Both the position numbers and the translations under genes were made by a program. Below, in pieces: positions 1-64,000 of a DNA stretch of 64,000 nt (positions are counted from its first letter, which is position 1; the number at the start of each line of letters is the position of its first letter). Under the pieces are notes generated by a model, which was not told where the DNA came from, did not search any database, and worked only from the letters and a program-made list of their open reading frames with translations. The stretch lies in contig OZ024741.1 in assembly GCA_964016885.1 (NCBI GenBank), positions 324,198,001 to 324,262,000 of the forward strand. Direction: 5' to 3'. Origin of the DNA: Eledone cirrhosa. Lineage: Eukaryota.

Positions 1-859
1 ATAAACTGCTAAAAAACCCATTGGTATATCGTTGTTATTTAAAATAGATGACTTGTGAAGTGTAATTACAACATCTAACATCTGTTGCGATAAATTAAAA
101 ACACATGGAAACCCAGACAGCGTTCAATATGAAATGTCTTTCGCTTTAGATTACAGAAGATTAAAGATTTTACTTCGAATTCTTTTATTTTATTACACGT
201 TTATTCTTTTTCTAGTATTAGTTAGTAGACAGTTCACATTCTCGTGCAATACATTCATTTACTTCTAGAGATGATTTTTGCTGCTCATATTAACCCCAGT
301 GATTTAAGTTATATCCATTTCATCGATTTATTATTTTTGCCGAACCGCTAGGTTAAGGGACAATACTGACACAAATTTCCCTTCTACTTTGTTTCTTCCG
401 CCATGTTTTCTTATTCCCTCATCCTCCACCCTCTTTTTATTGCTGCGGCTGCAGTCGTTGCAACTCTTCGGGAGAAAAACTGTCTATTGACCCAGCAGAA
501 CAAAACATGTGTAAATTTTAAGAAATATGCCGCAGTTGAACCTTTAGCCTCTGCATTTCTCAGTTTGGGAAGAACAATAATGTAAATCATATCTTTCCTA
601 AACATTCTGTCCTTTGATAGGATCTAGAACTACATTTCTAATGTTTTCGTTCCATATTTATGATGTTAAAGTGATGTGAGGGAAATTTGGCTGCAATATC
701 TTGTAAGTCGAGCAACCCCCGTAGAAGTTTTGTGTGTTTTGTATTCTGGGGTATTCTAATTGATATAATGGAATATGATTTTAGAGTAATTAGCAGTTAT
801 ATCTAGTAGGACGAATACCCACGTAAGTGTCCTTTCATCGGTAGATATATTGAAATAGA

Positions 860-1225
860 ATGGACCTCCGTCAGTTGTGACAAAGATTGCTCCAGTTGTT
901 CGATCAACAGAACCACCTGATCGTGAAATTAACGTGTAGTTGGCGGGAACAAAACTTAAACAAATTTACAGTTAACTTAATTTTCAGAGAGATACAGTGT
1001 GACCCAGTGTGACAGGGTTGTCTCTTTGAATTACAGGTAGAGTGCATCAGACAAGCTTCCAAACTGTTTTCGTCTATCTCATACCATTCATAAGGCTTGC
1101 GTCGATTCAAGGCTATAATTACGTAAATGACACGTGCATAAGAGGACACGCTTTGGGATCGCGCACGGGACCTCATGATTGCGACGCCGTCTTATTAACC
1201 ATTCGACCATACTGCATTCAAAGAT
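860..1225 (-). mobile_element. Old tRNA-derived SINE
   Basis: Minus strand begins with a tRNA-like head (TGGTCGAATGGTTAA ... GCGATCCC, A/B-box-like) and ends in a LINE-like tail (CGAACAACTGGAGCAATC...ACTGACGGAGGTCCA). Diverged. Confidence 0.5.
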
Positions 1226-1875
1226 CTTTTGACTTTGTGTCCGGTGAACTTCATAAAAGAACTAACAAATAATCACTATTAATGTTATGTCAAAATCTGT
1301 TTGATTGAAAGGAATGATCATCTTCGAAGAAAAATATGTTTTTGACGACCTACTGACATAACACATATTTACTGGAACATCATATATAATATATTTTCTT
1401 GCTTATATTTCTTGTCTTTCTAATTTTTAATTCATGTAGCGTTTGCCTGAATTTTTCAATTGTTTTAACATATCTATTCCTCTTTATATTAATATATGAA
1501 TCCTTTCCGATTTGTCGTAACTTAAAACTCTATTCCTGTTTGTGTTAACATCAGAATCTCTTTCTAAGTGTTTCGGTATGAAATGTAATATTTCTTTAAT
1601 CTTTCACTGTGTGGATTTGAAATAATGTGGAATCGTGTTATTTTATTTTATTTTTTTCCGAACATTGTACCTGAAAATATAATGCCATATATGCCATATA
1701 TCCACGTTGTTACATGGCTAGTTCAAGGGGTTGTTCTCACTTCTAAACCAACTGTACACCTAACTCCGCGAATATGTGGCATTGTGATTAAGGGAAACAG
1801 TCACATAGGGATCTCTACTATAGCTTCAGATTATGAGTGAAATGTTGTTGACTGACACTGTATGGAAGCCCATCA

Positions 1876-1876
<1 letters not shown>

Positions 1877-1956
<80 letters not shown>
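1877..1956 (+). repeat. (TCTA)n microsatellite, 5' flank of Tx1 copy 1
   Basis: Direct reading. Further tracts of the same repeat occur at 6551-6631, 10841-10920 and, degenerate, at 13491-13572. Confidence 0.98.
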
Positions 1957-4900
1957 GTCTGGGATGGACACACGCGTGAAACTTGCTGGGTAAGTTCTGC
2001 TTAAATTTTTATAGAAATTCTTGACTGTGAACCTTCATTTTTAGACCAATTTGAAGAGGGACTGCTAGGTAAAATTTTGATATGGTCAGTCTCTCAAAAT
2101 ATTCTACGCCTTTAGGCGAAATAAAAACTACAACAGACACACCCGAAAACAAAAAACACAACCCCCAAACCATCAACATTCACCCAACTATCACAAACCA
2201 CAAAAGACACCACACCAAAAATTCCCCTGAAGAACTCTGTCACACACCTTCCCCTTCACTCCAACACTCCCACAAACACACACAGAAACACTCCACCACC
2301 GCACAACATACACCTCTCACCTACCCACAATGATAACACCTCAGACACGGGAACCTCAAGTGAGGATGCAGAGGAACCCCAAAAATCCAAGAAGCAAAAA
2401 CGACAGAAAAATACAACAAAAACATCAACTGAAAACACGCACACACCCAACACTGACATAAGCATACCGCCACAAACGACAACCACACCAACAATACAAC
2501 CTGACACTTCACCAACAAAACAAACACCCACACCACCACAATCACAAACCCCAACCGCAAAATGAAAACTACAAACAGAAACAGTACACATAAAAAAACA
2601 AAACACACTACACATACATAAAAATAAGAAACAAAGAACTGGTGGAAACAGTCCGAAAGGACCCCACAATACAATCGGAAGGGAAAACCTTCCACACCAA
2701 CGACCCACCCCCAAACCTCAAAATTATCAGGGTAACTACCCTACAGTATGAAACTTTAAAAGAGAACTTCTTACATGATGTGGGCCCCCTTCCCTCCCTC
2801 ACCAAACACCACCAATCTGGACATGGAGATCGAACAACCCGACCTCCAGGAAACGAAAAGGTAAGTGTTCCTGCCTTTTCTCTCCTTAACTCTTCTTCAC
2901 CAACATGGCGAGTATACAAGCTGGATGTTTGAATGTACGTGGACTGGGCTAGTCTTGGAAACAGGGCTAGCTATTAAATGATCTCAGGTCACATTGTATA
3001 GATGTGATAGCCATCACCGAGTCCAGGATTCACGACAAGCAGCAGCTATCCCCCATGTTCTATGATTTTGAGATCTACGCATCTCTCTGTCAGCCAGGAG
3101 GTGGAGGGGGAGTTGCTGTTCTGTTTAAATAAAACTTGGATCACAAAATACAGACGTTTCACAGCAGCCTGGTGGTCCTGGACGTGATTGGTAGTGAAGG
3201 TGGAGCTTTCAGACTGGTGGCCGTATATGCCCCGACTGGGACATCGTGACCAGAGTTCTTCAAGCGTCTGGAGCCATTCCTGGGAACGTCTCGCTCCTTA
3301 GTGTTAGCCGGGGACTGGAATGGCATCTTAGACGCACGTTGGGACTATGTAGGAACTTGTGATAATAGAGGGAGGTGTAATAGCCTCAAAAATATCATCA
3401 GCCAATTCCAACTGGCTGATAGATATCGAATAGACTTCCCAAGTGCACCACTGTGGACGTAGAGCAACCGAACTGCGTCTTCTAGATCGTATTTAGATAT
3501 ATTTTTAATTAGACAGAATGATAAGGAAACATTAAGCTGTCCACAAATGCACATGGTTGCTTATTTAGACCACAAATTAGTCCCCTGCGTAGTCAACCTT
3601 GATAGAACACATAGACAAGGACCAGGATACTGGAAGCTAAACATGTCGCTTCCGGCGCGTAAGGCCTACAGTAAACGATTTAGCACCTTAGTTAAGTGCC
3701 AGTTGACGGGGGTGATCGTCAACAACAGGTAGTGGAGCTCTCTCAAGAGAATAATTAGAATAGAATCGATAGCATTTAGCAAGGAAGTAGCTTTAGAAAA
3801 AAACAAAACTGAAAAGGAACCTGTAGTTAAAATCGAAGAGGCACTCAGGAATGGCAGTACAGCAGTACGGCACTAGACTAGTCTTTCAGCGTGAAACACG
3901 AAGGTTGTATTGTCAGAAGTAGAACACGTGCTCTAAGAAACGAAGGAGCCAAAGCTGTTAGCTGGGCCCGAGGCAGAGACGAAAAGTGGCAACAAATCCA
4001 CAATTCGGTCTTTGCAAGACAAAGATGGACGCATTATACTTGAATCGAAGCAGATGTGCACGGCCTTCCAGCAGCATTTTGCACAACTGTTAGGGAAAAG
4101 TGGTACATCGTGCGAGGTGATGGACTTCAGCTCCTGCTCCGACGGCGTACCACGATTATCGAGCACGGATGCAGAGATCTGCGAAAGACTGATCACAGTG
4201 GGCGAAATAGAAGATGCCCTAAGCCGCTGGGGGAAACGCAAATCACCCGGTTTAGATGGTCTACCCTATGAGTTTTATATAGGTATGTCAGACTTGTTCT
4301 CTGGCGTTCTCGAAGCGGTCTACTGCAACTGGCAGCAGAACAGGAGGATTCCCAGTTCTGTAGGCAGAGGCGTAGTAACGCTAATCAGCAAAAGATGAGA
4401 ACCAGGGGGATGAGATAAGCAATTTCAGGCCTATAACTCTGCTCAACACATAGTTAAAGATTTTGACCAAGGTGTTAGCAGCGAGGCTGGCGCTTGTCGT
4501 CAAGAACCTGGCAGGGGAAGCGCAAAGGTGTGCAATCCCGACCAGGTCCATACACGACAACCTCCACCTCATGCGATACATCATAGAGAGGGTAGGGTGT
4601 AAACCTGGATCCGGTGGGGCTCTGATCAATTTAGATCAGTCTAAGGCATTTGATAGGGTCGACCATCAATACTTGGAAGCAGTTCTCAAGGCGGCCGTCA
4701 TCGGTCCCGTCTTCAGAGGCTGGATCGCTGCCATGCACACCAGCATCTACTTGTCAGTCAAGGTGAATAGCTACCTATCAGAGCCATTCCAAATAATGCG
4801 TTCCATCCGTCAGGGATACCCTCTCTCCTCCATTCTGTATGTACTGACTCTCGAGCCGTTCTGCGGAAGTTGGAGCTGTTGCAGGGCGTCCCGATCTAAC

Positions 4901-6549
4901 CAGGACTGCGGAAAGCAGCGTCGGCCTATGCCGACGTCATAACCGTAATGGTGTCGAAAACCTCGGAAATCGGGGTAATCGGCAACCTATTACAGCAATA
5001 CGAAACGTTGACAGGAGCAAGACTAAGCCCAAAGAAGTCTGTCGGTTTGCAACTCGGCACATGGAAAGGCAAACCCATGCCTTCCGACAGTGTCGTTGGA
5101 CGCTGGACGGAAGGACCAGTGAAATTGCTCAGGTCTTGTTTGGTCCAGACCTCCAGGTGGACAAGAACTGGAACGAGGTCACGGCCAAGGTGTTTGCACT
5201 CAACCAGAAGTGGGCTGAGTGCAAACTCTCCTTGAAAGGTCGAGCGGAGGTGGCGAATACTTACATAGCGTCCGTCATCTATTACTGCTGGACAGTAATG
5301 CCTTTTCCCCGCGAATACCTTACCGAAATGGAACGCCTACTCTTCAAGTTCCTCTGGAAGAAATAGGCTCCATTGGTGAGGAGATCCATCTGCTGTCAAC
5401 ACCCTTCTAACGGAGGGCTGAGCATGTCGTGGCTGATGATGCGCAGGCACGCGCTGAGGATACGCCATCTCCAGGTATTCCTAACCGGTGAACCGGTGTG
5501 GCTGTCGCTTGTAAGACAAGCTCTTCCGCAACTCGCCTCACTAGCAGAGTTGCAGTCCTGGGTCAAGCGAAGACCCAAAATGGGTGCCTGGCACCTCGAG
5601 TGGCTACAGGCGATCACAGCCCTCTACCAAGCGGAAACGGCAATCAGCAGGGACTCCACTTCGACATTCTATAGGGGATTAGTGGAGGATAAGTGCGACG
5701 ACGTTCTGGGGGAAACTCTAGGAATCGAGGAGGACCAACTGACCAGTCTGTTCGGGAGAACTTTCCGTCCAGGGCCTATGGATAACTTCCCGAGGTCTCT
5801 GGCCTGGCAGTGCTACCGAGGAGCTCTACCAGTTCGAGACAAAATCTACAGGCACGGACGCACTGGCAGAGATCCTGTCAAAAGGACCTGTCCAAGATGC
5901 GAGCAGGACATCGGAACCGTTCTGCACGCAATTGTTCAGTGCCCAGGGGTGACCGACTGTGGAATTATGTCGAACAGCTACTGTCACATGTGGGACGCAT
6001 CCAGTTGTCAGCTGAGTCCATCGTGAGGATCACTCCGCCGCCTTAATTTAAGAACGAAGAAGGGGCGGTTCTCCTCTGTCTGGTGGCTATGGCGAAAGAG
6101 GTAATATGGTGGACGAGGTTAAAAGGAGTGAGGCCAAACACCTTTCTCTCCGGACAACAACTTATCCCTTCTTTAAGTATCACCTCAGAAGGAAGGTGAG
6201 AGTGGAGAGAGGGGTGCTACACCCCAGTAAATTCGCTGAAAGGTGTGTGAATGTGGCAAAAATGACCCAAGTGAATTGGCTTCTCTGTATATAAACCTGT
6301 AGGTTGAGGAGGATAAACAGAGGGAAGACGCGAATACCTACAAAACGTGTACCTGGTGTTGAGGGTTGTTCTATCCACGGTGTGTAAAACAACCCCGCAG
6401 TAACGTTCACCCCTATTGGGGATTTCAATTGTTATTTTATTATATATAGTTTATTGTTATTTATTAATGTTAAAGTTATTTTCATGTAAAACCCCCGCCG
6501 TCACGTCTTATAATGTCCCATTTTTTGCGCCGCTGTGGCAAATAAAGAA

Positions 6550-6550
<1 letters not shown>
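1957..6550 (+). mobile_element. Tx1-clade non-LTR retrotransposon copy 1 (ATCT lineage), inactive, most of ORF1 deleted
   Basis: APE endonuclease (NVRGL, GDWNG, YLDH), RT (SPGLDGLP, DQSKAFDRVDH, AYAD) and C-terminal CxxC..H..C. Ends GTGGCAAATAAAGAAA then (TCTA)n. Confidence 0.93.
2905..6302 (+). pseudogene. Tx1 ORF2 (APE-RT-zinc finger), many stops and frameshifts
   Basis: ATG at 2905 in CCAACATGG context. ORF fragments 4012-4398, 4463-4942, 5061-5366 and 5373-6026 are collinear with the more intact copy 4. Confidence 0.88.
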
Positions 6551-6632
<82 letters not shown>

Positions 6633-7450
6633 AGACGTGTGTAACTTCGCGGAGAAGTTTCCGTTAATTTATGTAAGAAAAAAAACGTGAGTTTTTAGTT
6701 AAATTTTATATTATTGTGTAACTTGACCACCCGTCTGGACCTTCAGGTGGTGGGTCAACTCATTTTCGCCTTTACAGGGGCGAAATATCCATTTGAAACA
6801 TTTTTTCTCCATCGAATCTTGGAAAAAATATTGTAAAAGTTTGATTACGTTATGAACGCTGCGTCCAACGATAATGGTGGTGGAGAGGCGGTAAGACTAC
6901 AAAGCTCGCAGTCAACAACGTCTTCTTCACTAGATACTATAGAGAGGGAAGACGAAATGAAAATGTAAAAACGAATTCATATCCAAACAACACAAATGAC
7001 ACCAAACAGTTCAATGACAACAAAAATAACAGCAACACCAATAATGATGATAAAAGCAACAATGATAACAACAACAAAGAAAAAAATAAAGACAACACCA
7101 ATAACACCAGCATCAAAGACAACAACAACACCAAGGAAAATACGAATAATATCAACATCGGTGACAACAAGAATAACAACAACAATAACAACAATAATGA
7201 CAACACCACCAACACGGATTCTACAAAGAAACCAAAAATCTCCTTTGCAGAGAAAGTTTAAAAAAAGCAGGAACTGATATATCTCGACATAACAAATGCT
7301 GAACAACTTTTAAAGGACGCTAGGAGATATGTCACTTTCGAAAAAAATGGTGCTTTCAGCATCAATTCTCCGGTAGAAATTCGCAAGGAAACTACTCTCA
7401 AAACGATAGTTTTTAGGACAGTTTCCAATTCTACCCGAAAACCAGTCCAA

Positions 7451-8764
7451 TTGTCACAGAAAGAAATTGAACTGGTTTTCAAAAATTCAATGAATGATAT
7501 TGCATTCATTCAAAGAAGCAAACTTTTTGGGAGTATTTCGGTACTCATGAAGGATCAATTGACAGCCCAAAATTACTCTGTGTCGCCAATTGTATCGAAC
7601 CTGTACACCTTTTTCCCTACATACATGGGAAAAAGGACACAAAAGATCAGAATCACGAGTGTCACACCAAAGGTGAACATATGGTGGATACTGTGCGGCT
7701 TCATCAATTTTGATGAAGACAGAATACTGTCAGTAGGAAAGTCCCCCATAGATGTATTCAATGGGACTAGCATTGAAGTTCTGGTGCAAATGAGCCCAGA
7801 GCGAATAGCTATGATCCCACAACGTGTACTCCTGGACGGACTCACCTGCATAAACTTTTCGGTTGAGGCTAGGTGGCCTTCATGTTACCATTGCTTTAGC
7901 AGGGGTCACCTGAGGGCTTCCTGTCCTAAATTAATGAATAAAAAAAGGCTCTTCTGCCGACACCCATCAAAACAACACAACCACCAACACGACCACAACA
8001 ACAACAACACCAACACAAAAATAACCACAACAAACACAGTCCCACCCAACCCCACTCCACCTAAAACCACTCCAAAATCACATACAGACACAACAGCTCC
8101 CCAAGACATACCCCTCCCCAATCACACAGGCGATACAACAGATGAGACTATCTCGCCATCACCCAGTGAAGACGAGGGAGAACCCCATCGCTCGAAAAGA
8201 AAGAAAATATATCACAAAAGCAAAAAACCAGCAAGCACTACCACAAACATACAACCACCAACACAAACAACAAAAACATCACAAACAAAACCCCCACCTC
8301 CTGAAAACAAAATACCTACAACAAAACGAAAGCACACACAAGAACTACAGACAAAAACAAACACAACACAAGAAAATTACACTTACACTTACATAAACAC
8401 TGAAAACAAAACACTAATGGAGACCATCACGAACGATCCTTCGGTGAAAACCGAAGGGAAAACTTTCGCCCACTCTATTAAAAATAGCAAAAAAATGAAC
8501 CTAAAACTGATTAGGGTCCCTATACAAACTTATAGGTCCCTAAAAGAAACATTTGAGAAGGATGTGGGGAATTCCTGCGTGAAACCCCTCAACCGCGTCC
8601 TTCTCAAATGTCTCCCCACCCCAGACACCCCCATCCCACCAGACCCTACCCCACCAAACATCTCCGTCCCCACCCCACCGGAAACCACCACCCATCCAGA
8701 CAACCCCTCCAACACCCCCATGGAAATCGTGTGGCCTGGTCCCCAGGAGACGAAGGGTGAGTGA
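7451..8764 (+). CDS. Tx1 ORF1 (gag-like; zinc knuckle CYHCFSRGHLRASC; Pro/Thr/Lys-rich tail); probable original start ~6852 now frameshifted
   Basis: 437-aa ORF with CX2CX4HX4C ending 36 nt upstream of ORF2. Confidence 0.8.
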   Translation: MSQKEIELVFKNSMNDIAFIQRSKLFGSISVLMKDQLTAQNYSVSPIVSNLYTFFPTYMGKRTQKIRITSVTPKVNIWWILCGFINFDEDRILSVGKSPIDVFNGTSIEVLVQMSPERIAMIPQRVLLDGLTCINFSVEARWPSCYHCFSRGHLRASCPKLMNKKRLFCRHPSKQHNHQHDHNNNNTNTKITTTNTVPPNPTPPKTTPKSHTDTTAPQDIPLPNHTGDTTDETISPSPSEDEGEPHRSKRKKIYHKSKKPASTTTNIQPPTQTTKTSQTKPPPPENKIPTTKRKHTQELQTKTNTTQENYTYTYINTENKTLMETITNDPSVKTEGKTFAHSIKNSKKMNLKLIRVPIQTYRSLKETFEKDVGNSCVKPLNRVLLKCLPTPDTPIPPDPTPPNISVPTPPETTTHPDNPSNTPMEIVWPGPQETKGE

Positions 8765-8800
8765 TCTCTTTTCCTCTTTTAACTTTTCATCAGCACCAAC

Positions 8801-10785
8801 ATGGCCAATATAAGAGTTGGATGTGTGAACGTACGCGGCCTGGGGATGCCCTGGAAGCAGGGCAAACTCTTAAATGACCTCAGGTCGCAAAGTATGGATG
8901 TGGTAGCCATTTGCGAGTCCAGGATCCACAGCGAGCGACAGCTGGCCCCCATCTTCGATGACTTTGAGATCTACGCATCTCTCTGTCAACCGGGGTGTGG
9001 GGGCGGAGTTGCCGTTTTGCTGCGGAAACACCTGGGCCTCGTAACACAGACGATACATCTGGACCCGGAGGGTCGACTGGTGGTCCTAGACGTTGACGGT
9101 AGTGAAGGTGGAGCCTTCAGGCTGGTGGCCGCATATGCCCCATCCGGGACACCGCGGCCAGATTTCTTCAAACGTCTAGAGACTTTTCTGGGAACGTCCC
9201 GCTCCTTGCTTTTAGTGGGGGACTGGAATGGAATCCTAGATGCACGTTGGGACTATGTGGGAGCATGTCCCGATAAAGGGGGGTGTAACAGTCTCAAACA
9301 GTTAATCGACCGATTTGACCTGGCCGATAGATATCGACTAGATTTTCCGACTGCGCCACTGTGGACGTGGAGTAATCGTAGCGGAACATCTAGATCGTAC
9401 CTAGATAGGGTTCTAGTTAGAAATAAAGATAGGGACATGTTAAGCTGTCCACAAATGTTCATAGTTGCCTATTCAGATCACAAACTAGTGACCTGCATGG
9501 CCAACCTTGATAGAACCCATAGACAAGGACCCGGCTACTGGAAGCTGAACTTGTCGTTACCGACAAGCAAAGCCTACAGTAGACGGATTAGCACTTTAGT
9601 TAAACAGCACTTGACAGGGGCCATTGTCAACAACAGATGGTGGTACTCTCTCAAGAGGGCAGTTAGATTAGACTCGATAGTTTTTAGTAAAGAATTAGCG
9701 TTAGATAGAAATAGAACCGAGAAGAAACTGGTAGATAAAGTAGAAGAGGCAATTAGAAGTGGCAACGTAGCCAGCGTGCTAGCAACGAGAACAGCCTTGG
9801 ACCAGTTCTTCGACGCAAAGCACGAGGGCTGCGTTGTTAGAAGCAAAATACGTGCTCTGGGAAACGAGGGAGCCAAAGCTGTTAGCTGGGCCCGAGTGAC
9901 GGAGGCAAAAAGTGGCAACAAGTCCACGATTCAGTCTTTGAAGGACCAAAACGGACGCGTGATACGTGAGCCGAAGCAGATGTGTGCGGTTTTTCAGCGG
10001 CACTTTGCTCGGCTGTTCGGGGGGGGGGGGAGGCTATGGATTTCGCTCCATACCTCGACGGCCTGCCGCGACTCTCGGACAGCGAGGCGAAGTTCTGCGA
10101 AAAGCCGATTTCAGCCACTGAGATAGGGGACGCGCTGAGCCAATGCGGCAAACGCAAATCTCCAGGTCTCGACGGTCTACCTTACGAATTTTACGTAGCA
10201 ATGCCGGACTTATTCTCCGGTCTCCTGGAAGCGGTCTACTGCAACTGGCAACAGAACGGGAGAATTCCCAGTTCTGTAACCGGGGGCGTGGTCACACTAA
10301 TCAGGAAGGACGAGAATAAAGGTGATGACATAGGCAACTTCCGGCCCATAACTCTGCTAAACACAGAGTTACAGATTTTGGCCAAGGTGTTGGCAAAGAG
10401 GCTGGCGCTTGTCGTCGAGAACCTGGTGGGAGAAGCGCAGACATGCGCAATCCCGATTAGGTCCATACACGACAACCTCCACCTCATGCAATACATCATA
10501 GAGAGGGTAGGGTGTAAACCCGGCTTCGGTGGGGCCCTGATCAACTTGGATCAGTCTAAGGCTTTCGATAGGGTTGACCATCGTTACCTGGATGCGGTGC
10601 TCGAGGTGGCAGGCTTCGGACCCGTGTTCAGGGGCTGGATTGCTGCAATGCACAACAGCAACATCTGCTCAAGGGTCAAGGTGAACGGCTACCTCTCGGA
10701 GCCGTTCCATATTACGCGATCCATTCGACAGGGATGCCCTCTCTCCTCCCTTCTGTACGTACTGACTCTCGAGCCACTACTGTAA
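8801..10785 (+). pseudogene. Tx1 ORF2: intact APE domain, frameshift in G-run ~10020, truncated in RT
   Basis: ORFs 8801-10126 (NVRGL, GDWN, YLDR, YSDH) and 9982-10785 (FRPITLLN, KAFDRV, RQGCPLS). Confidence 0.9.
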
Positions 10786-10839
10786 ACTTCCCCCTTTGTA
10801 TTTGTCCCCTTCTTTTGTGCCCTTGTGGCTAATAAATAA

Positions 10840-10896
<57 letters not shown>

Positions 10897-10933
10897 CCTA
10901 TCTATCTATCTATCTATCTATTTATATATCTAA

Positions 10934-13490
10934 ACAGGTGCTCTCGGAAACGAAGGAGCGAAAGCTGTCAGCTGGGCCAGAGTGGCGGAGGCAAAAAGTG
11001 GCAACAAGTCCACGATTCGGTCATTGAAAGACCAAAATGGACGCGTGTTACTTGACCCCAAGCAAATATGCGCGGCCCTTCAGCAGCACTTTGCGCGACT
11101 GTTTGAGCAGAACGACGGTGTGCCGAACGGGGCAATGGGGCATACCTCGACGGCCTGTCGCGTCTCTCTAACTCGGATGCCGAGTTCTGTGAAAGACCGA
11201 TCACGGACACTGAGATACGGGACGCTCTGGTCCGCTTCGGGATTGCAAGTCACCCGGTCTAGATGGTTTACCCGATGAGTTTTACGTAGGAATGCCGGAC
11301 TTGTTCTATGGCGTCCTCGAAGCCGTCTACTGCAATTGGCAGCAGAACGGAAGAATTCCCAGTTCTGCAGGCAAGGGAGTAGTAACGCTGATCAGGAAAG
11401 ACGAGAACAAGGGGGACGAAATTAACAACTTCAGGCCCATAACTCTGCTCAACACATAGTTGAAGATTTTGGCCAACGTGCTAGCGATGAGGTTGGCGCT
11501 TGTCGTCGAGAACCTGATAGGAAAAGCGCAAACATGTGCAATCCCGACCAGGTCCATACACGACAACCTCCACATCATGCGATACATCATGGAGAGGGTG
11601 GGTAGTAAACCCAGCTTCGGTGGGGCTCTGATCAATTTGAATCAGTCTAAGGCATTCGATATGGTCGACCATCGATATTTGGAAGCGGTTCTCAAGGCGG
11701 CCCATTTCGGTCCCGTTTTCAGAGGCTGGATCGAGGCGATGCAGACCAGCATCTGCTCGAGGGTCAAGGTCAACGGCTACCTATCGGAGTCCTTCGCAAT
11801 CACGCGTTCCATTCGACAGGGATGCCATCTCTCCTCCATTCTGTATGTTTTGACGCTAGAGCCACTACTGCGGAAATTGGAGCTGTTGCAGGGCATCTCT
11901 CTAGAACCGGGACTGCGCAAAGCGGCGTCGGCTTATGCCGACCACCTGATGGTAATGGTGTCGAGCACCTAGGAAATCGGGGTGATCGGCAACTTACTGA
12001 AAGAATACGAAACGTTGACGGGAGTAAAACTGAACCCGGACAAGTCTGTCGGTTTGCAACTCGGTACGTGGAGAGGCAAACCGATGACGTCCGACAACGT
12101 TGTTGGACGCTGGACGGACGGACCGGTGAAATTGCTGGGGGTCTGGTTCAGTCCAGACCTCCAGGTAGAGAAAAACTGGAACGAGGTCACGGCCAAGGTG
12201 TTTGCGCTCACCCAGAAGTGGGTAGAGTGAAAACTCTCCTTAAAAGGTCGAGCGGAGGTGGCGGACACTTTCATAGCATCCGTCATCTACTACCGCTTGA
12301 CTGTCGTGCCTTGTCCCCGTGAACACCTCGTCAAGATGGAACGCATGCTCTTCCAGTTCCACTGGAAGAAACAGGCTCCGCTAGTGAGGAGATCCATCTG
12401 CCGTCAGCACTCTTCCAACGGAGGGCTGGGAATGCCGTGGCTGATGATGCGCAAACATGCGCTGAGGCTGCCGCTTATCCAGGTATTTCTCACCGACCCC
12501 CAGCCGGTGTGGGCACCGTTTGTGAGACAGGCTTTCCCGCAGCTCAAGAAAAGACCCAAGAAAATTGGCGCCTGGCACATTGAATGCGCTCAGGCGCTCA
12601 CAGTCCTCTGTCAAGGGAGACTCCACTTCGACATTCTATAGAAGGTTAGTACATCACAAGGACGACGACGTGCTCCGATAGACTCTAGGCGTCGAAGACG
12701 ACGAACTCACCAGTCTGTTTGGTAGGATTTTCCGCCCAGGACCCATGGACAACTTCCAGAGTTCACTGGCCTAGCAGTGCTACCGGGAAGCTCTGCCAGT
12801 TCGTGACAAGATCTACAGATACGGACGCCACGGCAGAGGTCCTTCCATGAGGATGTGTCCAAGATGCGCGCAGGACATTGAAACCGTCCTGCACGCAATT
12901 GTAAATTGCCCGGGCGTAACCGACCTGTGGAACTACACGGAACAACTGCTGTCGCATATGGGACAAATCCAGTTGATTGCCGAGTCTATAGTAAGGATCA
13001 AACCGCCAACTTCTTTCAAAAACGAAAGAGAGGCGGTTTTCCTCTGTACAGTGGCTATGGTGGACGAGATTGAGAAGACTAAGGACGGATGCCTTTCTCT
13101 CCGGACAACAATTGATTCCCTTCTTTAAGTAGCACTTTAGAAGGAGATTCGGGGTGGAGAGAGAGGCACTGCACCCCAGTAAATTTACTCAAAGGTGGGT
13201 GAATGAAGCGAAAATGGCCCGAGTGATTGGACCTTCTCTGTTTATAAGCCTGTAGGTTAAAGAAGAGAGCAAATGTAAGAAGGGAGCACTTGCACAACAC
13301 GCTTCTGAAGTTGAGGGTTGTTCTATCGACGGGGTATTAAACAACCCATTTGTGGCGCCTCCCCCCTATTGGGGATTCCGACTGTTATAATTGTTTGTTT
13401 TATATTTTTTACACAACTGTATGTAAAATCCTCGGCATGTGTCTTTGTATTGTCCCCTTTTCTTGTGCGCTCTTGTGGCAAATAAAGAAA
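10934..13490 (+). mobile_element. Tx1 copy 3 (ATCT lineage), 5'-truncated
   Basis: RT and C-terminal fragments (11460-11972, 11982-12230, 12258-12641). Ends CTTGTGGCAAATAAAGAAA then degenerate (TCTA)n. Confidence 0.92.
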
Positions 13491-13574
13491 TATATCTATC
13501 TATTTATCTGTATGTCTGTTTGTCTCTCTGTTTGTCTGTCTATTTATCTATGACTATCTATGACTATCTATGAC

Positions 13575-13740
13575 TCTTCTTCTTCTTCTTCTTCTTCTTC
13601 TTCTTCTTCTTCTTCTTCTTCTTCTTCTTCTTCTTCTTCTTCTCCTTCTCCTTCGCCTCCTCCTCCTCCTCCTCCTCCTCCTCCTCCTCCTTCTTCTTCT
13701 TCTTCTTCTTCTTCTTCTTCTTCTTCTTCTTCTTCTTCTT

Positions 13741-13770
<30 letters not shown>
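13575..13770 (+). repeat. (TTC)n/(TCC)n compound microsatellite, probable (AAG)n tail of the adjacent RTE
   Basis: Direct reading. Confidence 0.95.
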
Positions 13771-13773
<3 letters not shown>

Positions 13774-14400
13774 CCTGGAACTGTTTTGGAGACTGAATTC
13801 TCAAGCACACCTTCCAGTAGGTCCTGTCAAAAGCAACTGTCTCCAATTGATATGACAGAATGCATAAGCAGGACCAGCCGAGCTCATAGATGTTAGGTCA
13901 CCTGCCGGGTGTTTTTGGCCCTAAAATCTATCTAGTGATTCTTCCTAAGACATTTTGACCACAATGTCTGTAGTATCGGAGCTGTGATTACTCAATTTGG
14001 AGAAGTAGCGGATTTAACTGGTGTGACTCCCTGATCGCCGTGTTACGCAATCTGTCGAGTAACTTTTCCCTAAAGACCCTTCGGAGGAACACCATTTCGA
14101 CCACTAGTATTCGAGATCATATTCTTTCGATCATTGCCCAAGACTCATGACCATAGGTAAGGGTTGACACGAATAACGAGTTTGGTTTTTACATCTACCT
14201 CCCTTCTGATGACTGAATGCTGAAGCTGATGCATTACTGTACCAGCTCTTGCAATTCTTGCACTTAATTCAGTCTCTAGACTTCCATCACTCGTGAAAAC
14301 GATACTGAGACACGTGAACTTCTCCACCTGCCTCAGTGGGTCTCCACTCACATTTAGAGTTCAATGAACAAGCTTCATTGGGGGAATTAATGTCTCAACC
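13771..14400 (-). mobile_element. RTE-like LINE 3' fragment
   Basis: ORF 14145-14351 PLRQVEKFTCLSIVFTSDGSLETELSARIARA matches the post-RT thumb motif (F.YLG.....G....EI..RI..A) of RTE-group LINEs. Runs into an (AAG)n tail. Confidence 0.7.
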
Positions 14401-14489
14401 AACACAACGGTGATTTTCATTACTGCCCTGCATCACTCGGCACCTATGATAGTTATTTGCGATATAAGCGGGCTCTTATTATTATTATT

Positions 14490-15372
14490 GGACGAATAAG
14501 AAACCCCGTACTAACAGCGGTAAAGTACTAGCGGAGATGGTGCAATGGGAGACACTCTCAGCTCCTCAAATTCCTCTCACAACCTGGTGGTGTAGCTACG
14601 ACGAGGCGAGTAAAGGACAACACTAAAACAACGGGTATGAGAAAAGTACTAAATTGGTAAATGACACGAATAAGATCACTAAAACCTGCAATATGATTAG
14701 ATGCAATAAAAGCAGTCACACCGCATCTACCTGCTTATGGGATAACAAGGGACGCGTTCAGGATTTAAGTAGAAGGGCCTATTCGAAAAACGCTGCATGA
14801 TGTGCAGATGGGTCTGCGACCTGTTTTTGGAGGCGTTGGTTGGATGGATAAATGTTACGCATCATGAGGCCTCCAAAGAGGGTCCAGAAGGGAGAACATA
14901 ACCAAAAACAGTAATGGAATATTGTAACATATCCAATCTGTCGGGTATGCATGTGATACCTGACCAAGACATCGCAGCCAGCCGGCCATATATCATCATA
15001 AAAAACAAATCAAATTGTAACCTGATAGCCATTGCTGTGCAATCTGACAAGAATACGGTTGTAGAAACAATGGAAAAATTGTACAAAGTACAAAGACCTA
15101 GAAATAAAGATTACACCGCATGTGGAGCATGATCACAAACACTATCCATATCTTAAAATGAGCACTAGAATTAATACCCAAATCATCAGACCTGAATTTT
15201 GGCATCTTCTCTGCAGGCTCAGCAAATATGAGTTACAGGTGATTCGGCTACTAGGAACAGCACACATTCTCAGAGGAGCTCTCACTCTACAATGAAACCA
15301 TCTATTGTCATATGTTCAAGACCTGAACCCGGCAAAGAAGAAACAGAACAGAACCGAGCGAAATGAACCAAT
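14490..15372 (+). mobile_element. R4/Dong-like LINE remnant (degenerate RLE domain); 5' boundary uncertain
   Basis: 14914-15290 translates as decayed RPYIII..LIAIAV.SD...EKL.KY.DLE...LLGTAHILR and is followed by AATAATAAT. Confidence 0.65.
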
Positions 15373-15565
15373 AATAATTGTTTCTACTTTTGGCACAAGG
15401 TCAGCAATTACTCAGTACATTACTGGTACTTTATTTCATCGACCCCGTAAGGATGAAAGGAAAAGTTAACCTCGACGGGATTTGAACTCAGACCATAGAA
15501 GGACGTAATTCTATGCTGCAAAGCATGGTGTCCGACTCTCTGCGATACTGCCAATCCACTGCCCT
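15373..15565 (-). mobile_element. Nin-domain tRNA-SINE
   Basis: Reverse complement of the 36793 copy: GGTGGATTGGCAG head, GAGTTCAAATCC B-box, TTTCATCCTTACGGGGTCGAT core, CCTTGTGCCAAAAGTAGAAAC tail. Confidence 0.85.
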
Positions 15566-15581
15566 AAATAAAACAATAATA

Positions 15582-15728
15582 ATAATAATTGTTTCTACCT
15601 TTGGCACAAGGTCAGCAATTATCCAGTACATTACTGGTACTTTATTTTATCGACCACGTATGGATGAAAGGCAAAGATAACCTCAGCGGGATTTGAACTC
15701 AGATCGTAAAGGGACGTAACTATGCTGG
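15582..15728 (-). mobile_element. Nin-domain tRNA-SINE, 5'-truncated
   Basis: Same core and tail as the neighbouring copy. Confidence 0.82.
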
Positions 15729-15733
15729 CAAGC

Positions 15734-15774
<41 letters not shown>

Positions 15775-15786
15775 TAATAATAATGA

Positions 15787-18700
15787 TTTCATTTATTAGC
15801 CACCAGGGCCGACATGTAGGGGACAATACAAAGACAGGGACAGTGGGGGTTTACAATAAGGTGGAGTAAAAGTGCACAATGGCAAGACTAATTTAACAAT
15901 GAAAATATAAAATATAAAATAAACTATGCATAAATATAACAAAATAAATTCCCCGATAGGGGGTATACGACCCTCGGTTGATTCAGGTACCCCACCAATC
16001 CTGAACCACCCTGCGCTTCTAGGGCACCCAGGGAGAGCACCCCTCTCCTCAAGTTAGCTAGCCTATAGGCGCATGGTCAGAGTAGGCCCATTCACACGAG
16101 CCATTCTCGCCACATTCACCCACCTTTTAGCAAATGTACTGGGGAGCAGCACTTCTCTCTCCACCCTCACCTTCCTTTCCAGGTGAAACTTGAAGAAGTT
16201 GATGAGGGATTGGCCGAAGAGAAAAGTGTCTGTCTTTAGTCCTTTCAACCTGGTCCACCATATAATCTCTAAGGCAAATGCCACCAGACAGAGGAAAATT
16301 TCCTGCTCTTCCTGACCTAAGGAAGGCGGTGGATCGATCTTCACTATGGACTCGGCCGATAGCCGGATTCGTTCCACACGCGACAGTAGCTGTTCGACAT
16401 AACTCCACAAGTCAGTAATGCACGGACATTGGACAAGTGCGTGCAGAACGGTTTCGTCGTTCTGTGCGCATATTGGGCAGGTCCGTCTGACAGCACTTCC
16501 GTACCTGTAGAGTTTATCCCGAACCGGCAGTGCCCCCCGGTAGCACTACCAAGTGAGAGATTTCTGGAAATTGTCCATCGTCCCCGGCTCAAAAGTCCTC
16601 CGGTACAGACTGGTCAGTTCGACTTCGTCGAGGCCCAAAGCTTCTCCGAGTGCGTCATCGCACTTGCCCACCACTAATCCTCTATAGAACTCGAGAGTGG
16701 AAGTTCCACTGGTCGTATTGCCCGCTTGGTAGAGGGCAGTGAGTGCCTGGCAACATTCCAGGTGCCAGTCATCCAGTCTCGGTCTCTTCTTGACCCAGGA
16801 CTGCAGCTCAGTCAAAGAAATGAGCTGCGGAAAGGCCCGTCTGATAACCGGTGACCACACCTGTTCACCGTTGAGGCAGAATATCTGGAGATGTCGCAGC
16901 CTCAACGCATGTCTGCGCATCATTAGCCACGGCATGCCCAGCCCTCCGCGTAGAGGGTGCTGGCAGCAGATGAACCGCCTCACCAACGGAATCTGTCCCC
17001 TCCACAAGAATTTGAAGAGGAGCCGTTCCAGCTTGACGAGGCGCGGACGGGGACAAGGCACGACGGTCAGGCGGTAGTAGATGACGCACGCGATGTACGC
17101 ATTCGCCACCTCTGCGCGACCTTTCAGTGATAGCTTCCTCCCAGCCCATTTTTGGGTGAGACTGGCTACTCTGCTCGTTACCTCGTCACAACTCTTTTCC
17201 ACCTGGAGGTCTGGTCCGAACCAAACCCCGAGCAACTTTACCGGTCCGTCCGTCCAGCGCCCCACGACGCTGTTGGACGGCATGGGCTTGCCTCTCCAGG
17301 TTCCGAGCTGCAAGCCCATCGACTTTTCCGGGTTAAGTTTGGCTCCTGTCAATTTTTCATATTCCTCCAATAAGTTGCCGACCACCTCGATTCCTGAGGT
17401 GTTCGACACCATCACGGTGATGTCGTCCGCATAAGCCGACACCGCCTTTCCACGTCCCGGTTCGAGCGGGATGCCCTGCAACAGCTCCAGCTTCTGCAGT
17501 AAAGGCTCGAGAGTCAATACGTACAGAAGGAAAGAGATAGGGCACTCTTGACGGACCGATCGGGAGAGCCGAAATGGTTCCGAGAGGTGGCCATTAACCT
17601 TTACCACAGAGCGTGTGCCGCTGTGCATTGCAACGATCCAGCTTCTAAAGACAGGGCCGAAGCCAGCTGCTTTGAGGACAAACTCCAGATACCGATGGTC
17701 GACCCTATCGAATGCTTTCGATTGATCTAAATTGATCAGTGCCCCACCGAAGCCAGATTTACACCCTACCCTCTCTATGATGTATCGCATGAGGTGGAGA
17801 TTGTCGTGTATGGACCTGGCTGGGATTGCGTAAGTTTGCGCCTCCCCAAACAAATCCTCGACGACAAGCGCCAATCTCTTTGCTATCACCTTGGCCAAAA
17901 TCTTAAACTCTGTGTTGAGCAGAGTTATGGGCCTGAAGTTGTCTAATGTATCCCTCTTGTTCTCGTCTTTCCTTATCAGCGTCACCACTCCCCTGCTCAC
18001 AGAACTGGGAATACTCCCATTCTGCTGCCAGTTGCAGTAGAGTGCTTCGAGGAGTTCGGAGAACAAGTCTGGCATATTTATGTAAAGCTCGTAGGGCAGG
18101 CCATCCAAACCGGGTGACTTGCGCCTCATGCAGCCGACAAGGGCGTCCTGAGTTTCGGCTGAAGTAATCGGCCTTTCGCAGCGCTCAACGTCGACCGTCG
18201 AGATGCGCGGCAAGCCGTCAAGGTAGGGACTGAAATCCGCTACTCTCTCTGACTCGCCACTCTCTCTGAACAACCTAGCAAAGTGCTGGCGAAAGGCCTC
18301 ACACATCCGCTTGGAATCGCTTATCTCGTGTCCGTCTCGGTCCGCCAAAGACCGAATTGTGGTTTTATTACCACGCCGCGTCTCCGCCACGCGGGCCCAT
18401 CGAACAGCTTTAGTTCCCTCGTTTCTCAGCGCACGCGCCTTAGCTCTGACAATGCAACCTTCGTGTTTCGCATTGAAGAAATGGTCTAATGCCATTCTCG
18501 CCGCTAGCACGTCAGTTGCGATGCCACTACAAATAGCCTCGTCTAACTTATCTACCAGCTCCCCCTCCTTTCTATTTTTCTCTAACGCTAGTTCTTTGCT
18601 GAAATCTATCGAAGTTACTCTAATCTCTCTTTCGAGAGCCACCCACCATCTGTTGTTGATGACCCCCCCCCCCCCCTGTCAACTTTTGCTTAACTAAATT

Positions 18701-18874
18701 GTTGACTCGGCCCCTGTAAGCCTTACGTGCCGGAAATGACATGTTCAGCTTCCAGTAACCCGGTCCTAACCTACGCGTTTTATTTAGGTCCACCGTACAG
18801 ATCACAAATTTGTGATCTGAATAGGCGACCGTTTTAAAAAGTGGAAAGCCCACACTATTTCTATCTATTTTCAT
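15787..18874 (-). mobile_element. Tx1 copy 4 (ATT lineage), 5'-truncated, least decayed
   Basis: ORF2 from the end of APE to its stop at 16063. 3' end GGCCCTGGTGGCTAATAAATGAAATC then (ATT)n; 5' end abuts an (ATT)n SINE tail. Confidence 0.94.
16546..18642 (-). CDS. Tx1 ORF2 reverse transcriptase region (698 aa open)
   Basis: SPGLDGLP, FRPITLLNTEFKIL, DQSKAFDRVDH, AYADD, VKLLGVWF. Confidence 0.9.
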   Translation of the reverse strand: MALEREIRVTSIDFSKELALEKNRKEGELVDKLDEAICSGIATDVLAARMALDHFFNAKHEGCIVRAKARALRNEGTKAVRWARVAETRRGNKTTIRSLADRDGHEISDSKRMCEAFRQHFARLFRESGESERVADFSPYLDGLPRISTVDVERCERPITSAETQDALVGCMRRKSPGLDGLPYELYINMPDLFSELLEALYCNWQQNGSIPSSVSRGVVTLIRKDENKRDTLDNFRPITLLNTEFKILAKVIAKRLALVVEDLFGEAQTYAIPARSIHDNLHLMRYIIERVGCKSGFGGALINLDQSKAFDRVDHRYLEFVLKAAGFGPVFRSWIVAMHSGTRSVVKVNGHLSEPFRLSRSVRQECPISFLLYVLTLEPLLQKLELLQGIPLEPGRGKAVSAYADDITVMVSNTSGIEVVGNLLEEYEKLTGAKLNPEKSMGLQLGTWRGKPMPSNSVVGRWTDGPVKLLGVWFGPDLQVEKSCDEVTSRVASLTQKWAGRKLSLKGRAEVANAYIACVIYYRLTVVPCPRPRLVKLERLLFKFLWRGQIPLVRRFICCQHPLRGGLGMPWLMMRRHALRLRHLQIFCLNGEQVWSPVIRRAFPQLISLTELQSWVKKRPRLDDWHLECCQALTALYQAGNTTSGTSTLEFYRGLVVGKCDDALGEALGLDEVELTSLYRRTFEPGTMDNFQKSLTW

Positions 18875-18960
18875 AAATAATAATAATAATAATTGTTTCT
18901 ACTGTTGGCACAAGGCCAGCAATTACCAGTGTATTGCTGGTACTTTATTTTATCGACCCC

Positions 18961-18962
<2 letters not shown>
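18875..18962 (-). mobile_element. SINE 3' fragment between Tx1 copies 4 and 5
   Basis: Reverse complement reads GGGGTCGATAAAATAAAGTACCAG...GGCCTTGTGCCAACAGTAGAAACAATTATT. Confidence 0.8.
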
Positions 18963-19011
<49 letters not shown>

Positions 19012-19012
<1 letters not shown>

Positions 19013-22000
19013 TTTCTATATTGGCCACAAGGGCTAACATGAAGAAAACATTACAGACGACACAGAACGGTACAGGACGATACAAAGTGGGTTTTGGCCG
19101 TGTAAAAAAGGTTATAACAAGATGGAAATATAAAAAAAATTCAAACAACAAAAAATTGCTCAATAGGAGGGAAACATCTGAGGGTCACTCGTGGCGAAAA
19201 CCACACAAAAGATCACGGCCACCCTGACCACCCGGGCAACCGCCCTCTCTCAGTTTTCCCACTCCCCAGTCCACAAGCGCAAACTCAAAGCGGGCCCGTT
19301 TACTCGGACCATTCGCGCTACATTCACCCATCTTTCAACAAACTAACTAGAAGACAGCACTTGCCTCTCCACCCTGATTTTCCTCTTCAAGTGAATCTTG
19401 AAAAAGTTAATCAGGGATTGGCCGAAGAGGAAAGTGTCCGTCTTCAACCCTTTCAACCTTGTCCACCACACAATCTCTTTCGCCATGGCCACCAGGCAGA
19501 TGCAAACTGCCTGCCCTTCCTCCTCTTTAAAGGAGGATGGCGGAGCTAGCTGTACAATGTACTCAGTCGAAAACCGGATCCGTCCTACACGCGACGGCAG
19601 CTGTTCGACATAGCTCTACAAGTCAACAATCCTCGGGCACTGAACGAGTGCGTGCAGGACGGTTTCGTCCCCCTGCGCGCCTCAAGGCAAGCTCGACTGA
19701 CAGCACCTCCGTGCCTGTAGAGCTTATCCCGAACCGGCAACGCTCCCCGGTAGCATTCCCCACCTTCGCCCGACCTTTCAGAGACAGCCTCCTCTCGGCC
19801 CATATCTGGGTGAGAGAGGCCACCCTGCTCGTCATCTCGCTCCAGTTGTTCTCAATCTGGAGGTCCTAAACCGAACCAGAGCCCGAGCAATTTAACCGGT
19901 CCTTCCGTCCAGCACCCCACGACGCTGTGGGACGGCAAGGACCTTCCTCTCCAGGGGCCGAGTTGCAAGCCCACCGACTTTTCCTGATTTATCTTTGTTC
20001 CTGTCACCGCTTCGTATTCCTTGAGAGCAGAGCTGAGCATCTGGACGTGTTTGGTGCTCGAAACCACCATGGTGACGTCGTCGGCATAAGCTGACACGGA
20101 TCTCCTGCATCCCAGTTCGCGTGGAACCCCCCTCATCGTCTCCAATGTGTGCAGGAACGGCTCGAGGGCCAGTACGTACAAGAGGGACGAGAAGGGGAAA
20201 CCCTGGTGGACCGAGCGCATGATGCTGAAAGGCTGCGACAGGTGACCATTCACCCTCACAATCGAGCAGATGACGCTGTGTATCGCAGCGATCCAGCCCC
20301 TAAAAACGGTCCCGAATCCGGCCGCCTCGAGGACCGCATCCAGGTACGGATGGTCGACCCTACCAAATGCTTTAGATTGATCCAAGTTGATCAGGGTCCC
20401 ACCCATGCCAGGTTCCTTAACCACCCTCTCTATGATGTATCGCATGAGATGGAGGTTGTTGTGGATGGATCTGTCCGGGATGGCGCATGTCTGCGACTCT
20501 CCCACCAGATCACCGACGACAAGCGCTAATCACTTTGCTAACACCTTGGCCAAAATCTTAAATTCTGCGTTTAGCAGAGTTATGGGCCTGAAGTTGTCTA
20601 TAGCGTCCCCTTCGGGTCTTTTCTGAGCTGCGCCACCGCTCCTCGGCTCACAAAACTGGGAATGCTCCCGTTTTGCTGCCAGTTGCAGTAGACATCTACC
20701 AAGAGGTCGCCGAACAAGTCTGGCATATACGCATAAAGTTCGTAGGGTAGACCATCCAAACCTGGTGATTTACCCGATCCTGCAGTCAGGCATCGCTTCC
20801 CGTATTTCACCTGCTGTTATCGGCTTCTGCTGTTGTCGAGAGCCGCAGCAGTCCGTCGAGGCATGCACGGGAGTCCATACTCCGATCCAACCTGCCGCCG
20901 CTCCCTAACAATTGAGCAAAGTGCTGTTGAAAAGCCGCACACATCTGCTCGAGTTCGAGCAACATGCGCCCGTTTTTATCAGGCAAAGACCGAATTGTGG
21001 ACTTGTTACCACGTCGTGCCTCGATCACCAGGTCCCATTGAACGGCTTTCGTCCCCTCTGACAACGCAGCCATCGTTCTTTGAGTGCCAATCTCGCCGCA
21101 AGTACGTCGGTTGCGATGCTAGTCCTAACCCCCTCTTCTAGCTTTCTAATTAACTCTCCTTCTACTCTTTTTTCCTCTATCACTACTCCTTTGCCAAACC
21201 TTATCGATTCTATTCTAATAGCCCTTTTCAGAGTAAACCACCACGTGTTGTTGACGATCGCACCCGTCAACGCACGCTTAACTAATTCGCTAATCCGGTC
21301 TCTGTAAGATTTACAAGCTGGGAACGACGCGTTGAGCTTCCAGTAGCCGGGCCCTTGCCTATTGAGTCTATCTAAGTCAACTTCACAGATCACAAATTGT
21401 GGTCCGTGTAGTCGAATACTTTAAATTGTGGACAACCTACACTAGCCTTATCTGTTTCCCTACAGAATACCCTATCTAAATACGATCTGGATGACCCGAT
21501 GCGATTTGCCCATGTCCACATTGGCACATTCGGATAATCCAGTCTATAACTCTCAGACAGTTCAAAACGTCTCAGCAGGTTGTTGAGGCGTTTACAGCCT
21601 ACTGCCCTATCTACTAGCTTCACATAATCTCAGCGTGCATCTAAGATATCATTCCAGTCGCCCACTAACACTAAAGAGTGGGACGTTCAAAGAAAGGTCT
21701 CTAGACGTCTGAAGAAATCTGGCCGTCCTGCCCTTGTTAGGGCGTAGACGACTACTAGCCTGAAAGCATTGCCTTCACCTCCGGTCACGTCCAGCAGCAC
21801 AGACTTACCTTCTGGGTCCAGGAAGATGGCCCGTATGGCGAGAACCAAGCCTCTGCGAAAAAGCACGGCAAGTCCCGCCACCGAACCTGGACGGCTGGGA
21901 GATGCGTATACATCGTAACCGCCGAAGATCGGTGTGAAGGCACGTGCTTCGGAGATTCTTATCTAGGTGATGGCCACCACATCTATATTTAGTGACCTGA

Positions 22001-23388
22001 GGTCGTTGAGCAGGTGACCCTGCTTCCAAGATGACCTCAGGCCACGTACATTTATACTCCCTATACTAAGTACGGTCATGTTGGATGAGAAGCGGGGTAA
22101 GTGAGAAAGGATCACTCACCTTGATCGTGGGTGTATCCTCTGAAATCTGCAACTGCGTTGGGGAACTTTTGTTTTAAAAGTTTGTAATGTTCTATTTTGA
22201 TTCAATGATATTTATGTTTGTCGGGAGAGTTCTTGGTGTTGGTGGGGTGTAGTAGATGTTTTTCTCTGATGTCTGTGTGCTGCTTTATATGCTGTAAGAG
22301 TTCTTTATTTGCCATGTTTATGGCTGTGTACGGTTGGGGGGGGGGCGGTGATTTTGTTGCTGTTTTATTGTTGTTGTTGTTGGGTGTGTGTGTTTTGTTG
22401 TGTTTGCGGTGTTGGTGTTTTTGATGATGCTGGTGGTGCTGTGGTTGTTGTTGGTGGTGATGCTTGTGGTGGTGATGGTGATGGGCGTGGTGTTGCTGCA
22501 AGTCTCCTTGCAGCCTTTACCCCTCTTTGTCTGCCTTCGCTTTTGAAGGGTGAAGCTAAGGGGTTTTACCTTTTTACTTTTTTTGTGGCAGACCGTTTGC
22601 CACTCCCTCCCGCCTCACACTCCATGTCAGATTTCGTGGCGTCTGGGAGGGGTATGAGCTCCACCGCTGTTGGTGGTGGTAGTGGAGCCCGTTCCATCGA
22701 TTTTGCCGTCGGTGTAGCTACTGCGACTTTTGGTGTTATTGCCACTGCTGCCGCTGCTTTAGTTCTCCGGGGCCTTGGTATGGGTGCCACGGACGTTTCC
22801 CTCCTACTCACTATGGAAGAGTCTTCTGCCTCTGTTGCCTGCCCTGCTCTTGGTAGCAGCGGATCAGGCGTCGGAAGGAGGGGACCCTCTCTTGGATTTC
22901 TTCTGCGGGCAGAAGTCACTGAGGTGACCCTTCTGCCCACAGAGATAGCACTTTGGACGCCTTTCTTCCACTGTTATAGGGAGTTGGAGCCCTTCTTCGA
23001 GGTCTATGATGTCTGGGATGGCCTCGATGCACTCTTGGTCAGTCTGTATTAGCATTTGCATGCATATTCCTGACCGGTTATCTCTTCCCATTCTCTGTAT
23101 TTGCAGTATGGTGGTTTTCTCCATTCCAGCCATTACAGACTCGGCCAGCCAAGGTATGGGCACGTCGGGTGGGACCTGAGTCACTTTGACCCTCACAATT
23201 TTCTGCCCGCAGTAGGAGGGCACCAAGACTATCTCCTCACTCTTTAGGGTTTCCAAAGAGTGAGACTACGTTTCTTGGGGGGGTCTACTGTGGCGTACTT
23301 TTTGCCTCGGGTGATGTGGGTGTTGCGCGCCCAGACGCACCCCAAGGCCTTTTGGATTTGAGCCTTCGTGGCTCTCTCCACCCGATGT
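19012..23388 (-). mobile_element. Tx1 copy 5 (ATT lineage), inactive; partial ORF1 plus ORF2 with internal deletion
   Basis: ORF1 knuckle CYLCGQKGHLSDFC (22864-23256), ORF2 ATG at 22079, RT 19852-20505 (AYADD). Ends CCCTTGTGGCCAATATAGAAATC then (ATT)n. Confidence 0.92.
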
Positions 23389-26300
23389 TATTAATTTTGG
23401 CAATATTATTTCACAAATATGACCCTCCCCAAGTATAACAATATTTGTTTCGACACACGATTTCATATCAAAAACCTCGCAAAACTAATTCATCGCCGTT
23501 ATGGCATTAGCTTGTGCCAAGCTGAAAGGTTATTGAAAGACACTGTTTTCTGTTATATAAAAACTACAATAACAACAGAACAAATCCGCTTCTTAAAACA
23601 CTGTGTTTCATTCAAAATATACACAACAAACATATTAAAACAAGTAAATAATTTATTATTAAACAAAACACAAGCTGAACGACTAAAACACATAATAACA
23701 GTTAATATGAAAAGAACAACATACACAAAAGTTAACGAACTTTACAGACAGAAACGCATTAACGGTAAGGAAGTTCGAAATCTCACCACACCAAACGAGA
23801 GGGATGAACTCATGAGCGTCATTCGACGTGAAACGAAATACGCTCAAAACGAATGCAATAGGCATTTCAATAAGAAATTAGAATGGATGAATAAGAAAAA
23901 ACTAGAAGAAAGAAAAATAGAATATTCACAAAAATACCCAGATAACATCAGCAATATCCGTATGACTGATGTAGAACTACCGGAAGAATTTACCAATGAC
24001 CACACAGTAAATATTTATGGGAACACTTTAATCAGTGAACAAGAACAACAAATGCAGCAGCTGCCACCAAAATTTGCTATCTATAAAAAGAATAACCCTA
24101 TTGAGTGCAAAACGGAGCTGGAAAAGTGTTTCACAAAAATACGTTGGAATGCAAAAGTAAACAACAACAACTATACGGACAACAACAACAATAATAACGA
24201 TAGTAGTAATATAAACAATAACTCTGAGTATAGAAATAACAGCTATAATAGTAATAGTCATAACAATAACAATTGCAGGAGGGTGAGAAATAGTAATAAT
24301 GGTAATAATATTAACGATAGACAGAACAACAACAACAACAACCATAATAATAATAGAAACATTAACGGCAGACAAAGCAGCAGCTACCACAGCAGTAATA
24401 ATGGTAATAATACGAGTAACAACAACAACCACAGTGGTAATAATAGAAATAATACATGTAGCAACATTAATCATAGACACAACAACAACAAAAACAAGAA
24501 ACATATTAAAGGTAAACAACCACAATGGTAGAAATAACAGTAACAACAACAATAACGGTGGAGAAAACAACAACAATACATCTAGCAATCATAACAATAA
24601 TAATAATGCTAATGATAGGAACAACAACAACCACCATAATAACAATAATAGCAACACACCCAACTATGACGATAGATATAATGACAGCCCCTTAGAGAAA
24701 CTATTCTTCAATCCAGCTGACAAAACATATAAGATAGGTAATATCTACCCTATGAGGTTACCCTTTAATAAAAGGGTTTGTATACCACAACAAATAGATG
24801 ACGAGACAGAGGCACAGTTCACCATAGCTAGAAATAAGATTAGACAAATAGTAGACAGGTATACTAAGAGACAAAGCAGACTAGAGGTCCAACAACTTGG
24901 GAGGAAACCTGTAGAAGGCTTGGTTAGCCTCAAGGAGCGCACAAGGGATGGTGAGGTAGTATGTCTACTCACGGATAAGTCTGGTAGGATGTCAATAGTC
25001 AGCATGCCGACCTACATCAAGGCTATGCAACCCCACATCACCAACACGAGCGAAATTGCACAACAAATACATGATGGGAGAGAGAAAATTCTCAACGCTC
25101 ACATGATGATGTGGACCGACATCCTAAAGCCAAGCAGACGCACTGCCAACAACTTCCAGGCGTCTAACATTGGCATACCACCTTTTATGGGCTCCGCAAA
25201 GACCATAAGACAGTCGACGACCCGACAACAGGACCACCAACAAAACCTGTATGCGGAGCAAATATAGCTAGCAACTACAGGATTTCCAACTCGCTCTCAA
25301 TGGTTATACGCCCCATAATCAAGATGTCCCCAGATGTATGTGACAGTACAGAGGACCTCCTCAGCAGAATCAGTGAGTGCAACAAAAACAAAACCCTATC
25401 CAACTGCATAATAGGCAGTATGGATGTGGTATCACTGTACCCATCCATTAACATTGATTTTGCTGTGGAAAAATGTGTGGAGATGATCATTGAGAGTGAG
25501 GTGGAGTTCTGCGACGTCGACACAGACAAACTGGGCCTCCTACTTAGACTTACCTATGACACTGACTACATAGACAGCCATGACCGTAGACGTTTCTGTC
25601 CCAGTAGACCCATAAGAGGTAGACTCCCCACCATAACCTCAATGGCAAAAAAATCTCCCATGGGAAGATGGATTGGGTGGACCAAAGCTTATGGACCCCC
25701 CAAAACAATGATCGGGTAAGAAAAATGGTTGCACATGCAATAGGGGCTAGTATCAAAACTACCCTAAAGGGCCACATATTCAAATTCAACGAGAAGATCT
25801 ACTCCCAAAATGAGTGAGCAACCATTGGCGTCAGCATAGCTGGTGACGTTGCCAACCTTTTTATGGTATGGTGGGAAAGGAGACTCAAATATCTCCTTGA
25901 TGAGAGCTCCATAGACCTCATCATGTACTCTCGTTACGTAGACGACATCAATATAGTAATAAGGACATCCCCACAAGAGAGTACTAACAAGTTTGATTTA
26001 GAACGTAACACAATGGAAAGCATCCAGCAGATAGCTAATTCCATACACCAGAGTATAACTGTAAATATCGACTACCCTTCCAAACACCCTAACGATAGAC
26101 TACTTGTATTAGACACGGAACTCTGGATTAACACTATAGACGAGAGAGCCCAAATTCTCCACTCACACTACGCTAAACCCATGGCCTCCAAATACCTGAT
26201 ACACAAAATCTCAGCAATATCCAGTAGTGCTAAGTTTAATATTCTGATCGCAGACTTGGTACGAGTGATGAAGAACGTATCCCGCGTGTGCAACCCAACA

Positions 26301-27555
26301 GAAATGGAAAGACACATCCAACACTTTATCAACCGCTTGCAGCTCTCTGGCTACAACCAAAGAAACAGAATGAGAGTATACGAAGGAGCCACGGAGAAGT
26401 ATAAGACCCTCATAGAACTGGACATGAAAGGAATTTGCCCATTATACAGGAACAAATCATGGAATAGCTTAGATAGGACTAGACATAAGATAGGGAAAGC
26501 CACCTCATGGTTTGACAACCTGAGATACCAGAGTGTCATGTTTGTGGACGCTACCCCTGGAGGCAAATTAGCTAACCAGTGTAGAAAGGCCCTGAGAAAG
26601 ACCCACTTAAGATTAAGGTGGTGGAAAAGCCAGGAACCACCATAAAATCCCTCATCAGCAAAACCTACCCTTTTAAGAAAACCCACTGTACTAATAGGAA
26701 CTGTATTATATGTAAATTAAACCCCCGGATAAACTGTAAAACTAGAAACATAGTCTATAGCATAAGATGTACAAAGGGTACTTGCAGAAACATGACAACA
26801 ACATACATAGGCGAGACATCTCGTAGCATAGGTGAAAGGATAGACCAACACTGGGGGGAACTAAAAGGACAAAAAATGGTTCAGTACTATAGGAACATGC
26901 CAGACAACAACACCCAACATAGACAACATAGAAATTAGAATAATATCTAAACATAGAAATGACCCAGCAGATAGGCAAATCTGAGAGGCCAGTGAAATAG
27001 AACTTAGAAGGCCAAGGCTAAACAGGAAAAATGAATGGAATAACAACAACACCCAAACAAACAATACTGACTTAAGAGAAGTATAAATAAATAAATAAAT
27101 ACATACACAAGCACAATAACAACAAACGCATATAAACACACACTAGTAAACTAAGGTAGAATACAGTAACCAATACAAAGTCACCCAAATACGAACACAC
27201 ATCAAACACTATACACACACGCAAACGCATGCGCAGAGAAGACAAAAAAAAAATAAACAGAGTAAATAAAGATGGCGTAGGCATACAATACAACAGGAGG
27301 AAACATAATAGCACCACTGACGATGTTGCAGATGTGCAACGAAAGGACTTTGTTAGACTATATATGTGTTTGTGTCTATATTATATCTGTATTTTTACTG
27401 TTGGTCAGTCAATGGTAACACTGAGGGCCGAATAAATTAAATTAACCAATATAAAAGACACAGAAGCGAAAACCAACCAAACAGTGAGTGTGTTCTGTTA
27501 TTAATTCTGGCAATATTATTACACAAATATGACCCTCCCCAAGTATAACAATATT
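23386..27555 (+). mobile_element. Penelope-like element, near full length, probably Naiad-type, frameshifted
   Basis: TDKSG motif, GSMDVVSLYPSI, IGVSIAGDVANLFM, YSRYVDD, DYPSKH..RL.VLD, Cys cluster and GIY-YIG (IVYSIRC...YIGETSRS). Terminal direct repeat 23386-23447 = 27496-27555 (pseudo-LTR). Confidence 0.88.
27308..27362 (+). ncRNA. Hammerhead ribozyme-like motif in Penelope pseudo-LTR
   Basis: CTGACGA-T-GTTGCA gatg TGCAAC-GAAA, minimal stem III, bulged stem I. Confidence 0.6.
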
Positions 27556-27628
27556 TATATAAATATGTATATATATATGTTTATATATATATGATTGTAT
27601 ACACCCCCCCCCCCCACACACACACACT

Positions 27629-27668
<40 letters not shown>

Positions 27669-28980
27669 CGGACATATACATGTATATCTGTCTGGGGAGA
27701 GAAGGAGTAGTTGCGCCGGAAAGAAAATGAGAGAAAGGAAAATGTGAATGAGAGAAATATTAAGTGAAAACTACATAGAGAGATAAGCGAGTAGAGAATG
27801 CCATTCAAGGAAAATATTAATCTCACATACAACAGACAGTAAATGAAACACCGTCAGATAACACGACATCAACAACAACAGCAAATATATCAACAACAAA
27901 ACTAACTAGTACCACAATAGAACCGAGTATTGAAACATCATCACAAAAAATGGCGAAAGAAATAAAACTGAGAAATGTAACCATTTACTTTCCATAACAA
28001 ACACAAATACAATTTCGTTTGTCTTTATTTGGAAAGGTGGCGCCACCTAGGCGTCACAGATTGTTCTCAATTGTCGTGTGGAAATCATTTAACGATCGTA
28101 TAGTGAAAGTATTTTGTATAAACTTCTTGTTTCTTGTTCGTAATGTGTTGGGGATAAATTGTGTAATGGCGGTGCAGGAGCTGATAGCTAGATAGCTAGT
28201 TACTATATAGGTGACGGTTATGCAATTTACTGAACGGTTGCTGGTTGTCGTCGTTTACAGTAGTTTCAGTTTTGTTTTGTGGTGGTGACGTTATGTAGTG
28301 AAGTGGTCGAGCTGGTGTTACATAGATCTATAATGATGTCTATAGTGGTAAAGGTGTAATTTTGTATGGCTACGTGGCGACTTTAGTGTTGGTACTGCAG
28401 GTGTATAGGCCTGTTGTAGTGGTTTATGTCACAGGCCATATAATTTTGCCCCTTGCTGTAATTAACACTCTACCATTCTGTCATACTTGTTTAGAAAAGC
28501 TGGAAGTCCGAGCTGCGCTAAATGATTTGTGATATTTAGTTATATATTTTTGGTTGCCTCTTGATTTACCATTTCTTGATCCTTTTCTCACACATGACTT
28601 GCATTCCATTTTGTATATAGTGCAGCGGAAAAAAGGAAACAAAAAAGAAAAGGTTTCTGGTTATGGCCAGCAATGCTCATGCAACACGTGTAACATATTT
28701 AGGTCAAGTTATGCCTGTACCAGAAACCTGTTTAAGTAAAAAGATGCCATGCACTGCACCAATCCCACTCTCTGCATGACAGTGACAGTAAAAAAAAGAA
28801 TACATCAACATCATTGGCTGCCATCGAGTAGCAAGTTTTATATAAGACATTTTATTCACCTAGAGTGATGTTCTAACAAGGACCAGGGCTCTTGTCCGCG
28901 TAAGGTTACATATTTACATACATACATATTTACATACATGCACACAGACTTACACGCATACACATACATGCACACACATA

Positions 28981-29031
<51 letters not shown>

Positions 29032-29083
29032 GACGTAAAATAAGAAAATTTTAAAAATTAAAAATTAACTTACTAAAATTTTC

Positions 29084-29165
29084 ACTCCAACTAATTAGTT
29101 TCTGTAATGGGATAATTATAGTTACACAATGTAACTATCGAGAATTCATTACGTCATCAGGGAGT
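29084..29165 (-). ncRNA. Type I hammerhead ribozyme with extended stem II
   Basis: Minus strand: ACTCC-CTGATGA-c-GTAATG...CATTAC-a-GAAA-CTAATTAG-TT-GGAGT. Perfect 5-bp stem I, palindromic stem III. Confidence 0.75.
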
Positions 29166-29614
29166 CTATTCTCAGCTAAGTTCCCAGGCAATGCGCGGAC
29201 ACTAGGAACCCATATAAAAATAATAATTCAGTGGATGTAATAAGCTAGCGGGGACTAAATTCCATAGCACTGAAAAAGTTCACTGCCTCTGGTCAGTGGT
29301 GGATTCTAAAGAATCAATCACGTGACACTGAGGTTAGTCAGTTAGGAGTGGGGTGGTATTATGACAAGAGCCTACTACTACTACTATGAATTAGCAGTAG
29401 ATTTGGCAAGTTTGCTCAAAAAATAATTTGGAGATAAATATAGAGAATTAATACATCTACCAACATATGCGTACAGATGTACACTAATACTAGTAAATAT
29501 ATAAGTTATGTCAAAGTACCTAGGTGGTTCAATGCAGGGAGATGCAGAACAATTATATGAAAGACGTAAAATAAGAACATTTACCCATATATATATATAT
29601 ATATATATATATAC

Positions 29615-29685
<71 letters not shown>

Positions 29686-29984
29686 GAGAGAGAGAGAGAG
29701 AGAAAACAATAATAGTAACAAGAACTAAACAAGCGACGAATGAAACAAGAAATGAAGTCAGAAGTAGCAGGAAATAGAAAGCGAATTTTGGTTGACATAA
29801 GAGCGGCTGCTGCTGTTTTTATAGCTGATCTGTTGTTTTTAACTTGGCATACTCGACGTTGTCACCATGTATTTGATGTGTTGCTGCTGTGGTGACAATT
29901 AATATCTGGGCAACAGCAGTATTGTTTGCCTAAGGTAGTTCTAGCTTGTTTCTACTACTAATTGCTCTAAATGAATAACTACAC

Positions 29985-30310
29985 ACAATGGTAGAGATGG
30001 CGGTAGTGGCAGTTGTTGTTGGCAGTGTTTGTAGTGGTGTTGGTGATAAAGTTAGTGGTAGTAGATTTAGTGATGGTGGTAATAGAGTTGGTGATGGTGG
30101 TACTGGTGGTAGGGTTGGTGGTGGTGGTAAAGTTGGTGGTGGTGGTGGTAGATATGGTGGTGGTAAGGTTGGTGGTGGTGGTAGGGTTGGTGGCGGTGGT
30201 GGTAGATATGGTGGTGGTAAAGTTGGTGGTGGTAGGGTCGGTGGTGGTGGTGGTGGTGGTGGTAGATAGGGTGGTGGAAAAGTTGGTGATGGTAGGGTTG
30301 GTGGTGGCAC
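29985..30310 (+). repeat. Degenerate (GGT)n-based minisatellite
   Basis: Recurrent units such as GGTGGTGGTAGGGTT / AAAGTT / AGATAT. Confidence 0.9.
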
Positions 30311-30624
30311 TTTTCTCACAAACCCATTCTTCTCACCTTCGAGTTTTTCTTCCGATCAAACCGCTCTTTCCTGCAATTACCTCCCCTCTTACCACCTAGC
30401 TCCTCGCATCAATTATCTCCTCTCCCGACCAACCCACTATTCTCACCAACTAATTCCTCGCCCGATTAACTCCCGATAAATCCACTCTTTTTCATTGACT
30501 AACTCTCACGTACAAATAGCTATTTATCCGTTCGACTACATTTCCTATTCTCTACACTAAGCAGTAATTTAGATTTAGATTCTTTTATTTTGATATCGCC
30601 GTTGCTGATATTTTTCAATATTTG

Positions 30625-30667
<43 letters not shown>

Positions 30668-30820
30668 CTTCTTCTTCTTCTTCTTCTTCTTCTTCTTCTT
30701 CTTCTTCTTCTTCTTCTTCTTCTTCTTCTTCTTCTTCTTCTTCTTCTTCTTCTTCTTCTTCTTCTTCTTCTTCTTCTTCTTCTTCTTCTTCTTCTTCTTC
30801 TTCTTCTTCTTCTTCTTCTC
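30625..30820 (+). repeat. (GTT)n(TTC)n compound microsatellite
   Basis: Direct reading. Confidence 0.97.
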
Positions 30821-31191
30821 CACCACTACCATTTGTATTACTGCCCTCTCTACCATGGCGCGTAGTTAGTGATTAAGAGCAATTAATAATAGCAAAAAAT
30901 CTGGAATTATCTCAGTCAACCCCGAGCGTTTTACTTGTCACCACAACAGCAATGCATCAAGTATCTCATGGTTCCAACAACTACAACAATAATATATTGT
31001 ACTGTGGTACTCATTATCGCGACTTCAATACTAAGCGTATATGACACACACATACAGACACACACACACAACTATACACACACACACACACACACACACA
31101 TACACACACACATACAGACACACACACACACATACAGACACACACACACACATACACACACACACACACATACATACACCCAAACACAACT

Positions 31192-31580
<389 letters not shown>

Positions 31581-31655
31581 ATCTGTTGTAATGTATATTC
31601 TTCTTCTTCTTCTTCTTCAGAAGAAGAAGAAGAAGAAGAACAGATATACAATACA

Positions 31656-32560
31656 TATTTATGACCTATGGGGAAGTGTCTATCTAAGAGGGCTAGAAAT
31701 TTCTAGCCCTCTTAGATAGATATTTCCCCATAGGTCATAAATACCGCTCCATCTTTAACCGACACAAAGTTAAACTAGGATACTCCTGCGCTAAGAATAT
31801 GAAGGCCCACATCACCAGCAGCCCTAGGAGCAACAGCCCACCAGGGTGCTCTTGCTGTAAGCCTGAAGCTTTCCCTCTTCAACAGCAATGCAACACACCA
31901 GCTGTAATCTATGAATCTGTAGTCACTTCCAACCGACCAAACGAACCACAGGAGATCAAATCCTATATAGGCATGGCGGAGGGCCAATTAAAGGAGCGTT
32001 TCCTGAACCACCAGTCTACCTTCAGATACCCGGACAGACGTTCATCTACGAAACTCGCGAGCCACGTATGGTCCCTCAAGGACTCAAGTATAGGCTACTC
32101 CATTCAATGGAAAGCCATCACTAAGTTCAAGCCATACGCAAGGGGAAATCCGACGTGTGGCTTATGTATTGACGAACGAATAACTATCCTAAAGAGATTA
32201 CGCAATAGTGATTGCCTAAACACGAGAAGTGAATTTTTCACACATTGTCCACACGTCACCAAACATCTATTGCATAACTACAAGGCTCCGGACTGATTCT
32301 TTGTAATTTTATTTTGTGTGTGTGTGTGTGGTGTGTGTGTACATATACATCAACCTACACATATATGTGTATATATATACATATATTTATGGCTGAATGA
32401 ATACCCACGTGTGTTTTTTTCTCAATTTTCTTGTTCCATCCTCTCCCAACTCTGGATTTTTCTATTTCATCTTTTACTCCTCATAGTATTTTCTGATGAA
32501 GGTATTGTCCGAAACGTTAGTACTCTTTTCCTAATATTTCAAGTGTTAAACTAATATATT
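31656..32560 (+). mobile_element. Penelope-like 3' fragment (GIY-YIG endonuclease) with 5' foldback
   Basis: ORF 31799-32296: CSC..FPL...C..PAVIYES...SYIGMAEG..KERF.NH...CGLC..E..LNTRSE...CPH. Hammerhead core CTGATGA...GAAACGT at 32493-32517. Confidence 0.88.
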
Positions 32561-33035
32561 TTTTCATTGCACTATGTCGTTTGGTTTATCATTTCTGTTT
32601 ACTTTATTCGGAACACTGCCTACAGATCAAAACCATAGAAACTGAAGCTTCTATCTCGATGAAGGCCTCCCTATTGCCCCTGTATGATAATGACCAGTTG
32701 TCTGCATGGTGCATCGGAAACAGCGCTCAGACTAGAATGTAGAGTATGTAGCCTCGAACCCACTTTTCTTATCCGTCTTTGCTTAATTTCTTTTTACTAT
32801 TTCCTTTTCTTCTTTACCTTCTCTTTCTTTTTCGTGTCTTTATTGTATTTATATTATATGGTTTTTATCACATTTACTCTTTAGTTTTAAGAAAGTCGTT
32901 AGAAAGTGGAAACAATACACTTTTACTTTACATTTCATGATATATCGGGATTAGGATTCCTGTAAATATATAGAACTTAATATTACTTAAATACGACCAT
33001 TATGGATTTTAGTGTAACCAGAAAGAACGAGCGAA

Positions 33036-33194
<159 letters not shown>

Positions 33195-33248
33195 CCTACA
33201 TATATATATATATATATAAAGAGAGAAAGAGAAAGAGAGACAGAGAGC

Positions 33249-33363
<115 letters not shown>

Positions 33364-33799
33364 ATATATATAGAGAGAGAGATAGAGACTTTACAAAACG
33401 TTACGCTCACAAAACAGGTGTGGATTAATTAGCATATTTACAAAAAATAAATTTCTGAGGTTAATTACTAATTAACCTCAATGATTTATTTTTCAAATTG
33501 TGTAGAGAGTTCTGTGTCTGGGGACGTGGGGTGGAAATAATTAATTGCTGCTGTTGCTGTTGCTGCTGTTGTTGATTTATTAAGTGTTGTTCTAATGTAA
33601 AAATAATTAATTATGCAGAGTGGTGGAAAAAAACTGCTGGTAATAGTCTGATGAGGTAATGGACGATAAAGTTAAAAGAGATCTGTCAACACAAAGACGC
33701 TTCGCCCTCGAGGAATCACACCAAGTTTGACAACCAAAAATTTGAAAAAAATGATAAACATGAAAATAAGGTCCCGGCACTTCGGGTCTTGTTACCTTT

Positions 33800-34630
33800 A
33801 CAGATACAATGAAATAATATCGCTGTAACTGCCATCACGCCACTTAGAATATTCTTAGCATTTATTTTGGCTGTTCGTCATAACCCTTATTTAGGCTATC
33901 CATTACGTTGGCTAACCATGACCGTCTCCCGAATGTTACCACATCAAACGTTAGTGACACCTCATCCATGTTTTCGATCGTAGTTAGTCTCTTTTCTCGT
34001 ACTGATTATGAAACTGTAAAATTCAATTATTTTGTCATCATAATGTTCAGGTATTTTTTGTGCTTTCTTATTTTCATTCTCGTTGCCAGTCCGCGCCGTT
34101 TCAAAAAACTGTAGCAGCAACTTGATGTGCCACGAAAATCATCTAGACGCCGTGCTACTGCGGTCACTTTGGTTCATTATTAATCGTTTCTGTTGATATA
34201 ACAAGACCCGAATTTCTCTCCGCAACTATTCAGTCCTTCATCTCTTGCTCCAGTTCTGGCCACTTAGCTGCAAACTGATGCAGGTTACGTTTAAGTCTTT
34301 ATGCAGGCTTCAACAGGTCCTCTTCTTTCCTCCATCGTAGCAGATCATTTTCTCAGTTGGAGGTACCCCAATATGCCTCTCTCCAGCCCTCTTTCCATGT
34401 GTTTTGGCATATTCAATCACTTCTCGCTTGTAGCCGATTGTGTAAAAGTGTCAACTCCTTGAGGTTTCCCTAATACCGGCAGTGCTAAAGATTTAAAGTC
34501 AAATCTTCTGAAGTTACGGATCACTCCTAACGTCAGCAGCTCAAGGTTTGAACTGGTTAAGACCATGGCTTTCATATAACAAGGAGGAAGCCTATGTTGC
34601 TGACTGAATGCAACACGTTTCATCATAGAA
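33800..34630 (-). mobile_element. pogo/Tigger-like DNA transposase remnant
   Basis: Manual translation across frameshifts gives VIEYAKTHGKRAGERHIG.PPTEKMI..WRK (Brinker-type HTH), KWPELEQEMKD*I...RNSGLV (CENP-B HTH) and FLKRRGL...KAQKIPEHY. Confidence 0.7.
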
Positions 34631-35111
34631 AATGAGAAAGTGGTCACGGCAGTCTTGTTATGAATATTTGCAGCTAAACTCTTTTAACATACCGCAGTTT
34701 TACGTGTTTTGTCACTTAATAACGTTCCTTTAAAATCGTGTTGTTTGAAGGGAGTGAAAATACATGCAATATTCATACACAACATGTAAAATATCACTCG
34801 CGTGTTGCCTCATCTAACATAATCTGTTCATACGGGAATGAACTTTTGTTTATTTACTACTTTAACTAAGTAGATTTGATATCGGAACGTAAAGTTCACC
34901 GTTATCCAACAAGTTCTCGAGATGCAGCAGAGATATGCTGTCCAGATGAGGTTATAGTATTATTCTTTTCTTAATATATTTTTCTTAACTACTTATACTT
35001 GACTTTTAGGAAGATATAGATAGTCTAATGACATGTAACATGCAGTAGAAGTTATGAAAATAAAATATGAACAATCTGCATGAAAATTGTCTACATAAAG
35101 AAATTTAAAAA

Positions 35112-35183
35112 TGCGTCGGCCGGGAGTCGAACCCGGATCGACTGCTTGGAAGGCAACCATGCTAACCGTTACACCACCGACGC
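35112..35183 (-). tRNA. tRNA-Gly-TCC: tRNA-Gly(TCC)
   Basis: GCGTCGGTGGTGTAACGGTTAGCATGGTTGCCTTCCAAGCAGTCGATCCGGGTTCGACTCCCGGCCGACGCA. Perfect acceptor stem, A/B boxes, TTTTT terminator directly downstream. Confidence 0.95.
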
Positions 35184-35515
35184 TTCATACGAAGTTCGTA
35201 ATGATTTAAAGATACTGAACTATACAAAATCCTCGTTTCTACCAAAGCTGCTGCTTTAAGTTTTCTCTGAATCCAGTCAAGGTTTCTCTTATCATTGCTC
35301 TCTGACGTCAGGGCTCATGGCACACAAGTTGAACTGATGTAGTAGAATTTGATACTTTTTCACCTCTGTCCTTTCCCTCTTTTAATTGAATTATATATAA
35401 AAAAAGAAATAGAATTTGAATTTGAACAAAAGGAAGACGATAGCCTTCAAAACACAGCATAGCTTAGTCAGGTCGTTTGCTTGCAAACGAATCGAATATT
35501 ATTATTATTCGATAT

Positions 35516-35700
35516 GGACTGGTGGATTGGCAGTATCGGTAGGGGATCGGATGCCATGCTTTGACGCATTGAGTTACAGCCCTTGCCATTCTAATTTCAA
35601 ATCCGGCAGAGGTTAACTTTGCCTTTCATCCTTACGGGGTCGATAAAATAAAGTACCAGTAATGTACTGGCCTTGTGCCAAAAAGTAGAAACAATTATTA
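35516..35700 (+). mobile_element. Nin-domain tRNA-SINE with 15-bp TSD
   Basis: TSD ATTATTATTCGATAT at 35501-35515 and 35694-35708. Confidence 0.9.
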
Positions 35701-35781
35701 TTCGATATAACCCATACTTACATTTAAAAAAAGAAATGTTATGATTGAAAAGAGAAAACACCTCCATGGAAAAACTAAAGT

Positions 35782-35853
35782 TGCCTCGACCCGTAGTCGA
35801 ACCCGGGTCGACTGCTTGGAAGGCGACCATGCTAACCGTTACACCACAGACGT
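35782..35853 (-). pseudogene. tRNA-Gly(TCC) pseudogene
   Basis: Copy of the 35112 gene with several acceptor-stem and T-stem mismatches (ACGTCTG/TCGAGGC); anticodon retained. Confidence 0.85.
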
Positions 35854-36604
35854 CCTTTCGTGATGACGAATCATTTAATGATTCTAAACTATATATAATT
35901 TGTGTGTCTATCAACGCTACTGTTTTAATTCTTTTGCTATATTCAACCATTTTTTCTCCTTTTTCTCCCTGTATGATACATAGATATGTTAGAGTATTTT
36001 ACACAAGCATCAATGTATGTTTATTCATTACATATGTGTAAATGTCTATGTATATGTGCGAGATTGTGTATATATGTGTGTGCGTGTGTTTATAAGAGAA
36101 TTAACTACTAATCCTTTCTGAAAAGCAACTGTATGTCTTGTATATTTTGCGCGTATGTAGAGAATGTATTCGTGAAATCAAAAGAGTCCTTATGCAATGT
36201 GTTGTATCATTTAAGGATATTGAAACCCTGCATCTCTCAGAGACAAATCACCAAATTTGAGGTGTCTTCTAACTGACCTGTCACTCTAGATTGAATTTGA
36301 TGTAGAAATACCATGAATTTCTCCCTCTGACTATGCTGAGGAAACTGAGAGCAAGTAGAGAAATCTCTCGATAAACCCCGTTTTTATATTATCCTTCTCA
36401 TTTATGGCGGGATTTGATTTCTGAACGTAAAGTACACCGTTTTATATGAAGTTCACAAGGTGTAGCAGAGATATGTTTTCCAACTGACGGTGTAGATTTC
36501 TTCTTTTCTTAATATATATTTCTCAACTACTTATACAGGAGTTTAGATTACTGTCTAGCATAGATAACCTTTCTCTGGAGTTAAGATATGCATATGAGAA
36601 ACGC

Positions 36605-36688
36605 ATCCTTCGGCCTTCAAGACGCATGGTATATTTTCGAGACTTATTTCAGAAAGAAATAGCGTCTTCGACGCCGGGAAATACGGTA
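36605..36688. mobile_element. Isolated Tc1/mariner-pogo-type terminus
   Basis: Ends ...GCGTCTTCGACGCCGGGAAATACGG-TA, with internal AAGACGC/GCGTCTT motif typical of TACCGTATTT-type TIRs. Confidence 0.5.
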
Positions 36689-36792
36689 GGCAATGTTCAA
36701 CAAATGTTTGGCAGTCTGTCTAATTTAGAAATCATTATTAACTAACACACTGGCCTTGTGTCTAAAGTAGAAACAATTATTAACTAACACAA

Positions 36793-36986
36793 GGGCGGTG
36801 GATTGGCAGTATCGGTAGAGAGTCGGACGCCATGCTTTGAAGCATAGAGTTACCTCTCTTTATGATCTGAGTTCAAATCCCGCCGAGGTTAACTTTGCCT
36901 TTCATCCTTACGGGGTCGATAAAATAAAGTACCAGTAATGCACTGGGATAATTGCTGGCCTTGTGCCAAAAGTAGAAATAATTATT
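36793..36986 (+). mobile_element. Nin-domain tRNA-SINE, full length
   Basis: Pol III A/B boxes and GCCTTTCATCCTTACGGGGTCGATAAAATAAAGTACCAG core; flanked by ATTATTAACTAACACA repeats. Confidence 0.9.
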
Positions 36987-37032
36987 AACTAACACACTGG
37001 CCTAAAGTAGAAACAATTATTAACTAACACAA

Positions 37033-37240
37033 GGGCTGTGGATTGGCAGTATCGGTAGAGGGTCGGACGCCATGCTTTGACGCATAGAGTTACGGCCTTT
37101 ATGATCTGAGTTCAAATCCCGCCGAGGTTAACTTTGCCTTTCCGCCTTACGGGGTCGATAAAATAAAGTAACAGTCACGCACGATTTAATCGACTTTCTC
37201 CTTCCCCAAAATTGCTGGTCGTGTGCCTATATAAGAAACC
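37033..37240 (+). mobile_element. Nin-domain tRNA-SINE with alternative longer 3' region
   Basis: Same head and core; tail ...CCCCAAAATTGCTGGTCGTGTGCCTATATAAGAAACC. Confidence 0.85.
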
Positions 37241-37845
37241 AAAGACTCTTTTCAGTTCTCCCGTTCATAAGAACCATTCACATCAGTTTGAAATTACAAG
37301 TTTCTAGAATATATAAATTGCTTCTATGTGGTCGTTTGCCCTGCTAGAAGTAGTAGCCAAAGATTTTTCAAGATTTGGCTGCTATACTAACAACAGAGCA
37401 CACACTACAGTCTTTTAGAAGACGAATTATATGATGATATAGTTGCATACACTCGGTGAAAGCAATCAGCGCAGTCATGGAGCTAAATAACCAAAAAAAC
37501 TACGAAAAGATAATGGATGGAAATATATTAATGAATTGCATTAGGTGTGTCTTTTAATTACCTTTTCTTAAAATATCGAAATCGGTCGGATATAAAGCTG
37601 AATTGTTACTACTACTACTACTACTACTACTACAATGAATATTGCTGTGTTAGGCAATGGTTGATTCGGCAAGTCTGCCGGAATAAATGACTTAATTCGG
37701 TAAGCAACCAATTTTCCCATTCCTCACCCAATACTGATGGTGTGTTTGGCCTATAACACAAAAATTACCTTATCCTTCGTAGCATTCTGCCGATAATTTT
37801 AGTGCGATAATTATTTAATTATTTCTATGTGACGTTTCTTTCCAG

Positions 37846-37977
37846 GTGCCTTTTTACTCCCGTATATTTTATCACTCATTTTCTTGGGAATTCCTTACGT
37901 TTTCATGGAAATATCAATCGGACAGTTTGCCGGACTCGGACCGTTAAGTATCTGGAAAGCCAGCCCAGCTTTTAAAG
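37846..37977 (+). CDS. Internal exon of an SLC6 (NSS) transporter, TM2 region
   Basis: ttccag|...|gtaa, 132 nt, phase 1-1. Translates (G)AFLLPYILSLIFLGIPYVFMEISIGQFAGLGPLSIWKASPAFK(G), the hallmark SLC6 exon. Confidence 0.95.
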
Positions 37978-38451
37978 GTAACATTATCTTAATATTACTA
38001 TTTCCCCTAAATCCTGTCAAAATAGATCTTTACTTCCCATTAAGTTCTAATTTCAAAATATGTTGCAATCTTCTTTATGTTCATTCCTCTAGTATCAGAA
38101 ACCCACCCACTAGAAAGTCTACAACTCTCATTCACAAACAAGTATGACTTTGTAGTATGTATCATGCTGATGTAAGGATTTTACGTATTCTATGCAGTCA
38201 GGAGAAGACACAGTCATCCTCTGGACCCATCCTTCCTTGGTCTAGCGGAAGATCAAGGATATCAGCTGGAAGGAGAGTGGTCTGTATCAGCATTGTGTTG
38301 CTATGTTCTTTATCGATTCTTAAAAGACGAAAGGCAAAGGGAACTTTGGTAGTATTTGAGACCTGAATGCAAAAATCCGAGACATATATCCAACGCTCTA
38401 ACGACACAGGCAAGTCGATCGCTTTACTCGTTTAAGTAAAATACTGAATAT

Positions 38452-38575
38452 GTAATAATTGCTTCTACTTTTGGCACAAGGCCAGCATTACCCCAGCAAT
38501 ACCCCAGTACATTACTGGTGCTTTATTTTATCGACACCCTCAGGATGAGGACCATAACTCTATACTGCCAAGCCA
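38452..38575 (-). mobile_element. Nin-domain SINE, internally deleted
   Basis: Reverse complement of SINE tail and core (CTACTTTTGGCACAAGGCCAGC...TTTATTTTATCGAC). Confidence 0.75.
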
Positions 38576-38859
38576 ATGTAATAATTATCCTGTTGGTTGT
38601 GCTGGGCCTGCGAGTTTTGTTGGGGTTTTTTCTTGGTTTTAATTGCTAATAACCAGATGGTGATGAGTTGGCAGCTCAGCCTCTTACTTAACACGAACGT
38701 CCAGCATAGAATTGAAGAGATCAGAAGCAATGGCAAATTCAGTTATTGATCTCTGTTCTCGGCTTCCTTTATACCATGTGTATATATGGATATCTTTGTG
38801 GTGGAAGTCTGAAAGGGAAATGGTTCAAGACAAAAATGAAGGATCAATGAGTTCTTCCT

Positions 38860-39045
38860 TAACAGGCCAGCAATTGCGGAATGAAGGAGAAATTCGATTA
38901 TGTATTGACTCCAATACTTTCTCCCTACTTTATTTTGTCAGTTCCGGAAGGATGAAAGGCAAATCTTACCTCGACTGTACTTGAACTCAAAACGTAAAAG
39001 AAACTTGCATTTGTGTAATATTCTAACAATTCTACCATTCCATCT
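38860..39045 (-). mobile_element. Older SINE copy of the same superfamily
   Basis: GGAAGGATGAAAGGCAAA...CTCGAC...TTGAACTCA matches the reverse complement of core and B-box. Confidence 0.6.
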
Positions 39046-39428
39046 CCATACCACTAAAAAATACCATGCAATGCAAAAACAACAAATTGTAATACAAATG
39101 TATTACCTGAGAGCAGAGTACAACGATCCGTTTCAGATTAACAGTTGTGTGTAATTAAAACAATTTTCGCTGTTAAAATAATATCAACACTCCCATTCAT
39201 CGAAAATCTCTAGTCTTGGCGATAAATCGGAAATCGATATTAACATCTTTTTAAACATTTAAAAAGTTTTATTTGATGCTAATTTGTATAATGATCACTT
39301 TGACAAAGCATCATTATTATTATTATTGTTTCTACTTTAGGCACAAGGCCAGCAATTACCAAGTACAAGTAATGCACTGGCTAATTGCTGGCCTTGTGCC
39401 TAAAGTAGAAACAATTATTATTATTATT

Positions 39429-42400
39429 GGTCTAATCGGACGTCTTTTGCTCGCTCCCAGTAAGCCGCTTTATTTGCCTGTTAAAATTATTGGTTGTTAA
39501 ACATTTCTTGTTGTGTAAGGGATATAAGCCCTTAGTCTTTGCTCTGACCCAAATATTTGAACATTTTACTTTAAAAAAAACATGGCTGCCCCCCCCCCCC
39601 CCGTAATATGTCTGCTGTCGTGTGACAACGAGGTAAAAGTTAAGAGGAGGGTTAGTGAAATTCATACAACAGACACCACCACAAACAACAACAACAATGA
39701 AAACACTAATTTTGAAAAAAATACCACACCAACTACAAAATACAGACAAAAGGAAAAAATGACAACAAATGCAACAACGATATTAACACCACTATCATGA
39801 AAGTAAACAATGACCACAGCAACAATACAAATTGCACCGAAAACAACAACAACGGTGCCACCAAAAACACAACCAACTACAACAGTGATAACAGCAACAA
39901 CACCAACAACAACATTTGTAGCAGTAGCAACAGCACCAACAACAAGATCAGTAGCAGCAGTAGCTGCAGCAATAATGGCACCGCTGAAAAAGGGGCCACT
40001 TCTTTCGCAGGTGTGGCCCGAAATATAGAGACAGTGCTAGTCACAGAAGAGGAGATGGCAGTCGCAAGAGCCATGGTGTCGAGAAACGACAATAGAGTTT
40101 CCCTGAAACCTCCACCCGATTTCTTCAAAGACCAGCAGCTGCGCACGGTAAGCAAAATGTCACATCGGGTGGAGAGAGCCATGGAGGCTCAAATCCAAAA
40201 GGCCTTGGGGTGCGTCTCGGCGCGCAACACCCACAGCACCCTAGGCAAAAATTTCGCCACAGTAGACATAATTATCGTCACACCCCAACAGGCGTAATCT
40301 CACTCTTTGGAAACCCTAAAGTATGAGTAAATAGTCTTGGTGGCCTCCTACTGCGGGCAGAAAATTGTGAGGGTCAAAGTGACCCAGGTCCCGCTCGACG
40401 TGCCCATACCTTGGTTAGCCGCGTCTGTACTGGCTGGAATCGAGGAGAAGACCACCATACTGAAAATACAGAGAATGGGATGAGAGAACTGGTCAGGAAT
40501 AGGCATGCAAATGCTAATACAGATTGACCAGGAGTGCAGCGAGGCCATCCCAGACATACCCCTTCCAGACGCCACGGAATCTTACATGGAGTATGAGGTG
40601 GGAGGGAAGTGGCAAACAGTCTACCACAAAAAAAAAAATGAAAAACCCCTTAGCTTCACCCTCCAAAAGCGTCAGCACCAACAACAACCACACTACCACC
40701 AGCATCACCAAAAACACCAACATCGCAACCACAACAAAACACACACACCCAACAGCAACAATAAGAAAACAGTCACAAAATCACCCCTCCTCCAAAAAAG
40801 TACACATCCATAAACATGGCAAATAAAGAACTCTTACAACATATAAAGCAGCACACAGACATCAAAGAAAAAAAAACTACTACACCCCAGCAACACCAAG
40901 AACTCTCCCAACAAACATAAACATCATTGAAATCAAAATAGAACATTACAAACTTTCAAGACAAAAATTCCCCAACGCAGTTGGAGACTTCAGAGAGTCG
41001 GTTACCAAGAGAATATACACCGACATCCTCTTGGAAATACCCATGGCCAGCCAAAGCGACGGTTCTACTGTCCCTTCACCACACAATCAAGGTAAGTGAT
41101 ACTTTCTCACTTACCCCGCTTCTCATCCAACAAAGCTGTTCTTAGAATAGGCAGTATAAATGTACGTGGCCTAGGGTCATCTTGGAGGCAGGGTCACCTG
41201 ATCAACGACCTCAGGTCACTAAATATAGATGAGATGGCCATCAGCGAGACCAGAATCTCCGAAGCACGAGCCTTCGCACCAATCTTCGGCGGCTACGATG
41301 TATACGCATCTCCCAGCCCTCCAGGATCGGGTGGAGGGGTTGCCGTGCTTTTTTGGAGAGGCTTGCATCTCGCCATACGGGCCATCTTCCTGGACGCAGA
41401 AGGTAAGTCGATGGTGCTGGACGTGACCGGCAGCGAAGGCAATGCTTTCAGGCTAGTAGCCGTCTACGCCCCAACAGGGGCAGGTCGGCCAGATTTCTTC
41501 AGACGTCTAGAGACCTTTCTTGGAACGTCCCGCTCTTTAGTGTTAGTGGGCGACTGGAACGGTATCTTAGATGCACGCTGGGATTATGTGGGGCTAGTAG
41601 ACAGGGCAGGAGGGTGTAAAAGCCCCAACAACCTGCTCAGACGATTTGAACTGTCTGCAAGGTTTAGATTGGATTATACGAAGTGCCAATGTGGACATGG
41701 GCAAACCGCATCGGGTCATCCAGATCGTATTTAGATAGGGCATTCTGTAGGGAAACAGATAAGGCTAGTGTAGGTTGTCCACAATTTAAAGTAGTCGACT
41801 ACACTGACCACAAGTTTGTGATCTGTTAAGTTGACTTAGATAGTCCCCATAGGCAAGGGCCCGGCTGCTGGAAACTGAACGCGTCGTTCCCGGCGCGCAA
41901 AGCTAACAGAGACCGGATTAGCGAATTAGTTAAGCATGCGTTGACGAGTGCGATAATCAAGTACATGTGGTGGTTTACACTGAAAAGTGCTAATAGAGTA
42001 GAATCGATAAGGTTTAGCAAAGGAGTAGTGATAGAAGAAAATAGAGTAGAGGGAGAGTTAGTTAGAAAGCTAGAAGAGGCGTTTAGGATAGGCATCGCAA
42101 CCGACGTGCTTGCGGCAAGATTGGCATTCGACCAATTCTTCAACGCAAAGCACGAAGGCTGCGTTGTCAGAGCTAAAGCACGTGCTCTAAGACACGAGCG
42201 GACGAAAGCCGTTCAATGGGCCCGGGTAGTGGACGCGCGACGTGGCAACAAGTCCACAATTCGGTCTTTGCCTGATCAAAACGGGCGCATGTTGCTCGAA
42301 CCCGAGCAGATGTGTGTCGCTTTTCATCAACACTTTGCTCAATTGTTCGGGAGCGGCGGCGGGTCGGATCGGAGTATGGACTTCGGTGCATACCTCGACG

Positions 42401-44682
42401 GACTGCCGCGGCTCTCGATGACCGCAGCGCAGTGCTGCGGAAAGCCAATAACAGCAGGTGAAATACGGGAAGCGATGTTTGACAGCACGAGGGGTAAATC
42501 GTCAGGTTTGGATGGTCTGCCATACGAGCTTTATGCGTATATGTCAGACTTGTTCGGCGACCTCTTGGCAGATGTCTACTGCAACTGGCAGCAGAACGGG
42601 AGCATTCCCAGTTTTGTGAGCCGAGGATCGGTGGCGTTGCTGAGAAAAGACCCGAACAAGGTGACGTTATAGACAACTTCAGGCCGATAACTCTGCTAAA
42701 TGCAGAATTTAAGATTTTGGCAAAGGTGTTAGCAAAGAGATTGGAGCTTGTGGTCGGTGATTTGGTGGGAGAGGCGCAGACTTACGCCATTCCGGACAGA
42801 TTCATCCACGACAACCTCCAACTCATGCGATGCATCATAGAGAGGGTGGTTAAGGAACATGGCACGGGTGGGGCCCGGATCAACTTGAATCAATCTAAAG
42901 CATTTTTGGGGGTGAAGGATCACCTGTCGCAACCTTTCAGCACAATGCGCTCGGTCCCTCTTGTCCCTCTTGTACATACTGGCCCTCGAGTAGTTACTGC
43001 ACAAATTGGAGACGATGAGGGGGGTCCGATGAGGGGTGTCCGATGAGGGGGGATCCGTGTCAGCTTACGCCGACGACGTCACCGTGGTGGTGTCGAGCAC
43101 CAAACACGTCCAGATGCTCGGCACCGCTCTCAAGGAATACGAAGCGGTGACAGGAGCAAAGATAAACCAGGAAAATTCGGTGGGCTTACAACTTGGCACC
43201 TGGAGAGGCATTCCATGCCGCCCGACAGCGTCGTGGGGCCCTGGACGGAAGAACCGGTTAAATTGCTCGGGGTCTGGTTCGGTCCGGACCTCCAGATGGA
43301 GAAAAACTGGAGCGAGGTGAGGAGCAGGGTGGCCTCTCTCACCCAGAAATGGACCAAGAGGAGGCTGTCTCTGAAAGGCGGGCAGAGGTGGCGAATGCGT
43401 ACATAGCGTCCGTCATCTGCTATCACCTGACCGTCGTCCCTTGCCCCCGCCCAATTCTGACCAGAATGGAGCGCCTTCTCTTCCGCTTTTTGTGGAAGGG
43501 ACGTGCTTTCATAGTCGAACGATCCATTTGCTGTCAACACCCATTGGGTGGAGGACTAGGCATGCCGTGGCTGATGAGACCAAATATGCGATGAGGCTGC
43601 GACATCTCTGGTGCTTCCTTGACGGTGAACAGGTGTGGTCGCCGTTTGCCAGACACGCGTTTCCCCAGCTCGTCTTGTTGATGGTGTTGCAGTCCTGGAT
43701 CAGGAAAAGACCGAGAGATATCGCTTGGAAGCTGGAATGTCTCCAAGCGCTCACCGCCCTCTACCAGCTGGGCAGTACTATCGGTGGAACATCCACCTCG
43801 GCGTTCTATAGAGGGTTAGTGGAGGGAAAGAGCGACGACGTTCTCGGGGAGACCCTGGGCGTCGAAGACGATCAGCTGTTCGCTTTCTTCAAGAGAACTT
43901 TCAGACCGGGGCCTATGGATAACTTCCAGAAATTCCTGGCCTGGCAGTGCGACGCGCGCGCGTTGCCGGTTCGGGATAAGCTCTACAGGCACGGAGGTAC
44001 TGTCAGCCAAGTCTGTCCGGGATGCGCGCAGGGCGACGAAACCGTCCTGCACGCACACGTTCAGTGCCCGACGATTGCTAACCTGTGGAGCTATGTCGAA
44101 CAGCTGCTGTCGCGTGTAGGACGGATCCGGTTATTTGACTGAGTCCATTGTGCAGATAGCCCTGCCATCCTCCTTTAAAGAGGAGGAAGGGCAGGCAGTT
44201 TTCATCTGCCTAGGTAGCCATGGCGAAAGAGATTGTGTGGTGACAAGGTTGAAAGGGTTGAAGACGGACACTTTCCTCTTCGGCCAATCCCTGATTAAAT
44301 TTTTCAAGTTTGACTTGAAGAGCAAAATCTGGGTGATGAGGCAAGTGCTGTCTTCTAGTGGGTTTGTTGAAAGGTGGGTGAAAGTGTCGTGTCTGGTCCG
44401 AGTGAACGGGCCCGCTCTGCGTATGCACCTGTGGACTGAGGAGTTGGAAAACTGAGAGAAGTCAGGGTGGCCTTGGTCTTTTTTGTGTGGTTTTCGCCAT
44501 GAGCGACCCTCGGAGGTTTCCCCTTTTTGAGGGAATTTTTGTTGTTTGAATTTTTTTAATTTCTAGCCCGATTTTGTTATAACCTGTTTACACGACCAAA
44601 ACCCAGTTTGTATCGTCCTGTACTGTTCTGTGTCGTCTCTAATGTTTTTCTTCGTGTTAGCCCTTGTGGCCAATAAAGAAAC
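39429..44682 (+). mobile_element. Tx1 copy 6 (ATT lineage), near full length, inactive, in SLC6 intron
   Basis: 5' UTR, ORF1 fragments (39797-40297), APE (41096-41734), RT and zinc-finger fragments. Ends GCCCTTGTGGCCAATAAAGAAACC then (ATT)n; 5' flank is a SINE (ATT)n tail. Confidence 0.93.
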
Positions 44683-44693
44683 CATTATTATTA

Positions 44694-44724
<31 letters not shown>

Positions 44725-45254
44725 TATATGTTCGTTCGTTTGTTGACACGTACAGCACATCGCTCCCTTAAGTTTGTTGTTTTTCACACATTTAAATATA
44801 TATTTAAAAAAATAATTTTTTGTTGCAAAGTGCATATATAGCATGTCTTTGCCTTTCGGAAAGCAGACTTCATAATATTTGAATTTTAAAATTCTATTGA
44901 CGTCTATAAAAACCTATAAAACCAGCCAGAACTGCAAAATTCTGCATAATAAAAGCGTGCGTCATGAGTTTAATTCGGATTAGACTCTGAAGACTAATAG
45001 TAAGAATGTTGCCAGCTCCATCACAATAAATATCCTTGACAAAGCCACCAACAACAAAAGCAACAGTAACAACAACAATAACAACAAGAAAAGCAGCAGC
45101 AGCAAGAGCAACGGAAACGACAACAAAAAACAGCAGAAGCTGCAGCAAAAACATCGGCGACACCAATAACAGCAACAACAATAACAGCACAACATAAACA
45201 ACAACAGCAGCAGCAGCCTCAACAGTAGCAAAAAAGAAGCCCCAACAACAATAA

Positions 45255-45644
45255 CAACTGACAGTAGCAGCAGGCTCAACAACAACGGCAACAACAAAAA
45301 CTGTAGGACCCGCCCTACATCTACGGAAGTTACTTATTATGGCGGGTGATGTCGAGTCGAACCCTGGCCCATCCTGCGCGGGATGTTCCAGGACGATCCG
45401 ACAAGACTTCGTGCCCATTTCTTGCTCGACTTGCCGACGTATCTTCCACAGGATCTGCAGCGGCCTGACTCGAATACAGAAAAAGAGTCTTCAAGGATTC
45501 GTGTGTGGCTTCTGTCGGGGGAATAATGTCGTGCCTACCATCCGTCCTGCGGCGATCTCCATTCACCGATGTCAAATCTGGCATGCAAACGATGCCCTGC
45601 ATTGGCGATCGAGAGATACCATCACCAACTCGGCACATCCTTAG
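45255..45644 (+). pseudogene. 2A-like StopGo peptide followed by PHD finger (retroelement-derived)
   Basis: LHLRKLLIMAGDVESNPG|P then C-x2-C...C-x2-C-x4-H-x2-C...C-x2-C. Confidence 0.8.
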
Positions 45645-46189
45645 AGGAATTAGTCCGTCTCCCAATCGCACCTCTAGCGCTTCTGAGGAGGATCCTCAGT
45701 CGCCTGAGGTGAATCAAAAAAAAAAAAAACAAAAAAAACAACAACAACAACAGCAGCAGTTGGAGTAACAACGGTATTGGCAACAACAGCAACAACAAAA
45801 ACAACAACAGCTAAAACAACAATAACAAAAGACAAGCGCAAACAACAACGGCAGCAGCGACAATAACACCAACCACAACATCAGCAAGAACAACCACAAC
45901 TACAAAATCACGGTGGCAGCAAAGGCATTATTCATGAAGGACTTAAGTAGGAGAGATGAATGTTTGGCTCAAGCAATTCATAAAACCTTGTATAACATAC
46001 TGTTCTACTCTGATCAGGCATTTGTAGGCTCGAGAGTTTACAGAGTTTACTCTGAGGCTCTAACAATGTAATTTATGGTTGTACAAATTATTGTAAAGTT
46101 TGTAAAAAAAAGTGTTCTTTGTTCAGTCTTTATTGTTGTAACTATCAATTTTCTTTAACGACTGGCTGCTGAATTGGGGAATCCTAAAA

Positions 46190-47600
46190 ACTATTCAAAC
46201 CCAACATTAACCCCCCACCCACCCCCTCGCTGACTTGAGAAAAGCGACAGAAGAATCGGAGACGAAGGCGGTGAAATTGAGAGCAGGATGAAAAGATTGG
46301 ACAAAAGAAAGAAAACAGTCGAGCTGTTCTCGTGACAGAGAGGTGGCGCCGATACAGTCGTCAATATAACGACCGTATAGCTCAGGAATCGGTCCAGCCT
46401 ACTGGGAGAAGATCTTGGCTTCGACGTAACCAACAAACAAGTTGGCAAAGTGTGGACCCATTCTGGTTCCCATCGCTATCCCAGAGACCTGCTGATAAAA
46501 TTCACCCGAAAAAGAAAATCCATTGAGAGTGAGAACAAGCTCAGCCAGACGGCGAAGAGTGGTAGTGCTACGTGAAGGGGTAGAGCGTAAATCTAAAAAA
46601 TGTTGGAGAGCGTGGAGGCCGTCATCATGAGGGATGACCGTATAGAGAGAGGTAATGTCCAGGGTAAAGAGAAGGCAGGAGAGACCAGGAGAGAAGGTGA
46701 AAGAGTTGAAGAGTCTAAGGGCATGATTTGTATCGTGGAGGTGGGAGCGGAGATTGCCGACCAACGGAGCGAGGATGGTTTCTAAATATTCATAAATTAT
46801 CTCGGTGGGTTAGTTGCACGCAGAAACAGTAGGACGGCCGGGATTATTTTGTTTGTGTATTTTGGAGAGTAAGTAGAAAGTGGGTGTGCGAGGGGTGCGT
46901 ACAATAAGGTTGTTGGCTGTGGGGGATAGAAGAGAGTAGGCGATGAGCTTGTGGATGGTGGAGGACACGAGTTGTTGGTAGCCAGGAGTGGGGTAGGTGA
47001 TAAAGGGCGGTAAAAAGGCTATTGTGAAGCTGGCGGAGAGCCTCAGCCCTATAGAGGTCAGCGCTTCAAACCACTACAGCGCCACCTTTGTCAGCGGGTT
47101 TGATGACAATGTCATCGCGACGCCGAAGATTGCGAAGAGCGGAGAGATCAGTTCACGTGATGTTAGAGCGACGAGAATGCTGGTGGAAACGGAACCGATT
47201 CACAGTACGCCGGCAAGTATCGACAAAGGAGTCGAGGGTGCTGAACTGGCCAGAGCTCGGCGTCCAATGTGATTGCCGGCGACTGAGACGAGTGAAGTCA
47301 TCCGTCTGTGTCGATGATGGCGTGTCGTGAAAAAAATCTTTCAGCTTTAATCGACGGAAAAACCCTTCAATATCGGCATATGTGTGGAACTCGTCGCAGC
47401 TAGATGTGGTTGGTTTAAAACGCAAACCACGGGCGACGAGGGAGCGCTCAGCTTCGGAGAGTGGTAGGTCCTGGGGTAGTGTATCTACAGTGCAGCGACG
47501 TGAGGGAGTGAAATAGGCGAGGCGTAGGTGTCAAGGTGTTTGGGCAAAGCGTGTGCAGCTTCAGTGGTGGAGAGAGAAAAGGGGGTGGTATGTGACGGGA
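46190..47600 (-). mobile_element. Penelope-like RT fragment (different family)
   Basis: FFRRLKLK, PADK, LDITSLYTVIP, QVSGIAMGTRMGPHFANLF, RYIDD. Confidence 0.85.
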
Positions 47601-47674
47601 TAGAGAGGTTAGGGTTGGAGGTGATATAAGTATGGGTGGTGACGGCAGGCGGAGAAAAGGGTGAAAGAAAGAGA

Positions 47675-47743
<69 letters not shown>

Positions 47744-48099
47744 TGGTGTTGTGGCTTACACGGTTTTAAATAATACTGTTTTGAACATATGTGCTCGGAA
47801 ATTATTTCTTAAAATGTCCAGAAAATCTGTAAAACTTTTATCGTCTTGGTTCCTAATAAATCATATCACCTATAACCTAACAACTAAACAGCTATTGTTA
47901 TAATTCTTTTCCTGGAGTGTCTCAATTTCAAAACTACCTGACTGTATGTCTTCTCTAAAACATCGATGCATTCAAGATCATTCAAAGCTTGTGAATAACA
48001 GGGTTTGTTGTGAAACCAATCGACCACGTAACACTCGGGCCGTTCGGTAACATTCTTCCTCCCACTGTTTAATTTTTTTTTTCTGTTCTATATTTACAG

Positions 48100-48357
48100 G
48101 TATTGGTTATTCCATGATAATTATTGCAACCATTCTTGCTATCTACTACGCCGTCATTATAGCATATTCTTTTTACTTCTTCTTTGCCTCATTCCGAAAG
48201 AATTTGCTGTGGTCCAGCTGTTTAAATGTGTGGAATAGCTGCAACTGTTTTACAGAAACACAGAATGCCAAGTTCAAATCCTTCACCCGCTTGCTGGATG
48301 GTCCAAACTTTACCGATTTTAACACTTTTCTTAGTGAAAAGCATTCACACTGTTACA
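48100..48357 (+). CDS. Next SLC6 exon, TM3 and start of extracellular loop 2
   Basis: tttacag|...|gtaagt, 258 nt, phase 1-1. (G)[49 protein letters not shown]...; splices in frame to the previous exon (FKG|IG). Confidence 0.93.
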
Positions 48358-48417
48358 GTAAGTCTGTTTACATTTCTGACTACCATAAAATCCATATATA
48401 AAATCTCCACGTGTGCC

Positions 48418-48514
<97 letters not shown>

Positions 48515-48924
48515 CATATATGTATATATATATATATATGTGTGTGTATGTGTATACATATATGTATATATATATATATATATATTATATATAAATGTGT
48601 GTGTGTGTGTGATCATACGTTATTGCAATATAGACATATACTTGTATAATATGATTATGTATGTGTGCGCAACTGTATGAATATGTATAGATGCTTCCGT
48701 TAACATTCACTTCACATCCAAGCCTACACATATCATATTGAAGATATTGATTACCGATAATTCATACTCACGCAAACGCACACACACTTACGTGCGCGCA
48801 TGCATTCACACACACACACACATACACTCATATATATATATATATGTACGTATATACACATATGTATATATGTTTTTTTTCGTATATGTGAATGTATATA
48901 TATGTACATATGCATGTAGGTGTA

Positions 48925-48976
<52 letters not shown>

Positions 48977-49040
48977 CATACATACACATATACACACATT
49001 TGCGTACACACAACCACACCAGGGAAATATATACCACATG

Positions 49041-49141
<101 letters not shown>

Positions 49142-49548
49142 GTATATATCCATACATATATATAAGAAATATAATCAATTTATTCTAAAACTCTTTTTAA
49201 TAACCCATAAATAACCTTTACACTTATATGGACAAATTATTATTTTACGGATACGTCAATCACCTAAGCCACGCCCCTGATGAATTGGCCAGTACGCTGC
49301 AAATCTGATTGTCAACAGTCTCGAATTAGCTGTCGGTCCCCGACTGTAATTCTTTCCCTCATGGCCTTTTGATGGATAAAAGGTCATGGGCGCGTTACGG
49401 ATCGATGTTCTGTTTTAAGCGCCGAAACATCTAAGATCCATTGTAAACAGCTGACGAAGAGAAACTTTCTTCTCTTGTTTACGTCCCGAGTTCCTGGTAA
49501 CACTTCATTTTCAGTAACCACACATCCTCTCCTCTTTACCTGTATTTT

Positions 49549-49599
<51 letters not shown>

Positions 49600-49894
49600 A
49601 TTTTCTTGGAGATCCATCGTTTAAGAAGATGTCTGCTCCATTTGATTCAACCACCGAAACTATCTGCTCGTAAAATGTTAAGAGACTGAGTTTTCAGCAG
49701 GCACGCACACCCTCAACGTCGTTATCAAGAAAATGCCGGATCCGTGAAAAGAAGCAACGTGAAATAAATTATCTTGGACATGGACACAATGCACAGCCCG
49801 ACATGGGAATTATAGAATAAAACCATATATCATTTCATTACAGAAAAGAAAACATGGTGATGAGCTAAGAATCATAATAAATGTGAAAGAGTGA

Positions 49895-50825
<931 letters not shown>

Positions 50826-51100
50826 GCCTTGACACATGCGTAACATGGTAGGCATTTACTATTTCGAATTCTTACTCTATTTTTTTTATTCTGGTCGGAA
50901 AATCTTGATGGGAATCTGTCATATTGTGTACAGACAATTGATTCTGGCAGAGATAAGTATGAAGAATGCCACAGACGCCATCTTTATTCATTTATTTATA
51001 TATTCGTTCACCTCTTTCTCTACCTCTCTCTTTCTTTCTGTATCTCTCTGTTTCTTTCTTCCGCCTTACCCTCCTTGTGTATATCTATTATGATACTACT

Positions 51101-51224
<124 letters not shown>

Positions 51225-51254
51225 GCATTATTGATGTCAGTATGATATTTATGT

Positions 51255-51420
51255 TGATGTAACTTGTCTATATAATGTCTTCGTTATCCGAGGCTCTTGT
51301 GGCCAATACAAAAAAAATCATCATTTTTATCGTCTTTCCCCGCCCCCAAAATTGCTGACCTCGTGCCAAAAGTAGAAACAATTATTATCATTATCATTAT
51401 TATTATTATTATTGTTGTTA
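51255..51420 (+). mobile_element. Tiny Tx1 3' end plus SINE 3' end stacked in (ATT)n
   Basis: CTTGTGGCCAATACAAAA at ~51296 and CCTCGTGCCAAAAGTAGAAACAATTAT at ~51359. Confidence 0.65.
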
Positions 51421-52020
51421 TTCCTTGAATCTCAGTCATTGATGTTGGTTAACCGGAAAGTCCGTTGGAATGAATATCAAGCCACTACCTGCAGCCTCAG
51501 ATATTCAGGACGTATCGGAGGATTCTTGCTGTTCCAAGCAAGCATGCCTTTTGAAGCGTTCCAAAAAGCGTGAAGGGGCCGATTTTCTTTAACCATCCCT
51601 GGAAACTTTTGGAGATAGTCCCCAGTGCGCCTATGACAATCGGGATCACTTTGACTTCATGGCAGTTCCAAATCCTTTTCACCTCCCACTTTAGGTCCTG
51701 GTATCGGTTAATTTTCTCCCTCGCCTTCTCTTGCACTCTCGTGTCGAAAGGGCAGGCCACATCCACAATCAGACACGATCTTTTTTCTTTGTCCACAATC
51801 ACTAGGTCAGGTCTATTGTGTTCCAGTTTTTTGTCCGTCTGTATCCTAAAATCCCACAGCACCTTCACCTGATTGTTCTCCATCACCGCCTCTGGCCTAT
51901 GCTCATACCATTTCTCAGAATGTGGTAAATTGTTTATTTTGCACAGGTGCCAGTGTATCACCCTGCCCATCACATCGTGTCTCCAGCCCTTATAGTGGGT
52001 CTGGGCTAGGTGTTTACACT
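51420..52020 (-). mobile_element. R4/Dong-clade LINE 3' fragment with intact restriction-like endonuclease ORF
   Basis: ORF 51497-51973: RHD...WDFRIQTD...NRPDLVIV...IVDVACP.D...EKINRYQDL...PIVIGALG...LLGTARILR. (TAA)n on both sides. Confidence 0.9.
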
Positions 52021-52044
52021 ATTATTATTATTATTATTATTATT

Positions 52045-52798
52045 GTTCTTTGAGTCTCAGTCATTGATGTTATTTAACTGGAAAGTTTCTTGAAATGAAT
52101 ATCAAGCCGCTACCTGCAACCTCAGATATTCAGGACGTATCGGAGTGTTCTTGCTGTTCCTAGCAAGCATGCCTTTTGAAGTATTCGAAAAAGTGGGGCT
52201 GGACTAATCTTCTCTAACCATCCTTGGAAACTCTTTGAGATAGTACCTAGTGCAGCTATGACAATCGAGACGACCTTGATTTCATGGCAGTTCCAAAACC
52301 TTTTTAACACCCACTTTAAATCTCGGTACCAGTTAATTTCCTCCCTCTCCTTTACTTGCACTCTCGTGTCAAATGGGCAGGCTACATCTACAATCAGGCA
52401 CGATCTTTTTTCCTTGTCCAAAATCCACCAGGTCAGGCCTATAGTGTTCTAATTTCCTGTCCGTCTTTATCCTTAAATCCCATAGAACCTTCACCTGATC
52501 TTTTTCTATCACCGACTCTGGCTTATGCTCATACCACTTCTCAGAATGTGGTAAATTATTTACTTTGCATATATGCCAGTGGATCACCCTGCCTAGCTCA
52601 TCATGTCTCCAGCCTTTATAGTGAGTCTGGGCTAGGTGTTTACACTCGGATACAATGTGAGCCACAGTCTCCTCTCTCTCTCTCTACAGATCCTACGCAG
52701 TGGGCTAGCCTCCTCCTTGTAAATATGGTGTTTCACCCACTTCGTTCTGAGGGCCCGCTCTTGCGCAGCCATTAGCATTCTTTCTGTAGCCTTTTTTT
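52045..52798 (-). mobile_element. Second R4/Dong 3' fragment, tandem with the first
   Basis: TE..LMAAQE.AL, HIVSEC, RHD and RLE motifs. (TAA)n flanks. Confidence 0.9.
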
Positions 52799-52835
52799 TT
52801 ATTATTATCATTATTATTATAATTATTATTATTAA

Positions 52836-55800
52836 TTGTCCTGAAAAGGGCAATTAAAGCAGAGTCGATTATGTTTAGCAAAGGACTAGTGATAGAGGAA
52901 AATAGAATAGAGGGAGATCTAGTCAGAAAGCTAGAAGAGGCGTTTAGGACAGGCGACGTGCTTGCGGCAAGATTGGCACTCGACCAATTCTTCAACGCAA
53001 AATACGAAGGCTGCGTTGTCAGAGCTAGAACGCGTTCTGCGAAACACGAGAGGACAAAAGCCGTCCAATGGGCCCGGGTGGCAGAGGCGCGACGTGGCAA
53101 CAAAGCCACAATTCGGTCTTTATCTGATCAAAACGGGGGCGCGTGTTGCTTGAACCCGAGCAGATGTGTGAAGCCTTTCAGCAGTACTTTGCTGAACTGT
53201 TCGGGAGCAGCGGCGGGCCGGATCGGAGTATGGACTTCAGTGCATACCTCGGCGGACTGCCACGGCTCTCGATGACCGCAGCACAGTGTTGCGAAAAGCC
53301 AATAACAGCCGGTGAAATACGGGAAGCGATGGCTAACTGCACGAGGGGTAAATCGCCAGGTTTGGATGGTCTGCCCTACGAGCTTTATGCATTTATGCTA
53401 GACTTGTTCAGTGACCTCTTGGCAGACGTCTACTGCAACTGACAGCAGAACCGGAGCATTCCCAGGTTTATGAGTGGGGAGCGGTAGTGCTGCTGAAAAA
53501 AGACCCGAACAAAGGGGATGTTATCGAAAACTTCAGGCCCATAACACTGCTAAACGCTGAGTTCAAGATTTTGGCCAAGGTGTTAGCAACGAGGTTGGCG
53601 CTTGTCGTCAAGGGTCTGGTGGGAGAGGCGCAGACATGCGCCATCCCGGACACATCCATACACGACAACCTCCACCTCATGCGATACATCATGCAGAGGG
53701 TGGTTAAGGAATCTGGCACGGGTGGGGCCCTGATCGACTTGGATCAATCCAAAGCATTCGATAGGGGTTTGGATCAATCCAAAGCGTTTTCAGGGGTTGG
53801 ACCGCTGCGATGTATAGCAACATCTGCTCAGTTGTGAGAGTGAACGGTCACCTGTCGCAGCCGTTCAGCATCATGCGCTCGGTCCGCCAGGGTTTTCCCC
53901 TCTCGTCCCTCTTGTACGTATTGGCTCTCGAGCCGTTACTCCACAAACTGGGGGTGATAAGGGGCGTCCCATACGAACTAGGATGCGGGAAATCCGAGTC
54001 AGCTTACGCCGACGACGTCACTGTGATGGTGTCGAGCACGAGACACGTCCAGATGCTCGGTACCGCTCTCAAGGAATACGAAGCGGTGGCAGAAGCAAAG
54101 ATAAACCAGGAAAAGTCGGTGGGCTTGCAGCTCGGCACCTGGAGAGGCAAATCCATGCCGCCCGACAGCGTCGTGGGGCGTTGGACGGACGGACCGGTTA
54201 AATTGCTCGGGCTCTGGTTCGGACCGGACCTCCAGATGGAGAAAAACAGGAGCGAGGTGACGAGCAGGGTGGCCTCCCTCACCCAGAAATTGGCCGAGAG
54301 GAAGCTGTCCCTGAAAGGCCGGGTGGAGGTGGCGAATGCATACATCGCATCCGTCATCTGCTACCGCCTCACCATCGTCCCTTTCCCCGGCCCCACTATC
54401 ACATAAATGGAGCGCCTCCTTTTCCGCCTTTTGTGGAAGGTACACGCTCCCATGGTCAGACGATCCATCTGCTGTCAACACCGGTTGCGTGGAGGACTGG
54501 GTATGCCATGGCTGATGATGCGCAAACATGCGCTGAGGCTGCGACATATCTGGTGCTTCCTTGACGGTGAACAGTTGTGGTCGCCGTTCGCCAGGCACGT
54601 TTTCCCACAGCTCGTCTCCTTGACGGAGCTGCAGTTCTGGGTCAGGAAAAGACCGAGGGATAGCGCTTGGAAACTGGAATGTCTGCAGGTGCTCACTGCC
54701 CTCTGCCAGCTGGGCACCAGTATCGGTGGAACATCTACCTCGGCGTTCTATAGAGGACTAGTGGAGGGAAGAGCGACGACGTTTTCGGAGAGACCCTGGG
54801 CATCGAAGAAAATCCGCTGTTTGCTCTCTTCCAGAGAACTTTCAGCCCAGGAACTTCCAAAAATCCCTGGCCTGGCAGTGCTACCGGGGAGCGCTGCCGG
54901 TTCGAGATAAGCTCTACAGGCACGGAAGTGTCGTCAGCCGAGCCTGTCCGAGATGCGCGCAGAGAGATGAAACCGTCGTGCACGCACTCGTTAAGTGTCC
55001 GAGCATTGCTGACTTGTGGAGCTATGTGGAACAGTTGCTGTCACGTGTAGGACTGATCCGGTTATCGACTGAGTCCATTGTGCAGCTGGTCTCGGCGTCT
55101 TCCTTCGAGGAGGAAGGGCAGGTGGTTTTCATCTGCCTGGTGGCCATGGCGAAAGAGATTTTGTGGTGGACAAGGTTGAAGGGGTTAAAGATAGATACTT
55201 TCCTCTTCGGCGAATCCCTAATTAACTTTTTCAAGTATCACTTGAGGGTGGAGAGGCAAGTGCTGCCTTCTAGCAAGTTTGTTGAAAGGTGGGTGAATGT
55301 AGCGAGAATGGTCCGAGTGAATGGGACCGCTCTGAATATACGCCTGTAGTTTGAGAAATGAAAAATTGAGAGAGGGCGCTTGCCGTGGTTGTCAGGATGG
55401 CCGTGATCTTTTGTGTAGTTTTCGCCACGAGTAACCTTCGGAGGTTTCTCCCTATTGGGGAATTTTTCATTGTTTCAATTTTCATATTTATTGTTTATAT
55501 ATATATATGTTTTTATGTTTTTTTTTCTTTTCTTATATAAATAATTGTTTCTACGTTAGGCACAAGGCCAGCAATTATCCAGTGTATTACTGGTACTTTA
55601 TTTTATCGACCCCGTAAGGATGAAAGGCAAAGTTAACCTCGGCCGGATTTGAACTCAGAATGGCAAGGGCCGTAACTCTATGCGTCAAAGCATGGTGACC
55701 GACCCTCTACCGATACTGCCAATCCACCGGCTTTTCTTATATAAATAATAAAAATCTTTACACACACAAAACCCACATCGAACCGTCCTGTGCCGTCTGT

Positions 55801-55842
55801 AATGTTTTTCTTGATGTCATCCCTTGTGGCCAATAAAGAAAA
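52836..55842 (+). mobile_element. Tx1 copy 7 (ATT lineage), 5'-truncated
   Basis: RT fragments 53487-54406 and C-terminus to 55349. Ends CCCTTGTGGCCAATAAAGAAAAC then ATTATTATT. Confidence 0.92.
55546..55730 (-). mobile_element. Full-length SINE inserted in Tx1 3' UTR with 19-bp TSD
   Basis: TSD CTTTTCTTATATAAATAAT at 55527-55545 and 55731-55749. Confidence 0.92.
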
Positions 55843-55852
55843 CATTATTATT

Positions 55853-56932
55853 CCTCGACGGTGATCAGTTGTGGTCGTCGTTTGCTGAGGAAAGACGCGT
55901 TTGCTAGACGCGTCTTTCCTCAGCTCGTCTCCTTGACGGAGCTGCAGTCCTGGGTCAAGCTAAGACCGAGAGGGAGCGCTTGGAGACTGGAATGTCTTCA
56001 GGCGCTCACAGCCCTCGACCAATCGGGCAATGTGATCGGTGGAAACTCCACCTCGGCGTTTTATAGATGATTAGTTGAGGGGAAGAGCGACGACGTACTT
56101 GGGGAAACTCTACGCGTCGACGAAAATCAACTAGCCAATCTCTTCGGAAGAACTTTCGGGCCGGGGCCTATGGACAACTTCCAGAAATCCCTTGCCTGGC
56201 AGTGCTACCGAGGAGCTTTGCCAGTTCGGGATAAACTCTACAGGCATGGAGGTGCCGTCAGCTGGGCATGTCCGAGATGCGCGCAGAGCGACGAAACTGT
56301 CCTGCACGCACTCATCCAATGTCCGAGCATTGCTGACTTGTGGGTTTATGTCAAACACCTGCTGTCGCGTGTAGGACGGATGCGGCTATCAGCTGAGTCC
56401 ATCGTGAGGATTGCCCCGCCCTCTTCCTTTAGCCGGGAAGGGCAGTCAGTTTTTATCTGTCTGGTGGCCATGGCGAAAGTGATAGTATGATGGACACGTT
56501 TGAAAGGGCTGAAGACGAGCACTTACCTCTTCGGTGATGCCCTGATTAACTTTTTCAAATTTCATTTGAAAAGGAAAATCAGGGTAGAGAGGGAAGTGCT
56601 CTCTTCCCAGCATTTTGTTGAAAGATGGGTGAGAGAAGCAAGTATGGCCCGAGTGAATGGGCCTACTCTGAGTATGTGTCTGTAAATTAAAGGTAGAAAA
56701 CTGGGAGAAGGCACTTACCCTGGTGGTCAGGGTCACTGTGGCCTTTTAATGGGCTTTCTCCACAAATGTCCCTCGGAAGTCTCCCCCCTATTGGGGAATT
56801 TTTCATTGTTATTTTTTGTTACATCCTGTTTTTGGTTTTTTTACACGCAGAAATGCCCATTTGTACCATCCTGTATTGTCCTGTACTGTCCTTAATGTCT
56901 ACTTTATGTAAACCCTTGTGGTTAATAAAGAT
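55853..56932 (+). mobile_element. Tx1 copy 8 (ATT lineage), 3' ~1.1 kb
   Basis: MDNFQKSLAWQCYRGALPVRDKL...CPRC..ETVLH...C. Ends CCCTTGTGGTTAATAAAGAT then (ATT)n. Confidence 0.9.
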
Positions 56933-56944
56933 AGCATTAATATT

Positions 56945-56975
<31 letters not shown>

Positions 56976-57673
56976 TTATTATCATCATCATCATCGTAAT
57001 CATCATTACCATAACAATCAGTAGTAGCAGTAGCAGTAGTAGTGGTACTAGTAGTGATGGCCATAAGAGTAGTAATGTTTACATGGTAAACTTTCGCTTG
57101 TCATATCTTCTCGTTGTCTTTTGCTCTTCAATTCCTGTAAACGAACCACATTCCGATCTAGATGGAAAAACTGGAGATGTTGGTATGTATGTATGTGTAT
57201 GTATGTGTGTGTGTGTTTGCGTATTCCTGTGTGTATGTGTGAGAGAGAGCGCCGATATGGTAGAAAAGCATTATCTCAAATCAGATTTTTTATCCCTATT
57301 TGATCGACTGATAACATGTTCAGTTGTTCTATTCAATTCAAATATTGGACAATCTTTTCTTCGCTTCCTTACTCATATGCAAATATATAACTACAAAATC
57401 CCATATGTATACATACATATATATATATATATATATAGTAATAATAATAAATTTGACGACTAAAATCCAAAGAGGGCTCGATAAGGATAAATATATATCA
57501 AATATATAAGAACCGTGGAGCAAATACTTATTAAAATAACAGATTAAAGTTTAAGCAAAGAATCGCTGCTTTCACACTTAACGGGATCTTCTGAAACTAA
57601 CCAATTAGTTTCAGAAGATCCCGTTAAGGGTGAAAGCAGCGATTCTTTGCTTAAACTTTAATCTGTTATTTTA

Positions 57674-57721
<48 letters not shown>

Positions 57722-57724
57722 AAG

Positions 57725-57935
57725 GATCGATCGACTTTCCTCAAATCGTACCGAAAAAACAATATTTTCATCGGTCTTTCCAGTTGCTAGTATGATCTAT
57801 CGGTCGCAACTTCAGGTAGTAGGGGCAACGAGAGCTAACGTGTCTTGCCCAAGGACATACCGTATCGCCCGGTCCAGGAATCGAACTCACAACCTCAAGA
57901 TTGTGAATCCAATTCTCTAACCACACAGCCACATG
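57725..57935 (-). mobile_element. tRNA-derived SINE of a second family (CORE-like)
   Basis: Reverse complement reads TGGCTGTGTGGTTAG (A box), GAGTTCGATTCC (B box), TGTCCTTGGGCAAGACAC (CORE-like). Confidence 0.72.
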
Positions 57936-58410
57936 ACAGTATATATATATATATACATATATACATATATATATATATGTAGATAAATCTACCAAAATAT
58001 ACGGTAGTGTCCAATCCGTATGAAGAACTCAATGTAATCCAAATACCAGGAAAAGAGAAGATGCATTCAAAAATTTTCGATGAATATCATAAGAAAACAG
58101 AGTCAAGATAAATTAATAAAAACAATGAAATAAAAACAAAGAACAAGTTTCTTATATTAAAAGATTCATCATTATACGATCGTTTCTAGGATGTATATGT
58201 GTGTTGGTATGTATATCATATAGATCTATGTAAAAATATTACAAATTATCAGAGGAAATATACATACCTTCACATATACATGCTGTCTTCAGAAATATAC
58301 ATAGATATTATTTCCTATTATGCTGCACTTCAGAGGAGATGTGTGTGTGTGTGTGTATTCATCTCCTCTGAAGTGCAGCATAATAGGAAATAATATGTAT
58401 GTATATATAT

Positions 58411-61400
58411 AATAATAATAATACTATTTATAGTTATGTATATAGTATAAACAACTATAAACAGGAAGGTCAGTAATTTCTTATTACCTTATTACCAGTA
58501 AGAGAAATAACTCAATGTATGAACATCAGTTGTTTTACAGAGCAGGAAAATAAATAAATTATACAATTATCAAAGTTGTGTTCAAATCATTTAATAGCTG
58601 ACAATCGTTTCTTCCAAACTCTCGTTTGGATTCATCGGAGCATTATCAATGTTTGTACATATAATTAACCTCCTATTCAACTGAACAATAATATAGATAC
58701 ATATAAATTGATGTTGTGAGCACCAGTTTCGTATTTACAGGGTGGAATGGATGTGACATATTTTACGAGAATTGTACAATAATTGTACCAGCATTCAAGT
58801 TCAAATTCAAATTCAAATTCAAATTAAATTAAAATCAAAAGCACGGAGTGGAATACATGCAACAGATAAAACAAGGGAATAGTCCAATTATTAAAGAGGC
58901 ATTGAGGAAGTAGTTTTAAGAAAGGAAGAGTGCATTAACAATTCATATGCAGGCGTGTGGATAGTGCAACTGCGTAAGTCATATACATGAGAAGGAGACA
59001 AGCAAAGCTATTATGTATATATAGATGAATAAATACTGCACTTTAAGCAAATATGTTAATGTATTAGAATCTCTGGTGGATGTTGAATGTTGATAGTGTC
59101 CGAATTAATGTGTGTTGAGAGACACAGTTTTTGCAGACTTTTCCATGACATATGTTGAATTAAATTTTAGTTAATGTTTATATTGAATGTTTTAAGTTAG
59201 TTAGAGCAATGGATTGTAAATTAGTCTTAATGAATTCATATTCATAGACTATATTTGATCAAACGTTAAATTTTCAATCGTTAATTTCCGGAAGTGAATA
59301 AGGGGAGCTAATGCGTAAGGGGAGGTATCTAGTTAATTAAGTTCAATTCAGTTATTAAAATTCTTTGTTCTAATACACAATATAATGTGATACCATTGGA
59401 TCTCTGTTACATAACGTTGTATATTTATACCTGATTTTAAATACAGTGTATTTTACTATCATACATTAAAGGTCTCTTTAGATTATTATCTATACATTAC
59501 TGGACAAGGTATATGTTATGAAGGATTATATAGCTGTTAATATGTCATAATAGATATGCTATATGTGTAATAATATAATCCCTAATATACAATGTTATTA
59601 CATTTTATATTTAATTATAAATGTATATATACTTTATTATTATTATGTTGTGTAATTTAAGCATTTAATTATACAATTATAAATACATATATAGGAGCTG
59701 GCTAGATTGTGCTTTTATAAAGAGTGGAGGCGAGAGTTGTATCTTGTCTTGAAGTTGTTCGAAGTAGAACCTATATATGTTTTAGAAGAGTTGTTTGCTT
59801 TGACGGTGCATGTGGCATGAGTAGATGATGTATTTTGTTAAGCAATTATTACCTAAGGGGCAAGTTCTATTAGTTCTACAGTTACATTTATTCTGGGTGT
59901 TAGCTTGCCGGTTCCTATGTTGTGAAGAGTTCTGGGTGCTAGGGATAGCACTAGGGTAATGATGTCTATTATTCGTATTGTTATTGATTTCATTAGTGCT
60001 ATTATCATTATTACTATTATTACTACTATTGTTTACAGGTACTAAGTTTACCTCCTGTTGTGTTTTAATTAGTTGGAAATAGTTATTAATCTTCATATTA
60101 TTACTACTAGCTATATGGTATGCTATGTTAGGTGTGGTCGAGCACGATATTTTAATTGTATTTTTATTGATAAGCCTTGTGGCCGGTCGGGAAATTTGTT
60201 TCTATGATTGAGAAGAAATCCTTAGGCAAGTTGGTAGAGACGTTTAGATTGAAAGGGGGATTGAAGAATGTATTAGTTCTCCTTCTATTTTTGTTTATAG
60301 TAATGTTTTTTTAGGTATTTATATCCCTGTTTATATTATTATCGTGGTGTTTACTCTGGTGCGAGTTAAGTTTGGTATTAATCTTCGTCTTAGAGTTATA
60401 GTGGCTAGTGTTTTTACTATTTTTCCTCATGGCCATATTGTAAGAAATAATGTTGTAACTATGTGATTTTATAGGTAGGAATTCAATCTCATTCTTATGT
60501 CCTGATTTAGTTAAGGCCTCATTATAGTATTGTGAATTATTGTTAAATATAGTTTCATTTTATGATAGATTAAACATTCTATTAGATATACCTTTGGTAA
60601 TAGAGTTTAATATGGATTTAGGGTGGTTAGAGTTGGTGTTCACATAAATTAGTTTATCGTTAGGTTTATGATAGGGTGTGTATATTCTAGAGTCTAGGCT
60701 AAGGGTAGCATCAAGGAAGTTGACGTTTTTAGTGTTTTTATCTAAGGTGATACTTAAGTCGAAGTTTTTGAAAATTTTGTGTAACTGTTTCCTAGTTTTT
60801 TCTATATTGAATTTTTTATAGTCTATAAGAAGAAGCGCATCATCGCGGTATAAACCACCGTTGAGGTAGGGTAGGCTCTTATGGATTTCATTAAGTAGGT
60901 ATAGGCCCACCAAATCGGTGACCTGCGCCGAGTCACTAGATCCCATGGTTATGTCGAAGTTGTTATGCGTATCATTGCGGATCCATAATTGTTCTTCAAA
61001 TGTAATTTTTGTTTTTCGGGCCGCAAGTATGACATCAATTTGGGATCTAGTCAGGTCACTATTGTTCATGACCATAATTATAGCCTTATTTAATAGGATA
61101 GGGGAAATAGAGGTGTAGTATGAATTGATATCAAATTGTATATCTTTTTTATTTTTACACTCTTTAATACCCTTGAACCATTCAATAACCTCACCCGTAT
61201 TTCCCCATTGGTGAAGGTATATTTTGTGCGTAAATTGTGGGATGATTTTATCTAATATTTTCTTGCTGATAATACCAATGTCAGACTTGGAAGGGCAAAT
61301 CAGTCTAGAAGAGTTACTAATGAAGTATTTTTATGGTTCTTCAGAGGGAATCTTGGGGAATCAGGGGTGTATGGCTGTGTATGTTTCTGAAGTCCTAATT

Positions 61401-62449
61401 TACTCACTATATTACGGCCTTCAATATTTATATCTTCTAGGTTTTTAGTAGTAGTTTTCTTGTAGCTCCTATGCAGTTTCTTATATATAAATGTTCTATA
61501 AGTATTGTAATCTAAACTATATATATTATTAGTTTTATCTGCATGTACTAGGAATTTTTTTTTTTATTAAATCCTTTAATAGTGGAGTTAAGGTAGTATG
61601 AGAAGGTGCTGTTTCTATTATGATGTTTTTTGTATTTTATGTTCTTAACTAGTTTAATTAGATCATTTTCAAAGGAGTTTAATAATGTGTTGTAAGGAGG
61701 GCTTTTAAATGTTTTAAAGCTGTAATTGTCGAAGTTATTCGTATCCCTGTTTTTGGCTGAACGTTTTCTTTCGTAATGGAATGTCCTCCATCTCACTCTA
61801 TTGATAAAAGAGTTGACACTATTGATCAATAATTTTTCATATGTATCTTTAGGTGGTATTTGTATGTTCTTAGTGGACATAGAAAGGTGATCTTTGATAT
61901 GCATAGTGGTAATTGAATGTATGTTAGCTCAACTGTATGGAGCAGTAAATAATAATAATACTATTTATAGTTATGTATATAGTATAAACAACTATAAACA
62001 GGAAGGTCAGTGATTTCTTATTACCTTATTACAAGTAAGAGAAATAGTTCAATGTATGAACATCAGTTGTGTTACAGAGCAGGAAAAAACATAAATTATT
62101 CAATTATCAAAGTTGTGTTCAAATCATTTAAAAGCTGACAATCGTTTCTTCCAAACTTTCGTTTGGGATCATCGGAACATTATCAATGTTTGCATATATA
62201 ATTAACCTCCTATTCAACTGAACAACAATTCTCGTAAAATATATCTCACATCCATTCGACCCTGTAAATACGAAACTGTTGCTCACAACATCAATTTATA
62301 TGTATCTATAATATTGTTCAGTTGAATAGGAGGCTAATTATATGTGCAAACATTGATAATGCGCCGATCACTCTAAACGAGAGTTTGGAAGAAACGATTG
62401 TCAGCTATTAAATGATTTGAACACAACTTTGATAATTGCATAATTTATT

Positions 62450-62450
<1 letters not shown>
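58411..62450 (-). mobile_element. Penelope-like element, near full length, with direct and inverted pseudo-LTRs
   Basis: RT (DINSYY, TMGSSDSAQVTDLVG, GLYRDD, VNFLD; 60560-61075), CNC..CPL...C motif and decayed GIY-YIG. 58411-58690 repeated at 61951-62228 and inverted at ~62260-62450. Confidence 0.9.
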
Positions 62451-62484
<34 letters not shown>

Positions 62485-62487
<3 letters not shown>

Positions 62488-63259
62488 TATGTATACGTAC
62501 ATACATATATGTATACATACGTACAGTAGTATGTATATATATATATACATACATGCACACATATATATATGTACGTATGGATTCACCGAACATTTATTAT
62601 AATGCTCGGTGTGTTTGTAAACAAACATCCCGAATTAAACCGTACAGTGTCTAGCAACCATCGTTGCTCATTTGTTCAACACTGACAAAGGAACTCTGTA
62701 CTAGTTTCTAGCTTATTAGCTATTGTCAGCAACGTATACCTTCCTGCCAGATGGTTGAACGTCTGAAGTATATACTTTCCTTATGCATATTAACGGCTGA
62801 GCAGCCTAATTTGCATAGCCAGTGAGTTAATCGGCCGGGGTACCGAAAACGATAAACGGAAAAAATGAAACGAAATTTCATTCCTCACTCTTAGTACGGC
62901 TGTTACTTAAATATAAGTATGTATACGTTCAACCATCTGGCAAGAAGGTATACGTTGCTGACTATAGCTAATAAGCTTGAAACTAGTACAGCGTTCCTTT
63001 TCAGTGTTGAACAAATGAACAACGATGGTTGCTAGACACTGTACGGCTTAATTCGGGATGTTTGTTTACAAACACACCGAGCATTATAATAAATGTTCGG
63101 TGAATCCATACGTACATATATATATGTGTGCATGTATGTATATATATATACATACTACTGTACGTCTGTATACATATATTTATGTACGTATACATACTTA
63201 TATTTAAGTAACAGCCGTACTAAGAGTGAGAAATGAAATTTCGTTTCATTTTTTCCGTT

Positions 63260-63308
<49 letters not shown>

Positions 63309-63498
63309 TAGTACGGCTGTTACTTAAATATAAGTATGTATACGTACATACATATATGTATACAGACGTACAGTAGTATGTATATATATATATATACATA
63401 CATGCACACATATATATATATGTATGTATGGATTCACCGAACATTTATTATAATGCTCGGTGTGCTTGTAAACAAACATCCCGAATTAAGCCGTACAG
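62485..63498. mobile_element. Non-coding 430-bp circularly permuted unit with inverted copy and hammerhead-like motif
   Basis: AAGTATGTATACGT recurs at 62485 and 62915. 62925-63262 is the reverse complement of the unit and 63307-63498 a third partial copy. Confidence 0.75.
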
Positions 63499-63505
63499 TT
63501 ATATA

Positions 63506-63634
<129 letters not shown>

Positions 63635-64000
63635 ATAGGGAGAAAAAGACGATTATTAGGAGGACAAATATATTTTTTTCCTTTTATTTTTCTCTCTTTT
63701 TTCTGGGTTAGAAAATGTTTAAAAGAAAATATTTTACTTTGTGTGAAGTGTTAAGGTATTAGTTAATTTATCTATTAACAATGGCATTTATTTATTTATT
63801 TAAATATTTAATAATTGTCTATTAATCGTTTCAGCATTTTATGCATTATGAAAGAGGTGAATTTGTATTGGTATACAATGTTGGAGAGAAAATAATGCAA
63901 TGTTGAACATGTTAAGGAAATGGGAAAGAAAGAATAATATTATTTACAAACACGGTTTTTGAAGTAAAAAGAAAAAAGAAAAAAAGGGGGTGATGTGGAA

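What the first reader, a model, noticed from the sequence alone, without database searches (positions are those of the whole stretch)
1877..13572. Three distinct Tx1 LINEs stacked head-to-tail in one (ATCT)n microsatellite
Seen: copies 1-3 differ in sequence and structure, share one orientation, and each is bounded on both sides by (TCTA)n directly after ...AATAAA(G/T)AAA. Known: the Tx1 clade includes target-specific families (Kibi TC repeats, Koshi TTC, Keno U2, Dewa tRNA spacers, Mutsu 5S). Inference: this is an (ATCT)n-specific Tx1 lineage, which I do not recall being described; each insertion regenerates its target.
Basis: partly seen in the sequence, partly recalled or inferred. Interest (0 to 1): 0.72.

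Follow-up and report, generated by a model that had tools for sequence, protein, structure and literature searches.

The report
Octopod LINEs homing to ATCT repeats
Three broken copies of related jumping genes, probably in an octopus genome, sit head-to-tail in one ATCT repeat because this family lands almost only in ATCT repeats, likely guided by matching repeats carried on its own RNA. Repeat-seeking relatives are known, but I did not find this repeat described as a target.

Summary
Four (ATCT)n arrays (1876-1960, 6550-6632, 10840-10932, degenerate 13493-13571) bound three co-oriented LINE copies that are 77-80% identical to each other. All three are dead.

The ORF2 carries APE, RT and zf-RVT domains. 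Its best named relative is Xenopus Tx1L.

In a very young subfamily, 18 of 20 5'-truncated copies have at least 3 ATCT units within 30 nt upstream, against a background of 0.07% (0.68% for at least 2 units). Of 22 (ATCT)>=8 arrays sampled without regard to elements, 13-14 have a lineage element directly downstream in the same orientation. About 7 arrays are free.

A sister lineage in the same window does the same with (ATT)n: 9 of 16 junctions have ATT upstream and 0 of 16 have ATCT.

One caveat applies. Full-length copies carry their own ATCT-like 5' leader of at least 12-13 nt, so only truncated copies test the target.

Whether the endonuclease or the RNA's terminal repeats set the choice remains open.

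This is a new target and a new host phylum for a known habit (Kibi, Koshi, crocodilian Tx1). This scan reached the same reading before on other windows of this genome.

The parts
1876..1960 (+). (TATC)21 array, the 5' flank of copy 1. Unique DNA lies upstream, with no element 3' end. Its last units (..TCTGTCT) are impure and may be copy 1's own leader.
1961..6549 (+). Copy 1 (c1), 4.6 kb and dead. It has a full 5' head (GGGATGGACACACG...). It lacks about 1.05-1.16 kb (most of ORF1) after element position 163 (window 2123|2124). ORF2 is broken by several frameshifts. The 3' box is GTGGCAAATAAAGAA.
6550..6632 (+). (ATCT)20.8 array, 100% pure, lying between copy 1 and copy 2.
6633..10839 (+). Copy 2 (c2), 4.2 kb, the youngest of the three. 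It is 96.8% identical to intact natural copies elsewhere. It has the head CAGACGTGTGTAACTTCGCGG. A private deletion of about 1.6 kb joins the RT region (about 10782) to the last 59 nt of the 3' UTR.
7262..8764 (+). Copy 2 ORF1: 500-aa open frame, 90% identical to the 643-aa ORF1 of an intact copy. No Pfam family matches. It has low-complexity AAC-rich stretches.
8783..10126 (+). Copy 2 ORF2 N-terminal part: intact APE-type endonuclease (Exo_endo_phos, residues 28-233) plus linker. The frame ends early because of a frameshift at about 10027-10030. 24 other genomic copies share this frame length.
9970..10785 (+). Copy 2 RT N-terminal part in the shifted frame (RVT_1), cut off by the private deletion.
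10840..10932 (+). (ATCT)23 array, 94% pure, lying between copy 2 and copy 3.
10933..13492 (+). Copy 3 (c3), 2.56 kb. It is 5'-truncated at about ORF2 codon 357 and frameshifted. It belongs to an old subfamily whose nearest genomic relatives are at most 91% identical.
13493..13571 (+). Decayed ATCT-like array (72% matches) after copy 3. It runs into TATCTATGAC x3 and (TCT)65 (13575-13770).
15734..22091 (-). Context, not part of the ATCT stack. Two copies of the sister lineage lie head-to-tail on the minus strand. Their 3' boxes end at 15788 and 19013, each followed by (ATT)n. A short ATT-tailed SINE-like piece lies between them.

Best explanation
Three dead copies of three diverged subfamilies of an L1/Tx1-group LINE lie head-to-tail in one (ATCT)n tract because this lineage inserts almost only into (ATCT)n arrays. 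It likely does so by an endonuclease nick in the repeat, followed by priming of reverse transcription from the element RNA's own (AUCU)n 3' end paired with the nicked (AGAT)n strand.

Shown here:
- The lineage is large and currently active.
- Its copies end in a conserved box GTGGC(A/T)AATAAAGAA followed by 2-4 subfamily-specific bases and ATCT units.
- 5'-truncated copies have ATCT arrays directly upstream far above background.
- New copies often land in the tail of older copies of other subfamilies, which builds stacks like this one.
- A sister lineage with (ATT)n tails lands in (ATT)n and not in (ATCT)n.
- Full-length copies carry an inherited ATCT-like 5' leader of at least 12-13 nt.

Inferred:
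- The RNA is co-transcribed with a little of the donor's flanking repeat at both ends. At the 3' end it would run past the AATAAA in the box.
- These terminal repeats pair with the target on both sides, and the second nick falls 10-24 bp downstream.
- In this window, copy 2 (the youngest) likely landed last, in the array between the older copies 1 and 3.

Open: whether the endonuclease, the RNA ends, or both set the specificity.
For: Family size and activity:
- An APE query gave 53,361 first-look candidates. 50 of the 94 scored matches have an uninterrupted 1150-aa ORF2.
- All 40 scored hits to the 3' end, and all 40 to the head, of an intact natural copy are 100% identical over 180 nt.

Domains and kinship:
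- Exo_endo_phos + RVT_1 + zf-RVT.
- Tx1L of Xenopus is the best named non-cephalopod hit: E 1.6e-86, 309 bits, and 30% identity over 810 aa. Human L1 ORF2p scores 180 bits.

Target:
- Background is 0.68% of strand-specific positions with >=2 ATCT units in the 30 nt upstream, and 0.07% with >=3.
- Young subfamily: 30 loci, 20 with a visible 5' truncation, 18 of those 20 with >=3 units upstream (binomial P about 2e-37). 5 by script, 6 by eye, sit on another copy's 3' end.
- Older c1-type subfamily: 11 of 20 by the strict count. Reading by eye, about 14 of 17 interpretable junctions have ATCT.
- c3-type subfamily: 11 of 11 have ATCT-like tails.
- Blind sample of 22 arrays: 6 have a lineage 3' end upstream. 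13-14 have a lineage head or truncated body directly downstream in the same orientation, and 7-8 of these have no element upstream. About 7 are free.

Target-site duplications that start in a short ATCT-like motif:
- L004, L009, L019.
- L075, L076, L084, L089.

Leader:
- 28 of 30 young heads are preceded by the same CTCTCTATC.
- In L213 unique DNA abuts a 13-nt CTATCTCTCTATC. In L188 another element's 3' box abuts 12 nt of it.
- Extra leaders of 12-19 nt lie between the 5' duplication and the head in L075, L076, L084 and L089.

Reciprocal contrast with the ATT sister subfamily:
- Tails are ATT in 26 of 29 and ATCT in 0 of 29.
- 9 of 16 visible junctions have (ATT)>=3 upstream and 0 of 16 have ATCT. 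ATT background is 0.29%.
- None of the 20 young ATCT-lineage junctions shows an ATT array (read by eye).

Relative ages in the window:
- c2 is 96.8% identical to intact copies.
- c3's nearest relatives are <=91% identical.
- The c1 body is 87-90% identical to its relatives.
Against: - No empty (pre-insertion) site was seen, neither a polymorphic allele nor an ortholog. That the upstream arrays existed before insertion is therefore inferred, except where they are the tail of another copy.
- Part of the 5' ATCT is element-borne. In L211 a full-length copy seems to have brought (ATCT)8 with it, next to a flank duplication of about 37 bp with 2 mismatches. In L183 a 5'-truncated copy has about 31 nt of ATCT-like sequence between a possible duplication and the element. 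Some repeat may therefore be added during integration.
- Arrays can grow by slippage after insertion.
- Exceptions exist: L172 and L167 among the young copies, and L012 and L020 among the older ones.
- The strict count in the older subfamily is only 11 of 20. It includes 3 junctions that are internal rearrangements (L002, L005, L008).
- The young samples are the top-scoring hits. The 3'-anchored one lies wholly on contig C1.
- The endonuclease's cleavage preference was not tested. In the trees both APE and RT follow tail type, so enzyme-set and RNA-set choice cannot be told apart.
- For the three window copies themselves no target-site duplication can be read, because both flanks are repeat.
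Confidence: 0.85

Rival explanations
1. Element-made tail only. The ATCT repeat would be a 3' tail made or carried by the element, insertion sites would be essentially random, and stacks would arise only because tails lie next to elements.
For: Every copy ends in ATCT units whose first bases are subfamily-specific and hence templated: ATATATCT in 28 of 30 young copies and AGATATCT in most c1-type copies. Full-length copies also carry an ATCT-like leader.
Against: - 5'-truncated copies, which have no leader, have ATCT arrays upstream in 18 of 20 cases against 0.68% background.
- 7-8 of 22 blind-sampled arrays have an element only on their downstream side.
- Duplications in L004, L019, L009 and L075 start in an ATCT-like motif of the target.
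Confidence: 0.03
2. RNA-programmed homing. The endonuclease would have little sequence preference, and the choice of ATCT versus ATT would be set by the repeats at the ends of the RNA (3' tail and 5' leader), which must pair with the target for priming and for closing the 5' junction.
For: - The RNA ends mimic the target at both termini.
- The 3' box is nearly the same in ATCT and ATT lineages while only the tail differs.
- Short-motif targets need only 6-9 nt of ATCT-like sequence at the left edge of the duplication.
- Kojima 2015 (PMC4494074, passage read) cites co-transcription with the target as strengthening target-specific integration of other elements.
Against: - The same paper states that target choice in non-LTR elements is mainly set by the endonuclease (PMC4494074, introduction passage read).
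- In the window's trees tail type follows APE as well as RT: ATT clade 100/99, ATCT clade 87/87. No chimera separates the two.
- 18 of 20 is a stringency that pairing alone may not give. That last point is my inference.
Confidence: 0.25
3. The stack would have arisen by tandem duplication or unequal crossing-over between ATCT arrays, not by repeated insertion.
For: Elsewhere in the genome, neighbouring copies share the very same truncation point: L164/L165 at 5230 three times, and L178/L179 at 5314. Array-mediated duplication therefore does occur.
Against: The three window copies are only 77-80% identical. They have different heads, different truncations and different deletions, so they are three insertions.
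Confidence: 0.02

Closest known systems
Kibi ((TC)n) and Koshi ((TTC)n), teleost Tx1-clade LINEs (Kojima & Fujiwara 2004, as cited in PMC4494074 and PMC3812793; passages read)
   Same: They are APE-encoding L1/Tx1-group LINEs found with the same microsatellite on both sides. The habit of homing to a simple repeat is shared.
   Different: The repeat unit is ATCT (tetranucleotide, mixed purine/pyrimidine) instead of TC or TTC. The host is a cephalopod mollusc instead of a fish. Kinship to Kibi and Koshi was not tested because no sequences were at hand. The 12-13-nt element-borne leader seen here is not mentioned in the passages I read.
Crocodilian Tx1 group on (TTCC)n/(TTTC)n (Tx1-1_Crp, Tx1-5_Crp, Tx1-6_Crp, Tx1-1_Gav, Tx1-2/3/5/8_AMi; PMC4494074, section 15 read)
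   Same: They target tetranucleotide microsatellites within the Tx1 clade. That paper's criterion (target seen in more than 20% of flanks) is met here many times over.
   Different: The unit and the host phylum differ. Copy number and youth are far greater here: all 40 scored hits are 100% identical, and 50 of 94 scored ORF2 frames are intact.
Dong, R4 clade, in (TAA)n (PMC3812793, passage read)
   Same: The sister lineage in this window lands in (ATT)n, which is the same repeat as (TAA)n.
   Different: Dong belongs to the clades with a restriction-like endonuclease (PMC4640811, passage read). The elements here carry an APE-type endonuclease.
Target co-transcription in site-specific elements such as R2 (cited in PMC4494074, passage read; details of R1 and TRAS recalled, not from a call)
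   Same: The RNA carries a little of the donor's flanking target, which can pair with the new target.
   Different: Here the flank is a microsatellite and appears at both ends of the RNA. That the pairing is used is inferred, not shown.

Membership tests
Tx1 clade (L1 group) of non-LTR retrotransposons | ORF2 with N-terminal APE-type endonuclease, reverse transcriptase and C-terminal zinc-binding region | tested here: met
   Exo_endo_phos at residues 27-232, RVT_1 at 516-760 and zf-RVT at 981-1037 in the 1150-aa ORF2 of an intact copy. The same domains are found in pieces in the window copies.
Tx1 clade (L1 group) of non-LTR retrotransposons | RT/ORF2 groups with Tx1L rather than with L1 proper or other clades | tested here: inconclusive
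   Tx1L (YTX2_XENLA) is the best named non-cephalopod hit, at 309 bits and 30% identity over 810 aa. Human L1 ORF2p scores 180 bits and R2 proteins at most 82 bits. No tree with reference sets of all clades could be built, because no such sequences are held.
Tx1 clade (L1 group) of non-LTR retrotransposons | A separate ORF1 upstream of ORF2 | tested here: met
   A 643-aa ORF1 ends 21 nt before ORF2 in intact copies. No Pfam family matches it.
Microsatellite-specific Tx1 families (Kibi, Koshi, crocodilian group) | The same microsatellite flanks the copies, in more than 20% of flanks (criterion of PMC4494074) | tested here: met
   18 of 20 and 11 of 20 5'-truncated copies, and 24 of 29 heads, against 0.68% background.
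Microsatellite-specific Tx1 families (Kibi, Koshi, crocodilian group) | Target unit TC, TTC, TTCC or TTTC | tested here: not met
   The unit is ATCT. The sister lineage uses ATT.
Microsatellite-specific Tx1 families (Kibi, Koshi, crocodilian group) | Phylogenetic kinship with Kibi and Koshi | not tested
   No Kibi, Koshi or crocodilian sequences are available in the tools.
LINEs with a 3' microsatellite tail but no target preference | Repeat only at the 3' end, with 5' flanks like background | tested here: not met
   The 5' flanks of truncated copies are ATCT in 18 of 20.

The most novel reading that the evidence does not exclude
Target choice in this lineage is programmed by the RNA itself. 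The transcript carries a few units of the donor's flanking repeat at both ends (a 12-13-nt or longer 5' leader and the 3' tail). A copy that happens to be transcribed from a different repeat can therefore found a lineage with a new target. This would explain how ATT-homing and ATCT-homing sisters arose side by side in one genome. It would be a naturally re-programmable, RNA-guided LINE.
Probability: 0.25. Interest if true: 0.75.

Novelty: new variant of a known kind. Interest (0 to 1): 0.5.

Why it matters
Microsatellite-homing Tx1-clade LINEs are known from fish and crocodilians, so the habit itself is not new.

What is added:
- A new target unit, (ATCT)n, also written GATA or TCTA.
- A new host phylum.
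- A family that is highly active now. It has many 100%-identical copies and dozens of intact ORF2 frames.
- A sister lineage in the same genome with a different target, (ATT)n.

That pair is a ready natural contrast for asking what sets LINE target choice, the endonuclease or the RNA ends. Both modules could be swapped between two close relatives.

The lineage also explains why many ATCT/GATA arrays in this genome are embedded in repeated flanks. That matters for marker design and assembly. It also shows how such elements build self-extending stacks.

Tried and rejected
1. RNA evidence for the transcript's start and end. The look-up of sequencing runs listed no holder on record as RNA. Laying three coded runs gave only fragmentary contigs, with nothing on starts or ends. 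There is no conclusion either way.

2. Target-site duplications of the three window copies. They are unreadable because both flanks are repeat.

3. The built-in control of the pattern search (the pattern read backwards). It is the same repeat in another phase, so it is no control. I used 200 kb of arbitrarily placed genome instead.

4. Rfam and tRNA scans of the window. They found only one tRNA-Gly outside the finding.

5. Telling endonuclease-set from RNA-set targeting by trees of APE and RT from the window copies. Both domains follow tail type, so the trees cannot discriminate.

6. Literature.
- Searches for Tx1 with Kibi/Koshi/microsatellite.
- Tx1 with octopus.
- Non-LTR retrotransposon + microsatellite + target + ATCT, which gave 0 papers.
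- Cephalopod + Tx1 + target site.
- Target-specific + Tx1 + Dong from 2015 on.
- None gave a paper naming ATCT, GATA or TCTA as a Tx1 target.
- PMC13282606 (passages read) lists 13 recently active L1-Tx1 families in Octopus vulgaris without a statement on targets. Its supplements were not read.
- Figure 3 and the supplementary figures of PMC4494074, which list targets of other Tx1 families, are not held as text and could bear on the novelty claim.

7. One search failed on a term format and was re-sent.

'Intact copy' always means the natural copy at L073 2717-8557, used as a yardstick.


Full report
**What is in the window**

Tandem Repeats Finder lists four period-4 arrays in the finding:
- 1876-1960: 21 units, 98% matches.
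- 6550-6632: 20.8 units, 100%.
- 10840-10932: 23 units, 94%.
- 13493-13571: decayed, 72%. It runs into TATCTATGAC x3 and (TCT)65.

Between the arrays lie three elements on the + strand: c1 1961-6549, c2 6633-10839 and c3 10933-13492. Each ends in the box GTGGC(A/T)AATAAA(G/T)AA directly followed by the repeat. Pairwise identities are 76.7%, 77.3% and 79.8%. They are three insertions of three subfamilies, not a duplication.

Upstream of the first array is unique DNA with no element end.

The three copies differ in structure, and all are dead:
- c1 has a full head but lacks about 1.05-1.16 kb after its position 163. That stretch is present in 4 of 4 full-length relatives (L078, L083, L089, L091). 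Its ORF2 is broken by several frameshifts.
- c2 has ORF1 (500-aa frame), an intact APE region (8783-10126) and a frameshift near 10027-10030. It also has a private deletion of about 1.6 kb that joins the RT region to the last 59 nt of the 3' UTR.
- c3 starts at about ORF2 codon 357.

**What the elements are**

The window comes from a 3.0-Gb genome. An APE query found 53,361 first-look candidates. 50 of the 94 scored matches have an uninterrupted 1150-aa ORF2.

I took one natural intact copy as a yardstick: L073 2717-8557, with ORF1 of 643 aa and ORF2 of 1150 aa.
- Its ORF2 has Exo_endo_phos, RVT_1 and zf-RVT. ORF1 matches no Pfam family.
- The closest named protein is a hypothetical protein of the octopod Argonauta hians (63% identity). 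The best named hit outside cephalopods is Xenopus Tx1L: 309 bits, 30% identity over 810 aa.
- Human L1 ORF2p reaches 180 bits and R2 proteins at most 82 bits.

The label L1/Tx1 group is thus supported by similarity. A clade-wide tree could not be made.

c2 is 96.8% identical to the intact copy. c3's nearest relatives are at most 91% identical. The c1 body is 87-90% identical to its relatives. c2 is therefore the youngest and likely landed last, in the array between c1 and c3.

*Background.* In 20 arbitrarily placed 10-kb stretches, 0.68% of strand-specific positions have >=2 tandem ATCT units in the 30 nt upstream. 0.07% have >=3.

*Young subfamily, anchored on the 3' end.*
- All 40 scored hits are 100% identical over 180 nt.
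- Of the 30 loci fetched, 20 show a 5' truncation inside the locus. 18 of those 20 have >=3 ATCT units within 30 nt upstream, with P about 2e-37.
- The exceptions are L167 (an ATCT array followed by (AT)n) and L172.
- Two pairs (L164/L165, L178/L179) are neighbouring copies with the same truncation point. Counting each pair once gives 16 of 18.
- 5 (script) to 6 (by eye) of the 20 sit directly on the tail of another copy, mostly of another subfamily.

*Older c1-type subfamily.* The strict automatic count is 11 of 20. That count includes three junctions that are internal rearrangements. By eye, about 14 of 17 interpretable junctions have ATCT, 7 of them on another copy's tail, and 2 have none.

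*Arrays sampled blind to elements.* I took the 22 distinct (ATCT)>=8 arrays among the first matches on contig C1.
- 6 have a lineage 3' end upstream.
- 13-14 have a lineage head or truncated body directly downstream in the same orientation.
- 7-8 of these have no element upstream.
- About 7 are free of the lineage.

A pure tail model predicts the opposite asymmetry.

**Fine structure of insertions**

Where the target was only a short motif, duplications can be read. In each case the ATCT-like motif sits at the left edge of the duplication, where the first nick and priming would occur.
- L004: TATTCTTATCACT.
- L019: TATCTATAACCATC.
- L009: about 16 bp.
- L075: CTTAATTGTC, after ..TTATCTTA.
- L076: about 19 bp.
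- L084: about 24 bp.
- L089: about 15 bp.

In the four full-length cases (L075, L076, L084, L089), 12-19 extra ATCT-like bases lie between the 5' duplication and the conserved head.

In the young subfamily this leader is plainly inherited:
- 28 of 30 heads are preceded by the same CTCTCTATC.
- In L213 unique DNA abuts a 13-nt CTATCTCTCTATC.
- In L188 another element's 3' box abuts 12 nt of it.

The ATCT-like stretch next to a full-length head is therefore part of the element. This is why I rest the target claim on truncated copies.

Two cases suggest that more repeat can come in with the element or be made at integration:
- L211, a full-length copy, seems to have brought (ATCT)8 with it.
- L183, a truncated copy, has about 31 extra ATCT-like bases.

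This is unexplained in detail.

**The sister lineage**

The window also holds five 3' ends of related copies whose box is followed by (ATT)n: at 15788(-), 19013(-), 44681, 55841 and 56933. These copies are again stacked head-to-tail, partly on ATT-tailed SINE-like pieces.

Genome-wide, for one of these subfamilies:
- Tails are ATT in 26 of 29 and ATCT in 0 of 29.
- Of 16 visible truncation junctions, 9 have (ATT)>=3 upstream and 0 have ATCT. ATT background is 0.29%, giving P about 1e-19.
- None of the 20 young ATCT-lineage junctions shows an ATT array (read by eye).

Each lineage thus seeks its own repeat, not simple sequence in general.

Trees from the window copies (broken frames read with X at the breaks) group as follows:
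- RT tree: ATCT copies together (99/100). Three ATT copies together (100/97). The fourth ATT copy is unresolved.
- APE tree: ATT copies 100/99, ATCT copies 87/87.

Both domains follow tail type. The data therefore cannot say whether the enzyme or the RNA ends set the target.

**Mechanism**

I commit to target-primed reverse transcription at a nick inside the repeat. The RNA's (AUCU)n end would pair with the nicked (AGAT)n strand. A second nick would fall 10-24 bp downstream. The ATCT-like 5' leader would help to close the 5' junction.

Shown:
- The target preference.
- The templated start of the tail.
- The inherited leader.
- The duplications.
- The stacking on older tails.

Inferred:
- The pairing steps.
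- Use of the AATAAA in the 3' box as the signal that puts the RNA's end into the downstream array.
- The order of insertion in the window.

**Comparison and novelty**

Tx1-clade elements that home to microsatellites are known (PMC4494074, introduction and section 15 read; PMC3812793, passage read):
- Kibi in (TC)n.
- Koshi in (TTC)n.
- A crocodilian group in (TTCC)n/(TTTC)n.

L1-Tx1 families are reported as recently active in Octopus vulgaris, without a statement on targets in the passages I read (PMC13282606).

My searches found no paper naming ATCT, GATA or TCTA as a Tx1 target. Repbase, Dfam and the figures of PMC4494074 were not available.

I therefore file this as a new variant of a known kind.

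Earlier notes of this scan on other windows of the same genome reached the same reading. I checked the target claim and the two-target contrast with my own samples. I had seen the leader before reading those notes.

Noticed in passing
window 15734-22091 (-), 39414-44724 (+), 52799-56982 (+): A sister LINE lineage with (ATT)n tails is also stacked head-to-tail in this window. There are five 3' boxes followed by ATT. One full-length copy starts right after the (ATT)5 tail of a SINE-like piece at 39414-39428. Genome-wide it lands in ATT arrays (9 of 16 junctions) and never in ATCT (0 of 16).
   Followed up: partly
window 18876-18962 (-), 39313-39428, 36965-37031, 51381-51422: There are short SINE-like pieces ending ...GCC(A/T)AA(A/C)AGTAGAAACA followed by (ATT)n. 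They may be non-autonomous partners of the ATT lineage.
   Followed up: no
window 10027-10030; genome copies listed: 24 of the 94 scored APE matches share copy 2's short ORF2 frame (442-455 aa). A whole subfamily therefore carries the same frameshift between the APE and RT parts. It is either mobilised in trans or read by a programmed frameshift.
   Followed up: no
L164/L165 and L178/L179 (contig C1): Two or three neighbouring young copies have the identical 5' truncation point, separated by short ATCT arrays. This looks like tandem duplication between arrays or template switching during one integration.
   Followed up: no
L075-L094; L079, L083, L127, L134, L159, L173, L182, L122: The same 163-nt head is joined to bodies that differ by 10-25%. 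At least eight different head types abut ATCT arrays. This suggests frequent exchange of 5' ends between subfamilies, perhaps through stacked copies.
   Followed up: no
L211 with L221: A 100%-identical full-length copy is flanked by a duplication of about 37 bp (2 mismatches) of an (ATC)n-led repeat. TTAT(ATCT)8CTCTCTCTATC lies between the duplication and the head. The target here seems to be (ATC)n, and the ATCT units at the 5' side came with the element.
   Followed up: partly
window 35112-35183 (-): A tRNA-Gly(TCC), the only Rfam/ARAGORN hit in the window (62.5 bits).
   Followed up: no
window 13575-13770, 30666-30819, 33134-33388, 50106-50807: The window is unusually rich in long simple repeats: (TCT)65, (TTC)51, (AG)127 and (AT)350. 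About 40% of it is made of this LINE lineage, against 0.55% in 200 kb of arbitrarily placed genome.
   Followed up: no

What the first reader, a model, noticed from the sequence alone, without database searches (positions are those of the whole stretch)
35501..55852. Dominant SINE shares its 3' terminus and target with the ATT-type Tx1
Seen: Tx1 end GCCCTTGTGGCCAATAAAGAAACCATTATT (44660-44689) versus SINE end GGCCTTGTG-CCAAAAAGTAGAAACAATTATT (~35669-35699). All three readable SINE TSDs begin with ATTATT on the SINE strand (35501/35694; 36776/36981; 55527/55731 on minus). Known: stringent LINEs mobilise SINEs that carry their 3' end; L2, CR1 and RTE partners are usual and Tx1 partners rare. Inference: a Tx1-driven SINE whose tails then serve as landing sites for more Tx1 (18875, 39428), a self-reinforcing LINE/SINE/microsatellite loop.
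Basis: partly seen in the sequence, partly recalled or inferred. Interest (0 to 1): 0.8.

Follow-up and report, generated by a model that had tools for sequence, protein, structure and literature searches.

The report
Octopod SINE riding a Tx1-like retrotransposon
The most common short jumping element in this octopus-like genome ends in the same tiny predicted RNA hairpin as a family of repeat-targeting long elements and lands at the same ATT sites, so it is likely copied by their enzyme, a partnership rarely described.

Summary
A ~190-nt SINE (117,891 exact termini genome-wide) and an L1-group, Tx1-like LINE lineage (8,664 exact ATT-type termini) share their last ~24 nt without a gap. Both have a CTTGT loop closed by a 3-4 bp stem, with the loop ending 16 nt before the insertion junction. 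One stem pair is swapped compensatorily: C-G in the LINE, G-C in the SINE. Tx1-ATT1 scored best of 21 LINE-terminus rows; 0 of 2000 shuffles matched it. SINEs make 10-25 bp duplications (107 of 222, control 4) starting Y|ATTAT. They lie on the Tx1 strand in 15 of 15 shared arrays; R4/Dong lies opposite in 17 of 17. A young CR1 also ends in (ATT)n but has another terminus and no such duplication. Two corrections: the SINE's ATT 'tail' is the duplicated target, not part of the element, and Tx1 prefers long (ATT)n arrays (27 of 43 have 5 or more units) whereas the SINE mostly uses short sites (12 of 78). Mobilisation was not tested, and a rare better partner is not excluded. This is a new variant of known stringent LINE/SINE pairs.

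The parts
35516..35693 (+). SINE, short subfamily A, full length; carries one extra A in the 3' spacer
35501..35515 (+). 5' copy of a 15-bp target-site duplication starting ATTATT (3' copy 35694-35708)
36792..36980 (+). SINE-A, full length, with A-box-like and B-box-like motifs (box consensus recalled); 16-bp duplication 36776-36791 / 36981-36996
36957..36967 (+). SINE terminal hairpin GGC-CTTGT-GCC (predicted); loop ends 16 nt before the junction
37034..37241 (+). SINE, longer and older subfamily B, in tandem with the copy above
39361..39428 (+). SINE 3' fragment plus (ATT)5, directly followed by the 5' end of the Tx1-like LINE
39429..44683 (+). Tx1-like LINE, family ATT1, both ends present, ORFs broken; APE endonuclease, RT and zf-RVT pieces
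44660..44670 (+). LINE terminal hairpin GCC-CTTGT-GGC (predicted); followed by AATAAA and the junction 16 nt after the loop
44684..44724 (+). (ATT)14 target array after the LINE
55546..55730 (-). SINE-A inserted antisense into the 3' UTR of a Tx1-like copy; 19-bp duplication 55527-55545 / 55731-55749
52841..55843 (+). 5'-truncated Tx1-like copy split by that SINE; its 3' tip is 55782-55843
55851..56936 (+). 5'-truncated Tx1-like copy of lineage ATT3 (stem AACC/GGTT)
15372..23388 (-). Train of co-oriented elements joined by ATT runs: Tx1-ATT1 (23388-19008), SINE fragment (18964-18894), Tx1-ATT2 (about 18875-15785), SINE (15734-15590), SINE (15565-15379)
51421..52800 (-). Two R4/Dong-like 3' fragments (family name recalled from protein motifs) in the same ATT arrays but on the opposite strand; a control, not the partner
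2101..13492 (+). Three sister Tx1-like copies that target (TATC)n and share the hairpin motif and 16-nt spacing

Best explanation
The SINE is likely copied and inserted by the ORF2 protein of the ATT-targeting Tx1-like LINEs, with which it shares a gap-free 24-nt terminus and a Y|ATTAT insertion site. Shown: shared CTTGT loop, stem with one compensatory swap, loop 16 nt from the junction, 10-25 bp duplications, no element-encoded tail, same strand as Tx1 in shared arrays. Inferred steps: (1) Pol III transcribes the SINE from internal A/B boxes and reads through into the flanking ATT; (2) ORF2 binds the hairpin and adjacent AGAAA; (3) its APE endonuclease nicks the TAAT-containing strand, and the freed primer pairs with the read-through AUUA; (4) reverse transcription starts at a point fixed by the hairpin; (5) a second nick about 15 bp away gives the duplication. 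The duplication recreates the target on both sides, which would explain tandem SINE arrays and mixed SINE/Tx1 trains. The tail probably came from an ancestral ATT-type Tx1, and successive lineages (ATT1, then ATT3) would have served as drivers.
For: Terminus: the two Tx1-ATT1 rows scored 18-19 (against SINE-A) and 20-22 (against SINE-B); all 7 Tx1 rows 6-19 / 8-22; the 14 CR1, RTE, R4 and RNase-H-LINE rows at most 2 / 6; 0 of 2000 shuffles. In 864 kb the best non-SINE matches were Tx1 ends. Hairpin: first three pairs C-G, C-G, G-C in 39, 39, 36 of 39 ATT1; C-G, G-C, G-C in 133, 139, 137 of 144 SINE-A; ATT3 has A-T at pairs 3 and 4 in 18 of 18; spacing 16 nt in 33 of 39 ATT1, 17 of 18 ATT3 and 144 of 152 SINE-A. 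Covariation score 0.385, reached by 1 of 500 shuffles; slid controls at most 0.13. Target: 191 of 222 SINE ends are followed by ATT; duplication median 15 bp. Two Tx1 copies with unique flanks show 14 and 22 bp duplications. Strand: SINE same-strand in 15 of 15, Dong opposite in 17 of 17. Age: SINE-A median 6.6% from column majority (subfamilies pooled), ATT1 3.5-4.7%, incidental ATT3 4.6%. A SINE sits in a 98-99% identical young ATT3 copy with a 15-bp duplication and an empty site in a sister copy. Intact 1152-aa ORF2 copies exist.
Against: The shared stretch is only about 24 nt, shorter than the 50-100 nt of pairs in the papers read (PMC3472496, PMC3747384). The stem is 3-4 bp; it appears in the minimum-energy fold of 4 of 5 Tx1 ends but only 1 of 5 SINE ends, and SINE z-scores are not significant. 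The compensatory swap is one inherited event, and the Tx1 search pattern itself fixed the 3' arm. Tx1 prefers long arrays (27 of 43 with 5+ units; ATT3 median 11), the SINE does not (12 of 78; motif-level expectation 54 of 703). The abundant lineage ATT3 scores only 6 / 10, little above the best non-Tx1 row. No SINE of 83 sampled was under 2.8% diverged, while the best ATT3 copies are at 0.5%. No LINE family carries the SINE's exact stem: hybrid patterns gave 4 and 7 hits, and the 8 of these 11 that were fetched were single SINE or Tx1 variants. TATC-targeting Tx1 share the motif, yet SINEs are not at TATC. Only about 2 Mb of 3 Gb were read.
Confidence: 0.75

Rival explanations
1. An unsampled or rare LINE, possibly another Tx1 sub-lineage with relaxed ATT preference, is the true driver; the sampled Tx1 families are only its relatives.
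For: SINE and Tx1 differ in array-length preference. Several older, unclassified Tx1-like ATT ends turned up. A family of about 500 copies occurs once per 6 Mb and could be missed in 864 kb.
Against: Genome-wide patterns for a LINE-type end with the SINE's stem found only 4 and 7 places. Family searches for RT, APE and RTE domains gave no better terminus.
Confidence: 0.14
2. The very active CR1-like family that ends in (ATT)n moves the SINE by pairing of AUU repeats with the target.
For: Young (98.7% pairwise), intact 945-aa ORF, (ATT)n end on the same strand. CR1 is a usual SINE partner (PMC3747384 Table 1).
Against: Its terminus scores -6 to -2 against the SINE. 18 of 20 copies have no duplication over 9 nt, the other 2 lie in minisatellite or AT repeats, and none has an ATT run at its 5' junction: CR1 brings its own repeats, while the SINE brings none and duplicates about 15 bp.
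Confidence: 0.05
3. The terminus similarity is convergence or chance, and the driver recognises no specific 3' sequence.
For: Short A-rich match; weak SINE fold; crocodilian SINEU are assigned to Tx1 with no shared tail (PMC4494074).
Against: 0 of 2000 shuffles; same loop, same spacing and a compensatory pair; junction fixed to the nucleotide with no poly(A).
Confidence: 0.05
4. An R4/Dong-like element, which targets the same microsatellite, or an RTE moves the SINE.
For: Dong-like copies are abundant in the same arrays; Dong targets TAA repeats (PMC3812793).
Against: Dong lies on the opposite strand in 17 of 17 cases while the SINE lies with Tx1 in 15 of 15. The 2 R4 and 5 RTE termini score -2 or less and end in AAT, GAAT, CTGAGT, GAT or GAA repeats.
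Confidence: 0.01

Closest known systems
Crocodilian SINEU / Tx1-Mar (Kojima 2015, PMC4494074; parts 2-4 of 5 read)
   Same: SINE assigned to Tx1 machinery by shared target and age; tandem insertions around a duplication; SINE target preference weaker than the LINE's in two of three families.
   Different: SINEU have U1/U2 heads and poly(A), target a Mariner, and no LINE sharing their 3' end was found. Here the head looks tRNA-type, there is no tail, the target is a microsatellite motif and the 3' end is shared.
Stringent L1-clade pairs: maize/sorghum ZmSINE2-3 with LINE1-1_ZM; Chlamydomonas SINEX-3 with L1-1_CR (Ohshima 2012, PMC3472496; passages read)
   Same: L1-clade LINE and SINE share a 3' hairpin with conserved loop, variable stem and compensatory changes.
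   Different: Plants and algae, 50-80 nt shared, repeat or poly(A) tails, no target specificity described in the passages read. Here an animal, about 24 nt shared, sequence-specific target.
Kibi (TC)n and Koshi (TTC)n Tx1 families (PMC3812793, PMC4494074; passages read)
   Same: APE-type, microsatellite-targeting Tx1 elements.
   Different: Fish and crocodilian; targets TC, TTC, TTCC, TTTC. ATT and TATC targets are not in those lists, and no SINE partner is named.
Eel UnaL2/UnaSINE and other L2, CR1, RTE pairs (PMC3747384 Table 1, read)
   Same: SINE borrows LINE enzymes through a common 3' end.
   Different: Table 1 lists no Tx1 partner and no mollusc pair. That those elements carry their own 3' repeats and make short duplications is recalled, not from a call.
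Octopus OK/OR1/OR2 SINEs (Ohshima and Okada 1994; not read, seen only as cited in PMC4824008, PMC4758252) and 'tRNA-Deu/tRNA-Core' labels (PMC8967140; passages)
   Same: Abundant tRNA-type SINEs of octopuses; this family probably falls under one of these names.
   Different: Identity could not be tested, as no reference sequence was on hand; no partner LINE is given in the passages read.

Membership tests
L1 group of non-LTR retrotransposons | ORF2 with APE endonuclease, RT and C-terminal CCHC (zf-RVT); RT groups with L1-clade, not CR1/RTE/R4 | tested here: met
   PF03372, PF00078, PF13966 in a 1152-aa open frame; best solved-structure hit human L1 ORF2p, E 2.5e-43 against 7e-18 for R2; 100% branch separating it from the genome's CR1, RTE and R4.
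Tx1 clade | RT phylogeny with reference Tx1 elements apart from L1 proper | tested here: inconclusive
   Own four families form one clade (100; 99 with Argonauta and P0121). It fell among fish/frog elements at SH-aLRT 89 in one quick tree and was unresolved in a second. Automatically named 'Transposon TX1' proteins are among the hits, but no curated Tx1L, Kibi or Koshi sequence was on hand.
Tx1 clade | Sequence-specific insertion, as in many Tx1 families | tested here: met
   ATT repeats follow 74 sampled ATT-type ends (the search pattern required xTT); 11 of 12 ATT1 and 19 of 19 ATT3 5' ends show an ATT run directly or a few bases upstream; sister families sit in (TATC)n.
Tx1 clade | ORF1 with CCHC zinc knuckle | tested here: inconclusive
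   zf-CCHC at E 0.17, below cut-off, in the window's ORF1; none scored in L263 ORF1, though a CxxCxxxxHxxxxC pattern is visible in it.
tRNA-derived SINE (SINE2) | Short, non-coding, high copy, 5' truncations, target-site duplications | tested here: met
   About 190-220 nt; 117,891 + 5,954 exact termini; truncations and duplications.
tRNA-derived SINE (SINE2) | tRNA-related head with Pol III A and B boxes | tested here: inconclusive
   B-box pattern in 38 of 54 full copies, strict A-box pattern in 8 of 54 (patterns recalled). Rfam and ARAGORN did not call the head a tRNA.
tRNA-derived SINE (SINE2) | Pol III transcription | not testable with these tools
   No RNA holder was listed for the LINE query; the SINE was not queried.
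Stringent LINE/SINE pair | Shared 3' terminal sequence and stem-loop | tested here: met
   short (about 24 nt) and the SINE fold is weak.
Stringent LINE/SINE pair | Same insertion signature | tested here: inconclusive
   Nick motif, strand and duplication length agree; array-length preference differs; only 2 Tx1 duplications were measurable.
Stringent LINE/SINE pair | Trans-mobilisation that depends on the shared tail | not testable with these tools
   Needs a cell assay.
MetaSINE | 66-bp Meta domain after the head | tested here: not met
   By eye, the body shows no likeness to BivaMeta-SINE1 or BivaMD-SINE1 in the supplement of PMC4824008; no alignment was run.
Deu/Nin or CORE SINE superfamily | Conserved central domain | not tested
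   A likeness to the Nin/Deu domain is recalled only; motif search in the supplements of PMC4758252 found no match (1 file not searchable).

The most novel reading that the evidence does not exclude
The dominant SINE of octopods is a tail-less passenger of microsatellite-targeting Tx1. A minimal 5-nt-loop hairpin acts as a ruler that sets the start of reverse transcription 16 nt downstream, and is common to ATT- and TATC-targeting lineages. The choice of driver and target is made by pairing of the read-through RNA with the nicked DNA, so the duplicated target is itself the functional tail. This would be the first animal Tx1/SINE pair with a shared 3' structure and the first stringent L1-group pair in animals among the papers searched.
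Probability: 0.35. Interest if true: 0.78.

Novelty: new variant of a known kind. Interest (0 to 1): 0.6.

Why it matters
SINEs make up 11.6% of the Octopus vulgaris genome (PMC13282606) and their expansion is described as octopus-specific (PMC8967140), yet no partner LINE is named in the passages read. A named driver turns that expansion into a testable system, with intact 1152-aa ORF2 copies on hand. It bears on whether animal L1-group elements can be stringent, which Ohshima (PMC3472496) argued from plants and algae only. Sister lineages with one RNA motif but two targets (ATT, TATC) give a natural experiment on what sets target choice: endonuclease or RNA-DNA pairing. It also explains why ATT microsatellites here collect trains of SINE, Tx1 and Dong. 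Nine paper searches found no report of this pair, but Repbase, Dfam, SINEBase and subscription papers were not searchable, so it may be noted there.

Tried and rejected
RTE, R4/Dong, three CR1-like groups and an RNase-H-bearing LINE as partners: rejected by terminus, strand or duplication. A CR1-like end containing TGGCCTGGGCCAA looked like the SINE tail but lies about 20 nt from its end, ends in TA repeats and scored 0-2 anchored. One LINE group (L322/L323) gave no defined 3' end and was left out of the panel. A LINE with the SINE's exact stem: two genome-wide patterns, 7 and 4 hits; 8 of the 11 fetched, 6 were SINE variants and 2 Tx1 variants. Clustering of all ATT-preceding 60-mers showed only the two SINE subfamilies as large families; the fuzzy search skipped matches and was replaced. 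Tx1 duplications were mostly unreadable inside pure arrays. MetaSINE membership: not met by eye. Rfam and ARAGORN did not recognise the SINE head. The careful tree did not finish; both trees are quick trees. Earlier scan findings: none.


Full report
Setting. The window lies in a 3.0-Gb animal genome. The host is inferred to be an octopod: the closest named relative of the LINE protein is from Argonauta hians, 69% identical. The window is crowded with L1-group LINE copies, SINEs and microsatellites. I read about 2 Mb of the genome: 264 kb around the window, 600 kb from 24 positions chosen without regard to content, and targeted loci.

Observation. Everything quoted is in the sequence. Written in register, the LINE reads GCC-CTTGT-GGC and the SINE GGC-CTTGT-GCC, each followed by 13 nt ending AGAAAC(A/C) and then the target.

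The SINE. There are two subfamilies: A, about 190 nt, and B, about 220 nt, older, ending AGAAACC like the LINE. Exact termini number 117,891 for A and 5,954 for B; 82 3'-complete copies in 600 kb suggest about 400,000 copies. A B-box pattern is present in 38 of 54 full copies and a strict A-box pattern in 8 of 54 (patterns recalled). Rfam and ARAGORN did not call the head a tRNA, so tRNA origin is likely, not shown. Of 222 distinct copies, 191 are followed by ATT and 156 by ATTATT. Duplications of 10 bp or more starting at the first base after the element occur in 107 of 222, against 4 of 222 in a shifted control; median 15, range 10-25 bp. In the 78 of these not scored as following another element's end (a rough filter), the base before the site is T or C in 88%, and the site holds at most three ATT units in 63. 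Two empty sites settle that the ATT belongs to the target: a SINE in a young Tx1 copy duplicates 15 bp of ORF1 that stand once in a sister copy, and a SINE fragment in a young CR1 3' UTR duplicates 8-9 bp. The SINE therefore has no tail of its own.

The LINE. ORF2 carries APE endonuclease, RT and zf-RVT, and its best solved relative is human L1 ORF2p. Four sampled families form one clade apart from the genome's CR1, RTE and R4. Placement in Tx1 rather than L1 proper is supported by automatic names and by target specificity, but two quick trees left it weak or unresolved, so I call it Tx1-like. ATT-targeting families are ATT1 (the one quoted; 479 exact termini), ATT2, and ATT3 (8,185 exact termini), which includes young copies 98.4% identical with an open 1152-aa ORF2. 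Sister families target (TATC)n; ATT2 groups with a TATC family, which suggests a target switch.

Shared terminus. Scored on the last 27 nt with ATT left out, the two ATT1 rows gave 18-19 against SINE-A and 20-22 against SINE-B. The 7 Tx1 rows ranged 6-19 and 8-22; the 14 other rows (CR1-like, RTE, R4, RNase-H LINE) reached at most 2 and 6. None of 2000 doublet shuffles reached the ATT1 score. In 864 kb, 178 ends scored 20 or more: 134 had a SINE body, and the best of the other 44 were truncated SINEs and Tx1 ends. The motif is a small hairpin. The first three pairs are C-G, C-G, G-C in 39, 39 and 36 of 39 ATT1 copies, and C-G, G-C, G-C in 133, 139 and 137 of 144 SINE-A copies; ATT3 changes pair 3 to A-T and adds an A-T pair 4 in 18 of 18. 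The loop ends 16 nt before the target in 33 of 39 ATT1, 17 of 18 ATT3, 13 of 16 TATC-type, 144 of 152 SINE-A and 33 of 35 SINE-B copies (the SINE counts are copies whose loop lies at that fixed place, and the Tx1 pattern fixed the 3' arm). On 14 window copies the covariation score was 0.385, reached by 1 of 500 shuffles, with slid controls at most 0.13; relatedness inflates this, as the swap is one event. Against: the hairpin is in the minimum-energy fold of 4 of 5 Tx1 ends but 1 of 5 SINE ends, and no SINE end folds better than shuffles.

Shared target. After 74 ATT-type Tx1 ends the next element was a SINE in 15 cases, all same-strand; a Dong-like element in 17, all opposite; another Tx1 in 14 and a CR1 in 1, same-strand; nothing recognised in 27. 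Only two Tx1 duplications had unique flanks, 14 and 22 bp. The mismatch is array length: 27 of 43 ATT1 ends are followed by five or more ATT units (ATT3 median 11), against 12 of 78 SINE sites (p=2e-7), while 54 of 703 genomic YATTATT sites have that many. The SINE behaves as if any Y|ATTA will do; Tx1 wants an array. I infer that the endonuclease sees the short motif and that the LINE's longer read-through repeats, or selection against large insertions elsewhere, narrow its sites. Weaker SINE preference is also reported for SINEU-1 and -2 (PMC4494074).

Age. Divergence from column majority: SINE-A median 6.6% (n=83, subfamilies pooled, minimum 2.8%), SINE-B 11.8% (n=26), ATT1 4.7% (n=10, picked by exact end) and 3.5% (n=28, picked by similarity), incidental ATT3 4.6% (n=8), best-hit ATT3 0.5% (n=20). 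The ranges overlap. SINE insertions inside young ATT3 and CR1 copies show that the SINE moved recently, though no very young SINE was in the sample.

The loop. SINE ends precede 6 of 12 ATT1 5' ends (the window copy included) against 12 of 97 (ATT)3+ runs in 600 kb (p=0.004), but only 1 of 19 young ATT3 5' ends; SINEs follow 13 of 43 ATT1 ends and 1 of 29 ATT3 ends. So SINE and ATT1 share sites in both orders. This is reuse of a duplicated target rather than creation of new microsatellite: SINE ends precede only 1 of 13 (ATT)6+ runs.

Rivals. The serious one was a young CR1-like family that also ends in (ATT)n. Its terminus does not match, and 18 of 20 copies have no duplication over 9 nt and none has an ATT run at the 5' junction. 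RTE and Dong fail on terminus and strand. A rare, unsampled LINE remains possible; two genome-wide hybrid patterns found no such family.

Literature. PMC4494074 (parts 2-4 of 5): SINEU assigned to Tx1 by target, with no shared 3' end. PMC3747384 (passages, Table 1): the table of pairs has no Tx1 partner and no mollusc pair. PMC3472496 (passages): stringent L1-clade pairs in plants and an alga. PMC3812793 (passages): Kibi, Koshi and Dong targets. PMC4824008 (passages, section 9, supplement parts 1 and 4 of 4), PMC4758252 (passages, 4 supplement files searched, 1 not), PMC5804259, PMC5786205, PMC5753468, PMC8967140 (passages), PMC13282606 (part 1 of 3, passages): no octopus SINE partner named. 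Ohshima and Okada 1994 and Kojima and Fujiwara 2004 were not read. Nine searches found no report of this pair; Repbase and Dfam entries, and supplements not seen, could hold it.

Verdict. Real, and likely a Tx1-driven SINE (0.75). The mechanism class is known; the variant is new in the searched literature: an animal Tx1-like driver, a minimal shared hairpin, a tail-less SINE and a microsatellite-motif target. Interest 0.6.

Noticed in passing
window 35106-35259 and 35776-35928: A tRNA-Gly(TCC) gene (35112-35183, minus) and a 77% identical degenerate copy flank the SINE at 35516 as a direct repeat.
   Followed up: no
window 2101-13492; L002, L004, L203-L204, L221-L222, L237-L240: Several Tx1-like families target (TATC)n and share the CTTGT-loop motif and 16-nt spacing with ATT-type families; ATT2 groups with a TATC family, suggesting a target switch. 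TATC and ATT targets are not in the Tx1 target lists read.
   Followed up: partly
L261-L280: A very young Tx1-like family with open 1152-aa ORF2 in many copies, often in tandem trains about 6 kb apart.
   Followed up: partly
L131-L160, L181-L200, L311-L312: Two very young CR1-like subfamilies (945 and 957 aa open frames) that carry their own (ATT)n and so seed arrays later used by Tx1 and SINEs.
   Followed up: partly
window 51421-52800; L076, L079, L088, L091-L093: At least two R4/Dong-like families share ATT arrays with Tx1 and always lie tail-to-tail with it (17 of 17).
   Followed up: partly
window 39319-39420 and 38453-38548: Short inverted or internally duplicated SINE tail fragments, including a head-to-head pair of 3' ends flanked by (ATT)5 on both sides.
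   Followed up: no
window 23395-26642 (+), 31697-32293 (+), 60563-61330 (-): Long open frames without Pfam hits at E 0.001 (31697-32293 included); by recalled motifs Penelope-like.
   Followed up: no
P0123-P0195: A large group of unnamed assembled proteins 40-50% identical to the octopod Tx1-like ORF2 forms its sister clade; their host and targets are unknown.
   Followed up: no
L319-L321: A LINE with APE, RT and an RNase-H-like C-terminus (motifs recalled) ending in (CAA)n; one copy is followed by Tx1-like elements.
   Followed up: no
window 58411-58775, 61948-62229, 62225-63499: Several 230-285 bp direct and inverted repeats at 86-96% identity, MITE-like.
   Followed up: no

Follow-up and report, generated by a model that had tools for sequence, protein, structure and literature searches.

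The usual account of LINEs is of bicistronic RNAs without introns, whose ORF proteins act in cis and whose ORF2 is commonly made by reinitiation. In HIV-1, the major splice donor lies in the 5' leader and is masked there by a hairpin, SL2. Splicing that leaves a structural-protein-only RNA is known from Drosophila copia, an LTR element with one ORF, in which the intron starts at a donor close to where the structural ORF ends and spans the whole enzyme region, so that all of pol is spliced out and splicing itself creates the gag stop (Yoshioka 1990, as cited in PMC5580714). According to the same paper, plant Ty1/Copia elements have conserved a U1 site where gag ends, and in the shGAG system of EVD and BARE1 the donor is better conserved than the acceptor, U1 has roles in splicing and in termination, and a short intron is accompanied by premature polyadenylation. 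Functional splice sites, including a 5'-UTR donor, occur in human L1, whose SpORF2 (PMC2896524) and SpIRE (PMC5860796) products lack 5' UTR or ORF1 sequence and in which splicing, that to SpIREs included, is reported to be mostly a dead end (PMC5860796). The Tx1 clade combines an ORF2 with APE endonuclease and RT, an ORF1 of RRM/CCHC type and microsatellite targets (PMC4494074 and PMC5203782), the preference for microsatellites being described in the former. Among titles and the openings of abstracts, no description of a splice donor at the ORF1 stop of a Tx1 element or other LINE was found; most subscription papers lie outside this coverage, and supplements or Repbase and Dfam entries may hold one. 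One bivalve curated library file, in which sequences are cut at 400 letters, has no Tx1 entry.

The window (the whole stretch of 64,000 nucleotides analysed) is microsatellite-rich animal DNA that contains eight decayed non-LTR elements with an APE endonuclease and RT, and the ORF1/ORF2 junction is kept in four of these copies, c1 to c4. Larger features around the junctions are as follows.

37846 to 48356, plus strand: host SLC6 (SNF family) transporter gene, PF00209, with exons at 37846-37977 and from 48100 onward
39716 to 44724, plus strand: c4, a decayed Tx1-type element that terminates in (ATT)n, its 5' end approximate
7262 to 8764, plus strand: ORF1 of c2, 500 open codons with an RRM-like region and a CCHC knuckle

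Pfam PF03372 and PF00078 were matched in ORF2, zf-CCHC was found in ORF1 of c3 and, below the cut-off, in that of a locus outside the window (L040), and the atlas neighbours have zf-CCHC, RRM or ZCCHC3-like domains. The first two atlas matches are named L1 ORF2 (0.97) and TX1 149 kDa (0.96), and ORF2 of a second outside locus (L030) matches L1 ORF2p at 1.7e-70 and R2 at 1.9e-27. By these sequence matches, the window elements are non-LTR retrotransposons of the L1/Tx1 group with L1 ORF2p as the nearest solved relative. Assignment to the Tx1 clade fits, given that the ORF2 domains, the ORF1 type and the microsatellite targets are common to both, although the targets here are (TATC)n and (ATT)n and the tree rows are unnamed, with no named Tx1 reference among them. 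Two lineages are represented: c1 and c2 are embedded in (TATC)n, as is the copy at 10933, and c3 and c4 end in ATT repeats, like three further copies. ORF2 DNA identity in the window is 77% and 89% within the lineages and 65-68% between them, and the ORF1 proteins of the TATC and ATT lineages are 28% identical, with no alignment by blastn.

The earlier note had described a strong donor in all four junction copies, 40-44 nt before the start of ORF2, and this was confirmed at each position; the donor reads G/GTRAGT and overlaps the ORF1 stop.

2858 to 2868, plus strand: c1 donor AAG/GTAAGT, G of GT at 2861; ORF1 ends K-R, with its stop TAA (2862-2864) in another frame; ORF2 ATG at 2905
8754 to 8764, plus strand: c2 donor AGG/GTGAGT, G of GT at 8757; ORF1 ends K-G-E, stop TGA at 8762-8764; ORF2 ATG at 8801
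22112 to 22122, minus strand: c3 (copy 5 of the earlier note) donor AAG/GTGAGT, G of GT at 22119; ORF1 ends Q-G-E, stop TGA at 22114-22112; ORF2 ATG at 22079-22077
41089 to 41099, plus strand: c4 donor AAG/GTAAGT, G of GT at 41092; last ORF1 codons Q-G-K, stop TGA at 41097-41099
41132 to 41134, plus strand: start position of c4 ORF2, with AAA by mutation in place of ATG; the APE endonuclease frame comes next
1987 to 1997, plus strand: donor-like TGG/GTAAGT in the 5' UTR of c1, G at 1990, with a weaker c2 counterpart, AAC/GTGAGT, at 6687
41400 to 41410, plus strand: second strong donor-like site inside ORF2 of c4 (E-G-K codons), with a c3 counterpart at 21808 on the minus strand

The donor lies 44 nt from the ORF2 start in c1 and c2 and 40 nt in c3 and c4, and follows the consensus MAG/GTRAGT as AAG/GTRAGT in three of the four copies, c2 having AGG/GTGAGT. 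It is in phase 1 in c2, c3 and c4; c1, with its stop in another frame, is frameshifted elsewhere in the element, and this stop frame may reflect decay. The last ORF1 residue alternates between K and E while GTRAGT persists. Scored by duplex energy against a U1 5'-end motif, the four donors occupy ranks 1-4 among 1550 sense GT sites (eight fragments, 27,824 nt), and the chance of finding GGTRAGT in a 60-nt window at the local composition is 3e-4 to 1e-3 per copy. Among 1854 antisense GT sites used as a control, five reach -11.1 kcal/mol or better, two of which are arms of the hairpin considered below. The four donors range from -10.9 to -12.5 kcal/mol versus -6.5 for the host exon donor, the much weaker donor of the SLC6 intron (37978-48099) within which c4 sits in sense. 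The four copies nevertheless amount to only two lineages. The ORF2-internal donor-like site was not found in c2 or in three loci checked.

Further lineages were obtained from one scan of GTDB contigs, which gave 47 loci, 44 of them from a single record, CAXXMW01, that is labelled a bacterial MAG but consists at these loci of head-to-tail arrays of intact two-ORF elements and is probably mis-binned host DNA. Lineage 3 comprises 42 loci (L001-L039 and L041-L043) whose ORF2 is 92-99% identical within the lineage at the DNA level and about 45% (DNA) and 35% (amino acids) identical to that of the window. All 59 non-redundant junctions, which were collected by an ORF2-start pattern and together count as one lineage, have a TAA stop followed directly by G/GTAAGT, so that the donor reads AAG/GTAAGT, 13 nt ahead of the ATG; donor positions +7 and +8 vary, and the donor ranks first to fourth among the 409-449 GT sites of each of five stretches scored. 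The sole related copy elsewhere (L046) is decayed and has lost the GT. In lineage 4 (L040 and L044) the donor is absent at the ORF1 stop, where the gap from stop to start is 5 nt. A donor at the end of ORF1 is thus present in three of the four Tx1-like lineages with DNA, across ORF1 identities of 23-30%. A distant L1-type locus (L045), handled apart from the Tx1-like lineages, has its top donor (first of 243 GT sites) in a long inter-ORF spacer 187 nt before the ATG, and L047 was excluded as a weak match that is not a retroelement. In the tree of the endonuclease region, the two window lineages group together (99/100) without a firm placement against lineages 3 and 4, so that ancestry and convergence of the donor are not separable.

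At the protein level only, two ORF1 matches that are 25-31% identical to the window ORF1s end in Q-G-K (P0202) and E-G-K-S (P0179), as the same phase-1 motif would allow, and the other two of four ORF1 matches examined at full length (P0162 and P0288) lack such an ending and are uninformative. A G-K/E ending occurs in one of 26 long-tailed ORF1 matches, most of which are fragments, and a single-sequence search with c2 ORF1 gave no match. Among 120 ORF1 C-termini, 44 extend to the terminal motif, all of lineage-3 type, in which the donor follows the stop, and are uninformative on this point.

Whether the motif might be explained by ORF1 C-terminal codons plus a stop alone had been raised in the earlier note as an outcome that would refute its proposal, and in c2, c3 and c4 the motif does read G-K/E-stop, with TGA providing position +6. 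These codons cannot account for it in lineage 3, because there GTAAGT follows the stop, is non-coding and is invariant in all 59 junctions, and a second non-coding GTRAGT recurs in 43 of 43 units of the same lineage. Across lineages the stop shifts relative to the donor, lying within it in two frames or ahead of it, and c1 preserves the motif with its stop in another frame. GGTRAGT occurs just one to three times per 6.5-kb stretch, so that the chance of meeting it within 20 nt of the stop is roughly estimated at 0.01. A reading in which the motif results from the last ORF1 codons, the stop and common descent, has no function at the RNA level and forms a hairpin by local accident draws on the two lineages of the window, on the transposition of lineage 4 without an ORF1 donor and on the lack of covariation in the hairpin, but is unlikely against this evidence. 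The donor that follows the stop in an independent lineage instead supports the proposal that the motif is a selected sequence, a predicted 5' splice site or U1-binding site. A selected U1 site, to which U1 would bind, at the ORF1 stop of several Tx1-type lineages is considered probable (about 0.8).

In the mechanism that may follow from such a site, U1 would bind the consensus 5' splice site at the ORF1 stop, and part of the transcripts would be spliced from this donor to an acceptor near the 3' end. The splice would take out ORF2 and give an ORF1-only mRNA, the purpose being ORF1 protein in excess, and the unspliced RNA would serve ORF2 synthesis and transposition. A junction at the stop escapes nonsense-mediated decay by an established rule, and the spliced message would avoid it in this way; in the ATT lineage, the hairpin would damp the donor. 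The predicted outcome resembles that of copia (PMC5580714) in that the donor is near the end of the structural ORF and the putative intron spans the enzyme region, but the window elements are two-ORF non-LTR LINEs in which ORF1 has its own stop and the splice is a prediction only. They may work like copia but are not copia members. Relative to human L1, the 5'-UTR donor-like sites of c1 and c2 are a shared feature of L1-group elements, whereas the donor at the ORF1 stop would remove ORF2. The copia-like ORF1-only mRNA, with its putative U1 binding, splice, partner acceptor and purpose, is given slightly less than an even chance.

Evidence for a partner acceptor differs between lineages. Past the ORF2 stop of lineage 3, a second donor (GTRAGTA) follows at 15 nt in 43 of 43 units, and about 250 nt beyond that donor a pyrimidine tract with TAG is present in 45 of 45. 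Across eight lineage-3 subfamilies, the seven letters GTAAGTA of the second donor never vary, whereas every one of the following 20 columns does; over the whole alignment, 58% of columns are invariant. The acceptor has the richest tract among 23 invariant AGs, with at least 13 pyrimidines in 16 positions and a 29-nt AG-free zone, and AATAAA sites lie downstream of it. Lineage 4 carries CAG/GTAAGT 41 nt beyond its ORF2 stop, with a strong acceptor a further 143 nt along. These sets of donor, tract and acceptor look, from their sequence, like 3'-UTR introns. The lineage-3 ORF1 donor could share the 3'-UTR acceptor, and the conservation of that acceptor strengthens the case for an ORF1-only mRNA; the acceptor could also serve the nearby second donor only. 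A fuller scheme is more tentative, namely a Tx1 branch with retrovirus-like splicing, in which donors after each ORF would share the 3'-UTR acceptor to give an ORF1-only mRNA and an ORF1-ORF2 mRNA from whose 3' UTR an intron is removed, alongside unspliced RNA for transposition, and in which the hairpin of one lineage would throttle the ORF1 donor.

Neither an acceptor common to the window's seven 3' ends nor a second donor was found there. As in EVD and BARE1 (PMC5580714), a conserved probable U1 site lies at the end of the structural ORF and the donor is better conserved than the acceptor; unlike in those plant elements, neither a nearby acceptor nor a nearby poly(A) signal was found to be conserved. 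The candidate acceptors in the window are the following.

6300 to 6307, plus strand: candidate weak acceptor of c1, at an ORF2 stop TAG with a second stop 2 nt on; same pattern at 13253 (plus), 16065 (minus) and 55347 (plus)
44630 to 44660, plus strand: candidate acceptor of c4, a pyrimidine tract with TAG at 44658-44660 just before AATAAA, peculiar to c3 and c4

At four of the seven 3' ends, the ORF2 stop TAG is followed 2 nt later by a second stop (TGA, TAA, TAG and TGA), and a fifth has TAA and TAA. This double stop would terminate ORF1 immediately after a phase-1 splice, but with weak tracts and a pattern recognised only after the fact, it is a lead only. In c3 and c4, TGG stands at the position of the ORF2-stop TAG, and a splice to their terminal acceptor would leave the ORF1 message without a stop. 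A search of the 47 loci for three predicted junctions turned up no spliced retrocopy; each of the four window copies with a preserved ORF1 end has the unspliced junction, and the internal deletions of c1-c4 do not, by inspection, start at GT donors.

The earlier note also proposed that the donor is masked by a hairpin in the ATT lineage, and that c1 can form a similar imperfect stem.

41091 to 41115, plus strand: c4 hairpin of 9 bp with a 7-nt loop that covers the donor, -13.2 kcal/mol, z -5.4 in a 51-nt window
22096 to 22120, minus strand: c3 hairpin with the same stem and one G-U pair, z -3.1 in a 51-nt window and -0.9 in a 90-nt window

The stem exists as described in the ATT lineage and is significant there, but not in c1 (z -1.2) or c2 (z +0.3), where the register differs. 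Covariation, suggested as a check, was not seen: c3 and c4 differ by one stem change, which pairs as G-U, and one loop change, and none of the nine pairs shows a two-sided change. The lineage-3 donor can pair with the ORF2 start region, with a significant z in one of five variants and two-sided change in none of 16 pairs. A weak 8-pair stem (-2 kcal/mol) with two two-sided pairs emerged when the four window junctions were folded to a consensus; it was discounted, as it draws on four sequences and its register differs from that of the stem in the earlier note. The predicted unpaired fraction of the ORF1 donors (0.02-0.47) is not distinct from that of controls (0.35-0.44). The stem is an addition specific to the ATT lineage and not an RNA hairpin switch conserved across lineages. 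Masking is plausible within that lineage, because the stem energy (-12 to -13) is close to that of the U1 duplex (-11.5). As with HIV-1 SL2, the donor is within a stem that would limit U1 access; the viral stem is in the 5' leader, whereas the one here is significant in one lineage and without covariation. The identity of the 3' arm, ACTTACC, with part of U1 and with an antisense donor, put forward earlier as a feature of its own, is what complementarity alone yields wherever a perfect stem covers a donor, and it adds no independent evidence. Rfam found no snRNA or structured RNA at the sites (window, 12 loci and the L003 inter-unit stretch), the only match being a tRNA at 35112-35183, which argues that the arm is not a captured U1 fragment; nor did Rfam find an RNA-gene target for the arrays. 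The ATT-lineage hairpin may tune splicing, silence a donor that has lost its acceptor or spare host genes, given that c4 lies in sense in an intron with a far weaker donor of its own.

The main remaining rival to the ORF1-only mRNA is that U1 binds without productive splicing and tunes the full-length RNA, through self-attenuation by nuclear retention or decay or through control of 3'-end formation or read-through. In the window copies, no acceptor comes close to the donor in conservation, and donor-like sites recur past both stops and in the 5' UTRs. A 5' splice-site motif in an unspliced mRNA inhibits export (PMC4380460 and PMC9074902), and U1 at the EVD donor blocks termination (PMC5580714). 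Protection from premature polyadenylation, as the earlier note had suggested, would however have little to act on, since the canonical signals AATAAA and ATTAAA, the only ones counted, are missing from six of nine ORF2 stretches and number one or two in c1, c2 and c4, with 0.4-1.6 expected. The complete donor-tract-acceptor set in the 3' UTR of lineages 3 and 4 also speaks for splicing, and a role of U1 without it is possible but doubtful.

Translation offers a different explanation, since the motif lies at the stop, 13-44 nt ahead of the ORF2 AUG, and its AAGG is purine-rich, as might suit a termination-reinitiation signal for ORF2. In TURBS elements, UGGGA sits roughly 40-80 nt ahead of a stop and start that lie close together; of nine regions here, one has UGGGA in the 100 nt before the AUG, at a distance of 8 nt, so that the stop-restart alternative of the earlier note finds no backing of this type. 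The stop-to-start gaps of 40, 36, 32, 14 and 5 nt fall in all three frame offsets, the same motif stands past the ORF2 stop, where nothing restarts, and the variation between GTAAG and GTGAG tracks the donor consensus. A reinitiation signal is, on this evidence, quite improbable, and reinitiation may take place on the unspliced RNA independently of the motif. Splicing to other partners is the least probable of the readings, whether as a mini-intron that fuses ORF1 to ORF2 or as a splice of ORF1 to downstream host exons. The spacer is pyrimidine-rich, with in-frame AGs 52 nt (c1) and 59 nt (c3 and c4) downstream, and c4 lies in sense inside a host intron; however, the first AG in c2 is at 37 nt and out of frame, fusion is impossible in lineage 3 because the stop precedes the donor, and host acceptors are not a heritable partner. 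No fused form was seen in 15 ORF2 relatives examined of 20 matches, which are apparently single-frame gene calls.

That lineages with 23-30% ORF1 identity retain a donor at the ORF1 stop suggests that the spliceosome, or U1, is part of the normal expression of these elements. If the ORF1-only mRNA exists, LINEs would share with copia a solution for making structural protein in excess, and the ORF1 protein would have to act in trans, contrary to a strict cis preference. Strong sense donors in intronic copies, such as c4 in the SLC6 gene, could also alter the splicing of host transcripts, and this may explain why one lineage masks its donor.

The copy at window position 41092, a Tx1-type element of the ATT lineage, shares a 10-kb intron of a host SLC6 gene with a PHD-containing LINE. 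The PHD-finger frame and the reverse transcriptase (RT) fragment between 45045 and 47600 are remnants of other LINEs. The features surrounding the Tx1-type copies are as follows.

37846-37977 and 48100-48356: exons of the host SLC6 (sodium:neurotransmitter symporter) gene
45255-45644, plus strand: PHD-finger frame
46399-46809, minus strand: RT fragment
23395-27590: Penelope-like element, with RT-like and GIY-YIG-like frames judged by eye
35112-35183, minus strand: tRNA gene (Rfam)

Pfam gave no match in the Penelope-like element, which adjoins the truncated 5' end of the copy at 22119 and has a related repeat at 31262-31576. Another tRNA-like stretch lies near 34530, and SINE-like repeats are numerous close by.

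Intact Tx1-type LINEs of 6.4-6.8 kb are arrayed head-to-tail in 17 contigs of the GTDB bacterial MAG CAXXMW01 (loci L001-L044). These contigs are probably animal DNA that was mis-binned, and the stretches separating the array units showed no RNA-gene target. A decayed relative (L046) is present in a different MAG. Within lineage 3 of these loci, subfamilies represented by L003, L026 and L030 exhibit 92-99% identity in ORF2 DNA but only 45-60% amino acid identity in the N-terminal halves of ORF1, suggesting that ORF1 and the 5' region have been swapped among them. The 3' ends of all window copies, lineage 3 and lineage 4 share the terminal motif CCTYGTG followed by AATAAA, which is likely to be a recognition signal for reverse transcription.

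A donor-like GTAAG lies within the 5' UTR, 30-135 nt from its start, in most lineage-3 variants and in the TATC-lineage copies at 2861 and 8757; judged by U1 pairing, these sites are mostly weak. One subgroup possesses a tract and CAG 2 nt upstream of the ORF1 ATG. The donor-like sites are located as follows.

1990: copy at 2861
6687: copy at 8757
5' UTRs of L003, L004, L017, L026 and L030

A short inverted repeat is present in the TATC-lineage 5' UTR at 6769-6790 in the copy at 8757 (TTTCGCC...GGCGAAA) and, in a shorter form, at 2107-2120 in the copy at 2861; a candidate acceptor at 6777 sits in the loop of the former. The strongest donor of the distant L1-type element L045, TTG|GTAAGT at position 1653, lies within an inter-ORF spacer of ~480 nt.

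AAG|GTGGGT recurs ~75-100 nt upstream of the ORF2 stop in the copies at 41092, 10933, 16063 and 52835 and in loci outside the window, and keeps identical synonymous codons (R-W-V) across lineages with only 43-54% DNA identity; it may represent an additional U1 site. Shortly 3' of the ORF2 stop, intact elements of two lineages possess a canonical-looking putative intron in the 3' UTR (L003, 9486-9734; L040, 4567-4710), an apparent feature that would be unexpected for a retrotransposon.
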